Shown here piece after piece: positions 1-64,000 of a stretch of 64,000 nucleotides of DNA; the stretch's first letter is position 1; the number at the start of each line of letters is the position of its first letter. The notes below the pieces were generated by a model. That model saw only the letters and a program-made list of their open reading frames with translations. It did no database searches and had not been told where the DNA came from. The DNA is taken from the NCBI GenBank assembly GCA_011056555.1, contig DSEQ01000021.1, forward strand, positions 1 to 64,000. The letters run 5' to 3'. Origin of the DNA: Candidatus Zixiibacteriota bacterium. Its GTDB lineage: Bacteria; Zixibacteria; MSB-5A5; JAABVY01. The position numbers and the translations under genes are program-made.

Positions 1-124
1 CGATGGCCGCCCCCTGGTATCCAAAGAAATGACCTCCGGCAGCAGTTACCGTAGCGGCAATCAACATGTGATAGACCCGGCTCCATTGCAGAGCCGGGCC
101 TTTCTTAGGTTTAAAGATCGCCAT

Positions 125-649
125 CTATTCTCCAAACTCAATCAGCAAAGAGAGCTTTGGTGTTGTCTGCTGCAATCCGAAATTGTAATCTGTACCCACT
201 GCAAAACCAAGGCAAAAATTCTGGATGCTCCAGGTCTTTGCCAGAGCGATGTATCCGGTCACATAGGTTACAGCAGTCTGCGCGTCTCCGATATAGTCCA
301 ATCGATCAAAACCCGGGCCTCCCTCCACGCCCCAGTCTTTCCAGATATACTGACGGATCACAGTTTTTAAGCTCAGGTTCTGCTCGAGATCAATATTCAG
401 GCCGTCTTCCTTAGTATACTCGGCCTGATAGGCAAACACAGCGACCATAGTGATTGTGCTGGGAGTAACCGCATATTTGAATCCGCCGCCAAAGTCAAAC
501 GCAGTTTGTGTCCGATCGGCCGCCCCCTGCATCACTCCCAACCGAAAGAATGCGCCCACAGGTATTCCGGGCGCTTCGTCTGTCTGGGCTATCAAGAATG
601 AAGGTCCCAGAAGGAAGATAAAAACCAGAATAATTAGCACTCGTCTCAT
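125..649 (-). CDS. secreted small outer-membrane beta-barrel-like protein
   Basis: 174 aa; N-terminal signal-like MRRVLIILVFIFLLGPSFLIAQ; alternating Gly/aromatic amphipathic pattern. Function inferred. Confidence 0.4.
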   Translation of the reverse strand: MRRVLIILVFIFLLGPSFLIAQTDEAPGIPVGAFFRLGVMQGAADRTQTAFDFGGGFKYAVTPSTITMVAVFAYQAEYTKEDGLNIDLEQNLSLKTVIRQYIWKDWGVEGGPGFDRLDYIGDAQTAVTYVTGYIALAKTWSIQNFCLGFAVGTDYNFGLQQTTPKLSLLIEFGE

Positions 650-1083
650 GTTGTACCTCCGTTCAACTTTTTTGCTGCCTTGGATAATTCCTCCGATGTG
701 ATCACGCCCTTAAGTGCTTTCCTTGACAGGGCGCCGGAGATTATCCTGGTTGCAATTTGTTTTTTCTCTTCGATCTTCTTTTGCAGTTTGGCTGAGGGAA
801 CAGGTGGAACCCGTTTTGTCGAATAGTCGGGAAAGCCGAGCTTTTCGATAAAGAAGTCGATGTACCCGTCAACTCTGTCGATCCACTCTGAGTCCGGGTA
901 GCTTGCGATCAGATTGTCGGTGATCTCATCAGCCAGTCCCGCGAGCCAATGGAAATATCGCTTCCTGGTGCCGACCTTCAGCCACTCTACCAGAAACTTG
1001 CTAATGAACAATCCCAGTCCGACATATACGATATTATCAATTCCGCCGAACCGTTCGATGACCCACATTACAACATCTTCCAT
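646..1083 (-). CDS. lysis-associated membrane protein (holin or i-spanin-like)
   Basis: Start chosen at ATG 1083, preceded by GGAGGT 7 nt upstream; one TM (IVYVGLGLFISKFLVEWL) then charged C-terminal region; immediately downstream of the lysin gene. Confidence 0.35.
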   Translation of the reverse strand: MEDVVMWVIERFGGIDNIVYVGLGLFISKFLVEWLKVGTRKRYFHWLAGLADEITDNLIASYPDSEWIDRVDGYIDFFIEKLGFPDYSTKRVPPVPSAKLQKKIEEKKQIATRIISGALSRKALKGVITSEELSKAAKKLNGGTT

Positions 1084-1120
1084 GCCTTTACCTCCTGGGG
1101 CTCCCGGCCCCTTTAGAATT

Positions 1121-1627
1121 TTATCTGAAAAGCCTGCGTATCCCCAGAATCCTCGTCTCGAGATAGCCGGCAATGCTGACCTTATTGCCCTGATTACCTC
1201 CCAAGAGATAGATCAGATCCGACCTGCTGTACTCGGCCTCTTCTTTTCGGCCGGCATAGAAACCGACATGACCCGGGGCGTCCGTCACATCGGGTCCCGG
1301 CTGGTTACCGCTTCCCCGCTTGAGAATGACCACATCAAATCCGACTCGGGCCTGCTCGATGTCCACCGACCTTCCAACCTCGAGCCACGACCTGGCCCGC
1401 AAGTCCTTTGACCTGGGGAGTCGCAAAAGCCAGCAGATATAATTAACGAATGCCGAACACCAGGGGACCTCATCATGCTCCGGCCATTTCTGATCAAGCC
1501 TGAGCATCGCCAATATCTGGGGATTATCCTGATTAAGAGGCAGTTCTTCCATTCCCACAAATCTCTGGGCAAGTTCAAAGGCGTTGATGCTGATTTTATT
1601 ATAAATTAACATTCCGGTCCCCCTCAT
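1121..1627 (-). CDS. CHAP-like peptidoglycan hydrolase (phage lysin, TIGR02594-type)
   Basis: Motifs WCSAFV (Cys), GHVGFY (His) and LLGGNQ typical of the phage CHAP-like lysin family; ATGA overlap with the upstream gene. Confidence 0.55.
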   Translation of the reverse strand: MRGTGMLIYNKISINAFELAQRFVGMEELPLNQDNPQILAMLRLDQKWPEHDEVPWCSAFVNYICWLLRLPRSKDLRARSWLEVGRSVDIEQARVGFDVVILKRGSGNQPGPDVTDAPGHVGFYAGRKEEAEYSRSDLIYLLGGNQGNKVSIAGYLETRILGIRRLFR

Positions 1628-2025
1628 TCATCACTGGTTGCAGTCAGGTCAATAATTGCCGCCGGGGGCACGTTGTCTGTCGTGGTCACCGTCGCCACAT
1701 TGGAAAGCCCCGACCAGTTGCCCGCCTCGTCGGAAGTCTTGACTGCAAAGTGATAAGTCGTATTGGCCTCCAGACCCTCGACCGTGAAGGTCTCGGGACT
1801 GCCTGCCTCTTGCGGTACAGGCTCACCCGTGGCCTCAATGCAGTCATTCCAATTCTGCTCGGTGATCGGGTTGAGCGAGTAGCGCACATCGTACTGGTAG
1901 GCTGTGCCCACATTGCCGTCGTCTCCCGGCGCAGTCCAGTTCAAGGTTACCGATGTCACCTCCTGGCCAAAAAGAGATCCGCAGAGGATCATCGTCCAGA
2001 GAAATATTAACAGCACGCGCTTCAT
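1624..2025 (-). CDS. secreted fibronectin type III domain protein
   Basis: Signal peptide MKRVLLIFLWTMILCGSLFG; FN3-like LNWTAP...YQYDVRY...TTYHFAV pattern. Confidence 0.5.
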   Translation of the reverse strand: MKRVLLIFLWTMILCGSLFGQEVTSVTLNWTAPGDDGNVGTAYQYDVRYSLNPITEQNWNDCIEATGEPVPQEAGSPETFTVEGLEANTTYHFAVKTSDEAGNWSGLSNVATVTTTDNVPPAAIIDLTATSDE

Positions 2026-2038
2026 AGCTCCTCCTTGT

Positions 2039-2848
2039 CTATCCTATGATTACCACCTTGGGTTGAGATGTGCCGCCGCTGGTGCGCAGAACCTCAACCG
2101 CTAATTGTGTCAGCCGCAGTTCGGGCGAGCCCTCTCTCAAGACTTCCACCACCTCCTGGGTGATGCGCCCGGCGGCCTCGGTGGAAGGAATAGCAGGTAT
2201 GGCGCTCCCGGCCGTCCCCACACCGAACCAGTCGAAGTAGCTATCATAAGAAGCATAAACACCCACGGCCCCGGAAGCATGGGCTGAATCGGTGGTGTCG
2301 ATCATCCAGGATGCAGGCTCGTCCTCACCGTCGCGCCAGACCTTCGCCCGCAGGGTCGTCCCGCTGACGTATAGTCGCAGCCAGTACCAGAAATCTTCTT
2401 CGATCTTCTTGCGGGGAACAACGTCCTCCGTGTCCAGGTCGAAGTCCTCCAGTACATAGAGGAGTCCGTCTTCTATTTTCCGAAGCGAGAGTATGTTTCC
2501 GTAGACGTCCAGCGCCAGGAAGTAGCCCTGCTTGCCGTTGCTGTCGGTGGAGGCGCGCGCCACCAGCCCGGTGACCCGCTGACCCGCGTAGGTGGGCATC
2601 ACCCTGCCCTTCAGGTCGACATCGGCGGGCGTCCCCACGTCGTCCCAGGTAAGAGCGTGAGCGACCCCGATTACCGAGGCATCGCCTTTGAGCACCATGT
2701 CGCCGAAACTCGAACCACTCACGGGTTCGCCCGAGGCCGCCTCTATGGTCCAGGTGAAGTAGCCTGAATCCCAGGTCTCGCTCCAGTCCGGTGGAGGATT
2801 GCCGTCCGAGTAGCCGCTATCTGAAAAGTCTGTTGAGAATTGCGCCAT
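2039..2848 (-). CDS. hypothetical tail-fibre-associated protein (lectin-like?)
   Basis: 269-aa ORF in the tail fibre region; no diagnostic motif. Confidence 0.35.
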   Translation of the reverse strand: MAQFSTDFSDSGYSDGNPPPDWSETWDSGYFTWTIEAASGEPVSGSSFGDMVLKGDASVIGVAHALTWDDVGTPADVDLKGRVMPTYAGQRVTGLVARASTDSNGKQGYFLALDVYGNILSLRKIEDGLLYVLEDFDLDTEDVVPRKKIEEDFWYWLRLYVSGTTLRAKVWRDGEDEPASWMIDTTDSAHASGAVGVYASYDSYFDWFGVGTAGSAIPAIPSTEAAGRITQEVVEVLREGSPELRLTQLAVEVLRTSGGTSQPKVVIIG

Positions 2849-2860
2849 GCGTCACCTCCC

Positions 2861-3880
2861 TCAGGTTGTCAGTTTCACGCCATACTCGGCCCCATTGACA
2901 TCGGAATCACTCCATGCGCTGGAGGGGTCGGAGGGCGGGTTCTCAAAAATTTCCTGGCGAGTCTTATAATTGTCGTAGCCGTCCAGCTCGGTGCCGGTGT
3001 AGTCAGTGGAGCTTATTCTTATCAGCGGCGTGAATTTTCGCTGTCCGGCATCATCTTTTCTGAGCGCCAGATTTAAGGCCACAGCCAGGATATTGGCGCC
3101 CGAGATAGGCGTCAAATTGTCGAAAGTATAGCTGTCGATCTCGTTCAAAACGTCGGTCGAATTATAGGTGCTGTCGTCATCCTGATCGTTGGCATCATCG
3201 ACGTTGGCGTAATTGCTGGTTCCCGAGGGGGTCGGAGTCCATTGAGAATAATTGCCGGCACCGTCCGGCCAGAGTGTATCTATCCGACAATCCCCCTGGA
3301 AGTCGTCGTCAGCAATGTAAAGGTCATCCAGACGCAGATACCCGCCTCCGCTGATGCTGCCTCTCAAGTTGAGTGCGTCCACTCCGGAGTCGGTCCCCGC
3401 CTTCGTATCTGCGCCGGAATCAGAAACAACGGTCGACTCGTTGACCCTGACCTCGTAGCTGCCGGATGAGTCATGCACGTAGATCTTGAACTCGAGGTAG
3501 ATCCAGGTGTTGACGGCGATCACGCCCGAGGAGGACTGCCCCAGGATCGTGCCACTGTAGTCACCCCGCCTGACTGTCACGCTCCCGTCGCTTTCGACCT
3601 TCACCGTGCACTGTACCGTCGCGTTCCTGATGAGCCGGAACCCGGAGTGGTTGGCCAGGGAGCTCATGTGGAGGGCGAAGCCGCAGACGACCGTCTCCTT
3701 CACCGCCAGGAGATAGCTGACTACATTTCCCGGGCTGGCAGCCGGGGTCAGACGGAGGTGCCTGCCGCCGGTTCTGCGCGGTTCGGTAGTCTCGATCGTG
3801 GCAGAGTAAGCGCTGCCCCACTTCCGGTCAATCTCGGCCGTGGCGTAATGATCAAAGCCGTCCATAAAAAGTAATCCCAT
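2861..3880 (-). CDS. putative tail fibre / receptor-binding protein
   Basis: 339 aa, Ser/Thr/Gly-rich beta-rich composition; position downstream of the host specificity protein. Confidence 0.4.
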   Translation of the reverse strand: MGLLFMDGFDHYATAEIDRKWGSAYSATIETTEPRRTGGRHLRLTPAASPGNVVSYLLAVKETVVCGFALHMSSLANHSGFRLIRNATVQCTVKVESDGSVTVRRGDYSGTILGQSSSGVIAVNTWIYLEFKIYVHDSSGSYEVRVNESTVVSDSGADTKAGTDSGVDALNLRGSISGGGYLRLDDLYIADDDFQGDCRIDTLWPDGAGNYSQWTPTPSGTSNYANVDDANDQDDDSTYNSTDVLNEIDSYTFDNLTPISGANILAVALNLALRKDDAGQRKFTPLIRISSTDYTGTELDGYDNYKTRQEIFENPPSDPSSAWSDSDVNGAEYGVKLTT

Positions 3881-3889
3881 AGCTGCTCC

Positions 3890-4696
3890 TTATGTTTTGG
3901 TTCCCTTCAATAAAAATCCGATATCGGCCAGGGTGGCATCCTGGGATGAGGGAGCTTCTACCGTGAGCACATCCCCGGCCGTAAAGTCCTCATCTGAGGA
4001 TGATGTTGAAAACGTGGCGGTTGTGGCCGAGCCCGCGAAGCTCATGGTGGCAAACTCCACTCCGTTCTTCTTTATTGCGAAATCAGCCTGTGCCGTGGGA
4101 GCCGTTCCGAGCACGCCCTGGGAGCCGGAGAGGTCGTCGGGGAAGTTCACGTCCCTGGTAAAAGGTATGCGCAGAAGCACCTCGGAGGCCGAAGGTTTGC
4201 CGTTGAAGGATGAACCGATGTCGTATGAATTGTCGGTGAATTCAACTCCATCCTCGGCACTCTTGACCCGCAGCAGCTTAGAGCCTTGGCCACTGTAGCT
4301 GGAGGGTGTGTCACCCAGATCGGTGAAGTCAGCGGCCAGTATCGAGCCTTCCGTCTGCCATCCGCTGGAGGCGCTGGCATAGACATAAGCCGTGTCCTCA
4401 TCCTGGACGTAAACGCGCCAGCCCTCCTGCGGTGTCCAGAAGACCCAGCCTGAAGACTTATAGTAGGCCACATCATCGTCATGCCCGTTCCAGTCCCCTG
4501 AATTCGAATCGGTCGGAGAACCGACAATATACATATCGCCATCGGAGGGACTCCCCGGCGGGGTGGTCAAATCCTTGTCCTTCACAGTCGCCTGCACCAG
4601 GCCGTCCAAGATTCGCAGAGCTTCGTTGTGCGTCAGATATTTGGAGGCCTGCGATTCCGAGATTTCAGGCATAGTTAATTTTGGTGTATCAGCCAT
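3890..4696 (-). CDS. DUF2793-like tail fibre N-domain protein
   Basis: HNEALRILDGL...PPGSPSDGDMYIV...WTPQEGWRVYVQDE resembles the DUF2793 consensus found beside GTA-type host specificity proteins. Confidence 0.45.
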   Translation of the reverse strand: MADTPKLTMPEISESQASKYLTHNEALRILDGLVQATVKDKDLTTPPGSPSDGDMYIVGSPTDSNSGDWNGHDDDVAYYKSSGWVFWTPQEGWRVYVQDEDTAYVYASASSGWQTEGSILAADFTDLGDTPSSYSGQGSKLLRVKSAEDGVEFTDNSYDIGSSFNGKPSASEVLLRIPFTRDVNFPDDLSGSQGVLGTAPTAQADFAIKKNGVEFATMSFAGSATTATFSTSSSDEDFTAGDVLTVEAPSSQDATLADIGFLLKGTKT

Positions 4697-4717
4697 GTTT
4701 CAAACTCCTTATTTTTT

Positions 4718-7700
4718 TTAGACGGTTGCCTCCGCTCCGAAGCCTCGTCCGACCGTGTCCGATATTTGATAGATGGCCAAATCGACCGGGTCGCCAGGCG
4801 TCAGACCATCGGCAGTCTGTTGAGCGGCGGTATATGTCGCCGACTCCGAACTGGCATTGATGGTCCTTACCACCGTCGAACCGCCATAGATATCGAGCTC
4901 ATAGGCTTCGCTGTTTTCTCCCAGGGGCACTCCATACAGATCCCGCCATTCACCGCCGACCCGGGTGCGTCTTATCCAGCTGATGGTCAGGTCATTACTT
5001 GCATCCCGGCTGCCGCTTATATGCTGAGGAGAAAGGGGCATCATGTTGCGCAGTTCGCAAGTGAAGGCCTGAATGTTTCCGGTGTCCATGCTCATGCCGA
5101 TCGAGACAGCCACATAGTGCCTTTCCACATCCATGTCATTAACCGGAAAGTCCTCGAAATTTATTTTGTTGGAGGCCAGCACAACGAAGGTATCTCCGGC
5201 GGCATGGTCGGCGGTAGCCCAATCGGTTCCCCTGCGCCCCCGCAGAAGCCCGCTCAAGGTATAAGTGCCGTCGCTCTCGGCCACAACGGTGGTGTACTGG
5301 ATAATCTCATCCCCCAGGATGGCGGCATTGCTTCCATTTAAGACCTCTTCCTGGGTGGCGCTTGTCAGGCTGTCGGTGGTATCGAGCAAACGGATGTTGA
5401 CCGAATTTCCATCATCCCAGACAAACGGGTCGGCCACATCCCCGAGTACATCCGTGGCCTTGCCGACCGTCGCATCCCTGGCGGAAGCTGAATATTCAGA
5501 CCAGCTGGCGCCGCCGTCCAGGCTCTTGAAAAGCACCGCGCCTCTCCAGGCATTAAGATATCCGAGAGTAGCGAAATAGAGCCCGGGCTTGTTGTGGGTG
5601 TCCAGAAGCATGGGGCAGTCGATCAGCACCAGTCTGGTCGGGCCCTCATAGATGACGTCCTGCTCATGTTCGGGCAGGGGCACTCCACTGGCATCAGAGA
5701 TATAGGCCTGCGGGTCCTCATTGGCCAGATTCACCTCCAGGAGGCCCGATTTATAGGCCAAATCCTCTATTCTGACCAGGTGGCTCTGGCCTCCTTCCGT
5801 GACCGTGATGACATCGGCCGGATCGAGGTAATAATATTCTCGCGATATTTCGATGATGTGTTTGGTGCGCATGGTCCATAGATTGGCCAGGTGCTTAACC
5901 GCCGCCTGCTTGGCTTCGTCGGCTGTCATCACGATCGGCAGGCTCAAGCTGAGTTTGTTCTCGCTCCTCGAGATCAATCGTCTTTCAGATTGCAGGCCCG
6001 GATCGTAGTCGGCGTAAAAGTCGATATATCTGACATCCACCTGAATCGGCAGATCTGTTTCCTGGCTGCGAATGCTCAGCAGTTCCATCGGCCTCTGATC
6101 GCCGCTCTTGTGTGCGGCCAGATCTGATTCCGGTATGGTCAGAGAAGATGAGCCGCCTCGCTTTACAAACTTCAATTTTCCGTCGCTCTCCACTCCATCA
6201 AAAAAGAAGCCGTTCATCAAGGCCTCGATGGCGGCCCGGGCTGACATGCGGTTATTGATTACAAAGCCGCGCACACTGTCGGTCAGGGCGGTGACATCAA
6301 TATCGGCCGCCCCGAGATCAACCTGTTCGCAGATGTCTGTCACAATTTCCGAAAGCTGTACCGCATTGGGGATGGTGCGGTCCAGCAAAATCTTGCAGGC
6401 GTTATAAGTCTGACCCGAGACCATTTGAAAAACCGAATGAGTTAGAGGGTCATAGAGTGAACCGCCGTTGAAAAGCAGACTGGTTTCCCAATCATTGACA
6501 ACTCGATGGTCGGCGACGTTGATCTCTTTAATCCTGGAGACATAGCTGACAAAGAGAGAACCGTTGACCACCCCCCGCTTCCATTCCGAATAACCATAGG
6601 CCCCCACATACTGGCCGATCATCTTATAGGAGAAGGTCAGAGTATGAATCGGGCCGAGGTCGGTCACATCGAAGAAGGCAATGGCCGGGCCGTTTCCATC
6701 ATCATCGTTGGTTCCGACTATGAGCTGATTTGAATCAGCATCGAAGCAGATATATCTTCCTCCCCTGATATAAGAGCTGATGTTGATGTTTCTCTGAACA
6801 TGGCTGGTTCCGGTGTTATCGAGCCAGGTGACATAGGTGGTGTCGGGCGTCACCAGATCGGAGCAGACCACAAAGGCATCACCGCTGTCATGGTCGACAG
6901 CGATTTGCTTGACCACACCGACCGGCGCAGTGAACTCCTCGGCCGCTCCGGCACCCCAGGCCAGGTCCCCTCGATCGACGGCATAGATTCTGGAGGAGCT
7001 GATGCCGCTGAAGTATAGCCAGGGATGGTTCGGGTTGCGGCTGACCGCAAAGTTGTCACATCCATAGGTGAAGGTGGAGCTCGACTCTTTCACCGGGAGG
7101 AGCGTATCTCCGTCCAATGTCTGCAACCTCACATCGGAGTTGCTGGCATAGATTGTGCCTGTCTCATCTATGTCATATTTTTGTGTATTAGAGGGGATGC
7201 CCGAATTGAAGGCATAGGCCACCACGTCCCCGGTGATGACTGAGAGCTTGTACCAGTGGCCGGAGGCCTGGGCCATGATATGTATGCCATCGGCATAGGC
7301 CACCCAGGAATCAGAACCATAGATGGACGCCGCCAGCTCCTCGAGTGGATCGACGGTGATCACACTGGTGGCGTCTGTCACCACTTCAAAATTAAAATTT
7401 GGAATGCGGTTGCCGTAGTCCTCCAGAGGAAAATCCTTGAAGACCATATAGACCAGGCCCCGGAAGGCCGGTACGTTGCCTTCGCCCTCGACCGCTTCTA
7501 TGATCGGGTCAGGTGTCTGCGATTCGTCGCCCAGGTGCTGAACCCATGAGCTCTGATCTATCGACAGACCTCTGCGCCTTCCCGGCCGGACAACCTGGTT
7601 GTTGGCATCGGTAATGTCGTAGATCAATTTTGAATCGGCCCAGATTTTGGTAATCTTATCGACAGGGCCATTGCAGATTCCGATCGCAAAGCTGGCATAA

Positions 7701-8005
7701 TATTCGTAGCCGGTAATCTCCTGTCCGCCGCCCCCCTTGCCGCCGACCTCGGTGGTGACCTCGACCTCGGTTATTTCGTCGGCCCAGATCAGATTTCCGG
7801 CCAGGCGCGCCGCACCCCAGATCTGGTTTATAGGAACACCATAGGCCGAACTTTGAACTTTCAAATCCTCCAGGCGCGGGCCCTCTACCGCATCAGGCGG
7901 AAACAGCCAGCGCCGGTCTATATAACCGCCTATAAAGGAGCCTATTAAGCCCCCGATCGGGCCAAAAGCATACCACCCGGCTATCCCTAATCCCAGCTGT
8001 GCCAT
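4718..8005 (-). CDS. host specificity protein (lambda J / GTA gp15-like)
   Basis: 1095 aa; N-terminal GIGGLIGSFIGGYIDRRWLFPP...LKVQSSAYGVPINQIWGAARLAGNLIWA typical of this family; position after the NlpC/P60 tip gene. Confidence 0.7.
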   Translation of the reverse strand: MAQLGLGIAGWYAFGPIGGLIGSFIGGYIDRRWLFPPDAVEGPRLEDLKVQSSAYGVPINQIWGAARLAGNLIWADEITEVEVTTEVGGKGGGGQEITGYEYYASFAIGICNGPVDKITKIWADSKLIYDITDANNQVVRPGRRRGLSIDQSSWVQHLGDESQTPDPIIEAVEGEGNVPAFRGLVYMVFKDFPLEDYGNRIPNFNFEVVTDATSVITVDPLEELAASIYGSDSWVAYADGIHIMAQASGHWYKLSVITGDVVAYAFNSGIPSNTQKYDIDETGTIYASNSDVRLQTLDGDTLLPVKESSSTFTYGCDNFAVSRNPNHPWLYFSGISSSRIYAVDRGDLAWGAGAAEEFTAPVGVVKQIAVDHDSGDAFVVCSDLVTPDTTYVTWLDNTGTSHVQRNINISSYIRGGRYICFDADSNQLIVGTNDDDGNGPAIAFFDVTDLGPIHTLTFSYKMIGQYVGAYGYSEWKRGVVNGSLFVSYVSRIKEINVADHRVVNDWETSLLFNGGSLYDPLTHSVFQMVSGQTYNACKILLDRTIPNAVQLSEIVTDICEQVDLGAADIDVTALTDSVRGFVINNRMSARAAIEALMNGFFFDGVESDGKLKFVKRGGSSSLTIPESDLAAHKSGDQRPMELLSIRSQETDLPIQVDVRYIDFYADYDPGLQSERRLISRSENKLSLSLPIVMTADEAKQAAVKHLANLWTMRTKHIIEISREYYYLDPADVITVTEGGQSHLVRIEDLAYKSGLLEVNLANEDPQAYISDASGVPLPEHEQDVIYEGPTRLVLIDCPMLLDTHNKPGLYFATLGYLNAWRGAVLFKSLDGGASWSEYSASARDATVGKATDVLGDVADPFVWDDGNSVNIRLLDTTDSLTSATQEEVLNGSNAAILGDEIIQYTTVVAESDGTYTLSGLLRGRRGTDWATADHAAGDTFVVLASNKINFEDFPVNDMDVERHYVAVSIGMSMDTGNIQAFTCELRNMMPLSPQHISGSRDASNDLTISWIRRTRVGGEWRDLYGVPLGENSEAYELDIYGGSTVVRTINASSESATYTAAQQTADGLTPGDPVDLAIYQISDTVGRGFGAEATV

Positions 8006-8406
8006 CAGCGCACCCCCCGAATCTTATAGTAGGCCACGATGCGTCCCAGAAATAAGGGCTGTTCCACAACCTTCTTCTCGATCGCCGAGGCATTGATGAC
8101 ACCTTTGTCGCTCAATATGCCGAAATGAGTGGAGCGTCCCCCATAATTCATCAGCACCAGATCTCCCGGCCTGGCCTGCGAGCCTTCGATGCGATCAGCG
8201 TATTTATTGATCTGCTCAAAGACCTGGCGGCTGCTGGGATGCCTGGGATAAGCGCCCAGCTCGATCTTATTGCCAAAGACGGCGAGCCCGACCAGCTCCA
8301 GCAGGCCGACACAGTCAAGACCACTTCTCGATCTGCCCCGGTGCTGAAAGGGCACACCCAGGAAGGAGCGGGCCTCCTCAATTATTTGCTCACGTTCACT
8401 CATCAA
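8005..8406 (-). CDS. NlpC/P60 family tail tip peptidase (lambda K / GTA g14-like)
   Basis: Cys in GLDCVGLLELV, His in THFGIL; 133 aa. Confidence 0.65.
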   Translation of the reverse strand: MMSEREQIIEEARSFLGVPFQHRGRSRSGLDCVGLLELVGLAVFGNKIELGAYPRHPSSRQVFEQINKYADRIEGSQARPGDLVLMNYGGRSTHFGILSDKGVINASAIEKKVVEQPLFLGRIVAYYKIRGVR

Positions 8407-9272
8407 TAATACTCCAGCAGTTTATCCGTGCCCGGGACAAAAGGTTCGCCCCGGAAGTTTTCAACATTATCAAAGACATCGCGGCAGGTGTCGCGGCTCT
8501 TGTCACAGCCATAGGTGACCTCATATTCATCACCGACCGAAATATCATTAGGCATCTTTTCAAACAGGGTGAAGGTCTGGGTCACCGGGTCATATTTTTT
8601 GACCTCCATGCTGTAACCGGCATTGGCCCCGCCCGTGCTGTCATCCTTGAAGGTCAGTTTTCCGAAACGAAAGACATCCGTCACCTCGACTCTGGATGTG
8701 TCAGTAAACGTGCGACGATCGGCAGCGGATGTCACACTGCCGTCGGCCCAGAAGGTCATGGCCGAATCAGCCAGGTCCACACCGCACTGGCTGTCACCCA
8801 GGTCGGCCCGGCAGTGCGGTGAAAACAGATCACAGACGTTCTGCTGCAGGAGCTGGCCCTTGCCCCTGATCTCTGCAAAAAAATCATTGTCCTCAATTCT
8901 GACCTCGCCCAGCTTCCAGCCTTTCACCAGATAGAGCTTGCCCTGGGTCAGGTCTGAATAATTCACGAAGAAGATGTCAACATCGGCATAATCAAAAAGC
9001 CCGGCCTCGATGTCGGCCTCTGTAATCTTCTCTGAATCGAGGTATGACATGGCTTCCATGTTGTCAGCCGAAAGATCGCGCTTCTGAGAGAGGGACTTAG
9101 GCAGCATACCCGAGGAAGCCTCATAGGTGTCGCCGTCAATAACCAGGTCGACATCATGGCTGGTGAAGAAAAATTCTTCTCCGTCCTGGCGCAGGATGCG
9201 CCAGCACACCGCCAGGGTGCTGAGGTTTGCCGCCAGGTGATCCTTGAGATTTGTTCCGATGGTTTTGCTCAT
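8403..9272 (-). CDS. DUF2163 / phage BR0599-like distal tail protein (GTA g13-like)
   Basis: LAVCWRILRQDGEEFFFTSHDVDLVIDGDTYEA N-terminal motif; position. Confidence 0.55.
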   Translation of the reverse strand: MSKTIGTNLKDHLAANLSTLAVCWRILRQDGEEFFFTSHDVDLVIDGDTYEASSGMLPKSLSQKRDLSADNMEAMSYLDSEKITEADIEAGLFDYADVDIFFVNYSDLTQGKLYLVKGWKLGEVRIEDNDFFAEIRGKGQLLQQNVCDLFSPHCRADLGDSQCGVDLADSAMTFWADGSVTSAADRRTFTDTSRVEVTDVFRFGKLTFKDDSTGGANAGYSMEVKKYDPVTQTFTLFEKMPNDISVGDEYEVTYGCDKSRDTCRDVFDNVENFRGEPFVPGTDKLLEYY

Positions 9273-9871
9273 GACTTCAACTCCAGTAGAATTACATCCG
9301 CCGCCCGGGCCTGGTAGGAGGAGAGATTGACCGGGAGATAATCCGATTCAAACCTGACCGGTATATCAAAATCGAAATCGGCCGTGATCACTTCGCCCGA
9401 AGTCGGAGGACTGCTGAAGGTTACAATTCCGGTGGTTGTATCTACCGACCAGCCCGAGGCCTGCTCCACGCTGTCTATGTAAATTGTGACCGTGCCCGAG
9501 ACCGGCTTGGTGATTTTGCGCTCATAGCTCTCCCCTCCGGAGCTGTAAGTCTTTATCAACTGAAATTCGGTCTCGGAGCCATCGCCGGTTCCGAGTTCCT
9601 CGCCTGTGGCCTGGTAGTCATCATGATCTTTAAAGCGGAAGCCGTATGCTCGCCCTTTGCGGGCGTAGAAAAAGGCCCGGAGGGAGTCCAGTTGGCCTTT
9701 CTCCCTCACGCCGTAGCCCACATTCCACCTCTGCCGGGCATAGGTCCAGTTCTGGTTTCGTCTCTCATGCCCGCTCCCGAGCTCGATCACTTCGGTGGAG
9801 AACTCGGGCCCCCCGCTCGATTCGTAGCTGATGTCGGTCGGGAATTGCACTTCGTGAAAATCGTCAGCCAT
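9269..9871 (-). CDS. DUF2460-like distal tail protein (GTA g12-like)
   Basis: FPTDISYESSGGPEF...RQRWNVGYG...FFYARKGRAYGFRFKD pattern. Confidence 0.55.
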   Translation of the reverse strand: MADDFHEVQFPTDISYESSGGPEFSTEVIELGSGHERRNQNWTYARQRWNVGYGVREKGQLDSLRAFFYARKGRAYGFRFKDHDDYQATGEELGTGDGSETEFQLIKTYSSGGESYERKITKPVSGTVTIYIDSVEQASGWSVDTTTGIVTFSSPPTSGEVITADFDFDIPVRFESDYLPVNLSSYQARAADVILLELKS

Positions 9872-12738
9872 TATAGATTACTCCTTGCCCTGACCAAGCC
9901 CAGCGCCGCCCGGGCCATTATCTGTTTCTCGGTAGCCTGGAAGGCCGGTACGTCCGGGGTCTGAATATTGAAGATCTGTTGAATCACCGGCTGTTGTTCT
10001 TCTTTATGGTCTCCCGGTACGAGCCTTTCCCAGAATCTCGGATCTCTTAATTTATTAAGAGGTATGACCGCTTCCGGCACCTCGCCGATCATCGCCAGCT
10101 GAGGCTGGGTGACAATCCCGCCCATTTGAAATTCAGGTATGTTGGTTCCACCCCCAGCGGGAGCAGGGGTTACCGCGGCGGCCTCGGCTCCCCCTCCAGC
10201 GCCGAGCCAGCTGAAAATGCTCCCGCTGTTTTTGTAAATCATCTGCACAATGGTTTCCGAAAGCTGGCGCAAAAAGATATCGGTCAGGCGGCTGATGTAA
10301 TCATAGAAAGATTTGAATTGTCCTTTTAAGCCATCGAATAGGATATCCTCGAAGGTGCGCCGCATTCTCATGGCCAGCTTCTCGCCCCAAGACATGGTCT
10401 GCTGAGAGAGAACCTCCTGCATCTCCTTGATGGCCTTATCAATTTCTGCGATGCGTTTGTCGACTGTGTCGGCCACCACCTCGGCGGCGATTCCCAGAGA
10501 AAGCAGAGCCTGGCGTTCAATTTCAATCTGCTGCAACCTGGCATTTTTATATTTTTCGAAGTATTCTGTCAGCTGCCGCGCAGTGAGTCGTCCCGATTCA
10601 ATCATCTCCCGGTAAAGATCTATCTGAGTGGCAATTATTTCTCGGAGATTGTCAGAGGGCATACCTTCGGTCAGCAAGTCCTTAAAATCATTTTCAATAG
10701 ATGCAATCTGCCCGCTGACCCATGCTGCCACCGAGGATGCAGTCACACCGAGCATCATGAATTGCTCCGCCTCTGCCTCAATCTGCCGCAAGCGGGCCTC
10801 TTTATATGCCTCGAAATAATCCAGCAATTCATCGTTGGTCAGCTGGGTCGTGGATATTATATCTTCATAGACTGATATCTGTGTGGAGGCGGCGGCGGCC
10901 GCCTTGGTCAATCTGGCATAGCTGGCGGCCAGCTCGTCCACTGCTTTGGTCACACCAATGGTCTTGATCTCAACCTTCTTATAACGATCAATGACGTTCC
11001 CTCCCCCCGTGGGTTCCCCATAAATAAACTCCAGCACTTTCTGCTTGGCTTCCTCAATCTGTCGGGCGGCCTCGGCTGCCCAGCGCTCGTTTAGAATCTC
11101 GGTCGGCGATCTGAGATCGATGCCCTCGATCATGTCGTTCCAACTCTTCTGCCAGGCATCAATCATGGCCTGGCCGGTCGCCTGGCTTTCCTTCAAGACA
11201 TCGTAGAGCTCCTTGCCGATTCCCTTAAAATGCTTAAGGGCGCCTCTAAAGTCGAGGCGCACAAGAGCTGCCACCGACGCGCCGAATTTAAACAGCGCTT
11301 CGAAAACATTCTTGATAACATCATTGATCAGCCACCAGGCCATTCCTCCGATGGTCTTCATGACTGCGCCCGACACCGCCTTGATGACAGTCAGGATATT
11401 GCCGCCCCAGGTTTGAAGAGCAGTCATAAATAAGTTCCAGGGTTCGAAGTCGGGTGGTTCAAAGGCCTGCTGCATGGCCTCGGCATCGCTCTCCAGTGAA
11501 TCTCTGGCATCGGCTGAGACTGTCTTGAGATCATCCAGCATGTCATATAGCCCCCCCCACATGGCAGCGATAACAGATCCGACTGTATGTACGACCCTGA
11601 TGATGGTCTTGAAGACCTCGATTATATCCGAGGCGAAGGCGATAATCTTTTCTTTGTTTTCTCTGATCCATTCAGTTGTGGCTTCAACTGCCTTTTTGAG
11701 GTCCTCCCGGAAAGTCTCAAAGACATCGATGCTTAATGATTCGATAACTGACTTGAGCTCCTTAAAGGAACCACCCAGAGTGCTTCTCATCTTATCGGCC
11801 AGGGTGGCCGCTTCTCCGCCGGTATTTGCGAGGGTGTCCTGAAAGTCACGGGTGGTCGGAATCATGTCCTTTAAAATCAAGGCGGCCCGCCCGGCCCTTA
11901 TGCCGAACAGCTGCATGATATCGGCATTAGTTCGGCCCTCTGCCTGCATGGACTCGAGCACGTCCAGAAGATCGGAGGAGGTATAACCAAACTCGGCTGC
12001 AATATCATTAGCCTTCTGGATTGCCATAGCCAGTTGCGTGCCGGCCATCGAGCCCTGGACGCCAGCGTTGCCGAGTTGGCCGATCATTCCGGCCAGCTCC
12101 TCAATGGAGTAGCCGAAGGCATTGGCAACCGGAGCTCCGTACTTGAAGGCTTCGGCCATCTGCTCCATATTCACGTTCGACCTGGTGATCGTGCCCACGA
12201 AGACATCATTGACGCGGCTCAGCTGCTCGACAGGGAGTTGCATGGCGGTCAGCGCATTGGAGGCGATATCGGCCGCCCGGCCAAGATCGAGTCCGCCCGC
12301 GGTGGCCAGATCGAGTGTTCCGGGTAAGGCTGCGATAGCTTGATCTGCCTGGAAACCGGCCATTCCCAGAAAGCGCAGGGCTTCCCCTGCCTGGGAGGCG
12401 GTCCACTCTGTGGTCTCGCCCATCCGCCTGGCTGCCTCTGTGAGCTGGTCCATCTCCTCTCTGGTGGCCCGCATTACACCAGCCACTGTGGTCATGGTTT
12501 GCTCAAACTCGGCCCCGGTAGTGATTATTTTTTTTAAGGCTCCAATGACGGCAATTCCGCCCCCGATGGTCGCGAGTAGACCTCCCAGCTTGGTTACCGA
12601 GGCGGCTACAGCACCAATGCCCCTGGTGCCCATTACTGAAAACCGGCCTAAAATACCCTGTGCGCGGGCCGCATCCGCTTTCAGGCCCGCGGTATCCATT
12701 CCGATGTGCGCTGTCAGCTTACCAATATTGGCCATCAT
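9871..12738 (-). CDS. tail tape measure protein
   Basis: 955 aa, Ala/Gly-rich, coiled-coil and low-complexity; located between chaperone-like genes and the tail tip module. Confidence 0.75.
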   Translation of the reverse strand: MMANIGKLTAHIGMDTAGLKADAARAQGILGRFSVMGTRGIGAVAASVTKLGGLLATIGGGIAVIGALKKIITTGAEFEQTMTTVAGVMRATREEMDQLTEAARRMGETTEWTASQAGEALRFLGMAGFQADQAIAALPGTLDLATAGGLDLGRAADIASNALTAMQLPVEQLSRVNDVFVGTITRSNVNMEQMAEAFKYGAPVANAFGYSIEELAGMIGQLGNAGVQGSMAGTQLAMAIQKANDIAAEFGYTSSDLLDVLESMQAEGRTNADIMQLFGIRAGRAALILKDMIPTTRDFQDTLANTGGEAATLADKMRSTLGGSFKELKSVIESLSIDVFETFREDLKKAVEATTEWIRENKEKIIAFASDIIEVFKTIIRVVHTVGSVIAAMWGGLYDMLDDLKTVSADARDSLESDAEAMQQAFEPPDFEPWNLFMTALQTWGGNILTVIKAVSGAVMKTIGGMAWWLINDVIKNVFEALFKFGASVAALVRLDFRGALKHFKGIGKELYDVLKESQATGQAMIDAWQKSWNDMIEGIDLRSPTEILNERWAAEAARQIEEAKQKVLEFIYGEPTGGGNVIDRYKKVEIKTIGVTKAVDELAASYARLTKAAAAASTQISVYEDIISTTQLTNDELLDYFEAYKEARLRQIEAEAEQFMMLGVTASSVAAWVSGQIASIENDFKDLLTEGMPSDNLREIIATQIDLYREMIESGRLTARQLTEYFEKYKNARLQQIEIERQALLSLGIAAEVVADTVDKRIAEIDKAIKEMQEVLSQQTMSWGEKLAMRMRRTFEDILFDGLKGQFKSFYDYISRLTDIFLRQLSETIVQMIYKNSGSIFSWLGAGGGAEAAAVTPAPAGGGTNIPEFQMGGIVTQPQLAMIGEVPEAVIPLNKLRDPRFWERLVPGDHKEEQQPVIQQIFNIQTPDVPAFQATEKQIMARAALGLVRARSNL

Positions 12739-12977
12739 TCATCCTTCTTCTTTGCCAGGCCTTTCCGCTTGGCCCAGGCATATATGCTTTTCAGGATGGC
12801 CGCTTGCTCTGCGACCGTCTGCTTCGGTTTTTCATCTTGTTCTCGCGGCATAAAATCCTCCGGCTTATAGGCCCTGGAATTTTTCTTGCGGTGGATGTTT
12901 GCAATCAAAGCGGCCAGAATTCCGTTTCGCATATCTGCCGGATACTCTCCCCAGGGTTCGATGCTGTAATAGGCCAT
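12735..12977 (-). CDS. small tail-associated protein (second chaperone-like)
   Basis: 80 aa between tail assembly chaperone and TMP; 4-nt overlap with the TMP start. Confidence 0.3.
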   Translation of the reverse strand: MAYYSIEPWGEYPADMRNGILAALIANIHRKKNSRAYKPEDFMPREQDEKPKQTVAEQAAILKSIYAWAKRKGLAKKKDE

Positions 12978-13048
12978 CCATTCCGAGAGCTGCCGGCTGT
13001 TCAGTTTTTCCAGCAGATGATCCGGATGCGCATAACCCAGGGCCAGGG

Positions 13049-13435
13049 CTAAGCGGAACTGGAATTTTCGCCCTGGCCGCTGTTTGAGTTTTTTGCCAGA
13101 TCCTCGATGTCCTCTTTGGTTAGGCCGTTAATCCTCTGCGCGACTGCAAAGAGCCTGTCCAAGGCCCTGGCCGACTTCTTTCCCAGGAGTTCGGCGTCTT
13201 TATACTGGAAGAGCTTTCTGCCCTCCTTGTCAACGACTGTCAGCGCAACCAGCTTGGCCCTCAGGTTCGCCATTTCGACCTTGCCTCCGCGGTAGACGTC
13301 GGCTTCGAAAATGTCACGTTCCTTGGCTGTCATGGTAGAGACATAAACCGCGCCGCCCCATTCCGGCACTTCCACGAATTCGGACTTCGAATCATCTGCT
13401 TTTAGAATTTCATCTTTGGTTAAGATTTTAGACAC
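13049..13435 (-). CDS. tail assembly chaperone-like protein
   Basis: 128 aa, acidic C-terminus; conserved position between major tail protein and TMP. Confidence 0.4.
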   Translation of the reverse strand: MSKILTKDEILKADDSKSEFVEVPEWGGAVYVSTMTAKERDIFEADVYRGGKVEMANLRAKLVALTVVDKEGRKLFQYKDAELLGKKSARALDRLFAVAQRINGLTKEDIEDLAKNSNSGQGENSSSA

Positions 13436-13450
13436 AATTCCTCCTATTGG

Positions 13451-13885
13451 TTAGGATGTAAGGCTGACAGCTCCCGTCAGCTTGATAGTCACGTTGAGCT
13501 TGATGGCATCCGCCGGGTCGATGTCCAAGGGCAGATCCATGACGAACCCGGCAAAATCCAGAACCGATGCTTCCGTGTTGGGCAGCACGATCTGATAGTT
13601 GACCGAATCATCTGACAGGAAATCGGTCAGCATCTCGGAATACCCGTCGAGGGTGAAGTTCATCTCCAAGGTCAGCTCTCCACCGTCCCTGAATCCGGCG
13701 ATGAACTCGCGCCACCCCCCCGTAGAATCGAGCGAGGTGACATCGATCAACTCTCTGGTCTGCCCGGGTCCGCCGATACGCGTGATCTCAGCTATGGCCG
13801 TGAAGGTCTCGGAGCTCGCTCCGTCTCCACGTTTGAACTGAGTTCCCACACCTGCTACAGCGTTACTCATAGTAACCTCCTTCAT
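13451..13885 (-). CDS. major tail protein (TP901-1/GTA g9-like)
   Basis: AGVGTQFKRGDGASSETFTAIAEITRIGGPGQTRELIDVTSLDS resembles the TP901-1 family major tail protein consensus. Confidence 0.55.
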   Translation of the reverse strand: MKEVTMSNAVAGVGTQFKRGDGASSETFTAIAEITRIGGPGQTRELIDVTSLDSTGGWREFIAGFRDGGELTLEMNFTLDGYSEMLTDFLSDDSVNYQIVLPNTEASVLDFAGFVMDLPLDIDPADAIKLNVTIKLTGAVSLTS

Positions 13886-14277
13886 GCATTTGTTCTATGC
13901 ATCCTGAAATTGACCGTCAAAAGTGGTCTGTGATTGTCATCATATCCGAGGAACAGGATGTCTCCCTGTGCCCAGATTGCTATGTATCGAGTCGAATTGA
14001 TTGTGTAATTCGCCACGACATGCAGACTGTCCTGGATGTCCTTGGCCAGCGCATATGCATCCCGGTATTTTCCTTTGGCGCCGCGGATTCTGACCTGAAT
14101 GGTGGGCCGCTTGTAAACGAAATTCTCTTCCGGATCCGAGCCTCCGGTGTCATAGATGGCCACACATTCATCCGGACTGGCCGGCATCTCCGAAACAAAC
14201 AGGTTCGTCCTGAATACCAGTCCCAGACTGGAATCAGCACCCAGAATGTCTTTTATGTCATGGCTTGGTGCGTTCAT
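13882..14277 (-). CDS. tail terminator / completion protein (DUF3168-like)
   Basis: 131 aa; position upstream of the major tail protein. Confidence 0.35.
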   Translation of the reverse strand: MNAPSHDIKDILGADSSLGLVFRTNLFVSEMPASPDECVAIYDTGGSDPEENFVYKRPTIQVRIRGAKGKYRDAYALAKDIQDSLHVVANYTINSTRYIAIWAQGDILFLGYDDNHRPLLTVNFRMHRTNA

Positions 14278-14380
14278 ATGCTCACCTCAAAACAAAAAGG
14301 CCGGATCCGGGAGTATGCCCGGCATCCGGCCTTCTGTTCTCCAGAACTTCCGACCTTTGGACTTCAAACAACTATAATTC

Positions 14381-14542
14381 TTATGCCAATTTGATCGGTA
14401 CCGATATCTCCTTTTTGCATTTATCGCATTTGGTCAGCGCTATACCGTTTATTATTCTGACCTTGCGCACTCTAATTATGGTCACACTATTGGAGGCGGT
14501 CTCGATTATCTTTCTGCCGCAATGCTCGCAACGATAAAGCAT
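14381..14542 (-). CDS. small zinc-ribbon protein (53 aa)
   Basis: MLYRCEHCGRK...TKCDKCKK with two CxxC pairs; start sits 1 nt after the stop of the upstream gp10-like gene; below the ORF-track size cut-off. Confidence 0.3.
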   Translation of the reverse strand: MLYRCEHCGRKIIETASNSVTIIRVRKVRIINGIALTKCDKCKKEISVPIKLA

Positions 14543-14543
14543 A

Positions 14544-14909
14544 TCAGACCTTGACCTTGCTTCTTATGGCTTCCAGCACCTCGCCCTGTTTATCCTTCAA
14601 TGCGGTTTCCAGGAACTTCCATTGGCCAATATTGTGGAAGCGGTCTATCTCATGAACAAAAGGCGCATAGGAAGCTGTATATCCGATCTCGGCGCCCGGG
14701 CCTTTCGGCAGATCGATCATCGTATGGTATGCCGAGGCCCTGAGGTTGCCGGTCTTGACCGGAGTCAGCTCCATGGATCTCCGCTGAACAATCAGGGCTG
14801 CCTTTTGCATCCCTGCCCGGGTGCGTCCCCTGATGCCCGATATCTCCCGGTTTAGATTTGCCAGGACCCTGTTAAGGCCCGTGAATGTTACCCGGCTTTT
14901 TACAGCCAT
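14544..14909 (-). CDS. HK97 gp10-like tail component
   Basis: FTGLNRVLANL...TPVKTGNLRAS motif of the HK97 gp10 family. Confidence 0.5.
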   Translation of the reverse strand: MAVKSRVTFTGLNRVLANLNREISGIRGRTRAGMQKAALIVQRRSMELTPVKTGNLRASAYHTMIDLPKGPGAEIGYTASYAPFVHEIDRFHNIGQWKFLETALKDKQGEVLEAIRSKVKV

Positions 14910-15259
14910 ACCTTCCTCACATATATGTCTGTCTTCAAATTAGGGACCGACTCCTTCGAGCGAATCTCAAAAGCTGAATCACACACCAGAGGATCGGCCC
15001 GTTCTTCTGCCGTCAAATCGGATAGCTCGCCCAGGAAGAGGTAACCGCCCATATCCAAATCCTGGCCCACATAGACAACCGCCTGCGATCTGACCTCCCT
15101 CCCCTGAGAATCGACAAATATATCCTGGCGCTCCTCCCATCTGCAATCGATCTCGGCTGCTACATCATAGGATCTTCCGCCGAATCCATCAGGTTGCGGA
15201 TTGGCCCAATAAACGGCCGTCTGCTTAAGCAGACTGGTTATCAATTTGGATCTGCTCAT
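14900..15259 (-). CDS. head-tail adaptor / head closure protein
   Basis: 119 aa; position and size. Confidence 0.4.
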   Translation of the reverse strand: MSRSKLITSLLKQTAVYWANPQPDGFGGRSYDVAAEIDCRWEERQDIFVDSQGREVRSQAVVYVGQDLDMGGYLFLGELSDLTAEERADPLVCDSAFEIRSKESVPNLKTDIYVRKVWL

Positions 15260-15618
15260 GTTATGGTCTTCGCCTCCGCCGGGCCCTTGCTTTGACCAAG
15301 CTCTGCCAGGATGCCCTTATACTCGAGCACCTTAACCTGCTGGCCATAGCGCGTAAAATCCAGTCCCATACCGGTCTTGCCCTCATAGGTTGCATCCGCA
15401 TCTCCGAGCTTCTCCCTTGAGGTCTGAGGATCCAGCATGGCCGCAAGGTGAGCGGCAAGCCAGCGTTCGATCTCTGCCAGAAGGTCTGTTCTATATTCGC
15501 CGGTCAGTTTATCGGTCACCACCAGGTTGGCAGCCTGCAGAAATGGAGTGATCTGTGCCTGGGTCAAAGCCGTATCCATGATCTCCAGGACCTCATTTTC
15601 TTGAATTCTAAATGCCAT
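15256..15618 (-). CDS. gp6-like head-tail connector protein
   Basis: N-terminal VLEIMDTALTQAQITPFLQAANLVVTDKLTG resembles Phage_connect_1. Confidence 0.45.
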   Translation of the reverse strand: MAFRIQENEVLEIMDTALTQAQITPFLQAANLVVTDKLTGEYRTDLLAEIERWLAAHLAAMLDPQTSREKLGDADATYEGKTGMGLDFTRYGQQVKVLEYKGILAELGQSKGPAEAKTIT

Positions 15619-15632
15619 AATGGCCTCCGCTG

Positions 15633-16298
15633 TTATTTCTTGACCTCAAATACGCCCCCCTTCCACAGTACCGGCGCCAGAAAGTCCTCCACGTCGGCAA
15701 TATCCCATCTCAGTCCCAGCGCCAGAATAAGATCTTTTAGTTCCGACAGATCACCGGTCATCAGCTTATGCGGCCAGATCGTCCATGTGCTCGCGTTCGC
15801 ACTTACGATCTCCGGGAAACGTCTTTTGTGCCAGTCGACCCATTCCTGCCAGCCATATTTATTCTTATACCCGTTCATATATCCGGTCCTTATGCAAGCC
15901 GAGACGATATCCTGATCCTCACGTCGTACTATGATCCAGCGCGCGCGAGGAAATGCCTGAGTCCAGATCGGCCAGATAAGGCAGCTGAGCGGGCTGGCAT
16001 AATATATCTGGCCCTCTTTACCCGCTACGGTTCGCTCTATATTTCTTCTCCAGGGCAGGGCGACAATTTTAGATACTTTCAGACATTGGCTGATTGAAGG
16101 CAATGGATTCTGCCCGCTACAATCCGCCCGCAGGCCCCTCAATATGGGTTTGACCATGGTTTCCCTGATTTCATCGCGGTCGGAGACGGCATTATGCGCT
16201 CCGCAGAGCTGCAGGACATCCCCGATCAGGGAGATTCCGGAGCGTGCCGCCCCGGTTATGAGAATCAGTTCATGCATTTTTCCGTTTATCTTTCTCAA
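15633..16298 (-). CDS. sulfotransferase (Stf0-like)
   Basis: PAPS 5'-PSB-like ILITGAARSGISL and 3'-PB-like IIVRREDQDIVSA motifs; alternative start at 16277. Confidence 0.5.
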   Translation of the reverse strand: MRKINGKMHELILITGAARSGISLIGDVLQLCGAHNAVSDRDEIRETMVKPILRGLRADCSGQNPLPSISQCLKVSKIVALPWRRNIERTVAGKEGQIYYASPLSCLIWPIWTQAFPRARWIIVRREDQDIVSACIRTGYMNGYKNKYGWQEWVDWHKRRFPEIVSANASTWTIWPHKLMTGDLSELKDLILALGLRWDIADVEDFLAPVLWKGGVFEVKK

Positions 16299-16992
16299 AC
16301 AGGCCCCGGTTTCGCCTCAATTTCTGCATATACACATTCCGCGGAATGACTTCTGTCAATTTCTCATGCTTCTGGTGATACACCAACAGCTCATCCGATA
16401 CCAGGATCTTGAGACCGGCTTTGGTTACCCTATCCAGGAAGGAATTGTCGTCGTACCCGATTCCTTCCGCGTAGCGCTCATCAAAGCCGCCGATCTTCCT
16501 GTAGTTCTCACGGCTCAACGCTGTACAGAAGTGATAGCGCACATCGCGATGTTTGGTGTGCTGATACCACATGTGCACCTGCGGTTTCAGATCGTCGAAG
16601 GTCTTCAGCCGAACAGCTGTATCGGCCAGGCTCAAACAGGCGCATACCACATAATCTGCCCGACTCAACAATTTGTCCATTCCGCCCAGTATATCCGACT
16701 TGTGGAAGCATTCCGGGTTGGTGATCACCAGATATTTACCCCGGGCCCTGGCGGCTCCGGCATTAAAGAGCCGTGAGGGATTATATTCCCCCTGAGCTCC
16801 TGCCTTGATAGCCAAAATATTCATTTCCGGGAATTCTGAAATGGTACCCTGCAGGTCGTCCTCGCTCTTAATATCTTCAATCAGTATTACCTCATAGTCA
16901 TTTCGGTCTTCATAGTGGTAATCAAACGATAGCAGCGTATTGTAGAGTTGAATTGCTCGATTGTGATAGGGCATTATGATGCTGTATTTCAT
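16270..16992 (-). CDS. family 2 glycosyltransferase
   Basis: Start set at MKYSIIMPYHN (ATGA overlap with upstream gene); IIMPYHN...EVILIEDIKSEDD GT-A fold motifs. Confidence 0.55.
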   Translation of the reverse strand: MKYSIIMPYHNRAIQLYNTLLSFDYHYEDRNDYEVILIEDIKSEDDLQGTISEFPEMNILAIKAGAQGEYNPSRLFNAGAARARGKYLVITNPECFHKSDILGGMDKLLSRADYVVCACLSLADTAVRLKTFDDLKPQVHMWYQHTKHRDVRYHFCTALSRENYRKIGGFDERYAEGIGYDDNSFLDRVTKAGLKILVSDELLVYHQKHEKLTEVIPRNVYMQKLRRNRGLFEKDKRKNA

Positions 16993-17834
16993 GAAATCCT
17001 CCTGAGCACATCGATCATTAAATCGGTGATATTGGACCTTATCTCTTTTATATTTTTCTCTGTTATCATGTCCTGCCAGTGACCGAAAGCAGGACAGCCA
17101 CCAAACCAATGCACTCCGATCGTATGCGGCAGGATGAGAATGTCATTTTGGCCATAGAGCAGACCGGCCCTTCCCGGAGGGACCGGATAGACCGAATGAA
17201 AGGGAATATTTGATATCACGCAGTCCTCAACTTCACGCTTTCCCGGCCAATAGAATCTATCCAGCACCCTGCGGCCGGCGCTCTGATAATCCGCGGGATC
17301 GAAATGAGAGAGTGCCAGTTTGAAGACATCGGAAAAGAAGCTCCAGCCGTCTTCAATTGCTGAGAAGAGAAAGCCGATGCTGTGGTAGCGCTCGCGCCGA
17401 GGGGTGGTATGGCAGCAGACCCCCACATCGGCACCTGGACGGACATACAGGGCCGTCATCGGCCGAATATATAGGATATCGAAGTCTGACCATATCCCGC
17501 CTTCTTTGCCGAGAATATACCAGCGCAGGAAATCTGACTTGAATACTTCCGCGATTTTATCATCGACACCGATCTCAGTGAAATTGAATTGCCTGATTGA
17601 AATCCGGGGCAGCTGTACCAGGTCCGGGAAATAGTCCCTTATTTCACGTGACCTCGAGAACTTATGCTCTTTGGTTGTCCAGGTGATTGCAGATGATGAT
17701 TTTTCCGGATAATGTACGATCACATCATAATCCGGGTTAAAATGGACAAACGACCGCACCGTCAGGTAGCGCATGAAAGTCAAGGGCACATTCTTTCCCC
17801 AGTAGAGGTGCAATATTTTTGGAATCTTATGCAT
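16989..17834 (-). CDS. glycosyltransferase, DXD sugar-binding type (Gly_transf_sug-like)
   Basis: IPKILHLYWGKN N-terminal motif; DFDI. Confidence 0.45.
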   Translation of the reverse strand: MHKIPKILHLYWGKNVPLTFMRYLTVRSFVHFNPDYDVIVHYPEKSSSAITWTTKEHKFSRSREIRDYFPDLVQLPRISIRQFNFTEIGVDDKIAEVFKSDFLRWYILGKEGGIWSDFDILYIRPMTALYVRPGADVGVCCHTTPRRERYHSIGFLFSAIEDGWSFFSDVFKLALSHFDPADYQSAGRRVLDRFYWPGKREVEDCVISNIPFHSVYPVPPGRAGLLYGQNDILILPHTIGVHWFGGCPAFGHWQDMITEKNIKEIRSNITDLMIDVLRRIS

Positions 17835-19405
17835 TATCTTGTTCCGATCTGTTTTATGTCCCTAACTCTGGCGACCTGGGCGCCATTCCACAGATTGTCA
17901 TCAGTTGCTTTGCCCTTCTCGAAACTTCGCGTCTTGCTCTTCGAGATAACCCGGCCGCCGGCCAGATCAACCAGGCGCTCGAAATGCTCGGGTGTCCTTT
18001 GCACAGTGCCCATTCTCTGTCTCTCCAGTGTTTCGTCGTATTCCCGATTGCCATTGGGCGGGGAGGCGTATTGAATGGCCAGGGGAGCGTTATCCTTCAG
18101 GCTTCGCAACACATTCTGCATGAGCACGATTAGATCAATATCGCTGGCATGCTGAGCCACCAGGTTACATATGGCCAGGTCATACTGCCTGCTCGGTAGC
18201 TGGCGGGGGTCCGTGAAGCCTCTATCTATGTAATCCAGACAATTCTCAATGGCATTCCGGGATATATCCAGGCCGTCGACTATTATGTCCCGAGCATTCA
18301 GCTCCTTCGAGCACCGCCCGGTACCCAGGCCTATATTGAGAATCCGCATTCCCGGCCTCAGGAAATCTGCAAAGCCCAGGAAATTCGCCACATTGCTAAT
18401 GCTGCTGCCGGTCAAAAACCTGATCTCATGCTTCTGGTGGTTATTCTCCCAGAATGACTTTATGCCATCCCTATAGGCCGCCTGCCAGCTGCTGTCAATA
18501 TGATCACCCCGCCGCCATCCTGCGGCCTTCACTTGATAATAATTCCACCAGAAATCGCATCTCAGACAAAGGCTCGAGGGCCTTCTCCAGAGCTTTTTGA
18601 AATTGGCCTCGATCGTCTCCCAGTCATCTTTGAGGATATTGGCGAAATTGGTCTCGCCCCGGATCACGTCGTAGGCGCAGAAGCAGCAATCCCCGTTCGG
18701 TTTTATCTGCATGGCGCCCTTGTAGCCGTCGCAAGTCCAGGAGTGATACATAATCGAGCGGTCAATTACTCCGGTGATGATTTTGCCGCCCCATTTGATC
18801 TCGGCATCCTTGGCCCATTCCACGCGATAGCCGGCAAAAGCTTTCCTGACCGAGGCTTCATCAGCGCCGGTCACCTCATTGCAACCGATCTCAACCTTAA
18901 ATCCAGGCTTATTTTTATCACGATATCGTATGAATTCGATGGCATTTTTATAGCAGCGCTCCCACTTCAATCCGGTCAACCGTTCAAACTCGCTGCCCAC
19001 ATTGGGGAAGGAGAGTGTAATATTCGAGCATGCCTGAAATATTTTATCGAAGACCTCCGGCCGCAGCAGGCTCGCATTCGTGTTAAGTCCGAGATAATTC
19101 GTCATGACTCCAATCTGACGCCCATACTCGATCTTGTTAAACAGATCCCGATCGGCCAGGGGCTCACCGAAGCAGAACATGGCCCCGATCTTCAGGCCGC
19201 GCTCCTTGACCTTATGGGCAATTTCAACAAAGTCTGCCGGCCGCAAGAATTTTATCGGGCGCTCCATGCGCTCATACAGACAGAACTTGCAACGGGCATT
19301 GCAAAAGTTGGTCGTCTCCACATAGACAAGACTGGGATAAGGACGGCCGTCCCAATGGTGCCTCATCATCTCCGTGCTTTCTTTTAGAATCGGGATCTTA
19401 GCCAT
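17834..19405 (-). CDS. radical SAM / SPASM-like domain fused to class I SAM methyltransferase
   Basis: CNARCKFC (CxxxCxxC); later Cys cluster CDGY...CCFCAY...CLRCDFW; C-terminal ILNIGLGTGRCS methyltransferase motif I. Confidence 0.6.
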   Translation of the reverse strand: MAKIPILKESTEMMRHHWDGRPYPSLVYVETTNFCNARCKFCLYERMERPIKFLRPADFVEIAHKVKERGLKIGAMFCFGEPLADRDLFNKIEYGRQIGVMTNYLGLNTNASLLRPEVFDKIFQACSNITLSFPNVGSEFERLTGLKWERCYKNAIEFIRYRDKNKPGFKVEIGCNEVTGADEASVRKAFAGYRVEWAKDAEIKWGGKIITGVIDRSIMYHSWTCDGYKGAMQIKPNGDCCFCAYDVIRGETNFANILKDDWETIEANFKKLWRRPSSLCLRCDFWWNYYQVKAAGWRRGDHIDSSWQAAYRDGIKSFWENNHQKHEIRFLTGSSISNVANFLGFADFLRPGMRILNIGLGTGRCSKELNARDIIVDGLDISRNAIENCLDYIDRGFTDPRQLPSRQYDLAICNLVAQHASDIDLIVLMQNVLRSLKDNAPLAIQYASPPNGNREYDETLERQRMGTVQRTPEHFERLVDLAGGRVISKSKTRSFEKGKATDDNLWNGAQVARVRDIKQIGTR

Positions 19406-20487
19406 TCATACGCTTCCTTTATTCTGTTCGGGTCCTTGGATGTGAGAGCCGAATTGATTATCTCCTCAAATTTCGGGCTCAAAATGTCATAGGAATAATG
19501 CAGCAGCTTCAGATAAGCTCCAATATGTCTGCTCCCGATTTCAGCTATTGGCATAACTCCGGATTTATCGAAGAGTAATTCTGAGCCTTGAAAGAAATTG
19601 ATGGTCCCGGGATCGATATCTATATATCCCAGCAGGGACAAATATATTTGATGGAGGCAGTGCCTTTTGAACAGCCGCTCCTGATTTTCTTTATATTTGA
19701 ATGGTTTTGCTGAACATCTTTTTTCATACCAGCCGTCCTCTCCAAAGGCGACCAGGCCGTTGCTCACGGGCGAGCTGGCAGCTATAGAGATGTCGACCTG
19801 GTTGTTATCGACATAGTCATCGTGCTTAAATCTTTTAAATATCAATCCGTTTTCTCGGAGACCCAGGCGGCCAGCTTCCCTCCGCTTCCAGAGAATAAGA
19901 TATCTCTCCGGAGTATATCTGGTGGTGGAATGTATGCCCAAAAGGTCAAAATGAGATTTCATGCGGAGTATGAATGAATCATAATTCCGGAGATATTTGT
20001 CCGGCTGAGCCTGGAGGTCGGGGCACTGGATGTTTATGGGGCCCTCGGTCAGCACCAGGTCGCTTGAGAGGGCGGCCAATTTATTAATCCAGGCATTGCT
20101 CCCGATTTCCCTGTATAGATGATGCGGTCCGTTGCCTATAAATATTCTGTCGAAGCTGATAGAGTCATGAAAATCTCGGAAACTCACATTTTTGAAGTCA
20201 TAATTGCCGGGGTAGCACCGGGCCACCTTGCTGCATAAATCGATCGCCAGCCAGTCTGAATCTATCCCGGTTATCTGTTCGAAGTCCTTTCTGTGGGCGA
20301 AACAAAAGTATCCTTTTGAGCAACCGATATCCAGGAACCTCTTACCCTTGAAAAAGGCGGGGAAATGTCTGCCCATTATACCTGTGCGTTCCGCCAACAC
20401 CTCCGTGGCCCTGGGCTCCGGCTCGAGGCTGTAGGTATGAGTGGGCGGATAGCTCCGGTTTATATGTTCCTGCAGATCCAGCGTCAT
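19384..20487 (-). CDS. class I SAM-dependent methyltransferase-like protein
   Basis: FLDIGCSKGYF motif I. Confidence 0.4.
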   Translation of the reverse strand: MTLDLQEHINRSYPPTHTYSLEPEPRATEVLAERTGIMGRHFPAFFKGKRFLDIGCSKGYFCFAHRKDFEQITGIDSDWLAIDLCSKVARCYPGNYDFKNVSFRDFHDSISFDRIFIGNGPHHLYREIGSNAWINKLAALSSDLVLTEGPINIQCPDLQAQPDKYLRNYDSFILRMKSHFDLLGIHSTTRYTPERYLILWKRREAGRLGLRENGLIFKRFKHDDYVDNNQVDISIAASSPVSNGLVAFGEDGWYEKRCSAKPFKYKENQERLFKRHCLHQIYLSLLGYIDIDPGTINFFQGSELLFDKSGVMPIAEIGSRHIGAYLKLLHYSYDILSPKFEEIINSALTSKDPNRIKEAYEWLRSRF

Positions 20488-21578
20488 TATAAAAAATTCC
20501 CATGCATAATTTTTGATGACTCAATCAGTTTATTCATGTTCCTGTTTTTGTCGTTGAACTGACAGCGAGGACATTCCCTGGCATCAAAGGCCTCCAGGTA
20601 GTCCTTTCTTTTTTCGCCCCACCACAATTCACTGAAGCTCTGATCCTTTAAGGAGCCGATCAAGCCCCGCCGGGTATAAGCCAGTACACAGCAGCAGTAT
20701 AGATTGAGGTCGGCACCTATGTACGGCACAAAATGCTGATGCGGACAGCGACTGTATTCAGGATGTCCCTGCACTAATTCGCCCATGCGATCCGAGAAAT
20801 TATTGATTACCTTGAATTCGCCAGTAGAAAGCCACTCGGCTTCTTTGCACAGGGCTGCAGCCTGGTAATGAAAGCCCACAAAATAAGCCGCATTCTCGGG
20901 CTGGAATACAGCGGACAGGCGTATATTATCGACGCCCAAAGATCTGGCCAGCTTCACTCCCGGGATGATTTCCTGCCAGTTGTCTTTATTGACGACATAG
21001 CCTATGCCGATTGTCAGATCTGAACCGCTTTTATCCCGCGCATCGACCAGGGCGCGGATATTTTCCAGGACCTCATGAAATGCCCTTTCGGGAGCTCTTC
21101 TCATTTGATGATATGATTCCGGAGAAGCGCAATCGAGCGAGATTCGGATCCAGGTGGAACCCAGGATTGCAGACCTTATCTCCTTATTCAATTTCCACCC
21201 ATTAGTGACCAAAGCGGTATCCAATTTAAGCTGATGAGCTCTGTTAATGAATTCAGCGCAATCCGGGTGAAGTGTCGGCTCTCCGCCTCCGGTAAATTGT
21301 ACTGCTTTGACTCCTGCGCTTTTCAATTCTTCCAGGATCCTGATCACCGTATCATAATTAATCATTCGATTGGGATTTCGAACGAGTTTGCCGCTGCCGT
21401 TGCGAATAGCAAAGAACTCGGTATATCCATCTATTCTATAAGCGCAAAAAGAACAATTCTGATTGCAGAGATCCGATATAATCAGGTGCGTGTGAATCGG
21501 GGCTGGCAATTTGCCATCCCGCAGTTCCAATAATCTGTCCATATGCAGAAGGGCTTTGTTGTACGAATAAGGATTCAA
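20487..21578 (-). CDS. radical SAM protein with SPASM-like C-terminal Cys cluster
   Basis: CNQNCSFCAY (CxxxCxxC); C-terminal CCCVLAY...CPRCQF. Confidence 0.6.
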   Translation of the reverse strand: MNPYSYNKALLHMDRLLELRDGKLPAPIHTHLIISDLCNQNCSFCAYRIDGYTEFFAIRNGSGKLVRNPNRMINYDTVIRILEELKSAGVKAVQFTGGGEPTLHPDCAEFINRAHQLKLDTALVTNGWKLNKEIRSAILGSTWIRISLDCASPESYHQMRRAPERAFHEVLENIRALVDARDKSGSDLTIGIGYVVNKDNWQEIIPGVKLARSLGVDNIRLSAVFQPENAAYFVGFHYQAAALCKEAEWLSTGEFKVINNFSDRMGELVQGHPEYSRCPHQHFVPYIGADLNLYCCCVLAYTRRGLIGSLKDQSFSELWWGEKRKDYLEAFDARECPRCQFNDKNRNMNKLIESSKIMHGNFL

Positions 21579-22270
21579 GTTCTGGCTCCTTTCATCCAGG
21601 CAGGAACAGGCTTTATTTCATGAGGGCGAGGTCTTCCGTGAAAACAGACAATCCTGCAATCATGCGGCAGCCTGCCGGCTTTTAGAACATGGACTTTGTA
21701 GCTGCAAATGCCGGAAAAAATATCCTGCGCCATTATGATCTCGGGATCCCCTCTGTTTTTCAACAGGTCGCGCAGCCATTCCTGGTCGCCCCTGAAACTG
21801 CGTCTCTTATTGTTCAGAAAAAGCGCCCTCGGGGTATGCTTGAAGTGGCCGTCTGAAGCGAATTCCCTGAAGGTTTCATAAATCCAGAGCAATGAGCCAT
21901 TCCAACCCATGATTCCGGAGCATATATCCTTGCGATAAAAGCCCCGCAGCATCATCAGGGCATTATGTGACTCACTTATCCAGGAGCCCAGAGGATTAAT
22001 GTCTCCGACTATCACGGTATCAAGGTCGAGGTATAGGGCCGGTCCCATCAGTGCAAACATCTCTATTTTTGACCACCATCCCGGCCAATCATAATGGAGG
22101 GGAACGATCTCATCCAGAACAAGACGACGAAGTTTATATGGATCTTCATCAGTCAGGCAGACGAATTTATGCGGGAGAGTCAAATGCTTCATAACGCCCA
22201 GCGCCAGCCTGCGGACATATTCGATGCTGTAATCACCACCGGTTCTATACACGCACACCACCTTGATCAT
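21575..22270 (-). CDS. nucleotide-sugar transferase-like protein (GT8-like DxD)
   Basis: LYLDLDTVIVGDI resembles the GT8 DxD region; weak. Confidence 0.3.
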   Translation of the reverse strand: MIKVVCVYRTGGDYSIEYVRRLALGVMKHLTLPHKFVCLTDEDPYKLRRLVLDEIVPLHYDWPGWWSKIEMFALMGPALYLDLDTVIVGDINPLGSWISESHNALMMLRGFYRKDICSGIMGWNGSLLWIYETFREFASDGHFKHTPRALFLNNKRRSFRGDQEWLRDLLKNRGDPEIIMAQDIFSGICSYKVHVLKAGRLPHDCRIVCFHGRPRPHEIKPVPAWMKGART

Positions 22271-22890
22271 ATGAGATCCTCCAAAGCCACCTTGGGAAAG
22301 ACATCGAGCGCGCTGTCAAGACAGGCATTGAAGCACTCAATGTTTTTCTGTTTAAGAGAATGGGCGATATCCGGAAATGGTCTCAAAAACCTCGGATATG
22401 GATTCTTCCCTTTCGGGTTTGCAGGAGGATCATAATCATCATGATAATTATATCTGCCCTCCACCACTCTCATATCGAAGCCCAGAAGGATTATCCGCTT
22501 CACTCCGAAATGATAGGCCAGGCCGATAGCGCAGGCTCCCGAGCTGAGATTCCAGGCCAGAATTGAGGGGGAGGTTGATAGTCCCCGAATCTTATTCTGC
22601 CTTTTGACCACCTTGATGCCGGGCTTATCCAGATGCTGTTCGCAGGTGGTGACCTTCAGGCCGGCAAAGCTCAGGAGCTGCTTGGCGTGCATGTTGTACC
22701 ATCGGCAGTCTCCAAAAAAAAGGCAGTCGATCCAGTCGGCCATCCGGTAGGCGTTATTAACGGCAATGATCCGTTTGCCACGCAACCGTTTGATATCGAA
22801 ACCGCGCAGGCTGGGACCGCCTCCTATGATAAAGCATTCCCCCTCCGGCCAGAGCCTGGGGACTGTCCAGTAACCCGAAGGGCCCTTCAT
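22267..22890 (-). CDS. DUF115 / Maf-like (MptE-like) protein
   Basis: FIIGGGPSL motif characteristic of the DUF115 family associated with flagellin glycosylation. Confidence 0.45.
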   Translation of the reverse strand: MKGPSGYWTVPRLWPEGECFIIGGGPSLRGFDIKRLRGKRIIAVNNAYRMADWIDCLFFGDCRWYNMHAKQLLSFAGLKVTTCEQHLDKPGIKVVKRQNKIRGLSTSPSILAWNLSSGACAIGLAYHFGVKRIILLGFDMRVVEGRYNYHDDYDPPANPKGKNPYPRFLRPFPDIAHSLKQKNIECFNACLDSALDVFPKVALEDLI

Positions 22891-23022
22891 TGCTGCCTCC
22901 TGTTTCGCCTTCTGGAATCGCGTGCCATCCCGTTTTTGATCTTGCGCTTTCTTTTCAATCTGTCCAGGAGACGCTGATTTTCCTCGTCCAGGTACTGGGA
23001 CCAGCGCCGGGAATTCGCCGCC

Positions 23023-23481
23023 TTAGCCACGCTTTTTTCCGCCCTTCTTCTTGGATGATTTGGATTTATCATTCGTCGCCGGTTCTTTTTCCGGCTCAGC
23101 CTCTGGTTCCGGTTCCACCTCAGTTTCGGTCACGGGCTCCGGCTCGTTTTCGGGCGGGGGAGTTTCCGCAAACGGGTCCTCAATCTTCTCGCCTGTCAAA
23201 TCTTCCGCTTCCGCCTTGCTGAGAGGCTGGTCATTTATTTTTTGACCACTGCCCTGATTGACCACATCATAAAGATCATCCTCCCGGCGCCAGGCTTTGA
23301 GCTTATAGTCAGGCTCAGGAGGAGGCGGTTCGGGATCGAGTCTTTCGAATTTGAACATCAGCCCCCGGCCTATCTCATAAGGCTCACATTCGATTTGATC
23401 CCCTGGCCGCACAACTGTCCATGCACCCTTCAGGCGCATCCTGTGCGTTCCTGTCTTTGGCTTCATTCTAAATAATGCCAT
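23023..23481 (-). CDS. hypothetical protein with acidic Pro/Glu repeat and basic tail
   Basis: 152 aa; EPEPVTETEVEPEPEAEPEKEP then KSKSSKKKGGKKRG. Confidence 0.3.
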   Translation of the reverse strand: MALFRMKPKTGTHRMRLKGAWTVVRPGDQIECEPYEIGRGLMFKFERLDPEPPPPEPDYKLKAWRREDDLYDVVNQGSGQKINDQPLSKAEAEDLTGEKIEDPFAETPPPENEPEPVTETEVEPEPEAEPEKEPATNDKSKSSKKKGGKKRG

Positions 23482-23536
23482 TCATTGCCTCGATTCTATT
23501 TTTGGGTTTAAAGGGTGTGGTTACCCTGTGGTTAAA

Positions 23537-24544
23537 TTAAGCTGATAAGAGAACGATGCCGCTGTTGCCATCCTTGTCTGACCGGATCTGCGGAACCATG
23601 ATGGCCATCACCTTGAAGTGAGTGATCATGCCGCCTTCGGTTTCCCACTCGACGGTTGTGGGCTGAAGCCCGATGACCATACGGACAGTCTCCGGAGTCA
23701 TCTCGACCATAACGACCTTATCGTCAGTCAGGTAATCGGCAACCCTTACATCGAGGATGCCATTGACCTGCTTGATACGGTCGCGGATGGTGACGTTGGG
23801 ATAGCTGGTGGAATAATCGTTGTCGAGCGCCGTCTCGTAGTTCGTGGGCACATAGAGCATCCAGGGCCCATAGTGCTTGGCATCGATAGAAGCCTGTTTC
23901 ATGGCCCGGACGTCGTCAAGGATATCTGAACCGGAAGTTCCGCTGGCATCCCACTCATCCTCGAGAGTCACGCTATTACTGCTGAAATCCGTGTATCCAT
24001 ATATAGTGCCGCCCCCGAAGGTATAAGAGCTGGCGCCAGTGAAGAGGATCTCCTCGATCTTTTCGGAGACCTTGGTGGCTGCCATGGCCGCGGTCGCCGT
24101 ATCCAGCGGCATGCCCAGCTTGCGCGAGGCTTCCAGGGCCCGGATCGAGATCTGGAAGTCCTTGTGCACAATCGGCAAAGGCAGATAGCCGATGTCATAG
24201 GTTATGCGGTCGCCCGCTCCCCTGGTGGCCGCATCCATGTTCATCTGGGCCTCGGAGATGTCGGATTCCTTCTCATACTCGAGAACGGTTGTACCCAGAC
24301 CGTTGCCCAGGTTATAGACCAGGCCCCGGCCGATCAGGTCCTGCACGCCGACCAAGCGCTGGCGCGAAATCTTTATTACCGTTTCGTCCAGCTCTTTCCA
24401 TTCGTCCTTGCGCAGGGTGTCGTTGGTCCGGAGGGCATTGGCTTTCATGCCGGTGGCCAGAAGCCGCTGGGCTACGTTTCCATAGACCTTTCCGCCCGGT
24501 AATATCCCGTCAAGCCGCGCCGGAGATATGATTGATTTTCCCAT
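23537..24544 (-). CDS. major capsid protein (lambda E-like)
   Basis: 335 aa; position after the gpD-like gene in lambda order C-Nu3-D-E. Confidence 0.55.
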   Translation of the reverse strand: MGKSIISPARLDGILPGGKVYGNVAQRLLATGMKANALRTNDTLRKDEWKELDETVIKISRQRLVGVQDLIGRGLVYNLGNGLGTTVLEYEKESDISEAQMNMDAATRGAGDRITYDIGYLPLPIVHKDFQISIRALEASRKLGMPLDTATAAMAATKVSEKIEEILFTGASSYTFGGGTIYGYTDFSSNSVTLEDEWDASGTSGSDILDDVRAMKQASIDAKHYGPWMLYVPTNYETALDNDYSTSYPNVTIRDRIKQVNGILDVRVADYLTDDKVVMVEMTPETVRMVIGLQPTTVEWETEGGMITHFKVMAIMVPQIRSDKDGNSGIVLLSA

Positions 24545-24608
24545 TATTTCCTCCTGTCAATCAGTTTGACATTTGATGTTTTCTTTCAATAACTGATGGT
24601 CGCCGATC

Positions 24609-25067
24609 CTATATCACCAGAATGCGGATACGCTGACTGGAAGGATCAGCTCCGGACGAGCCGGACATGTCAAGCGCCTCGAGGGCAATGCCGACTACCG
24701 ACTGCACGCCGATATCACCCGCCGAAGCGTCGGTGTCCACAACCCGGAGATAACCGTTTCCGTTGGATTCGAGCTTCGAGCCGATCGCAGCGTTCTCTCC
24801 GTCTGCCAGAAGAGCATAGGCCTCTTCGCCGGGTCGGAATATGGCCGCCAGCACCTCATTGCTGGTCGAATAGGCGTCGGATATCTCCTTGCCCTGGTTC
24901 TCATCTTCAAGCGCGAAGATGGTTGCAGCCGATCCCCCCGCGGTTGAATGGGCCTGGAACTTATCAGCTGAAGTCAGCTCGATAAGAAAGCCTGGCGTGA
25001 TTGCCGCGGCTGCAGCCCGTTCAATGCGTACTGGATCGCCTTTGATAGTGATTGTATTGTAACTCAT
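24609..25067 (-). CDS. head decoration protein-like (gpD/DUF2190-like)
   Basis: 152 aa, Ala/Gly/Ser-rich; located between scaffold/protease and major capsid genes. Confidence 0.4.
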   Translation of the reverse strand: MSYNTITIKGDPVRIERAAAAAITPGFLIELTSADKFQAHSTAGGSAATIFALEDENQGKEISDAYSTSNEVLAAIFRPGEEAYALLADGENAAIGSKLESNGNGYLRVVDTDASAGDIGVQSVVGIALEALDMSGSSGADPSSQRIRILVI

Positions 25068-25127
25068 TACTTATCCTCCAATTATAGATTCCAGGATTTC
25101 AACAGACTCTTCTCAAACAGGCTGCCC

Positions 25128-27047
25128 TCAGGCAGATTTTTCCGAAAGATCAAAGACCGGCGGCATGTCCGGAATCGAGTCGGTATCTTCATTGACTCCA
25201 GGCCCGCCGCCCTGCAGTGAATAATTGACCTCGATCCTCCCCAGCTCGGTGAGGTTCTCGAGGTCCTCGATCTCCATGGCGCGGAGCTGCTTTTCCGAGA
25301 ATTTATTGCGCTCATTGGCCAGGAGAGCCGTGACCAGATCGTTCTTGCGGGCCTGGTCATTAGCGACTGCCCGACGCAGCGTGCCGCGAATTTCAGCCGG
25401 GGCATTGGTAATGAATTCCTCCAATGTCACCTGCCTGGCGTTACCGGTCGGCTTTTCCTCGGGCTTCGGCTCTGCCGGGGGTGTCTCCTCTGCCGGTTTA
25501 GTTTCAGGCTCCGCCGGCGGTGTCTCGCCTTCTTTCTGGCCTTCCTTTTCCTCCGGCTTCTCGGTTGGCTGCTCCTCTTCGTTAATGGCCACCTTGGCAA
25601 GCTGGTCCTCCGACAGGCTCTTAAGCCACTGCTCGTCCTTCTCAGTCAGGCCGTTGCATTCGCAGGCTATAAGCGCCTTGATCAGTTCATCCTTTTTCTT
25701 CATCTCCATTTCCTCCTGATTGGGAGTTTGTGTATTAGCCGCCGGTGCGTTTGACACCGGGACATACTTTCTTTCCTCTCTCACTTCCTGTGCATCTTCC
25801 GCCAGGCTGACCTTGCCCTGGTCGTCAACCAAGTAGCCCCGGCTATAGAGCTTGGCAACATGCGCTTCGCCAATCTCATTGGGATTGTTGCCGCGGGCCT
25901 CGTAGATCACAAAATCATCATAGACTTCCCTGACGAAATGGATCCAGCCCTCATTGTCGAGCGCATCGACAGCTGTCTGCAGCTGCGAACGCAGGTCCTC
26001 ATGGCTGGCTTCCTGAACCGTAAGGCCGATGTTGGCCGCTAACTTGCGGAAGAATGCTTTCACGGGTTCGAGAGCATCTTTCTTGTTCATAGATGCCTCC
26101 ACTTCAAGTTCTGCATCGAAATATCTATTTAAAAGACGGCGGGCCTTGTTCTGAGCGGAACGCTTGGCCGCCGCCGGTATCTGTGCCTGGGATCCTCGCC
26201 CGCCGATCACAGCGCGCAGAGCTCCCTCGTTGAGCTTGCCGGTCCCGGGATTAACCACCGGGAAAAAAATCAGGTCGCGTTCGTTGTCGGCTGAGCCTTC
26301 ACCCAGCAGGGTCTTGGAAGCGATCCAGTTCTTCAGGGGAGCGGGCGCATCCTGAACCCGGGAGGGAACCTCGTCCGGTGGGCCCCCATGGCTGCGGTAA
26401 TAGGCGTCACGGTAAGCAGAGAATGAGGTGGTCACATTGGCCCAGGAAGTTGTCTCGGTACCACCAAACGAAGGTGTTCTGGCCGAGCTGCGGACATTGG
26501 CCCGGATCCCGCAACCGTCGGCCCAGGAGCAGGCCCCTTCGGCTCCGGGCAAAAGGGCCAGGTGATCAGGGCGGTAATTTACAACCGTGGCAATATATTC
26601 CTCGCCGTTCCAGCTCCCCGGGATGCCGTCGTCGTCTGTGAATAGAGCCGAGGAAACCTCCAGATTTCCGCCCGATTCAATCGCCTCCAGCACCTGTGAA
26701 GCGATCTTTTTGGATTTGCCAATCTCTATCCAGACCTCGCCTACCAGGCCGTTTTTAGCCGAATCATAGCGCACATTGAAAAGCCGGCCAACAGAGCGCT
26801 CCTCAATCAACCTGGGGGTGTTGGCGGATACATTCTTCCCGCTTTCCTCCGGATGGAATACAGGCAGGGGCACGCCGTTCCATGAGTCGGGGTATTTTGC
26901 CAGTTCCTCGGCGGGATAGAAAAGCTCATTGTGCACGCCTTCAACCAAAAGCACGACCGGCGCCACCAGATGTTCCCTGCCCTCGAAGAGCTCGTGCCTG
27001 ATCGGCAGTCCCGGCTGAAGCGTGATTATATTTTTCTGTAAACTCAT
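25128..27047 (-). CDS. prohead protease / scaffold-like protein (DUF2213-like N-domain, acidic repeat C-terminus)
   Basis: 639 aa; C-terminal low-complexity PAEPETKPAEETPPAEPKPEEKP; gene order. Confidence 0.4.
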   Translation of the reverse strand: MSLQKNIITLQPGLPIRHELFEGREHLVAPVVLLVEGVHNELFYPAEELAKYPDSWNGVPLPVFHPEESGKNVSANTPRLIEERSVGRLFNVRYDSAKNGLVGEVWIEIGKSKKIASQVLEAIESGGNLEVSSALFTDDDGIPGSWNGEEYIATVVNYRPDHLALLPGAEGACSWADGCGIRANVRSSARTPSFGGTETTSWANVTTSFSAYRDAYYRSHGGPPDEVPSRVQDAPAPLKNWIASKTLLGEGSADNERDLIFFPVVNPGTGKLNEGALRAVIGGRGSQAQIPAAAKRSAQNKARRLLNRYFDAELEVEASMNKKDALEPVKAFFRKLAANIGLTVQEASHEDLRSQLQTAVDALDNEGWIHFVREVYDDFVIYEARGNNPNEIGEAHVAKLYSRGYLVDDQGKVSLAEDAQEVREERKYVPVSNAPAANTQTPNQEEMEMKKKDELIKALIACECNGLTEKDEQWLKSLSEDQLAKVAINEEEQPTEKPEEKEGQKEGETPPAEPETKPAEETPPAEPKPEEKPTGNARQVTLEEFITNAPAEIRGTLRRAVANDQARKNDLVTALLANERNKFSEKQLRAMEIEDLENLTELGRIEVNYSLQGGGPGVNEDTDSIPDMPPVFDLSEKSA

Positions 27048-27059
27048 ATGCTACCTCCG

Positions 27060-28022
27060 TTATTTCCTGGTCTTGCCTGCATCTACCGGCGCATGGGCAC
27101 AAACACAGTTGGGATGCGCCGGCAGCTGTCCCATGGCCTGGGTAGTGGTATATGGGCCGCCCGCCTCCAGATCGACGCAGATCGGGCAGGGATTCGGGCC
27201 TAAAACGACATCAAGCATCACTGGCTCCCCGAGCTCCTGCTCGGCCTGGATATATTCGGCCATCTGAGCCTCATGGTGCGCGTTCAAAACTTCGGTCCTG
27301 GCGATGGTGCGGGCCCGGACCTTGCCGATTTTGTCAACCCGATCGGCGGTGTTCTTATATAGCTCCCTGGCGATCGTTAAAGGACTTTTGCCCTCCGCTA
27401 AACCTCTGGCCAGACCAGTAGTCAGACCGTCGGAGATCCGCCGCCGGATTTCGGCATTCATGAATTGAGTGACAGACTTCAGATCCTCGTAAGTGCGGGA
27501 ATATATGACACCGATCCTGTCAGCGTGAAAACGCCTTCCCATCACGGCCTGTATGCCGCCTGGAACCTCATCAAACAGGGACAGCTGGTATCCCGCAGCC
27601 CTGAGACGCGAGCGGCCGTTGCGCAGCCCTCTCTGATACGCGGAATCAATATAAACGTCCGTCCAGGCTTCCTCGATGCCGATATGTACACCAGGTCGCC
27701 TGCTGACATGAAGAATGCCCTGGCGTTCCTGCTCCTCCAACCAGGCCATAAAGGCCTGCACCTTATCGGCGGAACGTTCAAACGCAAATTCCTTATACCT
27801 GGCTGGAGACAGCCTCCTGAGCGCATTCGGCTGGATATCAAAACAGTCTCTATCGACAATCGATATGCGGATATCCCGCTTGAGCTCATTGAGGCGCTTA
27901 TTGATCTCCCGGATGAAGCGCAGCCTGATCATGGTTGTCCGGGAGGGGTCCACCCGGGAGCTGGCATTCAAGCGCAGCCGGCCAGAAGGTGGCCTGTGGC
28001 AGGTATGTATATCGACGCTCAT
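27060..28022 (-). CDS. head morphogenesis protein (Mu F / SPP1 gp7 family)
   Basis: IARTEVLNAHHEAQ and C-terminal Cys-rich CPICVDL...HPNCVCAH; ATGA overlap with the portal gene. Confidence 0.55.
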   Translation of the reverse strand: MSVDIHTCHRPPSGRLRLNASSRVDPSRTTMIRLRFIREINKRLNELKRDIRISIVDRDCFDIQPNALRRLSPARYKEFAFERSADKVQAFMAWLEEQERQGILHVSRRPGVHIGIEEAWTDVYIDSAYQRGLRNGRSRLRAAGYQLSLFDEVPGGIQAVMGRRFHADRIGVIYSRTYEDLKSVTQFMNAEIRRRISDGLTTGLARGLAEGKSPLTIARELYKNTADRVDKIGKVRARTIARTEVLNAHHEAQMAEYIQAEQELGEPVMLDVVLGPNPCPICVDLEAGGPYTTTQAMGQLPAHPNCVCAHAPVDAGKTRK

Positions 28023-29425
28023 ATGTCCTCCACTCCCGTCACTTCGATTTCAGGCTCCAGCTCGGGTTCTGACTCCTGCAGTTCCCTGTCTATGCTCTCC
28101 AGAATCATCTGGATCTGGTCGATTTCCTCTTTGCTGAATCCCATCACTTTCTCATAGAAGATTTCAGGCGGCAGGATTGAGTCCGCGCCGCTTTCCATAT
28201 AATCCTTGACTGCCTTTGATCTCGAGGCACCGACCTCAGCAACCTCCTTGTCGCTCGGTGTCATAAGGTCAGGCCACTCCACCGAATAACCTTCCGAAGG
28301 TTCCGGAAGAATCTGAGCTTTTATGAGTCGATCTATCAAGGGCCTTAGAATCGTTGGCTCGCAATGCTGCTTTCTGCGAGAATCAACAGTGTCCATCCAG
28401 TTCTTCTCATCCTGGGAAGATGCCAGTTCGCCCCGCTCCGAACCCAGCAGTATGCGTTTGGGAATACCGGTGGCGCAGGAGATCAGATCAATTATGATAT
28501 TTGCATGGCCGGTTGGGTCGGCAACCTGCATGGCCAGGTCCTCCACGCTCATGCCACGCAGACGGATATATCTTTTAAGTCCATGCATATATTCCTCAAT
28601 CTCATCCTGCAGGTCCTCGAGGTCCTGCGGACCGATGGTGTGACCTTCGTCGACCTTGAATCCATATCCTGGAAATGCCCCGCGCCAGAACATCTCAGCC
28701 GATCCCCCTACTATAAGCTCCAAATCCTGCAAGCGATTCAGTACGCATCTCAACCTGGGAGTCCCTTCGACATTATCCTCCAGAAGATCCTCGGCCACAT
28801 GTATCACCCGCGAGTGATGAACCTTGACGCTGCGGCTGGAGCTGCCGGTTCCGATCCTGACGTTGATGCTGTATTCTTTGGGCAGTCCGAATCGTTCGCT
28901 GTTCGTATCTGTCTCATAGGCTGAAATCGATGCATTCTGAGACGTGTATGGGGTCAAATATAAGAGCCGCTTGGCTGAGCTGAGCTCCTGATCAAATTCG
29001 AGGCCGTCATCTGCTCCAATCAAGAGGACAGCGTAGGTTCCAATAGAGGCCAGTTTATCCACGCGGATCAGTTTGTGATAGATATGCCGCGATTCTACCA
29101 GCTCCACCCATTTCTTCTCGAACTCGGTTTCCTCTTCATCAGATTCCGTAATTGTGGGCGGCATCCTCCAACAGTGTTCGACCGGCTTATTTATGACCGC
29201 CTTGGCAATGTCCTGCCTGTGATATCGCGCCATGTAGTCATTGAAACTCGGGGATTTGGTGTATCCCAGGGCCGCATAGATATCGCGGTCGTCAGAAAAA
29301 GATTTTCCGAGACGATTGGCGATCGAGGCCCTGACGGCGATGGCCGATAATGCCCGCAGGTAATCATCAGCCTGGTTAGCAGTCAGTTTTTTCTCGGGTG
29401 CGGCTTTCTTCTTTCTTGCCGGCAT
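28019..29425 (-). CDS. portal protein
   Basis: 468 aa between TerL and the Mu-F-like gene. Confidence 0.5.
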   Translation of the reverse strand: MPARKKKAAPEKKLTANQADDYLRALSAIAVRASIANRLGKSFSDDRDIYAALGYTKSPSFNDYMARYHRQDIAKAVINKPVEHCWRMPPTITESDEEETEFEKKWVELVESRHIYHKLIRVDKLASIGTYAVLLIGADDGLEFDQELSSAKRLLYLTPYTSQNASISAYETDTNSERFGLPKEYSINVRIGTGSSSRSVKVHHSRVIHVAEDLLEDNVEGTPRLRCVLNRLQDLELIVGGSAEMFWRGAFPGYGFKVDEGHTIGPQDLEDLQDEIEEYMHGLKRYIRLRGMSVEDLAMQVADPTGHANIIIDLISCATGIPKRILLGSERGELASSQDEKNWMDTVDSRRKQHCEPTILRPLIDRLIKAQILPEPSEGYSVEWPDLMTPSDKEVAEVGASRSKAVKDYMESGADSILPPEIFYEKVMGFSKEEIDQIQMILESIDRELQESEPELEPEIEVTGVEDI

Positions 29426-29426
29426 G

Positions 29427-29792
29427 TCAATCTCCCTGATTTAAAATCTTTTCGGCCTCTATGAGGCTCAGGCCTTCCTTCTTGATCAGCATCCAGCGGG
29501 CAAAATTCTGCAGTCCGGTGGTAGCTTTGGCGTGCTTCTCTGCCTGCTTCTTTATCTGTTTGACCTCCTCGGTCATGTCCTCATGCCTTTCCATGCACTC
29601 CTCCCTGGGCACAAATATCGAACGCCCGCTATTCTGACCATGTATCGATGCCAGTCGGCTATAGATCTCGACAATATCCCGGGTATTGTTCTTGACTTGA
29701 TTTCGCAGGGCTCCCCAGCCTACACCGACGCCTACCAATCCCGATAAGAAGCTAATCAAAAGTTGCAAAAATCCCACATGTTCCATCTGCAC
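29427..29792 (-). CDS. hypothetical single-TM protein
   Basis: N-terminal hydrophobic LLISFLSGLVGVGVGWGAL. Confidence 0.3.
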   Translation of the reverse strand: MQMEHVGFLQLLISFLSGLVGVGVGWGALRNQVKNNTRDIVEIYSRLASIHGQNSGRSIFVPREECMERHEDMTEEVKQIKKQAEKHAKATTGLQNFARWMLIKKEGLSLIEAEKILNQGD

Positions 29793-29804
29793 GCCCTCCC
29801 ATCT

Positions 29805-31229
29805 CTACCGGCCCCAGACGCCAGCCTGCTTAATGTTTGTCAATAGGTGAAATGCTCCCGACGATGCATCGGTCTGGTCTGACACACAGCCCTCTGAGCC
29901 GTCAAAGTTCTCGAGTTCATTTAGATAGGCATCATTCCAGCCCGCTCTCACGAGCTTAATATTGCCGGCTTCGGCCTGGGCCGACAATGGCCGGGCCCGG
30001 ATGCCCTTGGCCTCGCGTACCGGATTTAAAACCACGCTGTAGCCGGCCAGAAGCCTGGCGTAGCCGAGAGCCTCTGCCTTACCGGCCTGCCCAGGATCCT
30101 GCTCGATCCCGACCTTGACCTTATGGCCATCCTGGGAAGCTACGTTTTTGATAGTCTCCTCGACTTTCATGGGGCTCCCCTGGAAGCGGCAAATATCGGT
30201 CACGTAGAAAATTCCCCTGCTGTCCCTGCCAATCCTCACGCCCGCGGTCCAGGAAGCCTTTTTCTCCTGGCCTGGCTTGGTCTCGGTCGCAGCTCTGTCC
30301 CAGTAGCGTATTTCCTCCTCCAGGGCGGGGGCCGCATTCACAATTTCAAACCAGGGCCGCTGGAAAAAATTGCCGGCTGTCTCCCGTATGTTCCAGTTGC
30401 CACGGAGCAGACGTTCGCGATCAACCTTCTGAAGGGCCTGCAGGTTGGCTATATATCCGGGATTCCGTTTGAGCAGTATTTTGTTGTCGTAGACTGAAGA
30501 GGGTATAAAGGTGCAGGATTTGGGATCACAATCTGACCCGAATTTCTTTTTAAGCTCCTCGGGACTGTCACCCCAGTGGATCTCATTGCTCACGTTGACC
30601 ATGTAGCGGATTTTACCCGACCGCTTTTCAATGGCGAAGCCCGTATCATCATCGATCCACCAGCGCAGAAACTCCCGCAGCCAGCAGTCCGGGTCCGGAT
30701 TGCAGGTCATGCGCATATAGGGGCTGACACGGCAGGTCGAGCGGTTTCGGCTGAACATATAAGCGATCTGGCTCCAGCTGAAGGACTCAGCCTGGTCAAA
30801 TCCAATCAGCGTTATCTGTGAACCGTCCCAGTTATGTTTATCGTTTTCATGCTGCATGTGGGCAAAGCGGATCTTCGACCTGGCCGGGAAGCGCCAGTCC
30901 AGATAACCTTCTCTGGCCACCCCGCGCCAGTGCGGATACATGCTCAAAGATTCATCCCACAGGCCCCCCTCTGCCCTGATCTGAGTATATTCCCGCCTGA
31001 ATATAACCGCACCATAGTTCGAAACTTCGACCCAGCGGAGCGCTTCATACAAAAGAGCCCAGGTCTTGCCACCGCCGGCAGCCCCACCATAAATGGCTAT
31101 GTCCGCAGGTGTTTTCAAAAACTCTTCCTGCGGTCCCGGCTGTGGGGAATATCGGATGACCTCCCGTTGGTCAGCCATGGCGGCTCCGAGGATCATGAAT
31201 ATGGCAGTCAAAATCAGGCATTTTTTCAT
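29805..31229 (-). CDS. terL: terminase large subunit
   Basis: Walker A GGAAGGGKT; size; ATGA overlap with terS. N-terminal 18 residues are hydrophobic. Confidence 0.7.
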   Translation of the reverse strand: MKKCLILTAIFMILGAAMADQREVIRYSPQPGPQEEFLKTPADIAIYGGAAGGGKTWALLYEALRWVEVSNYGAVIFRREYTQIRAEGGLWDESLSMYPHWRGVAREGYLDWRFPARSKIRFAHMQHENDKHNWDGSQITLIGFDQAESFSWSQIAYMFSRNRSTCRVSPYMRMTCNPDPDCWLREFLRWWIDDDTGFAIEKRSGKIRYMVNVSNEIHWGDSPEELKKKFGSDCDPKSCTFIPSSVYDNKILLKRNPGYIANLQALQKVDRERLLRGNWNIRETAGNFFQRPWFEIVNAAPALEEEIRYWDRAATETKPGQEKKASWTAGVRIGRDSRGIFYVTDICRFQGSPMKVEETIKNVASQDGHKVKVGIEQDPGQAGKAEALGYARLLAGYSVVLNPVREAKGIRARPLSAQAEAGNIKLVRAGWNDAYLNELENFDGSEGCVSDQTDASSGAFHLLTNIKQAGVWGR

Positions 31230-31723
31230 CGTACATCGCTCTCCTCAGGCAGCAGCTCGCGTCCGTTGGGAGGCATATAAGCGTGTATCACGGGGGGATT
31301 TAAAGGGGTTCCGTCCGGTCCAGAATGCTCAAGGGCATGGCGATCATGCCAATCCTGGGACTTACGGTTCTTGAGATAGAAAATGATGGCTGTTACATCC
31401 GGCGCGATCTGCTTCTTGATGCGCTTGGTCCGGGTGCCTGTGATTTCGCCTTCTTTGTTTTTGGTGACAGATTCTTCGACTTCCTCATACCTGTATCCCA
31501 TAGCCCGTTTAAAAAGGGCATTCTCGACTAAGGCATCGGCGTCGGACTTGCCGGTTTTTAATGCTGACCAAAGTGTCCTGTGATCTTTCATGTAGCGCCG
31601 GAAGGTGGTGTAGCCAATGCCGAGGTTCTCGGCGATTTCCTTGTCGGTTAAGCCGCTGCGCTTCCAGGCTCGGATGGTGTCGATACGATCCTTGACGTGA
31701 GATTCCCATTTTCCGTTAGGCAT
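31226..31723 (-). CDS. terS: terminase small subunit
   Basis: HTH LTDKEIAENLGIGYTTFRRYM; position upstream of terL. Confidence 0.5.
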   Translation of the reverse strand: MPNGKWESHVKDRIDTIRAWKRSGLTDKEIAENLGIGYTTFRRYMKDHRTLWSALKTGKSDADALVENALFKRAMGYRYEEVEESVTKNKEGEITGTRTKRIKKQIAPDVTAIIFYLKNRKSQDWHDRHALEHSGPDGTPLNPPVIHAYMPPNGRELLPEESDVR

Positions 31724-31904
31724 AGCTCGAACTTCCTCTTGCCGCCATCATCTTCCTCTGAATCTTAATCCGGTGTGCGGGTTTTAAGTTTTTCCCACAC
31801 ACCGGCAACCTTTTCACAAGGAGGAACCTATGATATGCGCAGGTAAGAAGCTCTATTGTTTGGAGAGTTACAATGACCCGTTACCATTGATGACATCATT
31901 TGTT

Positions 31905-31916
31905 GTCATTAATGAC
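31905..31916. promoter_or_regulatory. perfect 12-bp palindrome GTCATTAATGAC in the terS-divergent intergenic region
   Basis: Self-complementary 12-mer; flanked by a repeated TGACATC; AT-rich divergent promoter region. Confidence 0.25.
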
Positions 31917-32119
31917 ATCGCAGAAGAATCAAATATTGAAACAAGAATGCAACGCCAAGTATCCGTAATTGCATGGATGATAACAACTTGCTGTCAACCG
32001 AAACAATTTAAGGAAAAATGTGTTTAAATAATCGGAAGGAATCTAAATGAACTAACGGAAAAGTTCTTGACATTCATGAGCCAAGAGCCGATATAAACCT
32101 ACAGACGGGATTGGGGACG

Positions 32120-32374
32120 ATGAACGATATAAGGAACAGTCTGACATTTCGATTATTTGCTTTGCCGTCTTTCACAGAGGGAATGGCAAGAATTTTCGAT
32201 TTTAATGGATTCTTGCAGGTTTATAATGTAAGCAGGACTCCCGAAGATGCAGATTTCGAAGCCATTTCGAATGATTGGCGAGTGACAGGGTGGGATATAA
32301 AGCAGGCAATGGATGAATATGGGCAAAAGGAAAAGGAAGAGCAAGAAGACAAAGAGAGCGCAAAAACAAAATAA
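32120..32374 (+). CDS. hypothetical protein (plus-strand moron)
   Basis: ATG at 32120 (ORF track begins at a TTG at 32111). Confidence 0.3.
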   Translation: MNDIRNSLTFRLFALPSFTEGMARIFDFNGFLQVYNVSRTPEDADFEAISNDWRVTGWDIKQAMDEYGQKEKEEQEDKESAKTK

Positions 32375-32804
32375 TGGCCAAATTCAGAGCTATGGGCCAG
32401 ACTCCCCAAATATTTCTCCCCCCCTTATAGGTACTGCCGGATTTAGAGCGGAAAGTTTCAGCGGCCCAATACCACATCCAAAGATCCTGGAACAATATGA
32501 TAACATAGTTCCCGGCTCTGCAGATCGAATAATAGAAATGGCTGAGACCCAAGCTGCCCATCGCCAAGACCTTGAGCGCAGAGTAGTTAAATCTGATATT
32601 TTCAATTCCCGTTTGGGACTGATCTTCGGATTTGTTATCGCTCTATGCTTCATTTGTGGTTCAGCCTATCTACTTTACAATGATAAGACTACCGAGGGGT
32701 TTCTTATGGGAGGAGTGACGCTCTTCTCGCTCGTTGGAGTATTTGTTTATGGATCTCAGCAACGGCGCAAAGAGAGAGAAACCAAGGCATCCATGGAACC
32801 ATAA
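32313..32804 (+). CDS. DUF2335-like membrane protein
   Basis: PHPKILEQYDNIVPGSADRII then two TM segments LIFGFVIALCFICGSAYLLY and FLMGGVTLFSLVGVFVY. Confidence 0.35.
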   Translation: MNMGKRKRKSKKTKRAQKQNNGQIQSYGPDSPNISPPLIGTAGFRAESFSGPIPHPKILEQYDNIVPGSADRIIEMAETQAAHRQDLERRVVKSDIFNSRLGLIFGFVIALCFICGSAYLLYNDKTTEGFLMGGVTLFSLVGVFVYGSQQRRKERETKASMEP

Positions 32805-32871
32805 GATAAGAGAAATATTTATAAAGAACCAGGTGAAATCTGCCGAGCGCTTCTCTTTTCGGATGGGCCTA

Positions 32872-33045
32872 TCAGCAGTCATAAATAATACCCAGTATTC
32901 GCCTCTCACTCAAGTCGTATTTCTTGGCGAGGTCTCGGGCAATCTTTCTCACCGGCTGGTCCGGATTTTTTCTGATCTTTCCCTCAAATTCGGCCACAAT
33001 TTTGTCATTTCTGAGTTGAATTTCCTTGCTCGGCTTGCCTGCCAT
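32872..33045 (-). CDS. small HTH DNA-binding protein (57 aa)
   Basis: Hand translation MAGKPSKEIQLRNDKIVAEFEGKIRKNPDQPVRKIARDLAKKYDLSERRILGIIYDC; HTH-like IARDLAKKYDLSERRI; below the ORF-track cut-off. Confidence 0.3.
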   Translation of the reverse strand: MAGKPSKEIQLRNDKIVAEFEGKIRKNPDQPVRKIARDLAKKYDLSERRILGIIYDC

Positions 33046-33125
33046 GAACATACCTCTTATTGTTTGGATTATCCAATAAACGGTTTTTTAACTTTGCCTT
33101 ACCCAGCTTCATTCTACTTGGCATT

Positions 33126-33533
33126 TCAGATTTCCTCTACCCTTATCAACGCCCCCGGTTCCTGCCCAGGAAGACAATAGGTCTTGAACGATCCTCCATC
33201 GGCAACGATAAAACGGTCGTCTTTCCACAGAAGCCCATTCAATGCATCAGCAGTGGCCTTGATCAGGTTATCCAGATCGCCGTCGGTCGGTGTGCATGGA
33301 AACCGCCACTTCGGTTTTCTTGGCCTCGGGAAATAAAACATGAAGGCCACGCGTAGAAATATTCCTGCCGGTAGCGGTGCCTTTTTCCAGGTATTTTGTG
33401 CGTACCGCCGGCAATATTCTTTCCAGGCCGCGGCCCCGGGGTGATAATTCGAAGCCCATGTTGACTTGAATTTGCGGGGCCTCTGCTGCGGTCGGGGCCA
33501 GCCTTCTATTTTGAAAGTCAAGAGTTCCGTCAA
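33126..33533 (-). CDS. rusA: RusA Holliday junction resolvase
   Basis: DGDLDNLIKATADALNGLLWKDDRFIV matches the RusA catalytic region. Confidence 0.6.
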   Translation of the reverse strand: MTELLTFKIEGWPRPQQRPRKFKSTWASNYHPGAAAWKEYCRRYAQNTWKKAPLPAGIFLRVAFMFYFPRPRKPKWRFPCTPTDGDLDNLIKATADALNGLLWKDDRFIVADGGSFKTYCLPGQEPGALIRVEEI

Positions 33534-33733
33534 ATCGGCTGACCCGCATCTTCATCGTAACTGAACGTGCACCGGGCTTTCTCAAATTCTTTCCAGACAA
33601 AGTTTCTTAAATGCTTCATGGCGTCCTCCGGCTCCTCATCTTCGCCGACGGCCGCCCGAGCTCCAATTCTTCGATGTTGGTAGTCTCCTAAATTTTTCAG
33701 TTCCGAATATTCGATCTCAATTACCTTCACCAT
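33530..33733 (-). CDS. hypothetical protein
   Basis: 67 aa, 4-nt overlap with rusA. Confidence 0.3.
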   Translation of the reverse strand: MVKVIEIEYSELKNLGDYQHRRIGARAAVGEDEEPEDAMKHLRNFVWKEFEKARCTFSYDEDAGQPI

Positions 33734-34079
33734 CTCATCCTTTCATCGGGCAGCCGGCGTTTATACCGACCGCCCTTGGACGTTTTTTGGTTGTTTTTGC
33801 ACTCACATCCGACGTGCTAATAAAACAAATATGGATTCAGAAAATATGCCTTTTTCAGACCATGGCATCACCTCCTTCAGACTTTGCATTATGATCTGGC
33901 CAGATCTCTCCCTCTCTGGCTGATTCAGGGTTCGTTTCAATCCACGCCCTCGCGAGGGGGGGGCAACAAGACAACCGCAAATACCTTTTCTCGAGCCAGA
34001 AAGCGGCCGCCATTGGCCGATCGATCTTTAGGGCGGTGTTAGGGGACATACATTGTCTTCCCAAGCCCTTCAGATCGTC

Positions 34080-35456
34080 TTAAAACATGTTTTCAACTTC
34101 AACATCTCCTCGCGAATATTCCTGATATTTTTCTTCCGGCTTATAGTCCAGGAAACGTGTATATTCCTTCTGAAATGTCATCTTGATCCTCCCCGTGGAT
34201 CCTCCCCGCGCCTTGGCGATATTGATAACAGCCAAATTGTGTGTAGCTACTGCATCATCACCAAAATGATAATATGGAATATTATGAAATTCAGGCCGGT
34301 AAATAAATATGACCCTGTCAGCGTCTTGCTCTATCGCACCCGAGTCTCTCAGATTATTTAATTGCGGTTCTGCCGAGCCGATCCTACTCAGCTGACTCAA
34401 GACTATGACCGGAACATTAACTGCTTTCGCTAACTGCTTCAGCGCCCTTGTGGTCCCGGCAACTCGCAAGTTCTGATTCTCGGCCCAGGCGTGAGTAATA
34501 AATTGCAGGTAATCAACTATTAGCAGTCTCAATCCATGTTGATTTTTATATCTCAAGGCCAGTGCATATAGGTTCGAGATTGTCAATTTATCGGGATCAT
34601 GTATAGCCAAAGGCATATTGGCAAATTCAGCGCCGGCTTTAATAATACTATCCTCGTCAGCCTTGGACAGGGAACCCCCGTAAATATCCTCAGAATTTAT
34701 CAGGGCTTTCGAACACAAGATCCGGATTGCAAGTTCGGTCTGCGTCATCTCGAGCGATTCAAATAAAACCTGATGTCCTTGTTGGGCCACGTTATCGGCA
34801 ATATTCAGGGCCAGCGTAGATTTGCCCTGGGAAGTTCCGGCTGCCAGGATAATGAGCTGTCCGGGCTGTAAATATCCGAGCTTTCTATCCAGGTCAATAT
34901 AGCCAGTCTTAACACCGACAACGTTTTCGTCTTTGTTCTTGTAGCTTTGGATCGCGTTCTCGGTCGGCTCCAATAACTCCGAGAACATCTTTGGATCCCG
35001 GGAACCATTATTGCCTACCAGGCCCAGTACATCAGTCGCAAATCTATTGGCCACATCAACCGCAGGATCGCCGGAAATACAGGCATCCTGCAGTTTCTTG
35101 CCAGCCATATAGAGTTCCCGAAGTTGATGGAAATTTGCCACCGTCTCAGCGTGATGCCTGATATTGGCAGCCGAGGCCACATGATCTGTGAGGGCGGATA
35201 AATAGGCTCTCCCTCCGGCTTTTTCAAGATCTCCCCTTTTGCTTAATTGATCGATGAGCGCGGTCAGGTCTATTCGGGTGTCATCCATCATCAGGTCAAT
35301 AGCTGCTTCGTATATCAGGCGGTGTTTCCGGTCATAAAATTCGCTGCCTTCCAGAAGATCGCAGACACCGTACACGGCATCTTTGAAATAAATCAAAGAA
35401 GACAAAATCGCCTTCTCGGTATCAAGACTGAATAGCTGTTTGTACTGCCTGGCCAT
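34080..35456 (-). CDS. dnaB: replicative DNA helicase DnaB
   Basis: Walker A AGTSQGKSTLALN, RecA-like core, N-terminal DnaB domain. Confidence 0.8.
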   Translation of the reverse strand: MARQYKQLFSLDTEKAILSSLIYFKDAVYGVCDLLEGSEFYDRKHRLIYEAAIDLMMDDTRIDLTALIDQLSKRGDLEKAGGRAYLSALTDHVASAANIRHHAETVANFHQLRELYMAGKKLQDACISGDPAVDVANRFATDVLGLVGNNGSRDPKMFSELLEPTENAIQSYKNKDENVVGVKTGYIDLDRKLGYLQPGQLIILAAGTSQGKSTLALNIADNVAQQGHQVLFESLEMTQTELAIRILCSKALINSEDIYGGSLSKADEDSIIKAGAEFANMPLAIHDPDKLTISNLYALALRYKNQHGLRLLIVDYLQFITHAWAENQNLRVAGTTRALKQLAKAVNVPVIVLSQLSRIGSAEPQLNNLRDSGAIEQDADRVIFIYRPEFHNIPYYHFGDDAVATHNLAVINIAKARGGSTGRIKMTFQKEYTRFLDYKPEEKYQEYSRGDVEVENMF

Positions 35457-35462
35457 GAATTT

Positions 35463-35951
35463 TTAATCCCCGCATGGTATCCACTGACCAATATTTTCAT
35501 ACCAGACCCAATTGCCATGCTCCGGTTTTGGTGGTCTGTCAGTGAAGCATTTTTCCCCAACTCCGTTCCTATCTACTCTTTCTACTCTACTCTGGTGTGA
35601 ATTTTGTACATCGGGGTTGGGAAATTTGCTCGTCCTTGAGGATTTTCCCCCGCCTTTAAGTCCTTGCCATTTCTGATAATTCTTGATTGTAATGACAAAA
35701 TTGTCGCCCTTCTGTTTGAGCAAAATTGCATTCTTGTTTCTGGCAATCGATAGCATTTTTGTAAGCGATCGACGGTCTGAGCCGACAACCTGAGACAAAA
35801 ATGTCATGCTCTTGACAAAAATGTCACCCGTGTCACCAGACAATTTTGCATAGACAATTAGCTGTAACCAGATTCCTCGTTGGGTACAATTAAGCGATTG
35901 AAACCAGTCATCATTGAAAATGTCAGTCCAGATTTTTGCAAAGATCGCCAT
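35463..35951 (-). CDS. phage replisome organiser-like protein
   Basis: N-terminal WF...NCTQRGIWLQLIVYAKL...SLTKMLSIARN resembles Phage_rep_org_N. Confidence 0.4.
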   Translation of the reverse strand: MAIFAKIWTDIFNDDWFQSLNCTQRGIWLQLIVYAKLSGDTGDIFVKSMTFLSQVVGSDRRSLTKMLSIARNKNAILLKQKGDNFVITIKNYQKWQGLKGGGKSSRTSKFPNPDVQNSHQSRVERVDRNGVGEKCFTDRPPKPEHGNWVWYENIGQWIPCGD

Positions 35952-36120
35952 GCTGTTCCTCCTCTATAATTGATCTAATTTTCTCTATCATTTCTTCCTG
36001 TCCTGCCCTCACTCCCTGGCCCCATGCCCTTGCAGGTGATTTTGGTAATCGATCCAGCTTTGCAATCCGGCTGATTCTAAGCTCCTGCTCATTGAGATAT
36101 TTCTGGATTTTGTCGATCAA
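35923..36120 (-). CDS. hypothetical small protein
   Basis: 65 aa. Confidence 0.25.
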   Translation of the reverse strand: MIDKIQKYLNEQELRISRIAKLDRLPKSPARAWGQGVRAGQEEMIEKIRSIIEEEQHGDLCKNLD

Positions 36121-36389
36121 AATTTACCCTCCAGGCCTCCGATGCCGGCCGCCAGGGCCTGATCAAAGGCCATCCTTTCATGATCTGCCGCGAGCCTTAC
36201 CTCCACATCACTTGGACAGTCTATGCCCTCTTCTCTTAACAAGCGCTTTAACTTGTTAATAGCCAGGATCTCGGATAATCCGGTTTCGACCACAGCTCGC
36301 CTTTCCCCTACCGGCCGGGCCACAGCCACCCATTCACCAAGCCTCTCGGACCTGAAATATTTGATCTCCCTTATGAATCTCTCCGCCAT
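36117..36389 (-). CDS. hypothetical protein
   Basis: 90 aa. Confidence 0.3.
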   Translation of the reverse strand: MAERFIREIKYFRSERLGEWVAVARPVGERRAVVETGLSEILAINKLKRLLREEGIDCPSDVEVRLAADHERMAFDQALAAGIGGLEGKF

Positions 36390-36398
36390 TTATCCTCC

Positions 36399-36656
36399 TC
36401 ATTCGAACATGTCCTGTTGATTTGGATCTGAAAAGTACTTATTCCAGAAATCCCTTACTACAGGGAGGCACCTTTCCTTGAATTCCCATTCATGGCTTTC
36501 CTCATCGTAGCTTCGATCCTCTATCTCGATATTGGCCTTAATTTCTTTTATGAATGCCTTACAGCTCTCCCAGTCGCGCTTCTCCCAGGTCAAACATATC
36601 TTGAAGTACCCGGCGGTCGGTCTGAATAAGGGCATTAAATATTCTCCGAATTCCAT
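36399..36656 (-). CDS. hypothetical protein
   Basis: 85 aa. Confidence 0.3.
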   Translation of the reverse strand: MEFGEYLMPLFRPTAGYFKICLTWEKRDWESCKAFIKEIKANIEIEDRSYDEESHEWEFKERCLPVVRDFWNKYFSDPNQQDMFE

Positions 36657-37021
36657 TTCTTCAATTCATCCATCCTGTAAAAGGCCGGGATCCCCAGCTC
36701 CCGAGCTTTCTCCAGTTCCTCGGCCAGCCCCTTCGAGTCAATATTTGCGGGATTGTCGACAACCTTTACGGCGGCCGATACCTCCATCCATGCTATCGAG
36801 TATTTGCGAATGGTCTCGAGGTCGATATTGCACCCAGGGTGCAGAAAGAATTGATAGTCCAGCCAGGGACAAAACGGTGCCATGCCGGCCTTGAGAATCT
36901 CGGTAGACTCCGCTATTCCGATTTGCATATTGCGAAAAATCTGCAAGATGTTGCTGCCTGAGTAGGCTCCAGCCATGTATATCCGCGTCATATTCTCAGC
37001 TGTCGAATTCACGGCTGCCAC
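36635..37021 (-). CDS. DUF4406 / nucleoside 2-deoxyribosyltransferase-like protein
   Basis: RIYMAGAYSG Rossmann-like start typical of DUF4406. Confidence 0.4.
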   Translation of the reverse strand: MAAVNSTAENMTRIYMAGAYSGSNILQIFRNMQIGIAESTEILKAGMAPFCPWLDYQFFLHPGCNIDLETIRKYSIAWMEVSAAVKVVDNPANIDSKGLAEELEKARELGIPAFYRMDELKKWNSENI

Positions 37022-37234
37022 CTTGCCTCCCCGCGCTCCTTATTTGCTTTCCCATCTTCATGCCCGCCCGATTGCAGATATCCGATGCGGATAGGCTGAA
37101 CCGTTTTGCGATAATATTAAGGATGTTGATGTCCGTAAGAACATCCCCCAATGTTCGAGCTTCCCTTCTGGTTAGCTTCAACCTCAAATGTCCTGCCATT
37201 TGCCTCCCTGCATAGAATTCCAATTTTCTTTTAT

Positions 37235-37357
37235 TTACCTCTTACTTAATTGCTTACACACGCCAATTATGACCAGCATAGGCAGTGCCAGCACCGCATA
37301 AATGCCGGCGATAACGAGCCACACCGCTGCAGCGACGATGCGGACCAGGGTGGTCAT
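37235..37357 (-). CDS. small single-TM protein (40 aa)
   Basis: MTTLVRIVAAAVWLVIAGIYAVLALPMLVIIGVCKQLSKR; ATGA overlap with the Gp37/Gp68 stop. Confidence 0.25.
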   Translation of the reverse strand: MTTLVRIVAAAVWLVIAGIYAVLALPMLVIIGVCKQLSKR

Positions 37358-38106
37358 TCCGGCAATTCCCTTCTCTTGATTGATTCTGGCCATTCGTTCA
37401 TGTTATGACTGATCTTCCCGTTGATTTCGACCTGCTTTACAAAGCATGGGGTCCAGCCCCACCGGCATTGATCGAGGATTTTATCAATCCATTCAGGATC
37501 GCATCCCCGGCGCCTTGGACCTGATTCGCAACCCACAAGTACCCAATCCAAATCTCGAACAATCGGAATTAAATCAATCTCTCCCAGCATTGGCTCTATA
37601 CTGACGAACTTCTTGGCAGCAGGAATCTGCATTAATATCGGAATGCGCTTATCGGCCTGTTCCTGATTCTCAGTGGTCACTCCCAGCCATATGTGATTAA
37701 GCCGGTCCGGAAAGCGATAGCGCATTCTGGGAAATATCTCCGCCATTCGTTCAGGCCTCTTTGTCAGGATTTGAAATACTGACTTCGAATTGTGGCCGAT
37801 CTCCCTAAAGATATCTGTCAGCCATTCCTCGGGAACATTCTCATGAAAGATATCTCCCATGCTTCCAATGAAGATCATCTTGCCGACAGGAGCTTTTCGT
37901 ATCTGCTCAAGTGCCGGTTTATGGAAAGCAGTCTGGCCGGTCCAACCGCGATCATCAACCACGGTTTGATATTGTGGCCTCCCCATCGCCTTCAATCGTT
38001 TTGCCATCTTCTCTGCATAGCAGTTCTGACAACCCGGGCTCACCTTGGTGCAGCCAACAATGGGATTTATGGTTATATCAGTCCATTCGATTTTGCTCTT
38101 TGCCAC
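37354..38106 (-). CDS. phage protein Gp37/Gp68 family (DUF5131)
   Basis: KIEWTDITINPIVGCTKVSPGCQNCYAE N-terminal signature. Confidence 0.6.
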   Translation of the reverse strand: MAKSKIEWTDITINPIVGCTKVSPGCQNCYAEKMAKRLKAMGRPQYQTVVDDRGWTGQTAFHKPALEQIRKAPVGKMIFIGSMGDIFHENVPEEWLTDIFREIGHNSKSVFQILTKRPERMAEIFPRMRYRFPDRLNHIWLGVTTENQEQADKRIPILMQIPAAKKFVSIEPMLGEIDLIPIVRDLDWVLVGCESGPRRRGCDPEWIDKILDQCRWGWTPCFVKQVEINGKISHNMNEWPESIKRRELPE

Positions 38107-38566
38107 CGCATGACCTTTCTGCCTCGAACTTTAATTCAGCTCCAATTTTCCTGATTTCATGGTCCGGGAATGCGAGCAGGTTGTCATAACCTATTGATAG
38201 AAATGGCCGACCAATATTCAGCTTGTAACGGCCATTTTTATCAGACACAATCAGGTCCGGTTTACTTGGATATATCTTATATTTGTCCGGGAATGCGTCG
38301 CGGCCCATTTCCTTCTTAAGATTGTACATATACCTGGCCTGACAATCTCCGCAATCAAACTGTTCTTTCCTCACCCATCCACTGGCATCTTCAAAAGCCC
38401 AATGTGATGTGACCACGGATTGATAAGCCAGCTTTGTCAAATACGAAAAACTCTTTGGGGTCAGATAGACATCTCGATTCAAGAAACGAACGTGATACCG
38501 AACGCTTTTGCCACTGCCTTTGCCAACATATTTGGGTTTTCCGATGACAAGTAAGACTTCACTCAC
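38078..38566 (-). CDS. hypothetical protein
   Basis: 162 aa. Confidence 0.35.
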   Translation of the reverse strand: MSEVLLVIGKPKYVGKGSGKSVRYHVRFLNRDVYLTPKSFSYLTKLAYQSVVTSHWAFEDASGWVRKEQFDCGDCQARYMYNLKKEMGRDAFPDKYKIYPSKPDLIVSDKNGRYKLNIGRPFLSIGYDNLLAFPDHEIRKIGAELKFEAERSCGGKEQNRMD

Positions 38567-40374
38567 GCCAATCCCTCCGGAAACAATACTTCTTGTTTGG
38601 CCCGAACTTGCCGCCCGGGCAGATAGTCGATTACTTCGAATGTATTGTGCAGCCGCCCCATGTAGTTGTTGAAAGCCCCGCCGCCTTCTGTGTATCCAAG
38701 ATTTTTGGCCAGATCCTCCCTGCTTATGCTCTCCGGATAGATTTGAATCAGATACTCGAGGATCTTCTGCAGGGGGCCTTGCTTTATGATCTTAAGCCAC
38801 CCCTGATGCAGCTCCTCAACTCCGGCAATCGCTTCGACCTCTCCCGCGACTCCTCTTCCTGACTCGGTCAGCTCTACTTTACCGGCTTCCGGATAATCAA
38901 TATGGCCATTCGACCGGAGCCTGCCGAGAAGATTATTGAATGCCCCGCCCTTGGGGCTGTATTGAGCTTTTGCCGCAACCATTTCCTTGCTGGGCTTATC
39001 TATTCCGAGCGCCTCGAATGAGGCTATAGCCTCGAGGATTCGCCGTTGAGGATTAGATAGATCAGAACCTTGTGTCATAGCTGAGTTCCTGATGGGCCTC
39101 GGAAATGCTCGTTTCTCAGTTCTCGGTTTGGCGCCACAATCCGCTGTCTCGCACTGCATGATATGGTGCATTTCATTCCCGCGACCGGATGTGAGATTTT
39201 CTATATGCTCAAAAAGCTCTGCAGGCCTTAGAGATAATCCGGTCAGCTTTTCAATATCTTTGAGGATATTGCAGCTTAATAGATGTATCCCCTGCAACTG
39301 ACCTTCAAGTTTTTTAGCTGCACTATCCAGTTCTTCCTGTAGATGCCTGATTTGGCTTTTCTGAGCCTGAATAATCGGCTCATGATTACATGGCACTGGT
39401 ACCTCTTTTTTAAGCAGCGTATTCTCGCGTTTAAGCGAAGCCAGTTCCTTCTTCAGCTCAATCATATCTTTGGCACGCTTCTCTGCCTGATGAGGGATAT
39501 CCGCAAGCTTCTCAATCAGTTGCTTGATCTTGCCAGTAGCCTCTGGATGCGTTTCAACATGCTGCGTGCCGATCCTCGGGTGGGATGATTCAACATCACC
39601 GACTTTAACCAGGACAATATCGTTGACGGGAACATATCCCTGTGAACCCTCATGTATACGGAAGGCCGGACCATATAAGTGAAATTCTCCGGGCTGTAGC
39701 TTCCGGAGCGCCAGGCTCTCTTCCCTTGAAACAAATCCCAGCTCATCAACCGCCCTTTTGCGATCGATATCCTGAATTGTTCGGCCGATCATCTTATTGC
39801 CAAGTTCCGCAGCTGCGTCTTTGTTGAGCTTGGCCAGTCTCTGTGTGGCCATTATTGTACAAATTCCCCGCTTTCGCCCTCGAGTTGCCAGATCTATCAC
39901 CGCGGAAGCTGATTCGGCTTTACCCTTTTCAGGACAGATTAAATGTGCCTCATCCAACACAACCAAAACCGGATGCCGGTATCTCCGAGGAGCGCTTATT
40001 AGGGCCTCAGAAAATGCTTTTACATACGCGATTCGCTCATGCTTCTTGAGTTCGTACAGATCAAATATGCAGGATGCATTGAACTCGAGGAGCTTCAATG
40101 CCAGAAGTTTAACTGATTTTAGTTCGGCGGGAATATCTCCACCCTTGCCCGCAATGATATAATCGAATTTCTCCCTGAGTGTATGAAACTCACCTTCCAG
40201 ATCGATTACCAGCTGCTGGATCCTGCCATATGATTGTTCCAGGATCCTCCGAACGAGCCAGGACTTCCCTGCCCCACTCATCGCCTGAATCATAAGCCGG
40301 GTTTCGGTTAATGTTGCCAGATCCAGGGTAACGGTTTTATTATCATGCAATCCGAGATTTATCATCTTTGCCAA
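38563..40374 (-). CDS. HerA/FtsK-like P-loop ATPase with C-terminal tandem wHTH-like repeats
   Basis: Walker A AMSGAGKSW, Walker B VLVVLDEAH, ATQRL motif; two C-terminal repeats containing GGAFNN. Confidence 0.5.
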   Translation of the reverse strand: MAKMINLGLHDNKTVTLDLATLTETRLMIQAMSGAGKSWLVRRILEQSYGRIQQLVIDLEGEFHTLREKFDYIIAGKGGDIPAELKSVKLLALKLLEFNASCIFDLYELKKHERIAYVKAFSEALISAPRRYRHPVLVVLDEAHLICPEKGKAESASAVIDLATRGRKRGICTIMATQRLAKLNKDAAAELGNKMIGRTIQDIDRKRAVDELGFVSREESLALRKLQPGEFHLYGPAFRIHEGSQGYVPVNDIVLVKVGDVESSHPRIGTQHVETHPEATGKIKQLIEKLADIPHQAEKRAKDMIELKKELASLKRENTLLKKEVPVPCNHEPIIQAQKSQIRHLQEELDSAAKKLEGQLQGIHLLSCNILKDIEKLTGLSLRPAELFEHIENLTSGRGNEMHHIMQCETADCGAKPRTEKRAFPRPIRNSAMTQGSDLSNPQRRILEAIASFEALGIDKPSKEMVAAKAQYSPKGGAFNNLLGRLRSNGHIDYPEAGKVELTESGRGVAGEVEAIAGVEELHQGWLKIIKQGPLQKILEYLIQIYPESISREDLAKNLGYTEGGGAFNNYMGRLHNTFEVIDYLPGRQVRAKQEVLFPEGLA

Positions 40375-40468
40375 TTGTTAGATTGTTAAATTTAACCAGC
40401 TCCCCGGGATGGGGTGACGATATGTGAAAGGGGGCCATACCGCGAACCGGGGAGCTGCAGAATTCTAT

Positions 40469-41086
40469 TTAACTCGGTAATCCCATACTGGCCTGGGACT
40501 GGCCCTCCGAGTGCTTCAAAATAATCTGATCAATTTTGTCAAGCCTGGCTTTGAGCTGCTTCTCGGTAAGCCGCTTCTTTTTATCCTCGGCTTCAATTTT
40601 GTGCATGGCTTTCTGGGCTTCTGATATTTTGTTCACTTCCTCCGAGAAGGCCAGCTCCTCCAGTCTCCGGCGCTGGTCCGATTTGTCACTGGGTGTCAAA
40701 GGCGGATATAAAAGCTTATCGATTTCATCCACCCTGGCGCTGAATGCCGCGGCAGTGAGCTTCTCCTTGGAATCATCTTCCTTGAGCTTTTTGATCAACT
40801 CCTGGACCTTCTTGTTTTTCCTGGCGGCTTTGTCCTGTTCGAAATCAATCAGCCTGACTTCGGCGGCAGTACGTTTAAACAGATCCCTCTGCTCTTTATC
40901 CAGAGGTTTGATTTCCACCGAGCAGTTGACTTCCTCGGCCAGATCGATAAGCCCGTTGGCGTCCAGATGGCGGTTCTCGCTCCGCAAGAACTCGAATTCG
41001 AAGCACCCGACCATTCTCTCTTTGTCGCCGATCTTCTTGAGTTTGAATTTCGGCGGGCTGATACTGCCTTTCAATTTGAATGACAT
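40469..41086 (-). CDS. Lys/Glu-rich coiled-coil protein
   Basis: 205 aa. Confidence 0.35.
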   Translation of the reverse strand: MSFKLKGSISPPKFKLKKIGDKERMVGCFEFEFLRSENRHLDANGLIDLAEEVNCSVEIKPLDKEQRDLFKRTAAEVRLIDFEQDKAARKNKKVQELIKKLKEDDSKEKLTAAAFSARVDEIDKLLYPPLTPSDKSDQRRRLEELAFSEEVNKISEAQKAMHKIEAEDKKKRLTEKQLKARLDKIDQIILKHSEGQSQASMGLPS

Positions 41087-41180
41087 TTGTCCTCCATGAT
41101 TTTGGTTTATTTATAATAAAAAAATTCCTTTTAATATCTTCGCTGCCAGAAGCAGAACCAGCAAGATTCCCGCCACCAGG

Positions 41181-41438
41181 CTACGGCTCATTCGGAACCG
41201 GTTCCTTCTTATTGTTCTCAATCCGGGTCCTCCGCTTTTCGCGCTCATTGAAAAAGTTGACCATTGCTATCGTGTTATCAATAGAGTTGAGATCGGTCAC
41301 CCGCTCATTATGCACCCGGTTGACCTGGGGCGGTATCAGGTTCTGGGTGAGAATTTCATCTTCATAATAGTGACGGCGCTTGATCTTGAGTTCCGCCAGG
41401 TACACCATCACTTCCTCTCCGGAAATATTAACTGTCAT
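41181..41438 (-). CDS. hypothetical protein
   Basis: 85 aa. Confidence 0.3.
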   Translation of the reverse strand: MTVNISGEEVMVYLAELKIKRRHYYEDEILTQNLIPPQVNRVHNERVTDLNSIDNTIAMVNFFNEREKRRTRIENNKKEPVPNEP

Positions 41439-41698
41439 ACTTGCACTCCTACGCCATCAAGTATTAAATGTGAGACCGGCAGCCAGAAGACATATCTGTC
41501 TTTGCGACAGAGCGCTTTCCCGGTGGTTTCATCCAGTCCCACAATTTCGGCTTCGCAATCTATCAATGGGCGTTTGACTGAATCGCATGCGCTGCTGAGC
41601 AGCTCGAATTCGTCCATTGAATCAATCAGAACACGATCGCCCACTATAGGAAGTGCTGCATATTCTTCCTGCTTTTCCGATACATATTTCCATTTCAT
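41435..41698 (-). CDS. hypothetical protein
   Basis: 87 aa; start may be internal because it overlaps the next gene. Confidence 0.3.
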   Translation of the reverse strand: MKWKYVSEKQEEYAALPIVGDRVLIDSMDEFELLSSACDSVKRPLIDCEAEIVGLDETTGKALCRKDRYVFWLPVSHLILDGVGVQV

Positions 41699-41852
41699 TC
41701 ATATCCACCTTTCCGGCCTTCTTTGTTGTGGCCTTTTTTGCAATCATAGGCGAGAAGCAGAGATCGCATGTTGGCATGCCTTCATGGGCATGGGTTAGAA
41801 TCTTCTCATGTCCGCAGTTTATGCATTTAACGGTTAATCCAAATTTCACCAT
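41622..41852 (-). CDS. zinc-finger protein
   Basis: CINCGHEK...CDLC. Confidence 0.3.
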   Translation of the reverse strand: MVKFGLTVKCINCGHEKILTHAHEGMPTCDLCFSPMIAKKATTKKAGKVDMNEMEICIGKAGRICSTSYSGRSCSD

Positions 41853-41867
41853 ATCGATAAACCTCTC

Positions 41868-42086
41868 TCAATCTATAATTTCACCGCTGCTCTTTCGCGC
41901 CGCAGCTTTGGCTTCCTCTATACTCTTGGCGATACCTGAATGCAGCCTGCCCTTATGGTCGCGATAATCCCACTGCACCCTTAGCTCATAGTTGAAAAGT
42001 GCGGAGCGGAATTCCTCATAGGCGAACTGGCCCCGCTCATGCGTGGTTGTGCAGCCGTTTTTATTCAACTTGCTTTGACTCATCAA
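41868..42086 (-). CDS. hypothetical protein
   Basis: 72 aa; 4-nt overlap with the SbcCD-fusion gene. Confidence 0.3.
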   Translation of the reverse strand: MMSQSKLNKNGCTTTHERGQFAYEEFRSALFNYELRVQWDYRDHKGRLHSGIAKSIEEAKAAARKSSGEIID

Positions 42087-45000
42087 TAGACCTCCTTCAA
42101 ATTTCCGCTTGCGGTATCATAGATGATTTTCTGCTCGCACTGGTCGGCCAGTTCTTTGCGATGGGTGACCAGCAGGAGCTTATCCAGGCGGCCCAGCTGC
42201 ATGCGTTTCTGAAGCATGTTAAATAGTGCCGAGGCTCGGAAGTCCCGCAGGGCTCCATCGCATTCATCCACCATGGCGAACTTGGGCTCAAAGCCCGACT
42301 GCTGAGCGCGATAGATTGAGACGGCGGCCTGCATGGCCACAATAAAGGGCACCTTCTGACCGCCCGAGAGGAGCCTGATTGGTCGCTCCCCCTGCTCATC
42401 GATCACAATGATATCAAGCGTCTCAATCTGGCCTTTTCCGGAGGCCTTATCCTTGACCGTGTCAAAACGAATTTGCCAGGATGACCCGAACTCGGAGAGC
42501 AGATCGTTGGCCAGGGATGATATCTGCGGCAGTGCATTTTCCAGAAGCAGGGCAGGAATACCGTTGCGACTGAAAGCAGTCTGCAGCAAAACATAATCGG
42601 AATAGTCGGCCTTCTTGGAAGCGTGCTTCTTCTCAGTTTCCTTAATTCGCTCCTCCAGCTCGAGCAGTTCCTTTATCTTTGCTTCTGCCGCGGCTTTGGC
42701 CTTCTCAGCCTCCAGAATCCGGGTCTCCTGGGATTCAATACGAGACTTTATTATTCTGATATCATGATTGCATTCACGAATTTCCTCCGCGAGATGGATG
42801 TCGATCTGTTTCTCGAGCTCATCACGTTTTGCTCTTAGCCCGCTCATCTGCTGGGAGAATTCCGGAATGAGCTTATCATACTCTCCCTGCTGGTACGCCA
42901 GAGATTCTCGGGCTTCCTTGAGTTGATCGGCCAGCTGTTCGGCTCGGGCCAGGGCTATGTCCAGACTCGATTTGGCAGGGCCCCAATCAGTTTTCCGGGC
43001 CTTCTCTGGAAAGCCTTCATAATCCAGGCGCAGTACCTCTGTTTCCTCTTCCAGCTTACTCAAAGACTTGCGCAGTGAATCGAGTTTATCCTCGTGCTCA
43101 CCCTCCAGGCTCTGTTTCTCTTTGGCCAGGTCCTTCAGATTATCTACCAGGGGCTTTAGGCTTTTGGAAGCATCAACCGCCGAGGAAATGAGCGGGCACT
43201 TGGAGCAGAGGTCGATGACCTCGGCGATCAGTTCATCTGTGAAGGATCTCCATTCCTGGACATCACCGCTGTAGAACTCTTTTGCGTTAAATTGCTGGCA
43301 GGGCACGTTCTCGAGCCTTTCGGCCAGCTCCTCATTCTGTTTGATCTCGGCTTCAGTGCGCTGAATCTGGTCCTCAATGTTTTTCAGATTCGATGCTTGC
43401 AGGCTCTCAACCTGGCGCAGGTCGCGCCGGGCGGCAGAGATTTCAGCTTCCTTCTTTTCGATCCGTGCCTTTAATTCCTGAGCCTCCTTCGAAAGCTTCA
43501 CCATTTCCTCGATCTTATCCCGGCGCTCGATTAAGTCCTTGTCCTTCTGGATGTCAGCATAGAGTCTCCCGATTTTCATCTCCTGCTTGGCCTTCCAGGC
43601 CTGGAATTTGTTTTGAGTTCTGATCTTCCTGGTGGACAGTTCCTCCAGCTGCTGATCGAGGTCGGCAATCTGCTTTTTAACAGATTCCTGAGTTGCGGCC
43701 TTTTTCTCGCGCTCCTTCAATTTAAACTCGAGCTCCTCCAGTTCCGATGTTGCCAGGAACTTATTAGCCTTATGCTCGGCGATAGCCTTCTGCTGTTTCT
43801 CAAGCTCAGCATCAAACTCCGGTATGAACTCCAGGGCCCGCCGATCTTCCGAAAGCTTCGCTTCCGTTAAGCTGATTTCATTCTGGAGGGCCTGGGCGGA
43901 CTCCTTGGCCTTTTCAGCAATCGCCTGATACTCCGTGAAACCCAAAAAGTCGTAGAACATGTCTTTCAGCTCAGCATTGGTCTTGTTAATCAGACCGTTC
44001 GTACCCTGAACCTGGTAGACGCCTTGCTGAAATAATTCGGGCGAGCCGAAGAGCTCCAGCACGACCCGCTTATAGGAAGGTTTTTTGCCATCATTCAAGG
44101 TGGTCCAGTCTTCGCCGTCCAATCGATAAGCGTAATATTCAGCTTTGCCGCGGACCCCATCCACTACCAGAAGGAACATATAATCAATTCCGTCTATGCT
44201 GACCACCAGCTCGCGGCAGGAATCCTCCAGCCTGAAGTGGTCGGAGAGCTTGGCGTTCCAGTTCAGGCCGTCATAGTAAAAGCTGAAGGGATAGGGATGC
44301 AGGTTGTCAAAAGTGGTTGATTTTCCGGCTCCGTTATCTCCGTCGAAGAGAATCATGTCGCTGTTGAATTTTTCAAAGTCGATCTTGATCTCATCAGTCC
44401 AGGTGATCCCTTTGGAACCGCGCAGCCTGAGTGATTTGAGACGGATGGTGCCCCGGGCGGTAAGCCCGGCGTCATCCTCCAGCACCAGCTCGCTCTGTAG
44501 CTTGTGGAGCTTGGCCGGTATGTCTTCCGCCAGATCTGTTTCGGTCGTCTCTGCCCAGGCCTTCAGGCGCTCCAGATTCGTTATCGCTTCGTTGATGACC
44601 TCGCACCTCTGGCGGCTCTGAGGTTTGATGATCTTCTCGAATTTGACCGAATTGGGGTGCAGGTCGTTCCAGCTCAGCCATTTCTTGATATGATCTTCAT
44701 TGACCAGGTCCTTGGCTTCCGGGGGCATGTGCAAGCGGATCCTGGTGTCGGCCTGATTGCAGCCATGGGGATTGAAGTCTGGAAAGCCGGCCGGGCCGCC
44801 GGTCTTTTTGTCCAGAAATCTAAAAGGCTGGTCGTCGCTGTCTTCGGGGTAATAAATGAGATCAAAATCGACCATGGCCGGGAACGGTGTCGGAATCCGC
44901 TCCAGCTGCAGAATCTCATGCCGATTGACTTCGGCATAGAGCACGGATTTCTGCTCCTTCTCACCCCAGTTATGAGGGAAGGGACTGCCCGAATAAAAGA

Positions 45001-45724
45001 TGTTCTCCCCGATCTGCTGCGGCTTATGAATGTGACCGAGGCAGTTTATGACTGCCCCGGCCTCTCGGATGTCGGTGGTAGATATAACAATATCACCACC
45101 AGTCATAACCTGGCCGGTCGGTGTTTCACTGCCATAGACAGTAAAGTGGCCGAGAAGTAAAGGGATGAATTCGGGATGGCGAGTCGCGAACCGTGCCATT
45201 TCGGCTCGGAATCCCAGAAACAGTTCTCGCACCAAACCGGCCGCTTCAACATCAGCCCGATCCGGAGAAAGATCAAGACCTCTGGACTTCGCCCAGGTCA
45301 TAAGCCCGGACTTGGTCACTCCAGGAATAGGAAATACTGCAAGATTTCCCCGCTCTTTCCTTTTTATATCGATGCACATCGAAAAAAGCTCCGGCCTGTC
45401 CAAAACAAATATCTGCCTCTCGGTATGCAGGCTCTTGAAGATATTCAATGAACCCGGCCGATCATGGGAAGGTGTGCCAGGTATCATGTAAACGTCCTGG
45501 AGCATTGCCAGGCGCCGAATATATCTGATCACCATATACAAGGGGCTGTTTTCATTAACCGCAACTTCCCCGTCCCAGATATCGCCGGGAATAACTACAA
45601 TGTCCGGCTCCTTATCTTCTGCGACCTGCAGGGCAAACTCAAAGAACTTTTCGACCTTATCCAGATTATCGCGGCGGGCATGCAGATCGGCAAAGTGGAT
45701 CAGCTTCAATTTATTTTCTGCCAT
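42083..45724 (-). CDS. fused SbcD(Mre11)-SbcC(Rad50)-like nuclease/ATPase
   Basis: N-terminal calcineurin-like phosphoesterase motifs FADLHAR, PGDIWDG, GTPSHD, CLGHIHKP; then Walker A DGDNGAGKST, long coiled coils, signature LSGGQKVP, Walker B MVDECDGAL, H-loop LLLVTHRK. Confidence 0.7.
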   Translation of the reverse strand: MAENKLKLIHFADLHARRDNLDKVEKFFEFALQVAEDKEPDIVVIPGDIWDGEVAVNENSPLYMVIRYIRRLAMLQDVYMIPGTPSHDRPGSLNIFKSLHTERQIFVLDRPELFSMCIDIKRKERGNLAVFPIPGVTKSGLMTWAKSRGLDLSPDRADVEAAGLVRELFLGFRAEMARFATRHPEFIPLLLGHFTVYGSETPTGQVMTGGDIVISTTDIREAGAVINCLGHIHKPQQIGENIFYSGSPFPHNWGEKEQKSVLYAEVNRHEILQLERIPTPFPAMVDFDLIYYPEDSDDQPFRFLDKKTGGPAGFPDFNPHGCNQADTRIRLHMPPEAKDLVNEDHIKKWLSWNDLHPNSVKFEKIIKPQSRQRCEVINEAITNLERLKAWAETTETDLAEDIPAKLHKLQSELVLEDDAGLTARGTIRLKSLRLRGSKGITWTDEIKIDFEKFNSDMILFDGDNGAGKSTTFDNLHPYPFSFYYDGLNWNAKLSDHFRLEDSCRELVVSIDGIDYMFLLVVDGVRGKAEYYAYRLDGEDWTTLNDGKKPSYKRVVLELFGSPELFQQGVYQVQGTNGLINKTNAELKDMFYDFLGFTEYQAIAEKAKESAQALQNEISLTEAKLSEDRRALEFIPEFDAELEKQQKAIAEHKANKFLATSELEELEFKLKEREKKAATQESVKKQIADLDQQLEELSTRKIRTQNKFQAWKAKQEMKIGRLYADIQKDKDLIERRDKIEEMVKLSKEAQELKARIEKKEAEISAARRDLRQVESLQASNLKNIEDQIQRTEAEIKQNEELAERLENVPCQQFNAKEFYSGDVQEWRSFTDELIAEVIDLCSKCPLISSAVDASKSLKPLVDNLKDLAKEKQSLEGEHEDKLDSLRKSLSKLEEETEVLRLDYEGFPEKARKTDWGPAKSSLDIALARAEQLADQLKEARESLAYQQGEYDKLIPEFSQQMSGLRAKRDELEKQIDIHLAEEIRECNHDIRIIKSRIESQETRILEAEKAKAAAEAKIKELLELEERIKETEKKHASKKADYSDYVLLQTAFSRNGIPALLLENALPQISSLANDLLSEFGSSWQIRFDTVKDKASGKGQIETLDIIVIDEQGERPIRLLSGGQKVPFIVAMQAAVSIYRAQQSGFEPKFAMVDECDGALRDFRASALFNMLQKRMQLGRLDKLLLVTHRKELADQCEQKIIYDTASGNLKEVY

Positions 45725-46655
45725 GCTCGGCCTCCTGGTTGAGAAGGTACTGGTAGAAGCCCCGCAGGTTCGGTTCGGTCATATCGTCCAGGGGCTGAGG
45801 AGGTTTCTTGCCGAGCTGTTGGCAGAGCCTTTTGATTTCGGCCTTGACCTCGAGAAGATCGGCTCTCTGTGATTTGGGTTTGGGAGAGGCCTTTTGGGGC
45901 TTTGTCTCGGACCCGGCAGGCTCCTCCTCTGACCTTCTCAAGACCGTGCTCTCAGTTATTTCCGGCTCCTCCGTGCGCCCTTTGCCATACAGGCGGTCGG
46001 CCGCATGCTGGCCCCGCTCCATCAACAGTTTGGCGTGCAGGGGGTTGTTCATATCCCATTCCGGCATCAGCCTTCCGGCCACAAAAGGCCGGCCCAGCTC
46101 CTTCGGCAAAAAGGAGCTGGGAATGCCGAACTCTTTCTTGACCGCCCGGGCCATCGCGCCGGAGATACAGCGCTCCACTGCAAATTCAATCCGTTTGGCA
46201 ATATCCGCCTTGGAAAGGCCTGTGGCCTCCAGGCTTTTGCGGTCGATGGATTTACTGTTGGTGACGATCTTCAGGTCGCCGGTCATGTCTATGTACTGCC
46301 CCCAGACAGTGGCCCTGACCGCCAGAAGCTCATAGCTCTCGGGCTGGCGCTCTTTGGTGATGTGCGTCTTAAACCAGTTGATTCCGGCGGCGTTACCGAT
46401 CTTGATTAAAGCCTGGGAGCTGGGAGAGATTCGGCCGCTCTGTTTAGGGGTAGGATAAAAGTCGCCCTTTTTCTCATCCTCCACGTTGAGCTTGATCGTA
46501 CTTAAGACGATCTTGTGCCCTGGTGGAAGGTATTGAATCACCCGGGCGGGCATGGCCAGATTGAACTGGTCCTCCGGGAATTCTTTCAGTAATTGAACCG
46601 GCCCCTCGTCCAGAGTTCGCTCACTGATTACGGTTGGATAATTTTTGGTTGACAT
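45711..46655 (-). CDS. hypothetical protein, possibly recombination-associated
   Basis: 314 aa immediately upstream of and overlapping the SbcCD-fusion gene; no diagnostic motif. Confidence 0.3.
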   Translation of the reverse strand: MSTKNYPTVISERTLDEGPVQLLKEFPEDQFNLAMPARVIQYLPPGHKIVLSTIKLNVEDEKKGDFYPTPKQSGRISPSSQALIKIGNAAGINWFKTHITKERQPESYELLAVRATVWGQYIDMTGDLKIVTNSKSIDRKSLEATGLSKADIAKRIEFAVERCISGAMARAVKKEFGIPSSFLPKELGRPFVAGRLMPEWDMNNPLHAKLLMERGQHAADRLYGKGRTEEPEITESTVLRRSEEEPAGSETKPQKASPKPKSQRADLLEVKAEIKRLCQQLGKKPPQPLDDMTEPNLRGFYQYLLNQEAEHGRK

Positions 46656-46700
46656 CCGAGTTCTCCTTAATTAATCTGAAAGTGCATCGTAGATCACATT

Positions 46701-47024
46701 TCACTCTTGATGTTTTGTCTCGTGGTCTCTCAGCGATGTTAGATTGCTGCCCGACCGCCCGGTCGGGCAGCTTGTGATCTCATGTTTCTTTTTGTCCCGG
46801 TAGGGTGGAAGATCCAAGACCGGGATTTTTCTGTCTGCAATCATTCCGGCCAGATGCCTGTTTAATTCGTCATTATTCCTGATGAGCTCTTTAATAATTG
46901 GCCGAAGCTGATCGCTTTTATCTCTGCGTCCCTGCTGATACGCTTCTTCCCTAATCTCTTCAAGATGCTTTTTGCTGCAAAGTCTCATATCGATCCTTTC
47001 TAAATCACGAGGCCCCGCCGGCAC
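46701..47024 (-). CDS. hypothetical protein
   Basis: 107 aa. Confidence 0.3.
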   Translation of the reverse strand: MPAGPRDLERIDMRLCSKKHLEEIREEAYQQGRRDKSDQLRPIIKELIRNNDELNRHLAGMIADRKIPVLDLPPYRDKKKHEITSCPTGRSGSNLTSLRDHETKHQE

Positions 47025-47121
47025 ACCTGCTGATCAGACAGACGCATTGCAATTCGGGGCCTCTTTTCCATCACATAGGGTTTATTCTGTTTCAATCCAC
47101 AATCCGGCGAGGGAGGCAACC

Positions 47122-47190
47122 AAAAAAAGAGGCCCCGACAAATTAGATTCCGGAGTATCAGGTAGTATGTTGACACCCATCCGGGGCCTC
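47122..47190 (-). terminator. possible intrinsic terminator/attenuator (10-bp stem, long loop, U7 on the transcribed strand)
   Basis: AGAGGCCCCG at 47128-47137 pairs with CGGGGCCTCT at 47182-47191; A7 tract at 47122-47128 gives U7 on the minus-strand RNA; loop about 44 nt. Confidence 0.25.
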
Positions 47191-47223
47191 TTCCTACAAC
47201 AAAGGAGGGGGTGAACTGCTGAT

Positions 47224-47661
47224 TCATATTCCGGCCTCCCCATTTATCCCCGCGTCAAACAGATTGCCGTTTATAGTCCGGGGAGGTTTTTGAAATTTAT
47301 CTCGATTGGCTTCATAAAGCCGATCCTGATCTCTTATGCGTTTAAGGCAGGCCGCCGTTACCCACTCGCTCTTGGCCCTCGATTCCAGGTGATCGATCGT
47401 GATCTGGATGTCCTCCCTGCTGACGTAATAACCCTTGGATCCGGAGCAGACATAAAAGCCCATCCTTCTCAGGGCGTTCACGCAGGCTCTGATCATGGCC
47501 CCGTTCAGCCCGAGGATCTCCGACATCCTGGTCTGCTTGATTGCATTGTCTCTGCTGCGGTGCTTCTTCAGCAGGGCCCAGACCCGGCGGGCATTCAACT
47601 GAGTACCGCCGGATTCTTCAATGATGTCCCGGTAAATTTCGAAAGGGTCATCCCGGGGCAT
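47224..47661 (-). CDS. winged-helix/HTH DNA-binding protein
   Basis: Start moved to M at 47661 to avoid a 142-nt overlap with the excisionase-like gene; TRMSEILGLNGAMIRACVNALRRMG. Confidence 0.35.
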   Translation of the reverse strand: MPRDDPFEIYRDIIEESGGTQLNARRVWALLKKHRSRDNAIKQTRMSEILGLNGAMIRACVNALRRMGFYVCSGSKGYYVSREDIQITIDHLESRAKSEWVTAACLKRIRDQDRLYEANRDKFQKPPRTINGNLFDAGINGEAGI

Positions 47662-47705
47662 AAGCTCCGAGGCCTTGAAGACTTCCGGTATTTCGACCTG
47701 AATCT

Positions 47706-47915
47706 TCAATATGCATCTCTCCCGTGAATCGGATCCTCCGGGACATAGCATCCATCTATGAATGACTGAATGTCCCGGGCGCGCCACCTGACCGGTCCAC
47801 CCTTGCCGGAGAGCCGAATCACCGGCAGCTTTCCGATCGAGGTCCACTTACGAAGGGTATTCAATTTGATGCCCAGAATCTCGCAGACTTCTTTTGATGT
47901 TAAGAGCTTATCCAT
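47706..47915 (-). CDS. xis: excisionase/AlpA-like HTH protein
   Basis: LLTSKEVCEILGIKLNTLRKWTSIGKLPVIRL...RWRARDIQSFI matches the excisionase-family HTH pattern. Confidence 0.5.
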   Translation of the reverse strand: MDKLLTSKEVCEILGIKLNTLRKWTSIGKLPVIRLSGKGGPVRWRARDIQSFIDGCYVPEDPIHGRDAY

Positions 47916-48143
47916 CTACCATATTCCTTGACAAATAGGAGTCTTGATATATTTTTAAGAAGGAGCCCGGAGAGGCCATTCTCCGGACTCCGCTTCCTCA
48001 ACCTTCCCCCCTCAAGAAATCACTTCTTATGTGTAAGGATTGGGTATGCTTGTTCATGTTCTTAAATCCAGGTCCGGCTTAGAAGGGCTGGGTCGCATTT
48101 CCCGCCGATAAATTATCCGGAGTTCTTTTATGCGTAAATTCCA

Positions 48144-48386
48144 TCATGCTCTAAGTTCGTTATTCTCCTGCTTAGCGCTATTACCTGATGATCGCTTGAT
48201 CTCGCTGTCAGAGGCCTTCGGTGTCATGTCATTCTCGCTTATGACGAGATCGCCATCCGAGTTAATAGTCATTTTTAACCTATTATCTCCTGGCTCGATT
48301 CCTTTTGCTTCAAGCCACCATTTTGGCACATACGCAGCCGTAGGCTGGCTTCCGGCCGAGACATTTATTAATTTTGTCCAATTCAT
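48144..48386 (-). CDS. AbrB/MazE-family (SpoVT/AbrB) DNA-binding protein, Cro-position regulator
   Basis: Start set at MNWTKL; VPKWWLEAKGIEPGDNRLKMTINSDGDLVI swapped-hairpin motif; first gene leftward of the divergent switch region. Confidence 0.4.
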   Translation of the reverse strand: MNWTKLINVSAGSQPTAAYVPKWWLEAKGIEPGDNRLKMTINSDGDLVISENDMTPKASDSEIKRSSGNSAKQENNELRA

Positions 48387-48402
48387 ATATTCTCTTTCAA
48401 TC

Positions 48403-48454
48403 AATAATATATTATTCAAATCATCAGCTACACCCCGATATATAATAATATATT
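48403..48454. promoter_or_regulatory. candidate operators: 11-bp direct repeat AATAATATATT x2 in the divergent switch region
   Basis: Copies at 48403-48413 and 48444-48454; a TTGACA hexamer at 48503 lies close to the repressor ATG. Confidence 0.3.
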
Positions 48455-48538
48455 CGGCATTGTCAAGGGCAAATTCCGTTTTTTTTATGGATTTTCTTAT
48501 TCTATTTGACAACAACAAGTTAATAGGTCAAATATATT

Positions 48539-48991
48539 ATGCAAATGGCAGAAAATATTAGAAAGCAGTTTCTAAAGGGATTCGGAGCCCGTCTTTTAAA
48601 ACTCTATTCAGAGTCAAATTTTCGATCTTATGCTCACTTTGCAGATAAATTGCGAGAGACCGGCTTTGAAGTAACGAATGATACTGTTTCCAAATGGATG
48701 AGTAAGGAGCCCAGCGAACCAAGAGCATCGGCTATCGTGGCATTATCCAAAGTGTTGAATGTCTCAGCAGATTATCTATTGACTGGAAAAGAACCAGAGT
48801 CCAAAGATGAGAATTTAGCGAAGTTATTGAAGTATTTAAATGATATAAAAAACCAAGCAAACGATTTATCCGATCCCCGGTTACAGCAGTACGCCAGGAG
48901 ATTTGCGGCTCTTCCTGATAATCTGAGGGAAGCAGCGGAGCAGCTTCTTAGGGCTATGGAGGAGGTAGCCAAGAAAAAGCTGGAAGAATAG
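48539..48991 (+). CDS. XRE-family HTH repressor (CI-like)
   Basis: SYAHFADKLRETGFEVTNDTVSKWMSK...LSKVLNVSADYLL; divergent from lytic genes; no S24 peptidase domain. Confidence 0.55.
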   Translation: MQMAENIRKQFLKGFGARLLKLYSESNFRSYAHFADKLRETGFEVTNDTVSKWMSKEPSEPRASAIVALSKVLNVSADYLLTGKEPESKDENLAKLLKYLNDIKNQANDLSDPRLQQYARRFAALPDNLREAAEQLLRAMEEVAKKKLEE

Positions 48992-49174
48992 ATGACCCAA
49001 CCATAGAACCACGATCGGGGATCATTATGTCGAACAAGTCCAATGTGCGGACACGGAAGGACTGCGTTTTAGGGTATGTTTTGTCATTGGCAGTATGTCA
49101 TGCAAATCTTAAAAAAAATCTAAAAACAAGAGTCATTTTGTAATCAAATGAAGATCACTTTAGGGGAGGTTTAG

Positions 49175-49831
49175 ATGAAAAGAATGTCATTTTTTGCAGT
49201 TCTAACCTTGTTTTTAGCTGTGCCCGTTTGTGGCCAGGATTACGCCGCGGAAGACCATCACTATGGTTTCCATTTTGGAGCGGCTTACTCGAATTTCCAG
49301 GATGACAAGCTGGAAATTGAAATAATAGAACCTGACGATATAATCACTTTCTATCTGGGAGGCAGTTTATTCTTTTACGAAATATTTGCATTGGAGGTAT
49401 CAGTCAGCTATGCCAAAGAATCTGTCTACGAGGTCGCTTCCGGAGCAGCTGTCAATTACGGCGACTTTACTCAATTTCCGATTTCAGTATCGGCAAAATT
49501 GTATAATAACCCGGAGGGAGGGAAAGTCCGGGCTTTCCTGGCGGCTGGCATGAGCTATTATTTTCTGGACTTCGACCAAAGTCAGTATCTCACAAATATA
49601 TATTCTGATGTCTACGGGGTGACCGGAAAAGTAAAAGTTGAAAACGAACTGTCACCTTTTTTTGCAATAGGCATCGATATATTCATCTCCCACAATGCGG
49701 CAATAAGCTCCCAGATCAAATACACTTGGTTAAATCCGAGAGTTACGCTCCCGATCCCAATGATCTGGGATGAGCATCTAAAGGTTAACCCCTTCACTAT
49801 CTCCCTGGGATTTTCTCTTTATGGCGGATAA
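49175..49831 (+). CDS. small outer-membrane beta-barrel protein (Lom/OmpX/OmpW-size)
   Basis: Signal peptide MKRMSFFAVLTLFLAVPVCG; strong SD GGGGAGG; Gly/Tyr-rich alternating strands. Confidence 0.5.
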   Translation: MKRMSFFAVLTLFLAVPVCGQDYAAEDHHYGFHFGAAYSNFQDDKLEIEIIEPDDIITFYLGGSLFFYEIFALEVSVSYAKESVYEVASGAAVNYGDFTQFPISVSAKLYNNPEGGKVRAFLAAGMSYYFLDFDQSQYLTNIYSDVYGVTGKVKVENELSPFFAIGIDIFISHNAAISSQIKYTWLNPRVTLPIPMIWDEHLKVNPFTISLGFSLYGG

Positions 49832-49892
49832 AACAAGGTGTAATTTGCGAGAACAAATGAGCCAACACAAAACTCTTCAGAAAGGAGTGAAT

Positions 49893-50129
49893 ATGGCAGA
49901 TTTCGAAGTTCGGATCCTTAATCACGACCTGGAACCGATTCAAGGCGTCAGAGTCAGACTGGAATTCACACCACTCACAAGAGGTATGACCGGCGAAGAG
50001 TACACTGACTCAGACGGGGTGGCAATGTTCTCCGGTTTTGATGAAGGTGAAGTCAATGTCTATGTGGATCACAGCGATTACGGCAGCTATCGATACGAAG
50101 ACGGAGGCAGCATAACAATCACAAAATGA
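49893..50129 (+). CDS. hypothetical small beta-rich protein
   Basis: ATG at 49893 with AGGAG 7 nt upstream; 78 aa; followed by GGGAGGGAGGC/GCCTCCCTGCC hairpin at about 50195-50232. Confidence 0.35.
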   Translation: MADFEVRILNHDLEPIQGVRVRLEFTPLTRGMTGEEYTDSDGVAMFSGFDEGEVNVYVDHSDYGSYRYEDGGSITITK

Positions 50130-50404
50130 GCAATTCTCTGCTTCCCCGCAGCGGAGACCTGAGGACCGATAAAGGGAGGGAGGCTTTTGCAGGCCTCCCT
50201 GCCGAAGATAGGCAGAAATAATGGATGGAGATTACAAAAGAAGACCGCAAGAAACAGCAATTTCATTTATGTGACGGTGGTAGTTTTGACTTGCATTCCC
50301 GCACGAAACTGATAAATTGATAACGTGGTGCTGCTGGCTTCAGAGGGAAATAAGAGCCGACTTCTTTTGGTCATCCTGATATTTTTAGAGCTTAGGCATA
50401 GATT

Positions 50405-51508
50405 ATGAAAAGACTAATTTACATTCTTAGAGACAATAATATTGAATGTCTTCCTAATGAGCGCTTCACACTCGATGTAGAAATGTTTCCAGAATACAGT
50501 GAGGAACCCGTGTTCCCCAAGCAGGTATTATTCGAATCTCCCAAATTGAAAGCCGGAAAGAAATCAGTTCCTGAAGGCGTGCATTCTATGTTTCGATACT
50601 TTCTTGATGGTTCCCAGCGCTCACACCGCGTCATTGATGCCAGTTTCGGGAGTCATTATCTTCCAATATGTGCCGGCCAAATCGGAGTGGCCGTTCTCGA
50701 GAGATTGGATTCTGGCCGCATGGTCCCCCGGAAGGATCTAACCCGAGTCGAAAACATACTTGCAGTTCCCAATGTGATCGGGCAGGATAACGCAAAGGAC
50801 CTTGAGCAGAAAATCAACAAGGAAATGTCGAAAAATGATCACTTCCGCATAGTGCGTTATGATTACCAAACGAAAGATGATAAAGATCCCGCAGACCTCG
50901 GAAGAGCGATGATCATCCATGAAATGCAGATGCTCGAATTGCGCACCATTAGGGACATGATCACTAATCAGGCAATCCAAGAGGATAAGATGTTGGCAAA
51001 GGACGGAGGCCTTCAATATCGCGACACTAAAATCAAAGATCTGAATCTCTCAAAAGATGACCTCGTCCAATTGAGAAATGTGATCGGCTTAGCGAAGACA
51101 TTTAAGCCTAACATGACGGTCGGTCAGGGGCGGGGTCGCCAAGATCTTGGCAATTTGACCAAAGGTCTTGATTGGAAAGAACGAACGACTGTCATAAGTC
51201 CAAATAAAGATGAGATAACAGCTCATGGCTGGTGGTACCTTCGCCTTCGACCGCGTGAGAAAGTCTATAGTCCGCTCCAGGGAATCGCCAAAATAGAAGT
51301 ATTTGCCTCTGATGAAGAAAAAGAGAATGATGGGATTGCTGAAGCACGAGCCGATACCATTTCTTCATACGTCTTGCGAGAGCGCAATGTCACTGCTTAT
51401 AATGCTGATAAACGCTGGGCGAGTCATATTTATCCGATATTTTTAGCCGAGACATATTTGCGTTCTTCTTTTCTCAGTCATGAAAGATTTAAAGCAATGA
51501 TTATTTGA
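50405..51508 (+). CDS. candidate system gene A: putative NurA-like nuclease (tentative)
   Basis: 367 aa; FLDGSQ motif at D68 resembling the NurA DGS hallmark, with downstream acidic residues E99 and D111; gene order (immediately upstream of a HerA-like ATPase) parallels NurA-HerA and effector-HerA systems. Inference only. Confidence 0.35.
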   Translation: MKRLIYILRDNNIECLPNERFTLDVEMFPEYSEEPVFPKQVLFESPKLKAGKKSVPEGVHSMFRYFLDGSQRSHRVIDASFGSHYLPICAGQIGVAVLERLDSGRMVPRKDLTRVENILAVPNVIGQDNAKDLEQKINKEMSKNDHFRIVRYDYQTKDDKDPADLGRAMIIHEMQMLELRTIRDMITNQAIQEDKMLAKDGGLQYRDTKIKDLNLSKDDLVQLRNVIGLAKTFKPNMTVGQGRGRQDLGNLTKGLDWKERTTVISPNKDEITAHGWWYLRLRPREKVYSPLQGIAKIEVFASDEEKENDGIAEARADTISSYVLRERNVTAYNADKRWASHIYPIFLAETYLRSSFLSHERFKAMII

Positions 51509-51521
51509 AAGGGGAAATCCC

Positions 51522-53210
51522 ATGCCCGAAAAAGAATGTATCGGAAAGGTCACCGCGACCGAAAGCAAACCAACCACCTGTACCAGCGTTTACTTCTGGC
51601 TAAGTCCGGATGTTATCATTCGCCCCTTTGACCTCGTGAGGATTGGACACATCTCCGGAGATGGAAACAAAAAAAGCTACTCATATGCAATAGTTCGGGA
51701 ACTCAGCTACATCACAGATAGCGTAGGCCACCTGGCAAATTACGTCTCTTCCGATTTCGGTGATATTAATGCGCATCCGATCAATGAACGGCTTGGAACC
51801 ACGATTGCTGAGGCGGATGTTCTCGGGAACAGCCAGAATATCGAGATGCCGATTCGAGACGGTGCGCGTGTAGAATGGGCGGGACCTGAGGAAATTAGAA
51901 GCGCCCTGGGAGTCGAAAATCTTATAAAGCCTATTCCTGGAGGCTATATTCGTACTTCGAACAAAGAGGAAATCCGCATTGATTTCGAGGCCCGATATCT
52001 CGTTGGCCCCGAGGCAGCTCACATAAACATTTCTGGAATCTCTGGTTTGGCAAGCAAAACATCTTACGCAATGTTTCTTTTAAGCGCATTACAGCAACGT
52101 ATGCAAGACGAAGTAAGCATCATTCTATTCAATGTCAAAGGCCCTGATTTGCTGGCCGTTGATCAGCCGAATGCCTCGATGAGTGAGACACACCAGCAGG
52201 ACTGGAGAAAATGCGGTCTTGAACCGCGGCCACTTGAAAACGTCACCTATCTCTATCCCTATGCCAAGCGTCCGGACCGCTTCTTTACTTCAAGCCATGC
52301 CCCCAATGACGTTATTCAATTTCAAATTGAGCAAAACCAGGCTTTCAATTATTACTACGACGTAGAAACATTTAAGGGTGGTGAAGAAGGCAGTGAGACT
52401 GATGTTGGACGCGATAAGATGTCGCTTCTCTTTTCTGACATTGATGATCCACAATCTACCATGGAAAGCTGTATTCATGAACTCGGAGAGATTCAAGCGG
52501 AGACGTGGGAGAAACTGAGAGAAGAAATCCATGCCAAAACTGAGAAAGGGCAAACCGGACGAAAAGAGATCTCGGTTCAATCCTGGCGCAAATTCAGTCG
52601 GCTAATTCGAACACGAACCACCCATGACATTTTCTCGTCCAATTATTATGGTGAGGACCGGCGCCAAAAGCTCATTGTGGATGCAATTAAGGATTTGAGG
52701 CCCGGAGGAATTCTTGTTGTGGATATCGCTCCCTTACCTGATTATCTTCAATGCTTGGTTTTTGGAGATGTAATCCGAACCGTTTTTGATGCAAAACTCG
52801 ATCTATACGAGAACATTAAAAAAGAAGATTTGGGAAGAGTTGTCATCTTTGCAGATGAATTAAATAAATACGCACCTTCCACATCCGGATCCCGGGATAG
52901 GACTCTCACCCGCTGGCTTCTGGAAATAACTGAACGAGGACGTTCGCTCGGAGTAGTCCTATTTGGTGCAGAGCAGTTCAGAAGTGCTATTCATTCCCGG
53001 GTGCTCGGAAATTGCAGCACGGACGTATTCGGTAGAACAAATCCTGTTGAGCTCTCGAAGGCCCCAGACTACAGGCTATTCTCGCAATCCAATAAAGCTA
53101 CTGTTACAAGACTCAACCAGGGTCAAATGCTGCTTCAGCATTCTGTATTTAATACTGCATTAATAAAGGTTCGTTTCCCATATCCAGCTTATCGGCAGCT
53201 GCAGAGGTAA
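51522..53210 (+). CDS. candidate system gene B: HerA/FtsK-like ATPase with HAS-barrel-like N-terminus and deviant P-loop
   Basis: SD AAAGGGGA; N-terminal IGKVTATES...DLVRIGHISGDG; P-loop-like GISGLASKTS (Ser replaces the second Gly); Walker B VVIFADELNKY; FGAEQF in the ATQRP position. Confidence 0.5.
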   Translation: MPEKECIGKVTATESKPTTCTSVYFWLSPDVIIRPFDLVRIGHISGDGNKKSYSYAIVRELSYITDSVGHLANYVSSDFGDINAHPINERLGTTIAEADVLGNSQNIEMPIRDGARVEWAGPEEIRSALGVENLIKPIPGGYIRTSNKEEIRIDFEARYLVGPEAAHINISGISGLASKTSYAMFLLSALQQRMQDEVSIILFNVKGPDLLAVDQPNASMSETHQQDWRKCGLEPRPLENVTYLYPYAKRPDRFFTSSHAPNDVIQFQIEQNQAFNYYYDVETFKGGEEGSETDVGRDKMSLLFSDIDDPQSTMESCIHELGEIQAETWEKLREEIHAKTEKGQTGRKEISVQSWRKFSRLIRTRTTHDIFSSNYYGEDRRQKLIVDAIKDLRPGGILVVDIAPLPDYLQCLVFGDVIRTVFDAKLDLYENIKKEDLGRVVIFADELNKYAPSTSGSRDRTLTRWLLEITERGRSLGVVLFGAEQFRSAIHSRVLGNCSTDVFGRTNPVELSKAPDYRLFSQSNKATVTRLNQGQMLLQHSVFNTALIKVRFPYPAYRQLQR

Positions 53211-53212
53211 AT

Positions 53213-54781
53213 ATGATGTCCTCAAATTCTGAAAAAATGCCAAAGATAGGGGCATTCGTTCTTGAGACCCTAACCACCGGGATGTACACTAATTCTCTTG
53301 ATACGCTTAGGGAATATATACAGAATTCGTTCGATTCGATCCGCGAATCCGAACGAAGCAACAAATTGACATATGGAGCTGGTCGAATAGATCTCACAAT
53401 AGATGAAAAGAGCCGAATTCTCAAATTGCGTGATAACGGATTGGGCATTCCTAAAAATGAGGTGAAATCCCGGCTTGTTAATATTGGAATGTCTTCAAAG
53501 ACTATCCAGCATTATGCAGGCTTTCGCGGAATAGGGCGACTTGCTGGAATTGCATATTGCGACAGGCTTATTTTCACAACCCAGGCAAAAGATGAAAACG
53601 AATTTTCGCGAGTGGTATTTAACTGCCGAGAACTGCGCAACGCTATGTCTCCAAAATTAAAGCAAATTAGCGAATTGGCTGAGGTGATAAATGAGCATGC
53701 ATCTGTCACTAACGAGAAGACACGCAATAGAGGACATTTCTTTGAAGTTTTAATGGAGGGGATCAATGAGGCCGGACAGTCATTTCTGGACTGGAAGATT
53801 ATCGAAAATTACCTCAGCCAGATAGCTCCGGTCGGTCTTGATACACAATCCTTCTATCACGCAGGTGAAATCATTCAATGGCTGAAAAAGCGAAATATCG
53901 ACGTTCCGACGGTGAGCATAACAATCAATGCAGGATTAATGAAGCGCCAGGTTTTTAAACCGTATCGCAAGCTGACATATACGACCGCACAGGAGAAACA
54001 CAAAATACATTTGAAGAAGATACGTTTTTTCCCCGATGACGCTGGACCTGATTCTCCCTTCTGGGGTTGGTATGCTGAAACCAATTGCCCCGGCACAATT
54101 GGAGACGAGAGGGTTGCAGGAATTCGATTGCGAAAAGATAATATCGGCATTGGTATGGCGGAAAATATGACAAAGATCTTTGCTGAAGCTTCTGAAAGCT
54201 ACGCTCGACTCAATAAGTACTTCATGGGTGAGATCCATATTCAGGACCCGAATATTATACCAAATGCAAGGCGGGATGGATTTGAGGAGGGTCCGGAATG
54301 GTTGAAAGTTCGCCAATCGTTGGTTGAGTTCGCGAAGGAAAGAAGCCGAGAAGCATACCATTTATCACAAGCACGTAATTTGGACATTGAGAGGCTGCTT
54401 GGGGCTGCCAAGAGAGAGAAGGAATCTGCTCAAAAGAGAAAAAAGACTGGGTTGGCCTCCAAGGAGGAAAAAGAAAAGGTTCTTGGCAAGCTCGATAGGC
54501 AAATAGCGAAGCTCGAGGCTGCAAAAAAGTCTGATCGAGATGAGAATGAGCGGAAGCAGATAGATCGCACTTATAAAGAACTTCAAAATACCAGGCAGGC
54601 AATCGAAAACGAAACCCATTATGTGGCTCAGAATCTGAATTCAGCTCTGGATAAAAAGCAGAGGAAAATTATATCTGAAATAATCGGAATTCTTTATGAT
54701 GTGTTGGACGATGGATCATTCGAGAAGGCCCGTGCTGCGATCCTGGCAAAATATCAAATCCCAAACAAGAAGAGAGAGTAA
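53213..54781 (+). CDS. candidate system gene C: GHKL (Bergerat-fold, MORC/Hsp90/MutL-like) ATPase with coiled-coil C-terminus
   Basis: N-box EYIQNSFDS, G1 box LRDNGLGIP, G2 box GFRGIGRLAGIAY; C-terminal K/E-rich coiled coil. Confidence 0.55.
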   Translation: MMSSNSEKMPKIGAFVLETLTTGMYTNSLDTLREYIQNSFDSIRESERSNKLTYGAGRIDLTIDEKSRILKLRDNGLGIPKNEVKSRLVNIGMSSKTIQHYAGFRGIGRLAGIAYCDRLIFTTQAKDENEFSRVVFNCRELRNAMSPKLKQISELAEVINEHASVTNEKTRNRGHFFEVLMEGINEAGQSFLDWKIIENYLSQIAPVGLDTQSFYHAGEIIQWLKKRNIDVPTVSITINAGLMKRQVFKPYRKLTYTTAQEKHKIHLKKIRFFPDDAGPDSPFWGWYAETNCPGTIGDERVAGIRLRKDNIGIGMAENMTKIFAEASESYARLNKYFMGEIHIQDPNIIPNARRDGFEEGPEWLKVRQSLVEFAKERSREAYHLSQARNLDIERLLGAAKREKESAQKRKKTGLASKEEKEKVLGKLDRQIAKLEAAKKSDRDENERKQIDRTYKELQNTRQAIENETHYVAQNLNSALDKKQRKIISEIIGILYDVLDDGSFEKARAAILAKYQIPNKKRE

Positions 54782-56196
54782 TGCGAAATATACTCCTTGC
54801 GGAACCCGACTATAGATCGAAATTTCCACCTCTTGGGTTGATGAGATTATCCACGTATCATAAGAGTGAGGGAGATAATGTTACCTTTGTCCGCGGAAGA
54901 AATCCGGATTTGCGGTCGGTAAATTGGCACCGCATTTATATCTCATCGCTTTACACATGGGAATTGCCGCGCACATTGAAGACGATCAAGTACTATGGCA
55001 CTGCCGTAAATAATCCGAAGGATATCATCGTGGGCGGGACAGCTGTGACTCTTCTTCCACAATACATTCGAAGCAAGACAAATGTAACAGTTATTGAGGG
55101 CCTGCTGGATAGACCAAACATGCTTGGTATAGGATCAAAGGCCATCGCTAAACTCATTCCCGATTATTCTATCATAGAGGCAGTGCCGGATTATGAATAT
55201 TTCCCAGCAGATGCTTATTTTACCAAGATCACCAAAGGCTGTATACGCTCCTGTAAATTTTGCGCTGTGCCCATATTGGAAAGAAAATTCGGGTTCTTAA
55301 AGGATCTAAGAAGACAAATTGAAGATGTCAATGAAAGGCATGGGGAGAAGCAGAATCTTGTCGTGATGGATAATAATATTCTTGGTATTGACAGAATCCA
55401 ATCAATCTTCGATGATATAGCAAAGGTCGGCTTTGCCGCAGGTGCAATGAAAAACGGTAAAAAGCGGTCAGTCGACTTTAATCAGGGATTGGACGCGCGC
55501 CTGATTAATAAGGATCCGTCGCTTGCTGAAGGATTAGCCAGTATATGCACTTCTCCCGTCCGACTGGCGTTCGATTTTGTTGGCATGGAACGGCCATATC
55601 GGCGTGCGATTAAGATTCTCAGGCAGAACGGGTTCAATGAATTCACAAATTATATGCTCTTCAACTTCAAAGATGCCCCAGAAGATCTGTACAGACGAAT
55701 TTGGATAAATGCGGAACTGAATTCCGAATTGGGAATCAGGATCACCGGATTCCCGATGAGATTCATACCCATGGATGATATAAAGAGAAACCATATAGCT
55801 AAAAAATGGAAATGGAGATATTTAAGAGGCATCCAGTGTGTTCTCTTAGCAACCCGGGGGCTTATAAGTCCAAATCGCGAATTCACCCGGGCTGCTTTCG
55901 GGAGTTCTTTCAATGAATTTCTTGAGATTCTTTCCATGCCGGATAGATACATTATTTACAGGGAGGACTATAGGAATAATGGCGCTGATCAATGGCGCCG
56001 GCTCTTCCGGAGGCTCCGCCCACATAAGAGGGAGGAATTTCTGAATCTTCTCGAAGAGTTAAACAAGAGCTATCGCGATAGAAAAAAACGGATTGCAAAA
56101 TTCAATGGGCTATTTGGAAAGCTGCTGGAGCATTACTATCCAAATGGCGAAACGCCCCAGCGAAAGCCTAAACAAGACAGCCATTTCCAAGTTTGA
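54781..56196 (+). CDS. candidate system gene D: B12-binding-domain-type (class B-like) radical SAM enzyme
   Basis: N-terminal ILLAEP...FPPLGLMRLSTY resembling the B12-binding radical SAM N-domain; GCIRSCKFCAVP (CxxxCxxC); VVMDNNILG following; TAATG overlap with gene C. Confidence 0.6.
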   Translation: MRNILLAEPDYRSKFPPLGLMRLSTYHKSEGDNVTFVRGRNPDLRSVNWHRIYISSLYTWELPRTLKTIKYYGTAVNNPKDIIVGGTAVTLLPQYIRSKTNVTVIEGLLDRPNMLGIGSKAIAKLIPDYSIIEAVPDYEYFPADAYFTKITKGCIRSCKFCAVPILERKFGFLKDLRRQIEDVNERHGEKQNLVVMDNNILGIDRIQSIFDDIAKVGFAAGAMKNGKKRSVDFNQGLDARLINKDPSLAEGLASICTSPVRLAFDFVGMERPYRRAIKILRQNGFNEFTNYMLFNFKDAPEDLYRRIWINAELNSELGIRITGFPMRFIPMDDIKRNHIAKKWKWRYLRGIQCVLLATRGLISPNREFTRAAFGSSFNEFLEILSMPDRYIIYREDYRNNGADQWRRLFRRLRPHKREEFLNLLEELNKSYRDRKKRIAKFNGLFGKLLEHYYPNGETPQRKPKQDSHFQV

Positions 56197-56200
56197 TCAG

Positions 56201-56854
56201 ATGCTCTATATTTTTTTGGATGAAAGTGGAAACTTCGATTTTTCAGGGAGAGAGGGTCGGCAGTATTTTATCATTACGGGCCTGTCTGTTTTCCGCCCGT
56301 TTCCCTGCTTTGAGGAGCTTCTTGAATATCGACATGACTTGTGGGAGTCCGGTCAAGAAATAGAATACTTTCATGCAAATAATGATCAGCCTCACGTTAG
56401 AAAAAAAGTGTTTGAAATTATATGCAAACAATTAGGTAAACTCCAGGCGGACTCAATAATCTTAGAAAAACGAAAAACATACCCGCAGCTCCAGAAGGAT
56501 CGCGAGAGATTCTATAAAACATTTCTCGGCATTCTGCTCAAATATATCCTTAAGGGTCATACCTGGCATAATATAAAGGATATAGTAATGATACACGATC
56601 GACTTGCACCAGAAAAGAGAAAGAGGCTCTCGGACGCGATAAAGGATGCCCTCTTTTTTTGGGCGGACGACGTCGACGGCAATTATTATATAAATTTCAT
56701 CCAGTCCAAAGCCAGCTTTCTTTTGCAGATTGTGGATTATATAAACTGGGCTATAGCCCGAAAATGGGAATATGGCGATCAGAGTTTTTATGACCTAATC
56801 CAGCCGTGTATTAAGAGTGAACGTGATATCTTCAACTGGTGGAAGTACAAATAA
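56201..56854 (+). CDS. candidate system gene E: DUF3800 family protein
   Basis: Start at ATG 56201, 4 nt after the gene D stop (ORF track extends upstream via TTG); N-terminal MLYIFLDESGNF matches the DUF3800 hallmark YIDESG. Confidence 0.55.
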   Translation: MLYIFLDESGNFDFSGREGRQYFIITGLSVFRPFPCFEELLEYRHDLWESGQEIEYFHANNDQPHVRKKVFEIICKQLGKLQADSIILEKRKTYPQLQKDRERFYKTFLGILLKYILKGHTWHNIKDIVMIHDRLAPEKRKRLSDAIKDALFFWADDVDGNYYINFIQSKASFLLQIVDYINWAIARKWEYGDQSFYDLIQPCIKSERDIFNWWKYK

Positions 56855-56857
56855 AAT

Positions 56858-56920
56858 GGCCCTGACTACCTTTCGGGTGCCACAAAGGGCAAACATCATC
56901 AGGGCCGGAACAATAACTTT
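56858..56920 (+). terminator. possible structured terminator after gene E
   Basis: GGCCCTGA at 56858-56865 pairs with TCAGGGCC at 56899-56906; inner CCTTT/AAAGG stem; weak T-tract follows. Confidence 0.2.
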
Positions 56921-57049
56921 TCAATCAGTACGACGTCGTCTATATATAATAACGGAAATAAATCCAAATGTTCAAGTATTTTTTAGTAATTTTTTATGAA
57001 ATTTTTATGGAAAATGCAAGTCTTTGAAAGAAAGCAGGTTGACTGATAC

Positions 57050-58171
57050 ATGGCCCGGCCATACAAACGCGGAAATAAGTGGTATATATACGTCACCCAT
57101 AAGGGTCAGCGCGTCCGAAAGTCTATCGGTACCTCCAAGGCCCTCGCCCAGAAATATCAGAGCATGATTGAAACAGATCTGATGCGGGGAGAATTGAAGC
57201 TGGATGTATCCGATTGCTCAATCGAAAGGCTTTTCACCGATTACCTGGAGTACTCTGCCATCAATCATCGGCCCTCCACCACCAGGCGCTATGAGGGGGC
57301 AATCAGATATTTCCATATATTCCTCGGTCACTTTTATCCCCGGGTAAAACGGGTTGGCCAGCTCAGCCTGAATGTCTTCGAAAAATATAAGCATTTCAGA
57401 CGCACCACCGATCCAAAGTCAATCAATGCTCAGCTCTCCGGGGACATGAGATATCCAGCCAACTGCACCGTCGCGAAAACCAAAACCGTCAATTATGAAA
57501 TCAAAACCCTGAAGTCAGTTTTTGAATTTGGAATCAGGAGAGGCCTGTGCAGCGTAAATCCGGCCAGGGGGGTTTCGCTTCTCAGGATTGACGATGCTAA
57601 GCAGCCGCGTTTTTTGTCCGGAGATGAATGTCAGATTTTACTGGAGAATGCCGGTAGTGAATACCCCATTTATTTCACCTTATTAAATACGGGGCTTCGC
57701 CTGGGGGAGCTTCTGAACTTGCAGTGGAGCGATATCAATTTCTCACGGAAGGTGCTTATGGTGCGGGGCAAGAGCGACTGGAAACCCAAGGCCGGAGAAA
57801 GAGAGATACCACTCAATCAAGGGGTCTTGAATTTGCTTAGAGATATCAAGCCCAAACGGGCCCGGAAGTCCGATTATGTCTTTCAATTCAAGCGCCGGGA
57901 CACGGCCGCTCGGATATTGAGAAAGCGCCTGGCACGCCTCTGCAGAGAGCATGGTCTTGAGGCTTTTAGCCTGCATGATCTCAGGCATACTTTTGCCAGT
58001 CAGCTGGTGATGAACGGGGTCGATCTGGCAACTGTTCAGCAGCTGCTCGGGCATCGGGATATCCAGACCACCATGATCTATGCCCACCTGGCGCCCGACC
58101 ATTTGGCCGGGGCGGTCAGAAAACTCGATTCCATTCTGCCACAAATCTGCCACAAACGGGGTAAGACCTAA
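57050..58171 (+). CDS. int: tyrosine site-specific integrase
   Basis: C-terminal catalytic HDLRHTFAS and TTMIYAHL (Tyr); N-terminal SAM-like arm domain; ends 26 nt from the tRNA 3' end. Confidence 0.8.
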   Translation: MARPYKRGNKWYIYVTHKGQRVRKSIGTSKALAQKYQSMIETDLMRGELKLDVSDCSIERLFTDYLEYSAINHRPSTTRRYEGAIRYFHIFLGHFYPRVKRVGQLSLNVFEKYKHFRRTTDPKSINAQLSGDMRYPANCTVAKTKTVNYEIKTLKSVFEFGIRRGLCSVNPARGVSLLRIDDAKQPRFLSGDECQILLENAGSEYPIYFTLLNTGLRLGELLNLQWSDINFSRKVLMVRGKSDWKPKAGEREIPLNQGVLNLLRDIKPKRARKSDYVFQFKRRDTAARILRKRLARLCREHGLEAFSLHDLRHTFASQLVMNGVDLATVQQLLGHRDIQTTMIYAHLAPDHLAGAVRKLDSILPQICHKRGKT

Positions 58172-58197
58172 ATCTAAGTAATTGTCAAAAAACAAAA

Positions 58198-58271
58198 TAG
58201 CGGTGCAGGGACTTGAACCCCGGACACGCGGATTATGATTCCGCTGCTCTAACCAACTGAGCTACACCGCC
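58198..58271 (-). tRNA. tRNA-Met (anticodon CAT; elongator type, or lysidine tRNA-Ile2)
   Basis: Reverse complement folds as a cloverleaf: 7-bp acceptor stem, D-arm GCTC/GAGC, anticodon stem GCGGA/TCCGC with loop ATCATAA, T-arm CGGGG-TTCAAGT-CCCTG; no encoded CCA. Confidence 0.8.
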
Positions 58272-58518
58272 ATATTAGTCTAAATCCCTCAATTTCTGCC
58301 AGAGAGATTTTACAATCTATTAATTTATCGGGCAAAGTCAAGCAGATTTGAACCCGCCAGATTATATATATTCCTTAGCCTGCGAATTGTTCCCCGGCCG
58401 CCTGAATTCCTTCTCGAACGGCTTCCCCGGGACTGCATAAATAATTAGAATAAAAACATTTAGATACTCATAATAATTCAAATAAAACAAGATTTCGCAT
58501 CGATATCATAATAAGAGC

Positions 58519-58547
58519 TTGACATTTTTTTCACAATGTCCTATTAT
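58519..58547 (+). promoter_or_regulatory. sigma70-like promoter upstream of gdh (TTGACA-17-TATTAT)
   Basis: TTGACA at 58519-58524, 17-nt spacer, TATTAT at 58542-58547; about 175 nt upstream of the GDH start. Confidence 0.3.
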
Positions 58548-58722
58548 TCTGAACGAATTTTTGCAAGTGTGAAAGGATGCATCCGGAATGCATCTTATTG
58601 ATAACAAAAAAGTTATGAAGTTTGTATAAGAAGGGGGATATTTTTTCGGCTCCTCGAGGAGCTTTTTATTTTGCACTTTTTGTTTTAAAATGATGCTTAA
58701 AATTAACTGGAGTTAGTTCAAA

Positions 58723-60009
58723 ATGTCTACAGGATCATTCAATCCGTTTGAAATGGCCCAGGCCCAATTTGACAAGATTGCCGAAAAGCTCGACCTGGAC
58801 CAGGCAGCCCGAGAATTGCTTCGCGAACCATTGAGAGAGTATTCCACCGCTATCCCGATCCATATGGATGACGGCTCTGTGAAAGTTTTCAGGGGATTCA
58901 GGGTACAGCATAATGATGCCCGCGGCCCCTGCAAGGGAGGGATCAGGTTTCATCCCCAGGAGACCATCAACACGGTGCGAGCATTGGCGATGTGGATGAC
59001 GTGGAAATGCGCTGTGGTCGATATTCCATTGGGCGGAGCCAAAGGCGGCGTGATCTGTGACCCGCATAATCTGAGCCTGCGCGAGCAGGAACAGATTTGC
59101 CGCGGATGGATTCGTCAGATCGCCCGGGATATCGGTCCATATCGTGATGTTCCGGCTCCTGATGTGATGACCAGCGCCCAGCATATGCTCTGGATGCTGG
59201 ATGAGTACGAGACAATTTACGGCGAGAAGAAAACCGGCCTTATTACCGGCAAACCAGTCGGCATGGGAGGTTCTTTGGGCCGCACAGAAGCCACAGGCTA
59301 TGGCGTGATATATACGGTGCGGGAAGCATTGAAAGAGCTTGAGCTTCGCCCCGAGATGACCAGGGCCAGCGTACAGGGCTTCGGTAATGTGGCCCAGTAT
59401 GCGATCCAGCTCTACCAACAGATGGGTGGTACCGTTGTGTGCGTATCCTGCTGGGACCAGGAGGATCAAAAATCCTATTCATTCAAGAAGGAAGGCGGGG
59501 TGGATCGCGATGAACTCCTGAGCGTGACCGACCGCTTTGGAGGGATCGACAAGAACAAAGCTCTCGATCTGGGTTATGAAGTCCTTCCAGGGGAGGCCTG
59601 GATCGAACAGGATGTCGATATACTGATTCCGGCGGCGATTGAGAACCAGATTACCGGCGAGAACGTCGGGAATATTTCCGAAAAGGTAAAGGTCATTGCC
59701 GAGGGCGCCAACGGCCCCACCACTCCTCAGGCGGATAAGGTGATCGAGGAACGCGGCATATTCCTGATTCCCGATTTCCTGTGCAACGCAGGCGGAGTGA
59801 CCTGCAGTTATTTCGAACAGGTCCAGAGCAACCTGAATTATTTCTGGGAGAAGGATGAAGTCCTGGGCCGTCTTGACACCAAGATGACCTCGGCCTTTGT
59901 CGCAGTAAGTGAGCTTGCACGAAAGCAGAAGATGTATATGCGTGATGCGGCCTATGTCATTTCGATCGGCCGTGTGGCCCAGGCCTGCAGAGACCGCGGC
60001 TGGGTCTAA
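58723..60009 (+). CDS. gdhA: glutamate dehydrogenase (Glu/Leu/Phe/Val dehydrogenase family)
   Basis: GPCKGGIRFHP signature, IPLGGAKGG, NAD(P) Rossmann GFGNVAQY; 428 aa. Confidence 0.85.
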   Translation: MSTGSFNPFEMAQAQFDKIAEKLDLDQAARELLREPLREYSTAIPIHMDDGSVKVFRGFRVQHNDARGPCKGGIRFHPQETINTVRALAMWMTWKCAVVDIPLGGAKGGVICDPHNLSLREQEQICRGWIRQIARDIGPYRDVPAPDVMTSAQHMLWMLDEYETIYGEKKTGLITGKPVGMGGSLGRTEATGYGVIYTVREALKELELRPEMTRASVQGFGNVAQYAIQLYQQMGGTVVCVSCWDQEDQKSYSFKKEGGVDRDELLSVTDRFGGIDKNKALDLGYEVLPGEAWIEQDVDILIPAAIENQITGENVGNISEKVKVIAEGANGPTTPQADKVIEERGIFLIPDFLCNAGGVTCSYFEQVQSNLNYFWEKDEVLGRLDTKMTSAFVAVSELARKQKMYMRDAAYVISIGRVAQACRDRGWV

Positions 60010-60140
60010 AACCCGCCTTAATATGGAATTGATTCGGGAGGCGCTCATTCTATGGGTCAGCCTCCCTTTTATTTGCATCTGATTATGAATAATATATATT
60101 ATGGCGTATTTGAGTTTGACGATGTCCAGGGAAGTTTATA

Positions 60141-61895
60141 ATGAGTGTCAAATCATACAGTGCCGCGGGAGAAAAAGTCCCCCCCTTCAAGAAACAGTTT
60201 TTTGAATCGGGTGAGGTAATCACCAGAATCGGAACCGGTTCACTGGGCGGTAAAGCGCTCGGGCTGGCATTTATAAAGGACACCCTGGCATCAAAAATCA
60301 ACCCGTCCGATTATGACAATATCACTGTCAATATTCCCACTCTGGCGGTAATTGCCACAGATTTCTTCGACCGCTTCATGCAAATCAACAATCTCTATGA
60401 CACAAACTTCGAGGAAATGCCCGATGACAGGATTGCCCATGCGTTCCAGAATGCGGAACTGCCGCCGGAGCTGAACGGTGATCTCAGGAGGCTGATTGCC
60501 GATGTCCACACGCCCCTGGCGATACGTTCATCGAGTCTTCTGGAGGATGCAATCTATGAGCCTTTTGCGGGTGTCTATGGCACCAAGATGATTCCCAACA
60601 ACCAGCCTGGCACTGATGCTCGCTTCAGCAAACTGGTGGAAGCGATAAAATTCGTATATTCCTCCGTCTTCTTCAGGGAGGCCAGGGACTACATCCGCGC
60701 TACCAGGCAGTCAATCGAGAGCGAGAAGATGGCCGTGATTATTCAGGAAGTAGTCGGCCTGAGGCACTGGGAGCGCTATTATCCCGATATCTCCGGAGTC
60801 GCCAGATCATATAACTTTTATCCCACAAGCCATGCCAGGCCGGAGGATGGAGTGGTAGATCTGGCCCTCGGCCTGGGCAAGACCATAGTTGATGGTGGTA
60901 CGGTCTGGAGCTATTCTCCAGCCTATCCAAAGAGCGTGCCGCCTTACAATTCAATTGGAGACCTGATGAAACTGACCCAAACCAAATTCTGGGCGATCAA
61001 TATGGGCAAACCGCCAAAATACGATCCCACGAAAGAGACTGAATATATGATCCAGGGCGGCCTTAAGGATGCCGAGCTAGACGGCACTCTGGATTTAGCG
61101 GCCTCCACCTATGTACCGGAGCGTGATCGGATCTCCCCCGGCACCGGTCCCAGGGGGCCCAGAATAATAAACTTTGCGCCGATTCTTACGGTTAACCAGA
61201 TTCCCTTGAATAACCTTATAAAGGACCTGCTCAAGGCTTGCGAGGATGCTGTTGGGGCGGCGGTTGAGACTGAGTTTGCGCTGACAATCGACAATAAGCA
61301 AAAAGACCGGCCGATCAGGCTCGGGTTCCTGCAGGTCAGGCCGATGGTGGTGAGTGACGCCGAGGTCAAGGTCACAGATGATGAGCTTAATTCCGAGAAT
61401 GCCCTGGTGGCTTCCGAAAATGTGCTCGGCAACGGCGTCGTTGATGATATTACGGACATAGTATATGTGAGGCCGGACGCCTTCAACCCCGGGAATACGC
61501 AGCAGATTGCCGCGGATATCGAGAAACTCAATCGTAATCTGGTCAACTCCGGCACACCCTATGTCCTGATTGGTTTCGGACGCTGGGGCAGCTCCGATCC
61601 GTGGCTGGGAATTAATGTCAACTGGGCCCAGATTTCCGGCTCCAGGGTTATTGTGGAATCGACTCTTCCCAATATGAATGTTGAACTCAGCCAGGGCTCA
61701 CATTTTTTCCACAATATAACCAGTTTCCAGATACCCTATTTTTCGGTCAGGTTTGACGGTAAGTATAAAATCAGGTGGGATCGACTGGAAAAGCAAAAGG
61801 CTGAAGCCGAAACAGAATATGTAAGGCACGTGAAACTGGAACGGCCTTTGAATGTTAAAGTTGATGGAAGGAGCGGTCGGGGAGTAATTCTGTAA
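60141..61895 (+). CDS. PEP/pyruvate-binding domain protein (PPDK_N-like; PEP synthase/rifampin phosphotransferase-like N-domain)
   Basis: GTGSLGGKALGLAFI and LAIRSSSLLEDA motifs; no recognisable phosphohistidine domain. Confidence 0.5.
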   Translation: MSVKSYSAAGEKVPPFKKQFFESGEVITRIGTGSLGGKALGLAFIKDTLASKINPSDYDNITVNIPTLAVIATDFFDRFMQINNLYDTNFEEMPDDRIAHAFQNAELPPELNGDLRRLIADVHTPLAIRSSSLLEDAIYEPFAGVYGTKMIPNNQPGTDARFSKLVEAIKFVYSSVFFREARDYIRATRQSIESEKMAVIIQEVVGLRHWERYYPDISGVARSYNFYPTSHARPEDGVVDLALGLGKTIVDGGTVWSYSPAYPKSVPPYNSIGDLMKLTQTKFWAINMGKPPKYDPTKETEYMIQGGLKDAELDGTLDLAASTYVPERDRISPGTGPRGPRIINFAPILTVNQIPLNNLIKDLLKACEDAVGAAVETEFALTIDNKQKDRPIRLGFLQVRPMVVSDAEVKVTDDELNSENALVASENVLGNGVVDDITDIVYVRPDAFNPGNTQQIAADIEKLNRNLVNSGTPYVLIGFGRWGSSDPWLGINVNWAQISGSRVIVESTLPNMNVELSQGSHFFHNITSFQIPYFSVRFDGKYKIRWDRLEKQKAEAETEYVRHVKLERPLNVKVDGRSGRGVIL

Positions 61896-64000
61896 TGCTA
61901 TACGATAAGAAACATCCAAAAAGCCATCTGGTCTCCTCCCTGCAGGAGCGTGCCAAGGAGCTTAACTGCCTCTATCGTACCGAGGAGTTAATGAATACTC
62001 TTGACGCCAGCATCGATTCCGTATGCAGGGGCATAATTAAAGCCATTCCCCCGGGCTGGCAATATCCCGATATCTGCGTGGCCAGGATCACAATCGATAA
62101 GGACTCCTGGCAGTCAGAGAATTTCCAGGAAACCGAATGGGAATTAAGCACGGACGTAAAGATTCAGGACAAGATTATCGGCAAAATTAGTGTATATTAC
62201 ACAAAAGCCATGCCCACCTTCGATTACGGCCCGTTTTTGAAGGAGGAAAAAAAGCTGGTAGCCACCATAGCTGAACGCCTCGGGCATTTCATCATGTATC
62301 ACAAAATGAAGCACATGTATAGCGAATGGGACAGCGCCAAAAGAGATATCTCCCGCAGAAGACGCGGAAGATGGCAGGTAGTGCTCGATCTTTTGAAACA
62401 GACCGACCGAAATTTATATTACACGATGTCGCATAAAATGCTCAATTACCTCTGCTGGAGCGGCATCTCTGAGGCGGAGGAGCTGCGTCACTATACCGGA
62501 ACAGACCGGTCCAGCGATGACCATGAGCTGAAGGCCGATTCAAACCGTCCGCATCAAAAAGAGGCCATCACAATATCGAATGAACTGACCGAACGCATAT
62601 TTAAAATTGCGGCGGATCATCTGAGCGATCATGAAATACTGGACCGTGTGCAGAAATGGATTCAGGAAGATAAGATGGGCTTTCTGGTACAGGTGGTAAA
62701 CCGTAACCTCTCTCTTTCAACTGTGGCCGACGCTATCAGGCGTTTTCATCATATCGAAGATGAGGGCTTTGAGCTGCATTCGCCCAGCAAGCGCGGTGTG
62801 ACGGTTTCACTGATCAGGCGGTTTATGTCTGATCAATTGCCCTTTATAAATATAGCCAAGAATTTTGTCGAGGTGGGAGATTTTTATCATCTCCTTCAAA
62901 ATGTGATTTTCTCGGCCGAAAGTCACGGCAAGCTGGGGGGCAAATCCGCAGGATTGTACCTGGCCGCGCAGATACTGAAAAAGTCGAGCGAGTATGCAGA
63001 TATTTTGGGCACGATAAAGATTCCAAAGACCTGGTACATAACTTCGGATATGCTCCTGCATTTCATGCATTTCAATAATTTTGACGAAATCGTGGAACAG
63101 AAATATAAGGATATAAACCAGGTTCGCTTTGAATACCCGCACATAGTCCAGACCTTCAAAAATTCGCATTTCCCGCCCGAGATGGTAAAAGGACTGTCGC
63201 TGGCGCTCGATGACCTGGGCGATAGACCCCTGATCGTCAGAAGCTCCAGCCTTCTGGAAGACAGAACCGGGGCGGCTTTCTCCGGCAAGTACAAGAGTCT
63301 CTTCATCGCCAACCAGGGCAGTAAGCGGGAGAGGCTGGACGCTCTTCTGGATGCGATTGCGGAGGTCTATGCCTCCACCTTCTCGCCCGACCCGATCGAA
63401 TACCGTACCGAACGAGGTTTGATTGATTTCGGCGAGGAGATGGGGATCATGCTGCAGGAGGTTGTGGGCACCCAGGTTGGTCATTATTATCTGCCCACCT
63501 TTGCAGGAGTGGCCTTCAGCAAGAATGAATTCAGATGGTCGGCCCGGATCAAGCGCGAGGATGGTCTGCTGAGGCTGGTTCCCGGCCTGGGTACTCGCGC
63601 GGTAGATCGCCTGGCCGACGATTACCCCATCCTCATCGCACCCGGTCAGCCGAATCTGCGCGTCAATGCCACCGTCGACGAAACCGTGAAGTATTCCCCC
63701 AGGTGGATTGACGTTATCAACCTCGAAACCAATCAATTCGAGACCGTGGAAGTGGATTATCTTCTGCGTGAATATGGTGCGGAAATTCCGGGAATCAACA
63801 AGCTCGTTTCGATCCATGAGGACGGCACTCTCCGCCAGCCCATGGGCAGCAACTTCGATTTCGAACGGGAACAGCCGGTGGTGACTTTCGAGGGTATGAT
63901 TTCCAGCGGCCGTTTTATCCAGCAGATGCAAACGATACTGAGGGTGCTCGAGGAGAAGCTGGAAACCCCGGTGGATATCGAGTTTGCGTCCGACGGCAAG
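61895..64000 (+). CDS. second PPDK_N-like PEP/pyruvate-binding domain protein with about 270-aa N-terminal extension (3' end beyond window)
   Basis: Start ATG overlaps the upstream stop (TAATG); GGKSAGLYLA and LIVRSSSLLEDRTGAAFSGKYKS paralogous to the upstream gene; open to the window end; not in the ORF track because it has no stop. Confidence 0.5.
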   Translation, partial: MLYDKKHPKSHLVSSLQERAKELNCLYRTEELMNTLDASIDSVCRGIIKAIPPGWQYPDICVARITIDKDSWQSENFQETEWELSTDVKIQDKIIGKISVYYTKAMPTFDYGPFLKEEKKLVATIAERLGHFIMYHKMKHMYSEWDSAKRDISRRRRGRWQVVLDLLKQTDRNLYYTMSHKMLNYLCWSGISEAEELRHYTGTDRSSDDHELKADSNRPHQKEAITISNELTERIFKIAADHLSDHEILDRVQKWIQEDKMGFLVQVVNRNLSLSTVADAIRRFHHIEDEGFELHSPSKRGVTVSLIRRFMSDQLPFINIAKNFVEVGDFYHLLQNVIFSAESHGKLGGKSAGLYLAAQILKKSSEYADILGTIKIPKTWYITSDMLLHFMHFNNFDEIVEQKYKDINQVRFEYPHIVQTFKNSHFPPEMVKGLSLALDDLGDRPLIVRSSSLLEDRTGAAFSGKYKSLFIANQGSKRERLDALLDAIAEVYASTFSPDPIEYRTERGLIDFGEEMGIMLQEVVGTQVGHYYLPTFAGVAFSKNEFRWSARIKREDGLLRLVPGLGTRAVDRLADDYPILIAPGQPNLRVNATVDETVKYSPRWIDVINLETNQFETVEVDYLLREYGAEIPGINKLVSIHEDGTLRQPMGSNFDFEREQPVVTFEGMISSGRFIQQMQTILRVLEEKLETPVDIEFASDGK

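Follow-up and report, generated by a model that had tools for sequence, protein, structure and literature searches.

In a siphovirus-type prophage, eight consecutive minus-strand genes form a cassette that separates the major capsid protein (MCP) gene from the genes of the head-tail connector region. Judged from its position, coupling and gene content, this cassette most likely decorates virion proteins with a variable glycan coat, including its methylation and sulfation. We give this reading, which the preliminary description had also put first, a moderate degree of confidence. On comparison with related loci, the eight genes are best explained as this phage's form of a hypervariable virion-modification cassette kept in this slot by a clade of uncultivated siphoviruses.

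Setting and probable expression of the cassette

The window, i.e., the whole 64,000-nucleotide stretch that was analyzed, comes from a Zixibacteria MAG, that of an uncultivated bacterium. The element that it carries is a prophage whose integrase lies beside tRNA-Met, and its cargo-like genes lie at the integrase end, far from the cassette. The genes I8 to I1 are consecutive open reading frames (ORFs) at 15633-22890, and with the flanks assigned, their described placement between connector and capsid/decoration genes holds; all features given with coordinates below are on the minus strand. Upstream are encoded TerS, TerL, the portal, a head morphogenesis protein, a 639-aa protein, the head decoration protein (24609..25067; phrog_766, 5.4e-16) and the MCP (23537..24544), which matches phrog_771 and phrog_264 and in tblastn shares 34% identity with proteins annotated as major capsid proteins. 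The MCP gene forms the upstream boundary of the slot. The downstream boundary is c120 (15256..15618; phrog_37884), the DUF4054/E217_gp27-like first gene of the connector region, which is followed by c119, Neck1, the head-tail connector, the major tail protein, chaperones and the tape measure. In relatives, DUF4054 matches were found in eight ORFs at the downstream edge of the slot, and E217_gp27 is recorded for its counterpart in locus L085.

The MCP and the decoration protein are candidate acceptors of the modification. Inspection of the MCP revealed no Ser/Thr-rich C-terminal extension of the mycobacteriophage-acceptor type, an observation that counts against a virion-glycan reading, as does the absence from the island of a gene for CMP-sugar synthesis. 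A further candidate acceptor, or adaptor, is u152 (23023..23481), a small conserved protein encoded between the MCP and I8 that has a tail rich in Pro/Glu and Lys and finds no match in Pfam, PHROG or NCBIfam. With few exceptions, the loci that bear a cassette have a copy, detected by the family HMM, immediately before I8, and in one locus (L024:3084-5375) the u152 domain and an MptE-like domain form a single fused protein. The 61-aa, very basic u61 (22887..23072), which overlaps the 3' end of u152, is a doubtful ORF for which a homology search found nothing.

The genes are tightly coupled. Stop and start codons overlap as ATGA at u61/I8, I8/I7 and I3/I2, and as TAATG (1-nt overlap) at I6/I5 and I4/I3, with longer overlaps of 22 nt at I5/I4 and 8 nt at I2/I1; the 14 nt that lead from the I1 stop to the first connector gene, which starts with ATG, include GGAGG. 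Translation of I1 probably begins at an internal ATG, 16277, and that of I2 likewise at 16992, the upstream TTGs being improbable. The coupling to structural genes that had been proposed from ATGA overlaps is thus confirmed. No promoter or terminator signals above chance were detected in the cassette. A mobility signature of its own, which had been considered as grounds for rejecting the proposed role, was not found: flanking repeats do not exceed chance, and Pfam and PHROG searches gave no match to an integrase or transposase family for any of the eight proteins. The eight proteins have no hydrophobic segments (KD19 maximum 1.55), and no flippase, polymerase or priming phosphoglycosyltransferase is encoded among them. 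The best explanation of these features is that the cassette is expressed late, within the structural gene block, and that its products are soluble and cytoplasmic. GC content is 47-49% in the interior genes, 52-53% in the anchor genes I8 and I1, and 53.5-54.7% in the flanks.

Predicted enzymes

All eight products are predicted, on the basis of sequence and structural models, to be enzymes of glycan or protein modification, and the domain calls made earlier all stand, some of them at family or fold level only. In the proposed check with domain HMMs, GT2, Gly_transf_sug, the two Radical_SAM domains and the SPASM domain of I6 exceeded Pfam cut-offs, whereas the SPASM match of I4 and the MptE-like match of I8 fell below them.

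The conserved first enzyme, I8 (22267..22890; 207 aa), is sialyltransferase/Maf-like (MptE-like, DUF115) and is the proposed priming glycosyltransferase. It matches phrog_4603 (2.8e-38) and scores 26.4 bits against PF01973 (MptE-like/DUF115; Pfam cut-off 34.6). The best Foldseek matches of its AF2 model (pLDDT 94.2) are Cst-II, the Maf glycosyltransferase 5mu5 (TMq 0.67), MptE and GT29 sialyltransferases. Its GGGPS and SSG...LLGFD motifs align with GNGPS and TSG...LSGID of Cst-II; the alignment did not establish whether the catalytic His has a counterpart, and the fold also includes the kinase MptE. The restriction of I8 to a catalytic core, its Pfam score below the cut-off and a fold shared with a kinase count against a virion-glycan reading.

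Three further proteins are predicted glycosyltransferases. I7 (21575..22270; 231 aa) is a GT-A enzyme without a Pfam match whose description as GT8-like is upheld by its match to phrog_1962 ('glycosyltransferase', 1.8e-37) and by a match of its family profile to glycogenin-1 (E 1.8e-3), in which DLDT corresponds to DADT and FHGkprP to HFLGQTKPW (DxD and HxxGxxKP motifs); it is frequently duplicated in relatives. I3 (16989..17834; 281 aa) is a DXD glycosyltransferase (Gly_transf_sug, GT32-like; PF04488 26.8 bits, cut-off 23). I2 (16270..16992; 240 aa from the probable ATG at 16992, which overlaps the I3 stop) belongs to family 2, with Glyco_tranf_2_2, Glycos_transf_2 and Glyco_transf_7C at 40.9, 32.2 and 28.6 bits, respectively, all above cut-off.

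The remaining interior genes encode radical SAM enzymes and methyltransferases. I6 (20487..21578; 363 aa) shows a CNQNCSFC motif; its radical SAM domain (74.4 bits) and its SPASM/twitch auxiliary-cluster domain (22.9 bits for SPASM) each exceed the cut-off, and it reaches the cut-off of no NCBIfam subfamily. Its nearest solved sequences are the cytosylglucuronate decarboxylase BlsE (8.7e-9), MoaA and DesII, of which BlsE and DesII are radical SAM enzymes acting on nucleoside or nucleotide sugars. Peptide substrates are commoner than sugars among SPASM radical SAM enzymes, which counts against a glycan reading. I4 (17834..19405; 523 aa) is a fusion of a radical SAM domain (residues 29-160, 45.8 bits, above cut-off), a SPASM-like region (17.9 bits) and a C-terminal class I methyltransferase (Methyltransf_23/11/25 on residues 345-451) that matches the Plu4890 methyltransferase at 1.2e-5. 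I5 (19384..20487; 367 aa) has a class I SAM methyltransferase domain in its N-terminal part, matched on residues ~40-130 by several Methyltransf_* families (E 1e-5 to 5e-3, in every case slightly below the cut-off), and an uncharacterised C-terminal half.

The terminal gene wherever it is present is I1 (15633..16277), which encodes a 214-aa PAPS-type, Sulfotransfer_3-like sulfotransferase with the motifs GAARSG (5'-PSB) and VRREDQDIVSAC (3'-PB-like). The sulfotransferase call is sustained by PF13469 matches in 18/18 family members (best 6.9e-12; the window copy alone E 0.16) and by the sulfotransferase fold of the AF2 model (pLDDT 87.8), whose 13 best Foldseek matches are all tyrosylprotein sulfotransferases. 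The family profile likewise finds TPST1/2 in the PDB at E about 2e-3; identity to TPSTs is 13-16%, and the catalytic Glu aligns ambiguously. The window copy lacks 12 residues following the P-loop helix; this deletion and the weak direct Pfam score of the copy count against a virion-glycan reading. The sulfate acceptor may be a glycan or, because the closest solved relatives of I1 are tyrosylprotein sulfotransferases, possibly a protein.

The same slot in related phages

An intact MCP-to-c120 interval was compared in 51 related loci, the window included, with several near-duplicate contigs in the counts. The interval ranges from 107 bp (0.1 kb) to 8.9 kb and holds a cassette in 39/51 loci; I8 is present in 38/51 and I1 in 28/51, and related loci without the cassette exist, 12/51 having neither gene. 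The island, which had been called rare, is therefore not so: the slot is widely filled in these relatives, and analogous cassettes occur in deposited phage genomes. Gene order is almost always u152 and then I8, the usual first enzyme, after the MCP, and in 28/28 loci the end of I1 lies between -51 and +15 nt from where c120 starts. Between these anchors, glycosyltransferases, sugar methyltransferases, acetyltransferases, nucleotide-sugar enzymes and radical SAM proteins are swapped. Among 147 non-redundant ORFs taken from the slots, a census of Pfam matches, in which glycan chemistry predominates, counted Sulfotransfer_3 (14), MptE-like (13), GT2 (10), radical SAM (4), hexapeptide acetyltransferase (3) and GT11 (2) matches, along with FkbM/TylF and other methyltransferases, an epimerase, a GDP-mannose dehydratase and a UDP-glucose dehydrogenase. 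The carriers are siphoviruses from Zixibacteria and other bins, mostly FCB-group MAGs.

Likeness to known systems

The cassette resembles mycobacteriophage virion glycosylation, with different enzyme types. Glycosyltransferases and an O-methyltransferase encoded by mycobacteriophages are reported to modify subunits of the capsid and the tail tube (Freeman et al., 2023, as summarised in PMC11600133 and PMC12619734), and clusters F and O, with Che8 and Corndog, provide examples (Freeman et al., 2023, Cell Host Microbe; PMC11600133, PMC12619734, PMC10877033). Both systems have tandem phage-encoded glycosyltransferases with O-methyltransferase(s), the modification being reported there to take place in the cytoplasm and predicted here. 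The present cassette belongs to another phage lineage, begins with a sialyltransferase/Maf-like enzyme, ends with a sulfotransferase, includes radical SAM enzymes, has a fixed position from the MCP to the first connector gene with strong gene turnover between relatives, and adjoins an MCP that lacks the C-terminal acceptor extension.

The likeness to flagellin-type O-glycosylation that had been pointed out is borne out by the cytoplasmic-type enzymes and by I8, which shares with Maf and GT42 sialyltransferases (Cst-I, Cst-II) the fold, an N-terminal GxGPS and a central S-G...G-x-D. O-glycosylation of flagellin by Maf enzymes is cytoplasmic (PMC4065374, PMC11339370); these enzymes are soluble and act on folded subunits before assembly (PMC4065374), and the same may be proposed for I8. 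Maf proteins comprise about 600 aa with flanking domains (632 residues in 5mu5), whereas I8 corresponds to the catalytic core only, and no genes for nonulosonic-acid biosynthesis lie near it. I1 shares with TPST1/2 (Sulfotransfer_3, PF13469) the 5'-PSB (RSG), the 3'-PB (RRxxxDxxxS) and the overall fold, but it has about 214 aa against about 300 for the TPST catalytic domain, and the catalytic base could not be confidently aligned.

In Tetraselmis viridis virus S20, Caulobacter phage CcrColossus (gp126-131) and Pseudomonas Detrevirus FBPa47, all of capsid lineages other than that of the prophage, I8 homologues (29-37% identity) adjoin capsid, neck or tail genes. Glycosyltransferases and a methyltransferase follow in S20, between capsid-region genes and head closure, and in CcrColossus, after a tail protein; in a Pseudomonas D3-like phage, the homologue directly follows the MCP. 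These genes in S20, CcrColossus and FBPa47 are annotated solely as hypothetical or 'sialyltransferase', with no sulfotransferase or radical SAM annotation in the stretches inspected, and a literature search found no functional study of them.

Alternative functions

The cassette might act directly on proteins, with I1 sulfating a virion protein, the SPASM enzymes introducing cross-links, epimerisation or similar changes into virion peptides, and the glycosyltransferases adding short O-linked sugars. We regard this as unlikely, although TPST1, TPST2 and tick TPST are the best sequence and fold matches of I1 among solved structures, I1 always adjoins c120, in L061 it occurs without any phage glycosyltransferase between MCP and c120, and in L017 its sole companion is I8. 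SPASM domains are, moreover, typical of peptide maturases (NCBIfam matches), and glycogenin, the nearest solved relative of I7, glucosylates a protein tyrosine. TPSTs may, however, be the sole solved members near PF13469, at the low identity and with the ambiguous Glu given above, while every RiPP maturase is more distant from I6 than are the radical SAM enzymes of sugar nucleotides, and sugar-building and sugar-tailoring enzymes predominate in the census. An exploratory comparison also pointed towards this reading, in that the alignment columns c120 Y78 and MCP Y236 were Tyr in 100% of I1-positive loci and 57-60% elsewhere, but the signal is confounded by phylogeny.

Temperate phages often carry glycosyltransferases that alter the O-antigen. 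Such enzymes are mentioned in PMC12619734, and lysogenic conversion or late remodelling of LPS, capsule or S-layer glycan, as a block to superinfection or an aid to release, would suit a prophage with an integrase beside tRNA-Met. Polysaccharide loci also hold GT2, GT8, GT32 and sulfotransferases, and bacterial O-antigen/capsule loci share with the cassette conserved flanks around a hypervariable, lower-GC interior and a repertoire of glycosyl-, methyl-, acetyl- and sulfotransferases and nucleotide-sugar enzymes. A host surface polymer, earlier named as a possible target, is nevertheless a quite improbable one: the cassette has no Wzx, Wzy, ABC transporter or lipid-carrier priming enzyme, its products are all soluble, and it is embedded in the phage late operon through overlapping codons with no independent promoter signal, at a distance from the cargo-like genes and in a position relative to capsid and neck genes that is conserved across many phages. 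Hypermodification of phage DNA with sugars or other groups against restriction is very improbable. A variety of glycans can be assembled on DNA by phage glycosyltransferases (Pyle et al., 2024, as cited in PMC12619734), and some nucleobase-modification pathways include radical SAM enzymes and methyltransferases. The cassette lies at the head-neck junction, outside the DNA-metabolism module, and the large proteins of the replication module that were examined include no base hydroxymethylase, DNA-base kinase or enzyme of that kind. We know of no DNA substrates for sialyltransferase/Maf-like or TPST-like enzymes.

A proposed scheme for virion glycosylation

Under the preferred reading, decoration of the virion with a glycan, each step, the target and the chemistry are deduced from sequence. 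I8 would place the first sugar on Ser/Thr of the MCP, the decoration protein or u152, as a virion protein exposed at the surface; the donor may be host CMP-Kdo or another CMP-activated ulosonic or nonulosonic acid. I7, I3 and I2 would lengthen the glycan, drawing on host nucleotide sugars. Its methylation would fall to I5 and to the methyltransferase half of I4, the radical SAM enzymes I6 and I4 may remodel a nucleotide sugar or the glycan, and I1 would move sulfate from PAPS to the glycan, or directly to a virion-protein tyrosine. Interior genes would be exchanged between phages as those of O-antigen loci are between bacteria. If this scheme is correct, exchange of cassettes would yield particles with differing surface chemistries.

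Position and Coupling of the Cassette Genes

The window is occupied mostly by a siphovirus-type prophage, the late genes of which lie on the minus strand. In this block, TerS (31226-31723) is followed by TerL (29805-31229), the portal gene (28019-29425), the genes for a head-morphogenesis protein and a 639-aa protein, and those for the decoration protein (24609-25067) and the major capsid protein (MCP; 23537-24544). Downstream of the latter are found u152, which codes for a small protein (23023-23481), u61, a doubtful basic ORF (22887-23072), and then the eight cassette genes, denoted I8 to I1 in reading order (22890-15633). They are directly followed by c120 (15256-15618), and then, on the same strand and in this order, by c119, Neck1, and the genes for the head-tail connector, the major tail protein, the tail chaperones and the tape measure protein.

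Order and coupling of the cassette genes can be read directly. Stop and start codons overlap, with ATGA at the u61/I8, I8/I7, and I3/I2 junctions and TAATG at I6/I5 and I4/I3, and the 14 nt between the stop codon of I1 and the ATG of c120 contain a GGAGG. Matches to promoter and terminator consensus sequences in the cassette were no better than in shuffled sequence, in a scan not designed for non-sigma-70 promoters, and an independent transcription unit was rejected on this ground. Given this tight packing and the shuffle-level sites, the eight-gene island inside the structural module noticed in the preliminary description was correctly observed. NCBI lists two of its products, as hypothetical proteins, under a MAG of candidate division Zixibacteria.

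Two ORFs of the late block call for comment. The 61-aa product of u61 is extremely rich in Arg and Lys; the final 50 nt of u152 are also read, in a different frame, as part of this ORF, which an ATGA couples to I8. It may extend u152 by a frameshift, be a small gene in its own right, or not be a gene at all. The TerL ORF as listed begins with 19 hydrophobic, signal-peptide-like residues (MKKCLILTAIFMILGAAMA), with homology from residue 25 onwards; to judge from the sequence, its true start is probably downstream of the listed one.

Elsewhere in the prophage, a tyrosine integrase gene (57050-58171) adjoins a tRNA-Met (CAT) gene (58197-58272), and on the far side of the latter the host sequence codes for glutamate dehydrogenase and a PPDK-like protein. 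This region (57050-58272) is probably one prophage end with the attachment site, the other end being outside the window. A plus-strand block of low GC content (43.6%; 47851-57000) separates the replication genes from the integrase. Its products include an OmpW-like protein (49175-49831), a HerA/mad8-like ATPase (51522-53210), a HATPase_c_3 protein (53213-54781), a protein with weak similarity to B12-binding/radical SAM proteins (54781-56196), and a DUF3800 protein (56093-56854); the block has the look of cargo of the prophage and might serve in defence. A 1213-aa protein (42083-45724), which begins with a calcineurin-like phosphoesterase domain and is weakly LmuB/SMC-like, may, by its sequence, be an SbcCD-like nuclease, and its module also includes a DUF5131 protein (37354-38106) and a HerA-like ATPase (38563-40374).

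Enzyme Families of the Cassette

The domain calls of the preliminary description hold for the eight genes, for some of them at family or fold level, on Pfam, PHROG, profile, and model-fold evidence. I2 and I3 match GT2 and Gly_transf_sug, respectively, above the Pfam cut-offs. I7 has no Pfam match, including to PF01501 (GT8), which two of 16 relatives match at E about 0.01; it belongs to phrog_1962, annotated as ‘glycosyltransferase’ (1.8e-37), and its family profile matches glycogenin, a GT8 enzyme, at E 1.8e-3 with the DxD and HxxGxxKP motifs aligned. I5 harbors an N-terminal methyltransferase domain, followed by a C-terminal half without an assigned family. I4 joins a radical SAM domain and a weak SPASM-like region to a class I methyltransferase, and I6 is a radical SAM/SPASM protein with both domains above their cut-offs. 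The CxxxCxxC motif reads CNARCKFC in I4 and CNQNCSFC in I6, with PF04055 scores of 45.8 and 74.4 bits, respectively (cut-off 29.5), and SPASM scores of 17.9 bits, below the cut-off of 21.5, and 22.9 bits, above it. No named NCBIfam subfamily was matched by I4 or I6 at its cut-off; the closest solved sequences of I6 are the nucleoside-/nucleotide-sugar enzymes BlsE and DesII, and also MoaA. In a related viral contig, the I6 homologue is a 769-aa ORF (L044:16762-19068) that includes a Hint (intein-type) domain close to the N-terminus, and tblastn recovers it as two separated pieces, which together suggest, at the sequence level, an intein inside a cassette enzyme.

The first enzyme, I8, matches phrog_4603 (2.8e-38) and scores 26.4 bits with PF01973, under the gathering score of 34.6. 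In the slots of related loci, i.e., their MCP-to-c120 intervals, 13 ORFs match PF01973 at E<=1e-3, and many database homologues have a precomputed match to it. The AlphaFold (AF2) model of I8 (pLDDT 94.2) finds its best fold matches in Cst-II, the Maf glycosyltransferase 5mu5, Cst-I, MptE, and GT29 sialyltransferases, and the predicted fold is thus sialyltransferase-like (GT-A variant) with nucleotide-binding motifs. Two motifs with little or no variation in the family, GGGPS and SSG...LLGFD, align to the CMP-sugar-binding motifs of Cst-II. The family also has an invariant His (H150), which the profile alignment does not place opposite the His188 region of Cst-II. With 207 aa, I8 does not have the full-length Maf architecture, in which accessory domains flank the core at both the N- and the C-terminus, and it aligns with 5mu5, of 632 residues, in the central domain only (TMt 0.25).

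I1, the last gene, has no direct Pfam match at the default threshold, and its comparison with PF13469 (Sulfotransfer_3) gives E 0.16 and 12.6 bits (cut-off 27). All 18 aligned members of the I1 family match PF13469 at E<=1, the best at 6.9e-12, and three database homologues of I1 carry precomputed matches. The sequence contains the motifs GAARSG and VRREDQDIVSAC; in its 5'-PSB loop, of the type xRSGxS/T, R12, S13, and G14 are invariant in the family, and in its 3'-PB motif, of the type RxxxDxxxS, R118/R119, D123, and S127 show little or no variation. The I1 model (pLDDT 87.8) has a sulfotransferase fold as predicted: in Foldseek searches, it matched tyrosylprotein sulfotransferases (TPSTs) at E 5e-7 to 4e-5 with TMq 0.52-0.67, and at lower ranks SgdX2, Stf1, and Stf9 among P-loop kinases. 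TPSTs are the best solved neighbours of I1 by profile and fold alike, at 13-16% identity and with an ambiguous alignment of the catalytic Glu and near the TPST ‘CGEET’ motif. Annotations of sulfotransferase-fold proteins exist for other phages as well, and for giant viruses.

A Conserved Slot with a Variable Interior

Megablast of 15000-23500 against phage and E. coli collections returned no match, and thus no close cultured relative; an exact look-up of the MCP found no record. The best cultured match of the MCP, at 34% identity, is to Brevundimonas phages, which do not have the island. A contig scan with the single MCP yielded no confirmed relative, and an MCP alignment used as the query then gave 31 MAG loci, in addition to which 47 relatives were found in IMG/VR; identities in the two sets are 25-64%. 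The MCP is also 34% identical to that of Halorubrum phage Hardycor1 over 96% of the query, and both bacterial phages and haloarchaeal tailed viruses are represented in this capsid protein family. The MAG bins with MCP relatives are mostly of FCB-group bacteria, with some labelled archaeal, the binning of phage contigs being unreliable.

The MCP-to-c120 interval is intact in 51 loci, a count that includes the window and several near-duplicates. An I8 homologue is present in 38 of them and an I1 homologue in 28; 27 have both, 11 have I8 without I1, and a single one has I1 without I8. In this comparison of gene order, which the preliminary description had proposed, the remaining 12 loci have neither gene, and the MCP gene there runs almost directly into c120. 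The shortest interval measures 107 bp and the longest 8.9 kb; that of the window is 7.9 kb. The edges are conserved: I8 is almost always the first cassette enzyme, with a u152-family gene ahead of it, and I1, where present, is always the last gene, ending -51 to +15 nt from the start of c120. The interior between these anchors differs from phage to phage, and even a closer relative, with an I8 67% identical to that of the window, has the same anchors around a different, 12-gene cassette. Among 147 non-redundant slot ORFs, a Pfam census identified Sulfotransfer_3 (14), MptE-like (13), and GT2 (10) domains, FkbM/TylF and other methyltransferases, and more rarely radical SAM (4), hexapeptide acetyltransferase (3), and GT11 (2) domains, together with one epimerase, one GDP-mannose dehydratase, and one UDP-glucose dehydrogenase. 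With its conserved edges and exchangeable interior, this architecture resembles that of an O-antigen locus, here within a phage head-neck junction.

In loci devoid of I1, an ORF may be found in its place before c120, such as L014:15329-16129, for which only an insignificant heptosyltransferase match was obtained. Several long ORFs join an MptE-like domain to other domains (L024:3084-5375, L003:11578-15249, L067:11308-14328, and L029:4570-6699).

The preliminary description had presented the cassette as a rare island, which the conservation of the slot and the variation of its content among these 51 loci do not bear out. It had also considered that the island might carry its own mobility signature. 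The only flanking repeats were short and at chance level, none of the eight proteins matched a recombinase or transposase family, and the GC dip is modest (49.8% for the island, as compared with 53.5-54.7% for the flanks), and a mobile or independently inserted element was rejected for these reasons. Within the cassette, GC content is 47-49% for the interior genes and 52-53% for the anchors I8 and I1. On the comparative sequence data, the framing as a rare island should give way to that of a hypervariable, probable virion-modification slot shared across the clade, of which the window cassette is a local allele.

Related Arrangements in Deposited Phages

Homologues of I8 occur in 70 phage records, and in isolated phages they adjoin capsid, neck, or tail genes, as in Pseudomonas D3-like phages, CcrColossus, and S20. 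In the Pseudomonas Detrevirus vB_PeaS_FBPa47 (ON857940.1), a 198-aa TTG-start ORF with the I8 motifs lies directly downstream of the MCP gene (L087:7013-7609); it was deposited as two separate hypothetical CDS, and the single ORF carries all conserved motifs. A methyltransferase-like ORF is found ~1.5 kb beyond it. Tetraselmis viridis virus S20 (NC_020840.1), of an unrelated lineage, shows the same arrangement as the window, with a cassette of ~5.6 kb between capsid-region genes and head closure (L089:4302-9885) that comprises two sialyltransferase-like genes, glycosyltransferase genes, and a methyltransferase gene. In Caulobacter phage CcrColossus, a tail protein gene is followed by the I8 homologue and then by glycosyltransferase and methyltransferase genes.

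The literature yielded no functional study of the I8 homologues or sulfotransferase-fold proteins of these deposited phages, and nothing relevant on phage-encoded sulfotransferases or on sialyltransferase-like genes in phage structural modules. To our knowledge, virion glycosylation by phage-encoded enzymes has been shown so far for actinobacteriophages only.

A Proposed Pathway of Virion Modification and Its Alternatives

In mycobacteriophages, virions are glycosylated by phage glycosyltransferases together with an O-methyltransferase, according to the accounts of that work in later articles (Freeman et al., 2023, via PMC11600133 and PMC12619734). The window cassette contains both kinds of enzymes, with GT2, Gly_transf_sug, GT8-like, and sialyltransferase-like proteins and two methyltransferase domains, and by analogy it may represent a variety of phage virion glycosylation with unusual enzymology. 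The cassette would be expressed alongside the late genes, and its enzymes would work on virion proteins in the cytoplasm. Most plausibly, I8 would prime Ser/Thr residues of a surface protein, as Maf does on flagellin, upon which Maf enzymes act before export (PMC4065374). Since Maf enzymes are able to use CMP-Kdo or CMP-Neu5Ac (bioRxiv 10.1101/2020.06.03.131540; PMC11339370), a CMP-ulosonic acid supplied by the host would be a reasonable, if speculative, donor. The glycan might then be extended by I7, I3, and I2, and methylated by I5 and the methyltransferase half of I4; I6 and I4 could remodel a nucleotide sugar or the glycan, and sulfation would fall to I1.

The MCP, the decoration protein, and the u152 product are candidate acceptors. 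At the C-termini, where a system of the actinobacteriophage type would have the acceptor region of its capsid and tail-tube subunits, both the MCP and the major tail protein end in short stretches not rich in Ser/Thr, and the C-terminus of the MCP is conserved in relatives with and without the cassette. The u152-family gene accompanies I8 in almost all relatives, and in one of them a u152-like domain is joined to the MptE-like domain in a single ORF (L024:3084-5375). This fusion may connect u152 with I8 in the manner of a ‘Rosetta stone’, as read from mechanically set starts that may make such ORFs too long. Alignment columns were also searched for enrichment in Tyr or in Ser/Thr in cassette-positive as compared with cassette-negative relatives. 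Tyr occupies the positions of MCP Y236 and c120 Y78 in 100% of I1-positive relatives vs 57-60% of the others, S16 of the connector (13882-14277) is Ser/Thr in 88% of I8-positive relatives vs 0/8 I8-negative ones, and MCP S201 and S219 are further exploratory candidates; because these signals are confounded by phylogeny and the negative sets are small, they are leads only. The aromatic residue of the u152 ‘xYDVVN’ motif was rejected as a conserved sulfation site, as it is not consistently Tyr in I1-positive loci.

Other targets of the cassette have been weighed. The preliminary description had named a host surface polymer as an alternative, which would amount to lysogenic conversion. Gtr-type serotype-conversion modules consist of membrane-embedded GtrA/GtrB/GtrC proteins encoded near the attachment site and expressed in the lysogen; in contrast, hydrophobic stretches are absent from all eight proteins of the soluble window cassette, which provides no membrane protein and lies ~35 kb from the integrase, inside the late operon, and lysogenic conversion is therefore disfavoured. 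Hypermodification of DNA is likewise disfavoured by the location of the cassette, and no base-activating or base-modifying enzyme was detected among the large replication-module proteins scanned.

Direct modification of proteins is kept alive, as I1 might be a TPST-type enzyme that sulfates a virion protein, with c120 and the capsid as candidates, and the SPASM radical SAM enzymes might also act on virion proteins by peptide chemistry. The similarity of I1 to TPSTs points in this direction, as do its invariable position next to c120 and its presence in one related locus (L061) without any glycosyltransferase. However, TPSTs may simply be the sole solved neighbours of this Pfam family, and the Pfam census of the relatives is centred on sugars, so that we consider this combined reading rather improbable. 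We know of no bacteriophage particle described with tyrosine sulfation. If the combined reading were true, the slot would be a general cassette for post-translational modification of the virion, and the particle surface would be diversified by sulfation and peptide modification besides glycosylation.

Implications

If virion glycosylation is indeed the function of the slot, a large, environmentally widespread clade of uncultivated siphoviruses, the hosts of which are mainly Zixibacteria, Bacteroidota, and Ignavibacteriota according to the MAG bins, would possess a dedicated, fast-diversifying cassette of particle-coating enzymes. Its chemistry would combine ulosonic-acid-type priming, methylation, radical SAM tailoring, and sulfation. 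The cassette would also point to a reservoir from which biotechnology could draw compact, soluble enzymes that glycosylate and sulfate proteins. The idea of virion modification is directly testable in cultured phages that have I8 homologues in their virion modules. Such a cassette would imply selection on the surface chemistry of the virion, which might for instance make it more stable, let it adhere to mucus or particles, or help it escape recognition by hosts or grazers.

Follow-up and report, generated by a model that had tools for sequence, protein, structure and literature searches.

The region from ~48.1 to 57.0 kb of the window (the whole stretch of DNA analysed, 64 kb from a Zixibacteria MAG) is best read as a compositionally foreign block within the lysogeny arm of a prophage and, except for the immunity genes on its left, as accessory cargo; we give this reading a probability of about three in four. 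The cargo most likely entered the phage at a point between its immunity region and its integrase. The original prediction had described a moron or cargo slot here. This is sustained by a drop in GC and in third-position GC (GC3), by the occurrence of the payload module outside phages and by similar islands elsewhere, although the integrase turned out to lie outside the AT-rich tract and the hairpins to be at chance level. Known prophage morons and lysogeny-arm accessory genes include lambda rexAB, sieB, lom and bor, and the P2/P4-like defence hotspots. The block resembles them in its dispensable-looking foreign genes, placed near immunity and integration genes and antiparallel to the lytic operons, and in a payload comprising an outer-membrane protein and a nuclease-NTPase operon. 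It differs in that the payload module is not described in lambda or the P2/P4-like phages.

The prophage is siphovirus-like, belongs to a host of the candidate division Zixibacteria and is integrated at tRNA-Met. Its identity over 1-48 kb is evident from genes for a tape measure, portal, large terminase, DnaB and SbcCD-like proteins. No close relatives of the phage were found, the best non-self matches being 27% (SbcCD-like), 48% (large terminase) and 33% (integrase). The same prophage, cargo included, was found in several samples, and the gene arrangement of the block is repeated on every contig recovered. About 50 phage (lytic) genes at 125-47915 are all on the minus strand, whereas every gene at 48539-58171 is on the plus strand (repressor-like HTH, OmpW-like barrel, small protein, five-gene operon and integrase; Table 1), just as had been predicted. 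At the right end, the 3′ end of the tRNA-Met points towards the integrase, 26 nt from its stop, which makes this tRNA the presumed site of integration and right-hand limit of the prophage.

Table 1. Features of the block and of its two borders
Feature	Coordinates	Strand	Basis or remark
HTH_17/MerR-like protein, small, 69 aa	47706..47915	-	Pfam HTH_17 4.4e-12; called on other contigs too
Uncertain ORF, 124 aa, GC 0.39	48144..48518	-	ORF list; 123-aa gene on one contig, uncalled on others
XRE-family HTH regulator, 150 aa	48539..48991	+	Weak Pfam HTH_3 6e-4, Phage_CI_repr 2e-3
OmpW-family outer-membrane beta-barrel, 218 aa	49175..49831	+	Pfam OmpW 2.6e-8, above curated cut-off
Ig-like/CarboxypepD_reg-like beta-sandwich protein, 78 aa	49893..50129	+	Weak Pfam 8e-4, below cut-offs
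Two GC-rich stem-loops	50135-50160, 50174-50203	+	After small gene, at start of 275-nt gap before operon
g1, NurA-family (RNase H-like fold) nuclease, 367 aa	50405..51508	+	AlphaFold model and Foldseek
g2, HerA/FtsK-type hexameric ATPase-translocase, 562 aa	51522..53210	+	phmmer, D. radiodurans HerA 7f6d_B 3.6e-36
g3, MutL/MORC-like GHKL ATPase, 522 aa	53213..54781	+	Pfam HATPase_c_3 9.2e-9, above cut-off
g4, radical-SAM enzyme, 471 aa	54781..56196	+	CxxxCxxC; PHROG 9298 at 6.7e-39
g5, DUF3800 protein, 217 aa	56201..56854	+	Pfam DUF3800 2.5e-11; PADLOC DUF3800_VII 2.9e-9
Stem-loop	56858..56906	+	GC-rich; directly after g5, then AT-rich 140-nt spacer up to integrase gene
Tyrosine integrase, 373 aa	57050..58171	+	Pfam Phage_integrase 7e-35; PHROG 1 at 2e-71
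tRNA-Met (CAT)	58197..58272	-	ARAGORN; Rfam tRNA 65.8 bits

The left edge of the block is marked by the HTH_17 gene, possibly an excisionase or early regulator, which is the last gene of normal GC in the leftward phage arm. The uncertain ORF that follows has an AbrB/SpoVT-like motif, read by eye from the sequence, and no match in a Pfam search; it is divergent from the repressor gene, ~20 nt away. The XRE-family regulator is likely the prophage repressor, judging from its matches to PHROG transcriptional repressors/regulators (6e-9 to 9e-9) and to DicA/RstR-like NCBIfam models (1e-5). It has no S24 peptidase domain. Inverted repeats at 48491-48510 and 48527-48546 straddle the start of its gene.

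The GC content is 0.445 over 48539-58197, 0.439 over 48539-56854 and ~0.44 over 48.1-57.0 kb, compared with 0.520 in the lytic body (1-48130) and 0.515 in the host genes. The lowest GC of any 9.66-kb segment of the 64 kb, 0.438, is that of the segment beginning at 47901 (mean of all segments 0.503, sd 0.030). GC3 is 0.448 +/- 0.018 in seven cargo genes and 0.611 +/- 0.070 in 44 phage-body genes (Mann-Whitney p = 7.6e-5; p = 0.004 against the early genes alone), and the drop is uniform (0.41-0.47, sd 0.018) over 8.7 kb of long enzyme genes, ending abruptly at the integrase. The AT-rich tract extends from ~48.1 kb, where the minus-strand ORF begins, to ~57.05 kb. With a GC of 0.508 and a GC3 of 0.60, the integrase is not AT-rich and resembles the phage body and the host, not the cargo. 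Thus, the predicted AT-richness relative to body and host holds for 48.1-57.05 kb in both GC and GC3 and fails for the integrase; the windowed GC and codon-composition profile is not flat, but the edges of its low-GC block are shifted and leave the integrase out. The confinement of the drop to the block, with an integrase matching the phage body, supports the cargo reading. The early region at 32-42 kb is partly intermediate (GC 0.43-0.50; GC3 0.44-0.50 in the early genes 35463, 38078, 34080 and 38563), so the contrast is strong yet not unique to the block. Moreover, the repressor gene and the adjoining minus-strand ORF are low in GC as well, and therefore the AT-richness may partly reflect an immunity/regulatory region rather than cargo.

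Two genes lie between the repressor gene and the operon. The OmpW-family protein has an N-terminal signal peptide (MKRMSFFAVLTLFLAVPVCGQ, read from the translation), its gene is preceded by a good ribosome-binding site (GGGGAGG), and searches of PHROG and PADLOC gave no match to it; the gene is a candidate for lysogenic conversion or for modification of the cell surface. The small gene, encoding 78 aa on other contigs as well, has the ribosome-binding site GAAAGGAG before its ATG at 49893. The two stem-loops after it may terminate or separate transcription units; they have no T-run, and the terminator scan made no call there. The fold of 50120-50269, which includes the inverted repeat I9, has -41.1 kcal/mol (z = -1.72), and that of 56850-56999 (GGCCCUGA...UCAGGGCC) has z = -0.95. 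Across the scan, 12 terminator sites were called versus 11.0 +/- 3.6 expected, and the promoter scan was likewise at chance. GC-rich stem-loops are present, as had been proposed, but their role as punctuation is not borne out above chance.

The operon genes, g1 to g5, are separated by 13, 2, -1 and 4 nt, the g4 start overlapping the g3 stop by 1 nt. The AlphaFold model of g1 (pLDDT 83.5) has as its top Foldseek matches D. radiodurans NurA (7f6d_G; E 1.3e-11, TM 0.55/0.60) and TM1739 (1zup). A profile search gave a collinear match to 7f6d NurA (E 0.006), residues D68 (in a DGS motif), E178, D200 and H341 are invariant, and UniRef names some homologues NurA. In g2, the translation contains a Walker A-like GISGLASKTS and a Walker B VVIFADE, and PADLOC HerA and mad8 models match weakly. 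The g3 translation contains the ATP-binding (Bergerat) motifs EYIQNSFD, DNGLG and GFRGIGRLAG and matches MutL N-terminal domains in PDB at 4e-5; after a middle region it ends in a charged coiled-coil tail, and a Pfam search of its C-terminal 372 aa found no match. The g4 protein consists of an N-terminal Rossmann (B12-binding-like) domain, the radical-SAM domain and a C-terminal helical domain. Its CxxxCxxC cysteines (C154/C158/C161) are invariant among 30 homologues, and the folds nearest to its model (pLDDT 81) are TsrM, OxsB, MiaB and RimO (TM 0.43-0.47, 10-14% identity). DUF3800, the domain of g5, is a predicted RNase H-fold nuclease (PMC10910872). The g5 start is ATG 56201, 4 nt past the g4 stop; the protein would have 236 aa if the start were at 56144. 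It is probably co-transcribed with the other genes.

The five tightly packed genes at 50405-56854 are as predicted; the conserved unit, however, comprises four, DUF3800 being local. In none of the 80 genome loci and 80 viral loci compared does a g5 homologue adjoin the radical-SAM gene, nor was any other conserved fifth gene found beside the module in the loci compared; g5 appears to be a local add-on, attached to the module only at this locus. The family of g4 is large: it has >3796 homologues, ~60% identical across phyla, and forms 1640 clusters at 50% identity; its relatives occur in at least 498 species-representative genomes of >15 phyla (archaea included) and in at least 533 viral contigs. 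The full NurA-HerA-GHKL-radical-SAM set occurs in 13 of the 80 genome loci, and one more has it without a detectable GHKL gene; in ~17, GHKL is the sole detected partner. In another architecture, seen in ~17 complete loci of the 80, the radical-SAM gene is accompanied by proteins of 350 and 141 aa, an SNF2 helicase and a further protein of 340 aa, and in 6 of the 80 the SNF2 helicase set and GHKL occur together. A variant on plasmid pNL1 has a PIN-like protein, two GHKL proteins and DGQHR-domain proteins. From these comparisons, the radical-SAM enzyme is the conserved core of a modular family in which GHKL ATPases and interchangeable nucleases or helicases are the partners.

Across many phyla the module occurs in chromosomal, integrative and plasmid contexts without a phage, and its GC is below that of its flanks in 17 of 18 loci, both of which favour the cargo reading. 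The flanks contain integrases, resolvases, a WYL regulator, toxin-antitoxin genes and PADLOC defence families, the defence-gene signal being modest in counts from the module flanks alone. The reading is also supported by opposite-strand AT-rich islands in unrelated phage contigs. In two viral contigs (L113, L118), the module forms a plus-strand island of GC 0.38-0.42 in surroundings of 0.50-0.53, between minus-strand endolysin/portal genes and the terminase gene; two further contigs (L129, L134) also have it. Partial support comes from the cultured temperate Marinitoga camini virus 1 (KP836355), in which UF08_54 to UF08_56 are homologues of g4, g2 and g1 (31%, 31% and 24% identical). They lie near a recombinase (resolvase) and a regulator, as the module here lies near the integrase. 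However, no GHKL gene was detected there, the radical-SAM gene is convergent with HerA-NurA, the whole region is ~25% GC with no contrast, and the genes are without functional annotation.

Three other explanations were weighed. The operon could serve the phage itself, in end processing or in DNA/nucleotide modification for replication or restriction evasion, and merely be located in the lysogeny arm. HerA-NurA is a DNA end-resection machine (PDB 7f6d), and the phage body already has its own HerA-like protein, an SbcCD-like protein and two further radical-SAM proteins. Besides, short g4 relatives are often found in the early/replication regions of many phages, where DNA methyltransferases, ASCH and PAPS-reductase-like genes are their neighbours, so the enzyme family may also serve phages themselves. 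Nevertheless, we regard this as unlikely here: the operon is opposite to all lytic genes, its composition is foreign to the phage, and the immunity region lies between it and the replication module; moreover, long-form loci are mostly found on chromosomes or plasmids and have no phage genes around them.

A second explanation, that block and integrase form a separate integrative island or satellite in tandem with the prophage at tRNA-Met, draws on modules adjoining integrases at two non-phage loci (L004, L008) and on contig L129, where a primase-type gene and an HTH regulator next to the module give it a satellite-like appearance; furthermore, the left end of the prophage, with any second integrase there, is beyond the window. 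It is nonetheless very improbable. No att-like repeat >13 nt of the tRNA/integrase-proximal sequence and no second tRNA 3′ copy occur within the 64-kb window (the longest match, 13 nt, is at chance), which argues that the block is not a separate element. Additionally, the integrase is like the phage body and unlike the cargo in both GC and GC3, a scan of 33 other phage ORFs gave no second integrase or resolvase, the block is continuous with the repressor, the divergent early genes and the Xis-like HTH_17 gene, and all contigs recovered share one arrangement. Finally, local functional bias in native phage genes (regulatory regions, low expression, strand effects) is just as improbable a source of the low GC: immunity regions are often AT-rich and the four early genes named above have low GC3, but the uniformity of GC3 over the enzyme genes, its abrupt stop at the integrase and the same low-GC-versus-flank signature of homologous modules in unrelated genomes and phages argue against it.

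The cargo module shares traits with several known systems. As in D. radiodurans (7f6d), the NurA and HerA genes are adjacent and in that order, but here the pair is joined by a GHKL ATPase and a radical-SAM enzyme in a mobile operon of a prophage rather than sitting in a housekeeping repair locus. Sir2-HerA and DUF4297-HerA (PDB 8xau, 9c1m) are likewise mobile operons in which a HerA-type hexameric ATPase is paired with an effector enzyme; neither Sir2 nor DUF4297 is a partner here, and the similarity is weak (PDB 5e-5 to 3e-2; PADLOC HerA 4e-4). In MORC/paraMORC systems (PMC2292703), MutL-like GHKL ATPases are found with nucleases or superfamily II helicases in mobile operons, which the SNF2 helicases of the sister architectures parallel, whereas here the ATPase has as its obligate partner a radical-SAM enzyme, a class with 0 mentions in that paper. 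Radical-SAM enzymes are essential to the anti-phage operons of viperins, Ophion (bioRxiv 10.1101/2025.09.30.679545) and HXS (PMC13128918). However, the partners of those enzymes (none for viperins, PHP and PRTase in Ophion, a repeat peptide in HXS) are all unlike the present ones, and the Rossmann-plus-radical-SAM fold of g4, nearest to TsrM, OxsB and MiaB, is not viperin-like. Dnd and Dpd, too, have a conserved modifying core with swappable restriction partners, a parallel in which g4 as a DNA modifier is purely inferential; DGQHR (DndB-like) proteins flank the radical-SAM gene on pNL1 and SNF2 helicases occur in sister architectures, but there are no DndACDE or DpdA homologues. The radical-SAM module family has no model in PADLOC 2.0, where the operon gives the weak HerA and mad8 matches and one DUF3800 match, and none for g4; nor was it found in the searchable literature.

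Taken together, the four-gene module is a self-contained, mobile, widespread and unnamed unit, which looks like a DNA-targeting defence system. From its orientation and context, the lysogen would transcribe the block rightward, either together with the repressor gene or downstream of it, and on the same grounds we lean towards a role of the module in shielding the lysogen from other phages or mobile DNA. The GHKL ATPase could act as a DNA clamp or DNA sensor, and the radical-SAM enzyme, with its high conservation, on a universal nucleic-acid or nucleotide substrate, marking self DNA or producing a modified nucleotide. HerA-NurA would then thread and degrade the targeted DNA, a step that in the sister architectures may fall to the SNF2 helicase set or the PIN-like protein in its place.

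The segment between the repressor and integrase genes is of an ordinary kind, accessory cargo of a prophage, and what is unusual is its payload, an operon of five genes (g1-g5) for NurA, HerA, a GHKL ATPase, a radical-SAM enzyme and a DUF3800 protein. The window itself is almost wholly a siphovirus-like prophage. About 50 phage genes (125-47915) are on the minus strand, including those for a tail protein, the tape measure, the portal, the large terminase, a DnaB-type helicase and a fused SbcD-SbcC-like protein. Right of the tRNA-Met gene there are host genes, for example those for glutamate dehydrogenase and PEP-utilising enzymes; the left end of the prophage is beyond the window. The spacer that separates the tRNA from the gene for glutamate dehydrogenase (58273-58722) is very AT-rich (GC 0.34). 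A sigma-70-like promoter is strongly matched there at 58519-58547, and a hairpin resembling a terminator is present at 58648-58663.

Several independent contigs carry the identical prophage and the same cargo, and one of them (183 kb) runs on into host genes. For one protein of the segment, the annotation of a candidate division Zixibacteria MAG contains a 100% identical counterpart. A contig of 58,413 bp was considered as a complete circular phage genome and rejected; it is the integrated form, and its ends lie close to both landmarks of the window. The prophage copy of one MAG (NCBI GCA_011048415.1, DSEB01000361.1) has the radical-SAM gene split into ORFs of 332 and 146 aa, owing either to a frameshift in the assembly or to pseudogenisation. 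Judging from sequence comparisons, the phage appears to be an orphan lineage. No close relatives were found in any collection searched, and the recovered copies are all the same prophage. At the nucleotide level, Megablast matched the segment to none of 50,697 phage records, and the large terminase has no isolated-phage relative above 48%. A search for sister phages by the SbcCD-like protein returned self copies and matches of at most 27% identity only, and the fused SbcD-SbcC protein (1213 aa) has no relative above 27% identity among 5.8 billion proteins. In single-protein scans of IMG/VR, the integrase had distant matches only (the best 33%, over the catalytic domain only), and the radical-SAM and SbcCD-like proteins had none. 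For such an orphan, the cargo status is argued here from the distribution of the operon rather than from the same slot in related prophages.

The original prediction described the segment as a one-strand, markedly AT-rich tract punctuated by hairpins. Every gene from 48539 to 58171 is indeed on the plus strand, opposite to the lytic operons. In addition, the segment is the lowest-GC 9.66-kb stretch of the window (GC 0.445 for 48539-58197, or 0.439 without the integrase), against 0.520 in the lytic body and 0.515 in the host genes. The deviation is also seen at third codon positions: GC3 is 0.448 +/- 0.018 in the seven cargo genes versus 0.611 +/- 0.070 in 44 phage-body genes (Mann-Whitney p = 7.6e-5), and the difference persists against early genes only (p = 0.004). 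However, the integrase (GC 0.508, GC3 0.60) is not AT-rich and resembles the phage body and host in composition. The tract begins at about 48.1 kb and covers the repressor gene together with an uncertain, divergent minus-strand ORF of 124 aa. Some early genes are intermediate in GC3, therefore AT-richness alone is no proof of cargo. The hairpins fared less well: stem-loops are present at 50135-50203 and 56858-56906, but they are indistinguishable from shuffled sequence, and promoter and terminator scans of the segment stayed at chance level.

The segment is probably not a separate element. Neither attL nor internal att repeats of tRNA or integrase-proximal sequence were found above chance in the whole window, the composition of the integrase is that of the phage body, and no further recombinase was found among 33 other phage ORFs.

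At the left end of the segment, the likely repressor has only weak HTH_3 and CI-HTH matches and no S24 domain, which is inconsistent with a lambda CI or LexA-type repressor; as an XRE-type regulator it may still act as the repressor of the prophage. Left of its gene, at 48144-48561, two ORFs overlap on opposite strands. The minus-strand ORF was called by one gene caller only and has an AbrB/SpoVT-like motif by eye. Inverted repeats to the left of or at the repressor gene (48406-48416 with 48444-48454, and 48491-48510 with 48527-48546) could be operators. The next gene encodes an outer-membrane barrel of the OmpW family with a signal peptide; these two properties are all that was established for it, and a role in lysogenic conversion or surface modification would be plausible. 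The third gene, encoding a 78-aa Ig-like protein, is followed by a 275-nt gap and then by the operon, in which the five genes are spaced by 13, 2, -1 and 4 nt.

Features of the prophage and of two compared loci
Feature	Sequence	Coordinates	Strand	Content or remark
Second cluster	window	16989-22890	-	glycosyltransferase-like, 523-aa radical-SAM (CNARCKFC), methyltransferase, 363-aa radical-SAM (CNQNCSFC)
DNA-processing set of phage body	window	37354-38106	-	DUF5131
DNA-processing set of phage body	window	38563-40374	-	HerA/DUF87-like ATPase
DNA-processing set of phage body	window	42083-45724	-	SbcD-SbcC
Repressor-like protein, left end of segment	window		+	XRE-family HTH regulator; likely repressor
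Tyrosine integrase	window	57050-58171	+	abuts 3' end of tRNA-Met
tRNA-Met	window	58197-58272	-	presumed right end of prophage
Marinitoga camini virus 1 locus (L190)	KP836355	37383-41209		radical-SAM, HerA, NurA homologues
Novosphingobium aromaticivorans plasmid locus (L193)	pNL1	114946-125348		PIN-like, GHKL, DGQHR-domain, radical-SAM, second GHKL

The first operon protein, g1, is a NurA nuclease. Its model (pLDDT 83.5) has its best structural matches in D. radiodurans NurA (7f6d_G, Foldseek 1.3e-11) and TM1739 (1zup, 1.5e-10). It has the RNase H-like fold of NurA, its gene adjoins that of HerA, and the DGS motif (D68) is invariant together with three other residues, including the acidic E178 and D200. 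The g2 protein is a P-loop ATPase of the HerA/FtsK clade (7f6d_B, 3.6e-36), with Walker A-like and Walker B motifs in the translation. Two kinds of defence system were considered and rejected. First, the operon contains no Sir2 or DUF4297 domain according to Pfam and PADLOC, which argues against Sir2-HerA and DUF4297-HerA defence (Gao_Her). Second, g2 has only a weak mad8 match (3e-6) and the operon contains no other mad genes, which argues against MADS. The g3 protein is a GHKL ATPase of MutL/MORC-like type, which exceeds the cut-off for HATPase_c_3 (9.2e-9) and matches MutL at 4e-5. Its ATP-binding (Bergerat) motifs, as read from the translation, are intact, and its C-terminal two-thirds (372 aa) have no Pfam match.

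In the radical-SAM protein g4, the CxxxCxxC motif (C154, C158, C161) is invariant, and the model and fold matches agree with this assignment, with the Pfam radical-SAM score lying under the gathering threshold (22 vs 29.5 bits). The protein also has an extra Rossmann domain at the N terminus and a helical domain at the C terminus. Among solved folds, TsrM, OxsB, MiaB and RimO come closest, with identities of only 10-14%. These folds, the extra Rossmann domain and the lack of a PADLOC match rule against a prokaryotic viperin (pVip). A MiaB/RimO methylthiotransferase was also rejected: the N-terminal domain has no conserved cysteine trio, only C102 being nearly invariant there, and the NCBIfam MiaB/RimO scores are far under the cut-offs (20 vs 357 bits). 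The last protein, g5, belongs to DUF3800, a family for which an RNase H-like nuclease fold has been predicted by others (PMC10910872). Its probable start is ATG 56201, 4 nt past the g4 stop. It was considered as a retron type VII effector and rejected, there being no RT domain in the segment and no msr/msd by Rfam. In the Rfam search, which included the literature-known DUF3800-associated RNA motifs, the only match above gathering score was the tRNA.

More than 3796 homologues of the radical-SAM protein were found, and it is about 60% identical across unrelated phyla. The family comprises 1640 clusters at 50% identity, and relatives are present in at least 498 species-representative genomes from more than 15 phyla, including archaea. 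Neighbourhoods were compared at 80 genome loci of these relatives. The full NurA-HerA-GHKL-radical-SAM set was found at 13 of the 80, usually in the gene order seen here, and one further locus has NurA and HerA with no detectable GHKL. At about 17 loci a GHKL gene is the sole detected partner. At about 17 complete loci the partner set is another one, an SNF2 helicase together with proteins of 350, 141 and 340 aa, and six loci combine the SNF2-type set with GHKL; the remaining loci have no recognisable partner. Pfam gave nothing usable for the proteins of this sister architecture (352, 141, 341, 290 and 459 aa). On the conjugative plasmid pNL1, the radical-SAM enzyme is accompanied by a PIN-like protein, two GHKL proteins and DGQHR-domain (DndB-like) proteins, the second and larger of which is encoded on the opposite strand. 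The 340-350-aa proteins of the SNF2 set are not named DndB-like here, because BLASTP found no link between them and the pNL1 DGQHR protein.

The four-gene module is self-contained. Among the loci compared, no conserved gene lies on either side of it, and among the genome and viral loci compared a DUF3800 gene stands beside it nowhere but here. In 17 of 18 loci the module is lower in GC than its flanks, the difference reaching 19 points. The flanks include integrases, resolvases, a WYL regulator, MazE, ParE, DUF3987, TraG, DNA methyltransferases, and AAA_21, AAA_15 and UvrD proteins, as well as housekeeping genes; nine PADLOC defence-family matches were obtained from 89 flanking ORFs.

In an alignment-based scan of IMG/VR, relatives of the radical-SAM enzyme were also found on at least 533 viral contigs. 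For the most part they are short proteins (250-350 aa; PHROG 9298) encoded in early or replication regions. Their neighbours include genes for PAPS-reductase-like and ASCH proteins and DNA methyltransferases. Clostridium phage phiCT453B, Bacteroides LoVEphage and Phocaeicola phage PV4-TP1 provide examples of this short form, functionally unannotated. The full four-gene module is present on four viral contigs. On contigs L113 and L118, which represent a different phage without other genes in common with the Zixibacteria phage, the module and three further genes form a plus-strand island (GC 0.38-0.42) flanked by minus-strand endolysin, portal and protease genes and by a terminase gene (GC 0.50-0.53). 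On contig L129, where the GC contrast is the same, it follows an HTH regulator and adjoins a primase gene. Finally, Marinitoga camini virus 1, a cultured, temperate virus of Thermotogota, has homologues of g1, g2 and g4 beside a resolvase and a regulator, and may offer an experimental handle on the module.

The moron reading is supported most strongly by these independent phage acquisitions, all of which run opposite to the phage core and have a lower GC. The GC and GC3 of the segment deviate from the phage core, and the occurrence of the module in chromosomes, on plasmids and in unrelated viruses indicates that it is not a core function of this phage lineage. The integrase, which the prediction had included in the AT-rich segment, lies outside the AT-rich tract.

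Elsewhere in the prophage, a second accessory-looking cluster is found within the structural-gene region (GC 0.496 vs 0.547 in the neighbouring head genes). Besides the genes listed in the table it contains two more, one of them possibly MptE-like. The phage body also has a DNA-processing set of its own, in which the HerA/DUF87-like ATPase (603 aa) is labelled terminase-like in PHROGs.

The comparisons establish the domain identities, tight operon spacing, orientation, mobility and modularity of the cargo operon. We infer that the segment would be transcribed rightward in the lysogen. Action at the DNA level is suggested by the nearly invariant radical-SAM core, the faster-evolving GHKL partner and the interchangeable nuclease and helicase partners (HerA-NurA, the SNF2 set or the PIN-like protein). 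There is a precedent for this in the MORC-like GHKL proteins of prokaryotes, which occur in restriction-modification-like operons with helicases and nucleases (PMC2292703). A defence role, in which the module would protect the lysogen against incoming DNA, is moderately probable in our estimate. It could take two forms, and both fit the logic of the family. The system may be restriction-modification-like, with the radical-SAM enzyme marking DNA and its partners restricting unmarked DNA. Alternatively, the GHKL clamp may sense foreign DNA as part of a sensor-effector system, with HerA-NurA as the degrading effector. Under the main rival reading, the module would work for the phage itself, in recombination or in the modification of DNA. 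A hint of such a role comes from the short phage homologues next to DNA methyltransferases; for the module, we consider it unlikely.

The operon may be one architecture of a large, unnamed, radical-SAM-centred DNA-conflict family. Such a family would use a new radical-SAM chemistry on DNA or nucleotides, usually with a GHKL clamp, and swappable HerA-NurA, SNF2 or PIN-like parts would restrict DNA lacking or carrying the mark; the prophage would defend its lysogen by this system. This full reading is tentative, and we give it a probability of about 0.35. The module is not covered by any model of PADLOC 2.0, which gave no system-level match, only weak HerA, weak mad8 and DUF3800 matches. Among radical-SAM defence systems, Ophion and HXS differ from the module in partners and fold class, as do the viperins; Dnd, as described in the Dnd reappraisal, is also a different system. 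No description of the module was found in the searchable full-text literature, which covers few subscription journals, and a prior account is possible.

Accessory cargo in the lysogeny arm of a prophage is a textbook phenomenon, seen here in a poorly studied phylum and in a phage without close relatives. The value of the segment is in what its cargo flags, namely a widespread radical-SAM plus GHKL gene family that travels on prophages, plasmids and islands. Should the family prove to act in defence or in DNA modification, it would represent a new enzymatic principle in phage-host conflict.

Follow-up and report, generated by a model that had tools for sequence, protein, structure and literature searches.

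We identified a conserved and apparently undescribed four-gene cassette (genes A-D) in a Candidatus Zixiibacteriota prophage, comprising a putative NurA-family nuclease, a HerA-type ATPase, a GHKL ATPase and a radical SAM enzyme. Judged from sequence, it looks like a new DNA-targeting defence system carried by this Zixibacteria prophage. No description of a NurA-HerA-GHKL-radical SAM system was found in the literature, nor any paper linking GHKL with radical SAM.

The cassette in its prophage context

The window analysed here is a contiguous stretch of 64,000 nucleotides, with the following features.

1-47 kb, minus strand: tail, tape-measure, major head, portal and large terminase genes
42083-45724: SbcCD-like protein of the same prophage
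48539-48991, plus strand: HTH/CI-like repressor (Pfam HTH_3 6e-4, Phage_CI_repr 2e-3, both below cut-offs)
50405-51508, plus strand: gene A, putative NurA-family nuclease with RNase H-like fold, 367 aa (fold match), first gene of the four-gene core
51522-53210, plus strand: gene B, HerA-type hexameric translocase ATPase of the bacterial (Deinococcus) type, 562 aa (7f6d_B match)
53213-54781, plus strand: gene C, GHKL (Bergerat-fold) ATPase, 522 aa (Pfam HATPase_c_3)
54781-56196, plus strand: gene D, radical SAM enzyme, 471 aa, pI 9.8 (CxxxCxxC motif, fold)
56201-56854, plus strand: gene E, DUF3800 protein, 217 aa from ATG (Pfam DUF3800)
57050-58171, plus strand: tyrosine integrase of the prophage (Pfam Phage_integrase 7e-35)
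58197-58272, minus strand: tRNA-Met (CAT) (ARAGORN; Rfam tRNA 65.8 bits)

Genes A-E form a tight array of five plus-strand ORFs (50405-56854). Direct reading of the junctions confirmed the packing described in the original prediction: a 13-nt gap between A and B, a 2-nt gap between B and C, a TAATG overlap of C and D, and a 4-nt gap between D and E. The A-B gap also carries the Shine-Dalgarno-like AAGGGGA. This spacing suggests one operon; promoter and terminator scans of the cassette gave scores no better than those of shuffled sequence. The five domain assignments proposed earlier (NurA-like, HerA-like, GHKL, radical SAM with a B12-type N-domain, and DUF3800) all hold by fold, profile or motif.

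The cassette occupies the cargo slot on the lysogeny side of a real prophage, as had been proposed, lying in the AT-rich stretch between the CI-like repressor and the integrase/tRNA-Met. The GC content of 48-57 kb is 0.41-0.46, compared with 0.50-0.59 in the prophage body (1-31 kb) and 0.45-0.55 in the right flank, which bears out the claim that the operon is AT-richer than both. The tRNA-Met, whose 3' end points toward the integrase, is the likely integration target of the prophage; no second copy of this 3' end occurs within the window. On its left, the plus-strand lysogeny/cargo block begins with the CI-like repressor.

Genes A and B resemble a Deinococcus-type NurA-HerA pair

Gene A has no match in Pfam (E <= 0.01), PADLOC, NCBIfam or PHROG, the curated NurA model included. 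Structure prediction followed by a fold search, the check suggested originally for this gene, recovered a NurA fold. The best PDB match of the AF2 model (mean pLDDT 84) in Foldseek is Deinococcus radiodurans NurA (7f6d_G, E 6e-12, TM 0.55-0.60), followed by TM1739 (1zup, E 7e-10), with further matches to archaeal NurA (9x1n, 3e-4) and Argonaute PIWI. The family profile also matches NurA (7f6d_H, E 0.005), at about 16% identity between A and the D. radiodurans protein. Five residues are invariant in 35 homologs: D68 (in FLDGS), E178, D200, D335 and H341. In the model, D68 starts a long β-strand (63-81), E178 lies in a helix, and D200 ends a strand. On the modelled structure, gene A has the NurA fold and is a putative nuclease.

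Gene B matches D. radiodurans HerA (7f6d_B) by phmmer (E 3.6e-36) and by profile (E 4.5e-58), the latter in two stretches (profile positions 4-243 and 381-543) that cover the N-terminal barrel region and the RecA-like domain. Its deviant Walker A, NISGISGLASKTSY (K179/T180), is of the same SGxATKTS type as in D. radiodurans HerA, where the corresponding residues are K175/T176 (PMC9960219). K179, T180 and the Walker B DELNKYAP (D445/E446) are invariant and align with D. radiodurans HerA. The two proteins are identical in Walker A type and Walker B and match over their full length, and the gene order, nurA then herA, is also the same in D. radiodurans (PDB 7F6D). By comparison, the defence HerAs in the PDB (8xau, 9c1m, 8ziq) match B at 5e-5 or weaker. 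The profile matches and the predicted model show A and B to be a putative bacterial NurA-HerA pair of the Deinococcus type, and the A-B pairing is kept in every complete locus. At one locus (L031) a NurA-HerA pair occurs without C and D. The D. radiodurans pair is described as a two-gene repair operon, whereas here the pair is tied to GHKL and radical SAM and is mobile.

The GHKL ATPase

Gene C matches Pfam HATPase_c_3 (E 9e-9, 35.9 bits against a cut-off of 25), with weak NCBIfam matches to HSP90, MutL and HtpG. Its profile finds the N-domains of HtpG, TRAP1 and Hsp90 at 1e-9, and by sequence it is nearest to HSP90/HtpG N-domains. The residues E34, N38 and D41 and the motifs D74-N-G-x-G78 and G103-F-R-G-x-G108 are invariant in 20 homologs, and K249 is nearly so. 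With its ATP-binding motifs intact, the protein looks catalytically competent. A middle domain is followed by a Lys/Glu-rich C-terminus that is probably a coiled-coil. A long, probably coiled-coil C-terminus, co-encoded nucleases and mobility are also features of the MORC/MutL-type GHKL proteins in restriction-modification-like operons (PMC2292703), although C differs from these in its closeness to HSP90/HtpG.

The radical SAM enzyme and its family

Gene D is a member of the radical SAM superfamily. It contains an N-terminal Rossmann/B12-binding-like domain, a radical SAM core and a basic helical C-terminal domain, and the three cysteines of its cluster motif, C154-x3-C158-x2-C161, are invariant. 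The Pfam Radical_SAM score of 22.0 bits is below the cut-off of 29.5. Many radical SAM enzymes are matched by fold, the nearest being RimO, MiaB, MtaB, CysS, TsrM and OxsB. The order of domains, from Rossmann/B12-like N-domain to radical SAM core, is the same in MiaB/RimO/MtaB and in the class B methylases TsrM, CysS and OxsB. MiaB and MtaB act on nucleic acid. The protein is strongly basic (pI 9.8), and both flanking domains have a pI of at least 10.

Gene D does not appear to be a methylthiotransferase of the MiaB/RimO type. Such enzymes have an auxiliary [4Fe-4S] cluster on three N-domain cysteines and a TRAM domain. The N-domain of D lacks these cysteines (there is none in residues 1-125), and its NCBIfam RimO/MiaB scores are 18-20 bits against cut-offs of 251-357. 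Viperins are radical SAM enzymes with antiviral chemistry, and an analogy to them had been drawn for gene D. This analogy fails: the nearest folds are those listed above, and searches of PADLOC, NCBIfam, PDB sequences and folds recovered no viperin.

Gene D belongs to a large, distinct and modular family (about 2,300 clusters at 50% identity) with the radical SAM gene at its hub. Its partners include GHKL ATPases, DpdB/DndB-like and ParB-like proteins, a DpdE/ZorD-like SNF2 helicase (3.5e-33 / 6e-40), and PIN or NurA nucleases. D homologs adjoin DndB (DndB-family PF14072, Pfam 3.4e-8) and a DpdB-like DGQHR protein (PADLOC DpdB 1.5e-17), and one protein (P0370) is a natural DGQHR-radical SAM fusion. 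The order ParB-SNF2-ParB-radical SAM-GHKL is found in about 24 of 80 metagenomic loci, whereas GHKL-radical SAM pairs without a recognisable nuclease occur in about 16 of the 80 and at two further loci (L034, L035). There are also two-module layouts, in which PIN_8 and a first GHKL gene stand with DndB, radical SAM and a second GHKL gene, or NurA-HerA-GHKL1 is followed by radical SAM and GHKL2. Because the family is coupled to DpdB/DndB-like, ParB-like, SNF2 and PIN proteins, it may act in DNA modification rather than make a small-molecule product.

Gene D has at least 513 viral matches, and 70 of the best 80 are stand-alone short homologs. Where annotated, these lie in phage replication or DNA-modification modules, beside DNA methyltransferases and a PAPS reductase, an arrangement typical of orphan genes for protective modification. 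In Marinitoga camini virus 1, a D homolog is independently paired with NurA-HerA.

Conservation and spread of A-B-C-D

The original prediction called for a test of whether the five-gene order is conserved in unrelated genomes. Of 29 genomic loci (drawn from one-genome-per-species contigs), 21 keep A-B-C-D collinear, across about nine phyla; DUF3800 as the fifth gene was found at no locus of this set. Among the hosts are Desulfobacterota, Verrucomicrobia, Bacillota, Chloroflexota, Alphaproteobacteria, Ignavibacteria, Armatimonadota, Hydrogenedentota and Planctomycetota. The order also recurs in loci from an exact-protein look-up and on 4 IMG/VR viral contigs. Pairwise comparison of the identity matrices of A, B, C and D gave Spearman coefficients of 0.84-0.96 (19 loci), showing that the four genes co-evolve and are inherited together across phyla.

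Most A-D loci are in chromosomal or plasmid settings with no phage genes nearby. Elsewhere, A-D adjoins integrases, toxin-antitoxin pairs, transposases and OLD/AriA/AbiL-like ATPases, and relatives are carried on the conjugative plasmids pNL1 and pR132505; the neighbourhoods (±3 genes) are mixed, with many housekeeping genes.

Comparison with known systems

In agreement with the earlier expectation that no complete known system would be detected, PADLOC-DB 2.0 (2023) returns no model for A, C or D, gives weak, generic P-loop matches for B, and matches E to a single retron type VII model. None of genes A-E has a dedicated family in NCBIfam (June 2026).

The comparison with Sir2-HerA and DUF4297-HerA (Gao_Her) drawn originally was apt in that a HerA-type hexameric ATPase directly follows an effector gene in all of them, and by analogy A and B would be expected to form an ATPase-effector supercomplex on invader DNA. 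Pairings of HerA with an effector are established as defence systems (PMC11472057, PMC11291478). The cassette is not one of these two, however, as it encodes neither Sir2 nor DUF4297 and B matches the PADLOC HerA models at 4e-4 to 6e-3. Its effector is instead NurA, and two extra conserved genes, GHKL and radical SAM, are present. Assignment to MADS, for which mad6, mad7 and mad8 are mandatory (bioRxiv 10.1101/2023.03.30.534895), was also rejected: the mad8 match to B is weak (3e-6) and no other mad model matched.

The sister systems of gene D resemble the Dpd (7-deazaguanine) system, with DpdB-like and DpdE/ZorD-like SNF2 proteins beside a presumed DNA-modifying enzyme. They share with Dpd a common logic of a DNA "writer", a ParB-superfamily partner, helicases and nucleases, but lack DpdA (tRNA-guanine transglycosylase-like) and the preQ0 pathway and have a radical SAM enzyme in the writer position. 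In the window, the DpdB-like and SNF2 components are both missing from the cassette, and no Dpd model matches any protein of the window. A likeness to Dnd/Ssp is seen in the DndB-family proteins (PF14072) adjacent or fused to D-type enzymes and in the modular make-up. In Dnd/Ssp systems a modification module is joined by restriction modules that can be exchanged, some of which include HerA/FtsK ATPases (PMC10853773). Conversely, homologs of DndA/C/D/E or SspA-D are absent, and the predicted radical SAM chemistry differs.

Proposed function and alternatives

We estimate about an even chance that A-D is a mobile, horizontally spread DNA-acting system, most likely a restriction-modification-like defence against phages or plasmids. 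The radical SAM enzyme would place a covalent mark on resident DNA through radical chemistry, for example by methylating or thiomethylating an unactivated carbon. Like MutL or MORC, the GHKL ATPase may clamp DNA in an ATP-driven way or act as a licensing factor, and NurA-HerA, once licensed by it, would thread and degrade unmarked DNA such as incoming phage DNA ends. A-D would be expressed from the lysogeny side of the prophage. Several observations weigh against this reading: the mixed gene neighbourhoods with their many housekeeping genes, the repair role ascribed to the characterised relative of A-B in D. radiodurans (PMC9960219), the NurA-HerA pair without C and D at L031, and the Val at position 102 of the window's D, where 89% of the family have Cys. 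Since sister systems pair D with DpdB/DndB-like, ParB-like, SNF2 or PIN proteins, NurA-HerA may be just one of several exchangeable restriction arms that serve a shared radical SAM writer.

Less probably, though still worth serious consideration, the cassette is a defence without self-marking. GHKL and radical SAM would then form a sensor/effector pair and NurA-HerA a second, end-dependent effector, with D either damaging or modifying invader DNA or making an antiviral or signalling nucleotide in viperin fashion. The viperins are a precedent for antiviral radical SAM chemistry, the GHKL-radical SAM pairs that occur without a nuclease fit such a reading, and so do the HerA-effector systems already known as defences. 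However, D has no similarity to viperins, and its recurrent partners (DndB/DpdB, ParB-like, DpdE-like SNF2), with one fusion, are tied to DNA modification. The orphan D copies in phage modules also suit a protective mark better than a toxin.

A mobile accessory for DNA repair or recombination is improbable. Here NurA-HerA would resect ends with help from a MutL-like GHKL, and a DNA lesion would be reversed directly by the radical SAM enzyme, as it is by spore photoproduct lyase, a radical SAM DNA repair enzyme that provides the precedent. D. radiodurans NurA-HerA is a hexameric DNA translocase with a nuclease cap that degrades DNA from its ends. It is described as a DNA repair/end-resection complex (PMC9960219), and its HerA is the closest match of B; the same prophage also carries the SbcCD-like protein. 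The position in the repressor-integrase cargo slot, in lysogeny orientation and with distinct GC content, argues against a repair role, as do the patchy distribution across phyla and the integrase, toxin-antitoxin and transposase neighbours. The nuclease arm is swappable (PIN_8), the partners include DpdB, DndB and SNF2, and spore photoproduct lyase is absent from the top fold matches of D.

It is similarly doubtful that the module benefits the phage, with D shielding prophage DNA from host restriction and NurA-HerA-GHKL breaking down the DNA of the host or of competitors in lytic growth or on superinfection. Phage genomes commonly carry short D homologs beside DNA methyltransferases, and the cassette on viral contigs and the D homolog with NurA-HerA in Marinitoga camini virus 1 are compatible with this role. 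On the other hand, the predominance of loci away from phage genes speaks against it, and in the window the cassette lies on the lysogeny strand, outside the lytic operons. A prophage that excludes superinfecting phages is, in effect, still defending its host.

The DUF3800 gene

Gene E matches Pfam DUF3800 (PF12686) at 1.5e-11 (45.6 bits against a cut-off of 21); the ORF begins at a TTG (56093) in the mechanical list. Its one PADLOC match is DUF3800_VII, the retron type VII effector model (3e-9). Membership of a retron type VII was rejected, as 48-58 kb contains no reverse transcriptase ORF and Rfam detected no ncRNA: no DUF3800 RNA motif was found near E, and nothing besides the tRNA. Gene E is probably co-transcribed with A-D here, given the 4-nt gap. 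An obligate five-component system that includes DUF3800 is very improbable: the short D-E gap on one strand and the effector role of the DUF3800 domain in type VII retrons (PADLOC model name; PMC8632793) are in its favour, but the gene follows A-D at none of the 29 genomic loci, at no viral or metagenomic cassette locus and in none of the closest relatives. Because DUF3800 accompanies A-D nowhere else, the conserved system is A-B-C-D rather than five genes, and gene E is a local passenger outside it. In other lineages the slot after D varies: it may be empty, contain another GHKL paralog or a "459-aa" protein, or carry unrelated genes. Relatives of E are found in unrelated contexts, adjoining a HipA toxin-antitoxin pair or an IS240 transposase.

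A conserved four-gene cassette in the prophage

Four adjacent genes, A to D, encode a NurA-like nuclease, a HerA-type ATPase, a GHKL ATPase and a radical SAM enzyme, and they very probably form a conserved, mobile, DNA-targeting conflict system that excludes the neighboring DUF3800 gene E. ORF coordinates and direct reading of the sequence agreed with the five plus-strand genes and the tight packing of the original prediction, with gaps of 13 nt between A and B (containing AAGGGGA), 2 nt between B and C, and 4 nt between D and E, and a TAATG overlap between C and D.

Features of the cassette and its flanks
48539-48991, CI/HTH repressor (weak Pfam match)
50405-51508, plus strand, gene A, 367 aa
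51522-53210, plus strand, gene B, 562 aa
53213-54781, plus strand, gene C, 522 aa
54781-56196, plus strand, gene D, 471 aa
56201-56854, plus strand, gene E, 217 aa counted from ATG
57050-58171, tyrosine integrase (Pfam match)
58197-58272, tRNA-Met

The prophage is genuine, with minus-strand genes for tail, tape-measure, major head, portal, and large terminase proteins, and the cassette block is AT-richer, as had been claimed (GC 0.41-0.46 vs 0.50-0.59 for the left 31 kb). The cassette has the same orientation as the repressor and integrase, i.e., that of the genes expressed in a lysogen. Promoter and terminator scans did not rise above shuffled-sequence expectation, an alignment of seven regions upstream of gene A contained no conserved regulatory element or ncRNA, and an Rfam scan matched only the tRNA, with no DUF3800 RNA motif.

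Genes A to C: a NurA-HerA pair and a GHKL ATPase

Gene A had no match in Pfam, PADLOC, NCBIfam, or PHROG; its product also occurs, with 100% identity, in a MAG of candidate division Zixibacteria. The AlphaFold model, generated with 35 homologs as input (pLDDT 84), best matched Deinococcus radiodurans NurA (7f6d_G, E 6e-12) and T. maritima TM1739 in the PDB, followed by archaeal NurA and then Argonaute PIWI domains. D. radiodurans NurA was also reached from sequence by the gene A family profile (E 0.005). Gene B matched D. radiodurans HerA in both a single-sequence search (3.6e-36) and a profile search (4.5e-58). The two proteins have in common an unusual Walker A, SGxA[ST]KTS, and the Walker B DELNKYAP, the residues of which are catalytic in the Deinococcus protein (PMC9960219). 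From these matches and the common Walker motifs, A and B constitute a bacterial, Deinococcus-type NurA-HerA pair, and the NurA-like and HerA-like calls made earlier are upheld by the fold match and the HerA match, respectively. The Deinococcus complex degrades DNA from its ends in vitro (PMC9960219).

The assignment of gene C as a GHKL ATPase also stands, as it passed the Pfam HATPase_c_3 threshold. Catalytic motifs are intact, among them the N-box, G1, and G2 motifs of gene C, which are invariant across 20 homologs; in gene A, residues D68 (in FLDGS), E178, D200, D335, and H341 are invariant. By sequence, gene C is nearest to the N-domains of HSP90, HtpG, and MutL, and its C-terminal end is rich in Lys and Glu. 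Its closest paralog partners a PIN_8 nuclease in plasmid systems.

Synteny supports four genes and excludes the fifth

A scan with the gene A profile, using one genome per species, yielded 29 loci. A-B-C-D are collinear at 21 of them; the other eight comprise three cut by a contig end, one disrupted, three A+D variants, and one with A+B only. Hosts include Desulfobacterota, Verrucomicrobia, Bacillota, Chloroflexota, Ignavibacteria, Armatimonadota, Hydrogenedentota, Planctomycetota, and Alphaproteobacteria such as the isolate Azospirillum sp. TSO22-1, which together with N. aromaticivorans DSM 12444 (pNL1) is a cultured carrier of sister or variant systems. The Azospirillum variant has the arrangement NurA-HerA-GHKL1-radical SAM-GHKL2. 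Exact-protein look-ups also placed A-D in Geobacter, Anaerolineaceae, and Pseudodesulfovibrio, where the neighbors are integrases, a PemK/CopG toxin-antitoxin pair, and an AAA_15-DUF4435 gene. The cassette is mobile, with divergent versions on four IMG/VR viral contigs, and its genes are co-inherited: pairwise identity matrices correlate across 19 loci (Spearman 0.84-0.96), with D the least coupled. The defence-island signal was mixed in a crude ±3-gene neighborhood count, which carries no enrichment statistic.

The proposed five-gene unit is contradicted by this synteny, since DUF3800 occurs at none of the A-D loci, whether among the 29 genomic loci, the look-ups, or the viral contigs. The slot 3' of D is elsewhere empty or occupied by unrelated genes, by the gene for a 459-aa protein that recurs among loci, or, in Alphaproteobacteria, by a second GHKL paralog. 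Gene E does have the predicted clear Pfam match to DUF3800, but few homologs (44); two that we inspected adjoin a HipA module and an IS240 transposase, respectively. Judged by gene order, E is a neighboring passenger, and DUF3800 genes may habitually ride downstream in varied small operons. At two E relatives (L126, 5694-6625; L127, 6159-7666), a different unannotated gene, of 91 aa and 279 aa, lies 2-9 nt upstream.

Two cassette loci have further features. On the Armatimonadota chromosome OY781964.1 (L026, about 12990-14700), the GHKL gene is split by a ~1.7 kb insertion whose 506-aa ORF, on the minus strand, may encode a transposase. In a Geobacter MAG (L001, 14969-16457), two overlapping genes of 263 and 238 aa lie directly 3' of A-D and may be a toxin-antitoxin pair, because the first weakly matches the SocA/Panacea antitoxin domain (E 0.003).

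Gene D is a radical SAM enzyme

Gene D falls below the Pfam thresholds for both Radical_SAM and B12-binding and matches phrog_9298 (7e-39). The CxxxCxxC motif is intact, with C154, C158, and C161 invariant, as is C353. The predicted model (pLDDT 80) is moderately similar to OxsB, MtaB, MiaB, RimO, CysS, MgmA, TsrM, and Elp3, and the protein is strongly basic (pI 9.8). At residue 102, D carries Val in place of the Cys found in 89% of aligned family members, and it retains Cys256 (present in 87%) and the invariant Cys353, a pattern that may bear on a possible second cluster or catalytic cysteine pair. The N-domain cysteines of methylthiotransferases are absent, and D was placed neither in that group nor with viperin. 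The analogy to viperins drawn in the original prediction was not borne out, with no viperin-like similarity in PADLOC, NCBIfam, or the fold matches. A role in maturing RiPPs or peptides, of the kind known from the HXS system (PMC13128918), was also rejected, since neither a conserved small ORF nor a transporter is present and the partner proteins are DNA enzymes.

Relatives of D in sister systems and phages

The D family is much larger than the A family, with at least 3,796 matches for D vs 464 for A in a word-index search. When the D profile was searched exhaustively, 2,292 clusters (50% identity) were recovered, 360 of them with E <= 1e-30. We classified 80 metagenomic D loci by tblastn.

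Gene arrangements at 80 metagenomic D loci (approximate counts)
ParB-like - (139 aa) - SNF2 - ParB-like - (DndB-like) - radical SAM - (GHKL or 459 aa), ~24/80
Radical SAM + GHKL pairs, ~16/80
DndB-like + radical SAM, ~8/80
NurA-HerA(-GHKL) with radical SAM, both orders occurring, ~8/80
Radical SAM alone, mostly on short contigs, ~24/80

The partners of D are DNA-centered. The conjugative plasmids pNL1 of N. aromaticivorans (L037, NC_009426.1, 3081-13483) and pR132505 of R. leguminosarum (L038, NC_012854.1, 2936-14725) carry a PIN_8 nuclease with GHKL1, and a DGQHR protein with the radical SAM enzyme and GHKL2. The Rhizobium plasmid additionally has two ParB-like genes, a 139-aa gene, and an SNF2 helicase. 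The DGQHR protein of these sister systems matches Pfam DndB (3.4e-8) and PADLOC DpdB (1.5e-17), and the SNF2 helicase matches ZorD (6e-40) and DpdE (3.5e-33). The metagenomic protein P0370 (791 aa) is a natural fusion in which a DGQHR/DndB-like domain precedes the radical SAM enzyme; this domain is 27% identical to the DGQHR protein of Rhizobium (E 9e-27). Apart from this fusion, the extensions of D homologs of 680-820 aa matched no Pfam domain or partner protein. Helical C-terminal extensions of 200-350 aa occur in members of ~800-825 aa (P0322, P0323, P0329, P0331, and P0342) and ~680 aa (P0325, P0336, P0337, P0343, and P0345); other members, of 620-660 aa, have a ~150-aa insertion near residue 222.

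Relatives of D are also found on at least 513 viral contigs, and 70 of the best 80 are stand-alone short forms (~230-300 aa). In annotated phages, these lie amid replication and DNA-modification genes, adjoining DNA methyltransferases and PAPS reductase. In Marinitoga camini virus 1, a temperate Thermotogae virus (L039, KP836355.1, 6001-9827), a 360-aa D homolog (31% identity) is convergent with genes annotated as HerA (31% to B, E 2e-74) and NurA (24% to A, E 8e-15).

Possible mechanism and alternatives

We infer that A-D resembles a restriction-modification system, and we rate it as a candidate HerA-based defence of that kind. Tentatively, D, a basic enzyme with relatives adjacent or fused to DpdB/DndB-type proteins, would mark resident DNA; C would license or recruit the nuclease; and NurA-HerA would thread unmarked DNA and degrade it from the ends, like the Deinococcus complex in vitro. 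The specific mechanism is the less secure part of this account, and the overall explanation, conflict system and mechanism together, we consider finely balanced. Under this scheme, the orphan D copies in phages would be protective mimics, comparable to orphan methyltransferases. Rival explanations for the same four genes are a sensor/effector system that dispenses with self-marking, a repair module, and a module of benefit to the phage. A broader and more doubtful proposal is that the D family uses radical chemistry to write a previously unknown covalent mark on DNA, the self label of a modular restriction superfamily with NurA-HerA (in the window), PIN_8-GHKL, and ParB/SNF2 modules as exchangeable arms, and that phage copies counterfeit the mark.

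The cassette did not group with Sir2-HerA/DUF4297-HerA, Dpd, Dnd, or retron type VII, and its sole link to MADS was a weak mad8 P-loop match. PADLOC-DB 2.0 (2023) lacks models for A, C, and D and for the paralogs of these genes on the plasmids, and NCBIfam (June 2026) has no specific family for the cassette proteins. In the literature, mainly open-access full text, so that a prior description is possible, we found no system joining radical SAM with NurA, HerA, GHKL, MORC, DGQHR/DndB, ParB, SNF2, or DUF3800.

To our knowledge, direct action on DNA by radical SAM enzymes is limited to two cases: spore photoproduct lyase, and an isomerase that takes part in the hypermodification of thymidine in phages. 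For this reason, a radical SAM writer of self versus non-self would be new DNA chemistry, and the DNA-mark reading would be categorically new; such a writer might also serve as an epigenetic tool. If A-D protects against phages, it would add a widespread system (about nine phyla, prophages, and plasmids) and put the bacterial NurA-HerA complex, described for "repair", in the new role of a restriction effector. In the comparative data, several types of DNA-centered operon, with DpdB/DndB, ParB, SNF2, and GHKL partners, have a single radical SAM family as their common core.

Other features of the prophage

A search for attL within the window gave neither a further copy of the tRNA-Met 3' end nor any convincing long direct repeat that would place the left prophage boundary. 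Between the repressor and the cassette, a plus-strand gene at 49175-49831 encodes a signal-peptide-bearing outer-membrane beta-barrel of the OmpW family (Pfam OmpW, 2.6e-8), and overlapping it at 49821-50129 (plus strand) is a gene for a 102-aa Ig-like/CarboxypepD_reg-like protein (weak matches). These cargo genes may function in lysogenic conversion or surface exclusion. A 1213-aa prophage protein (42083-45724, minus strand) has PHROG matches to SbcD-like (residues 2-318) and SbcC-like (360-1201) proteins and appears to be an SbcCD fusion.
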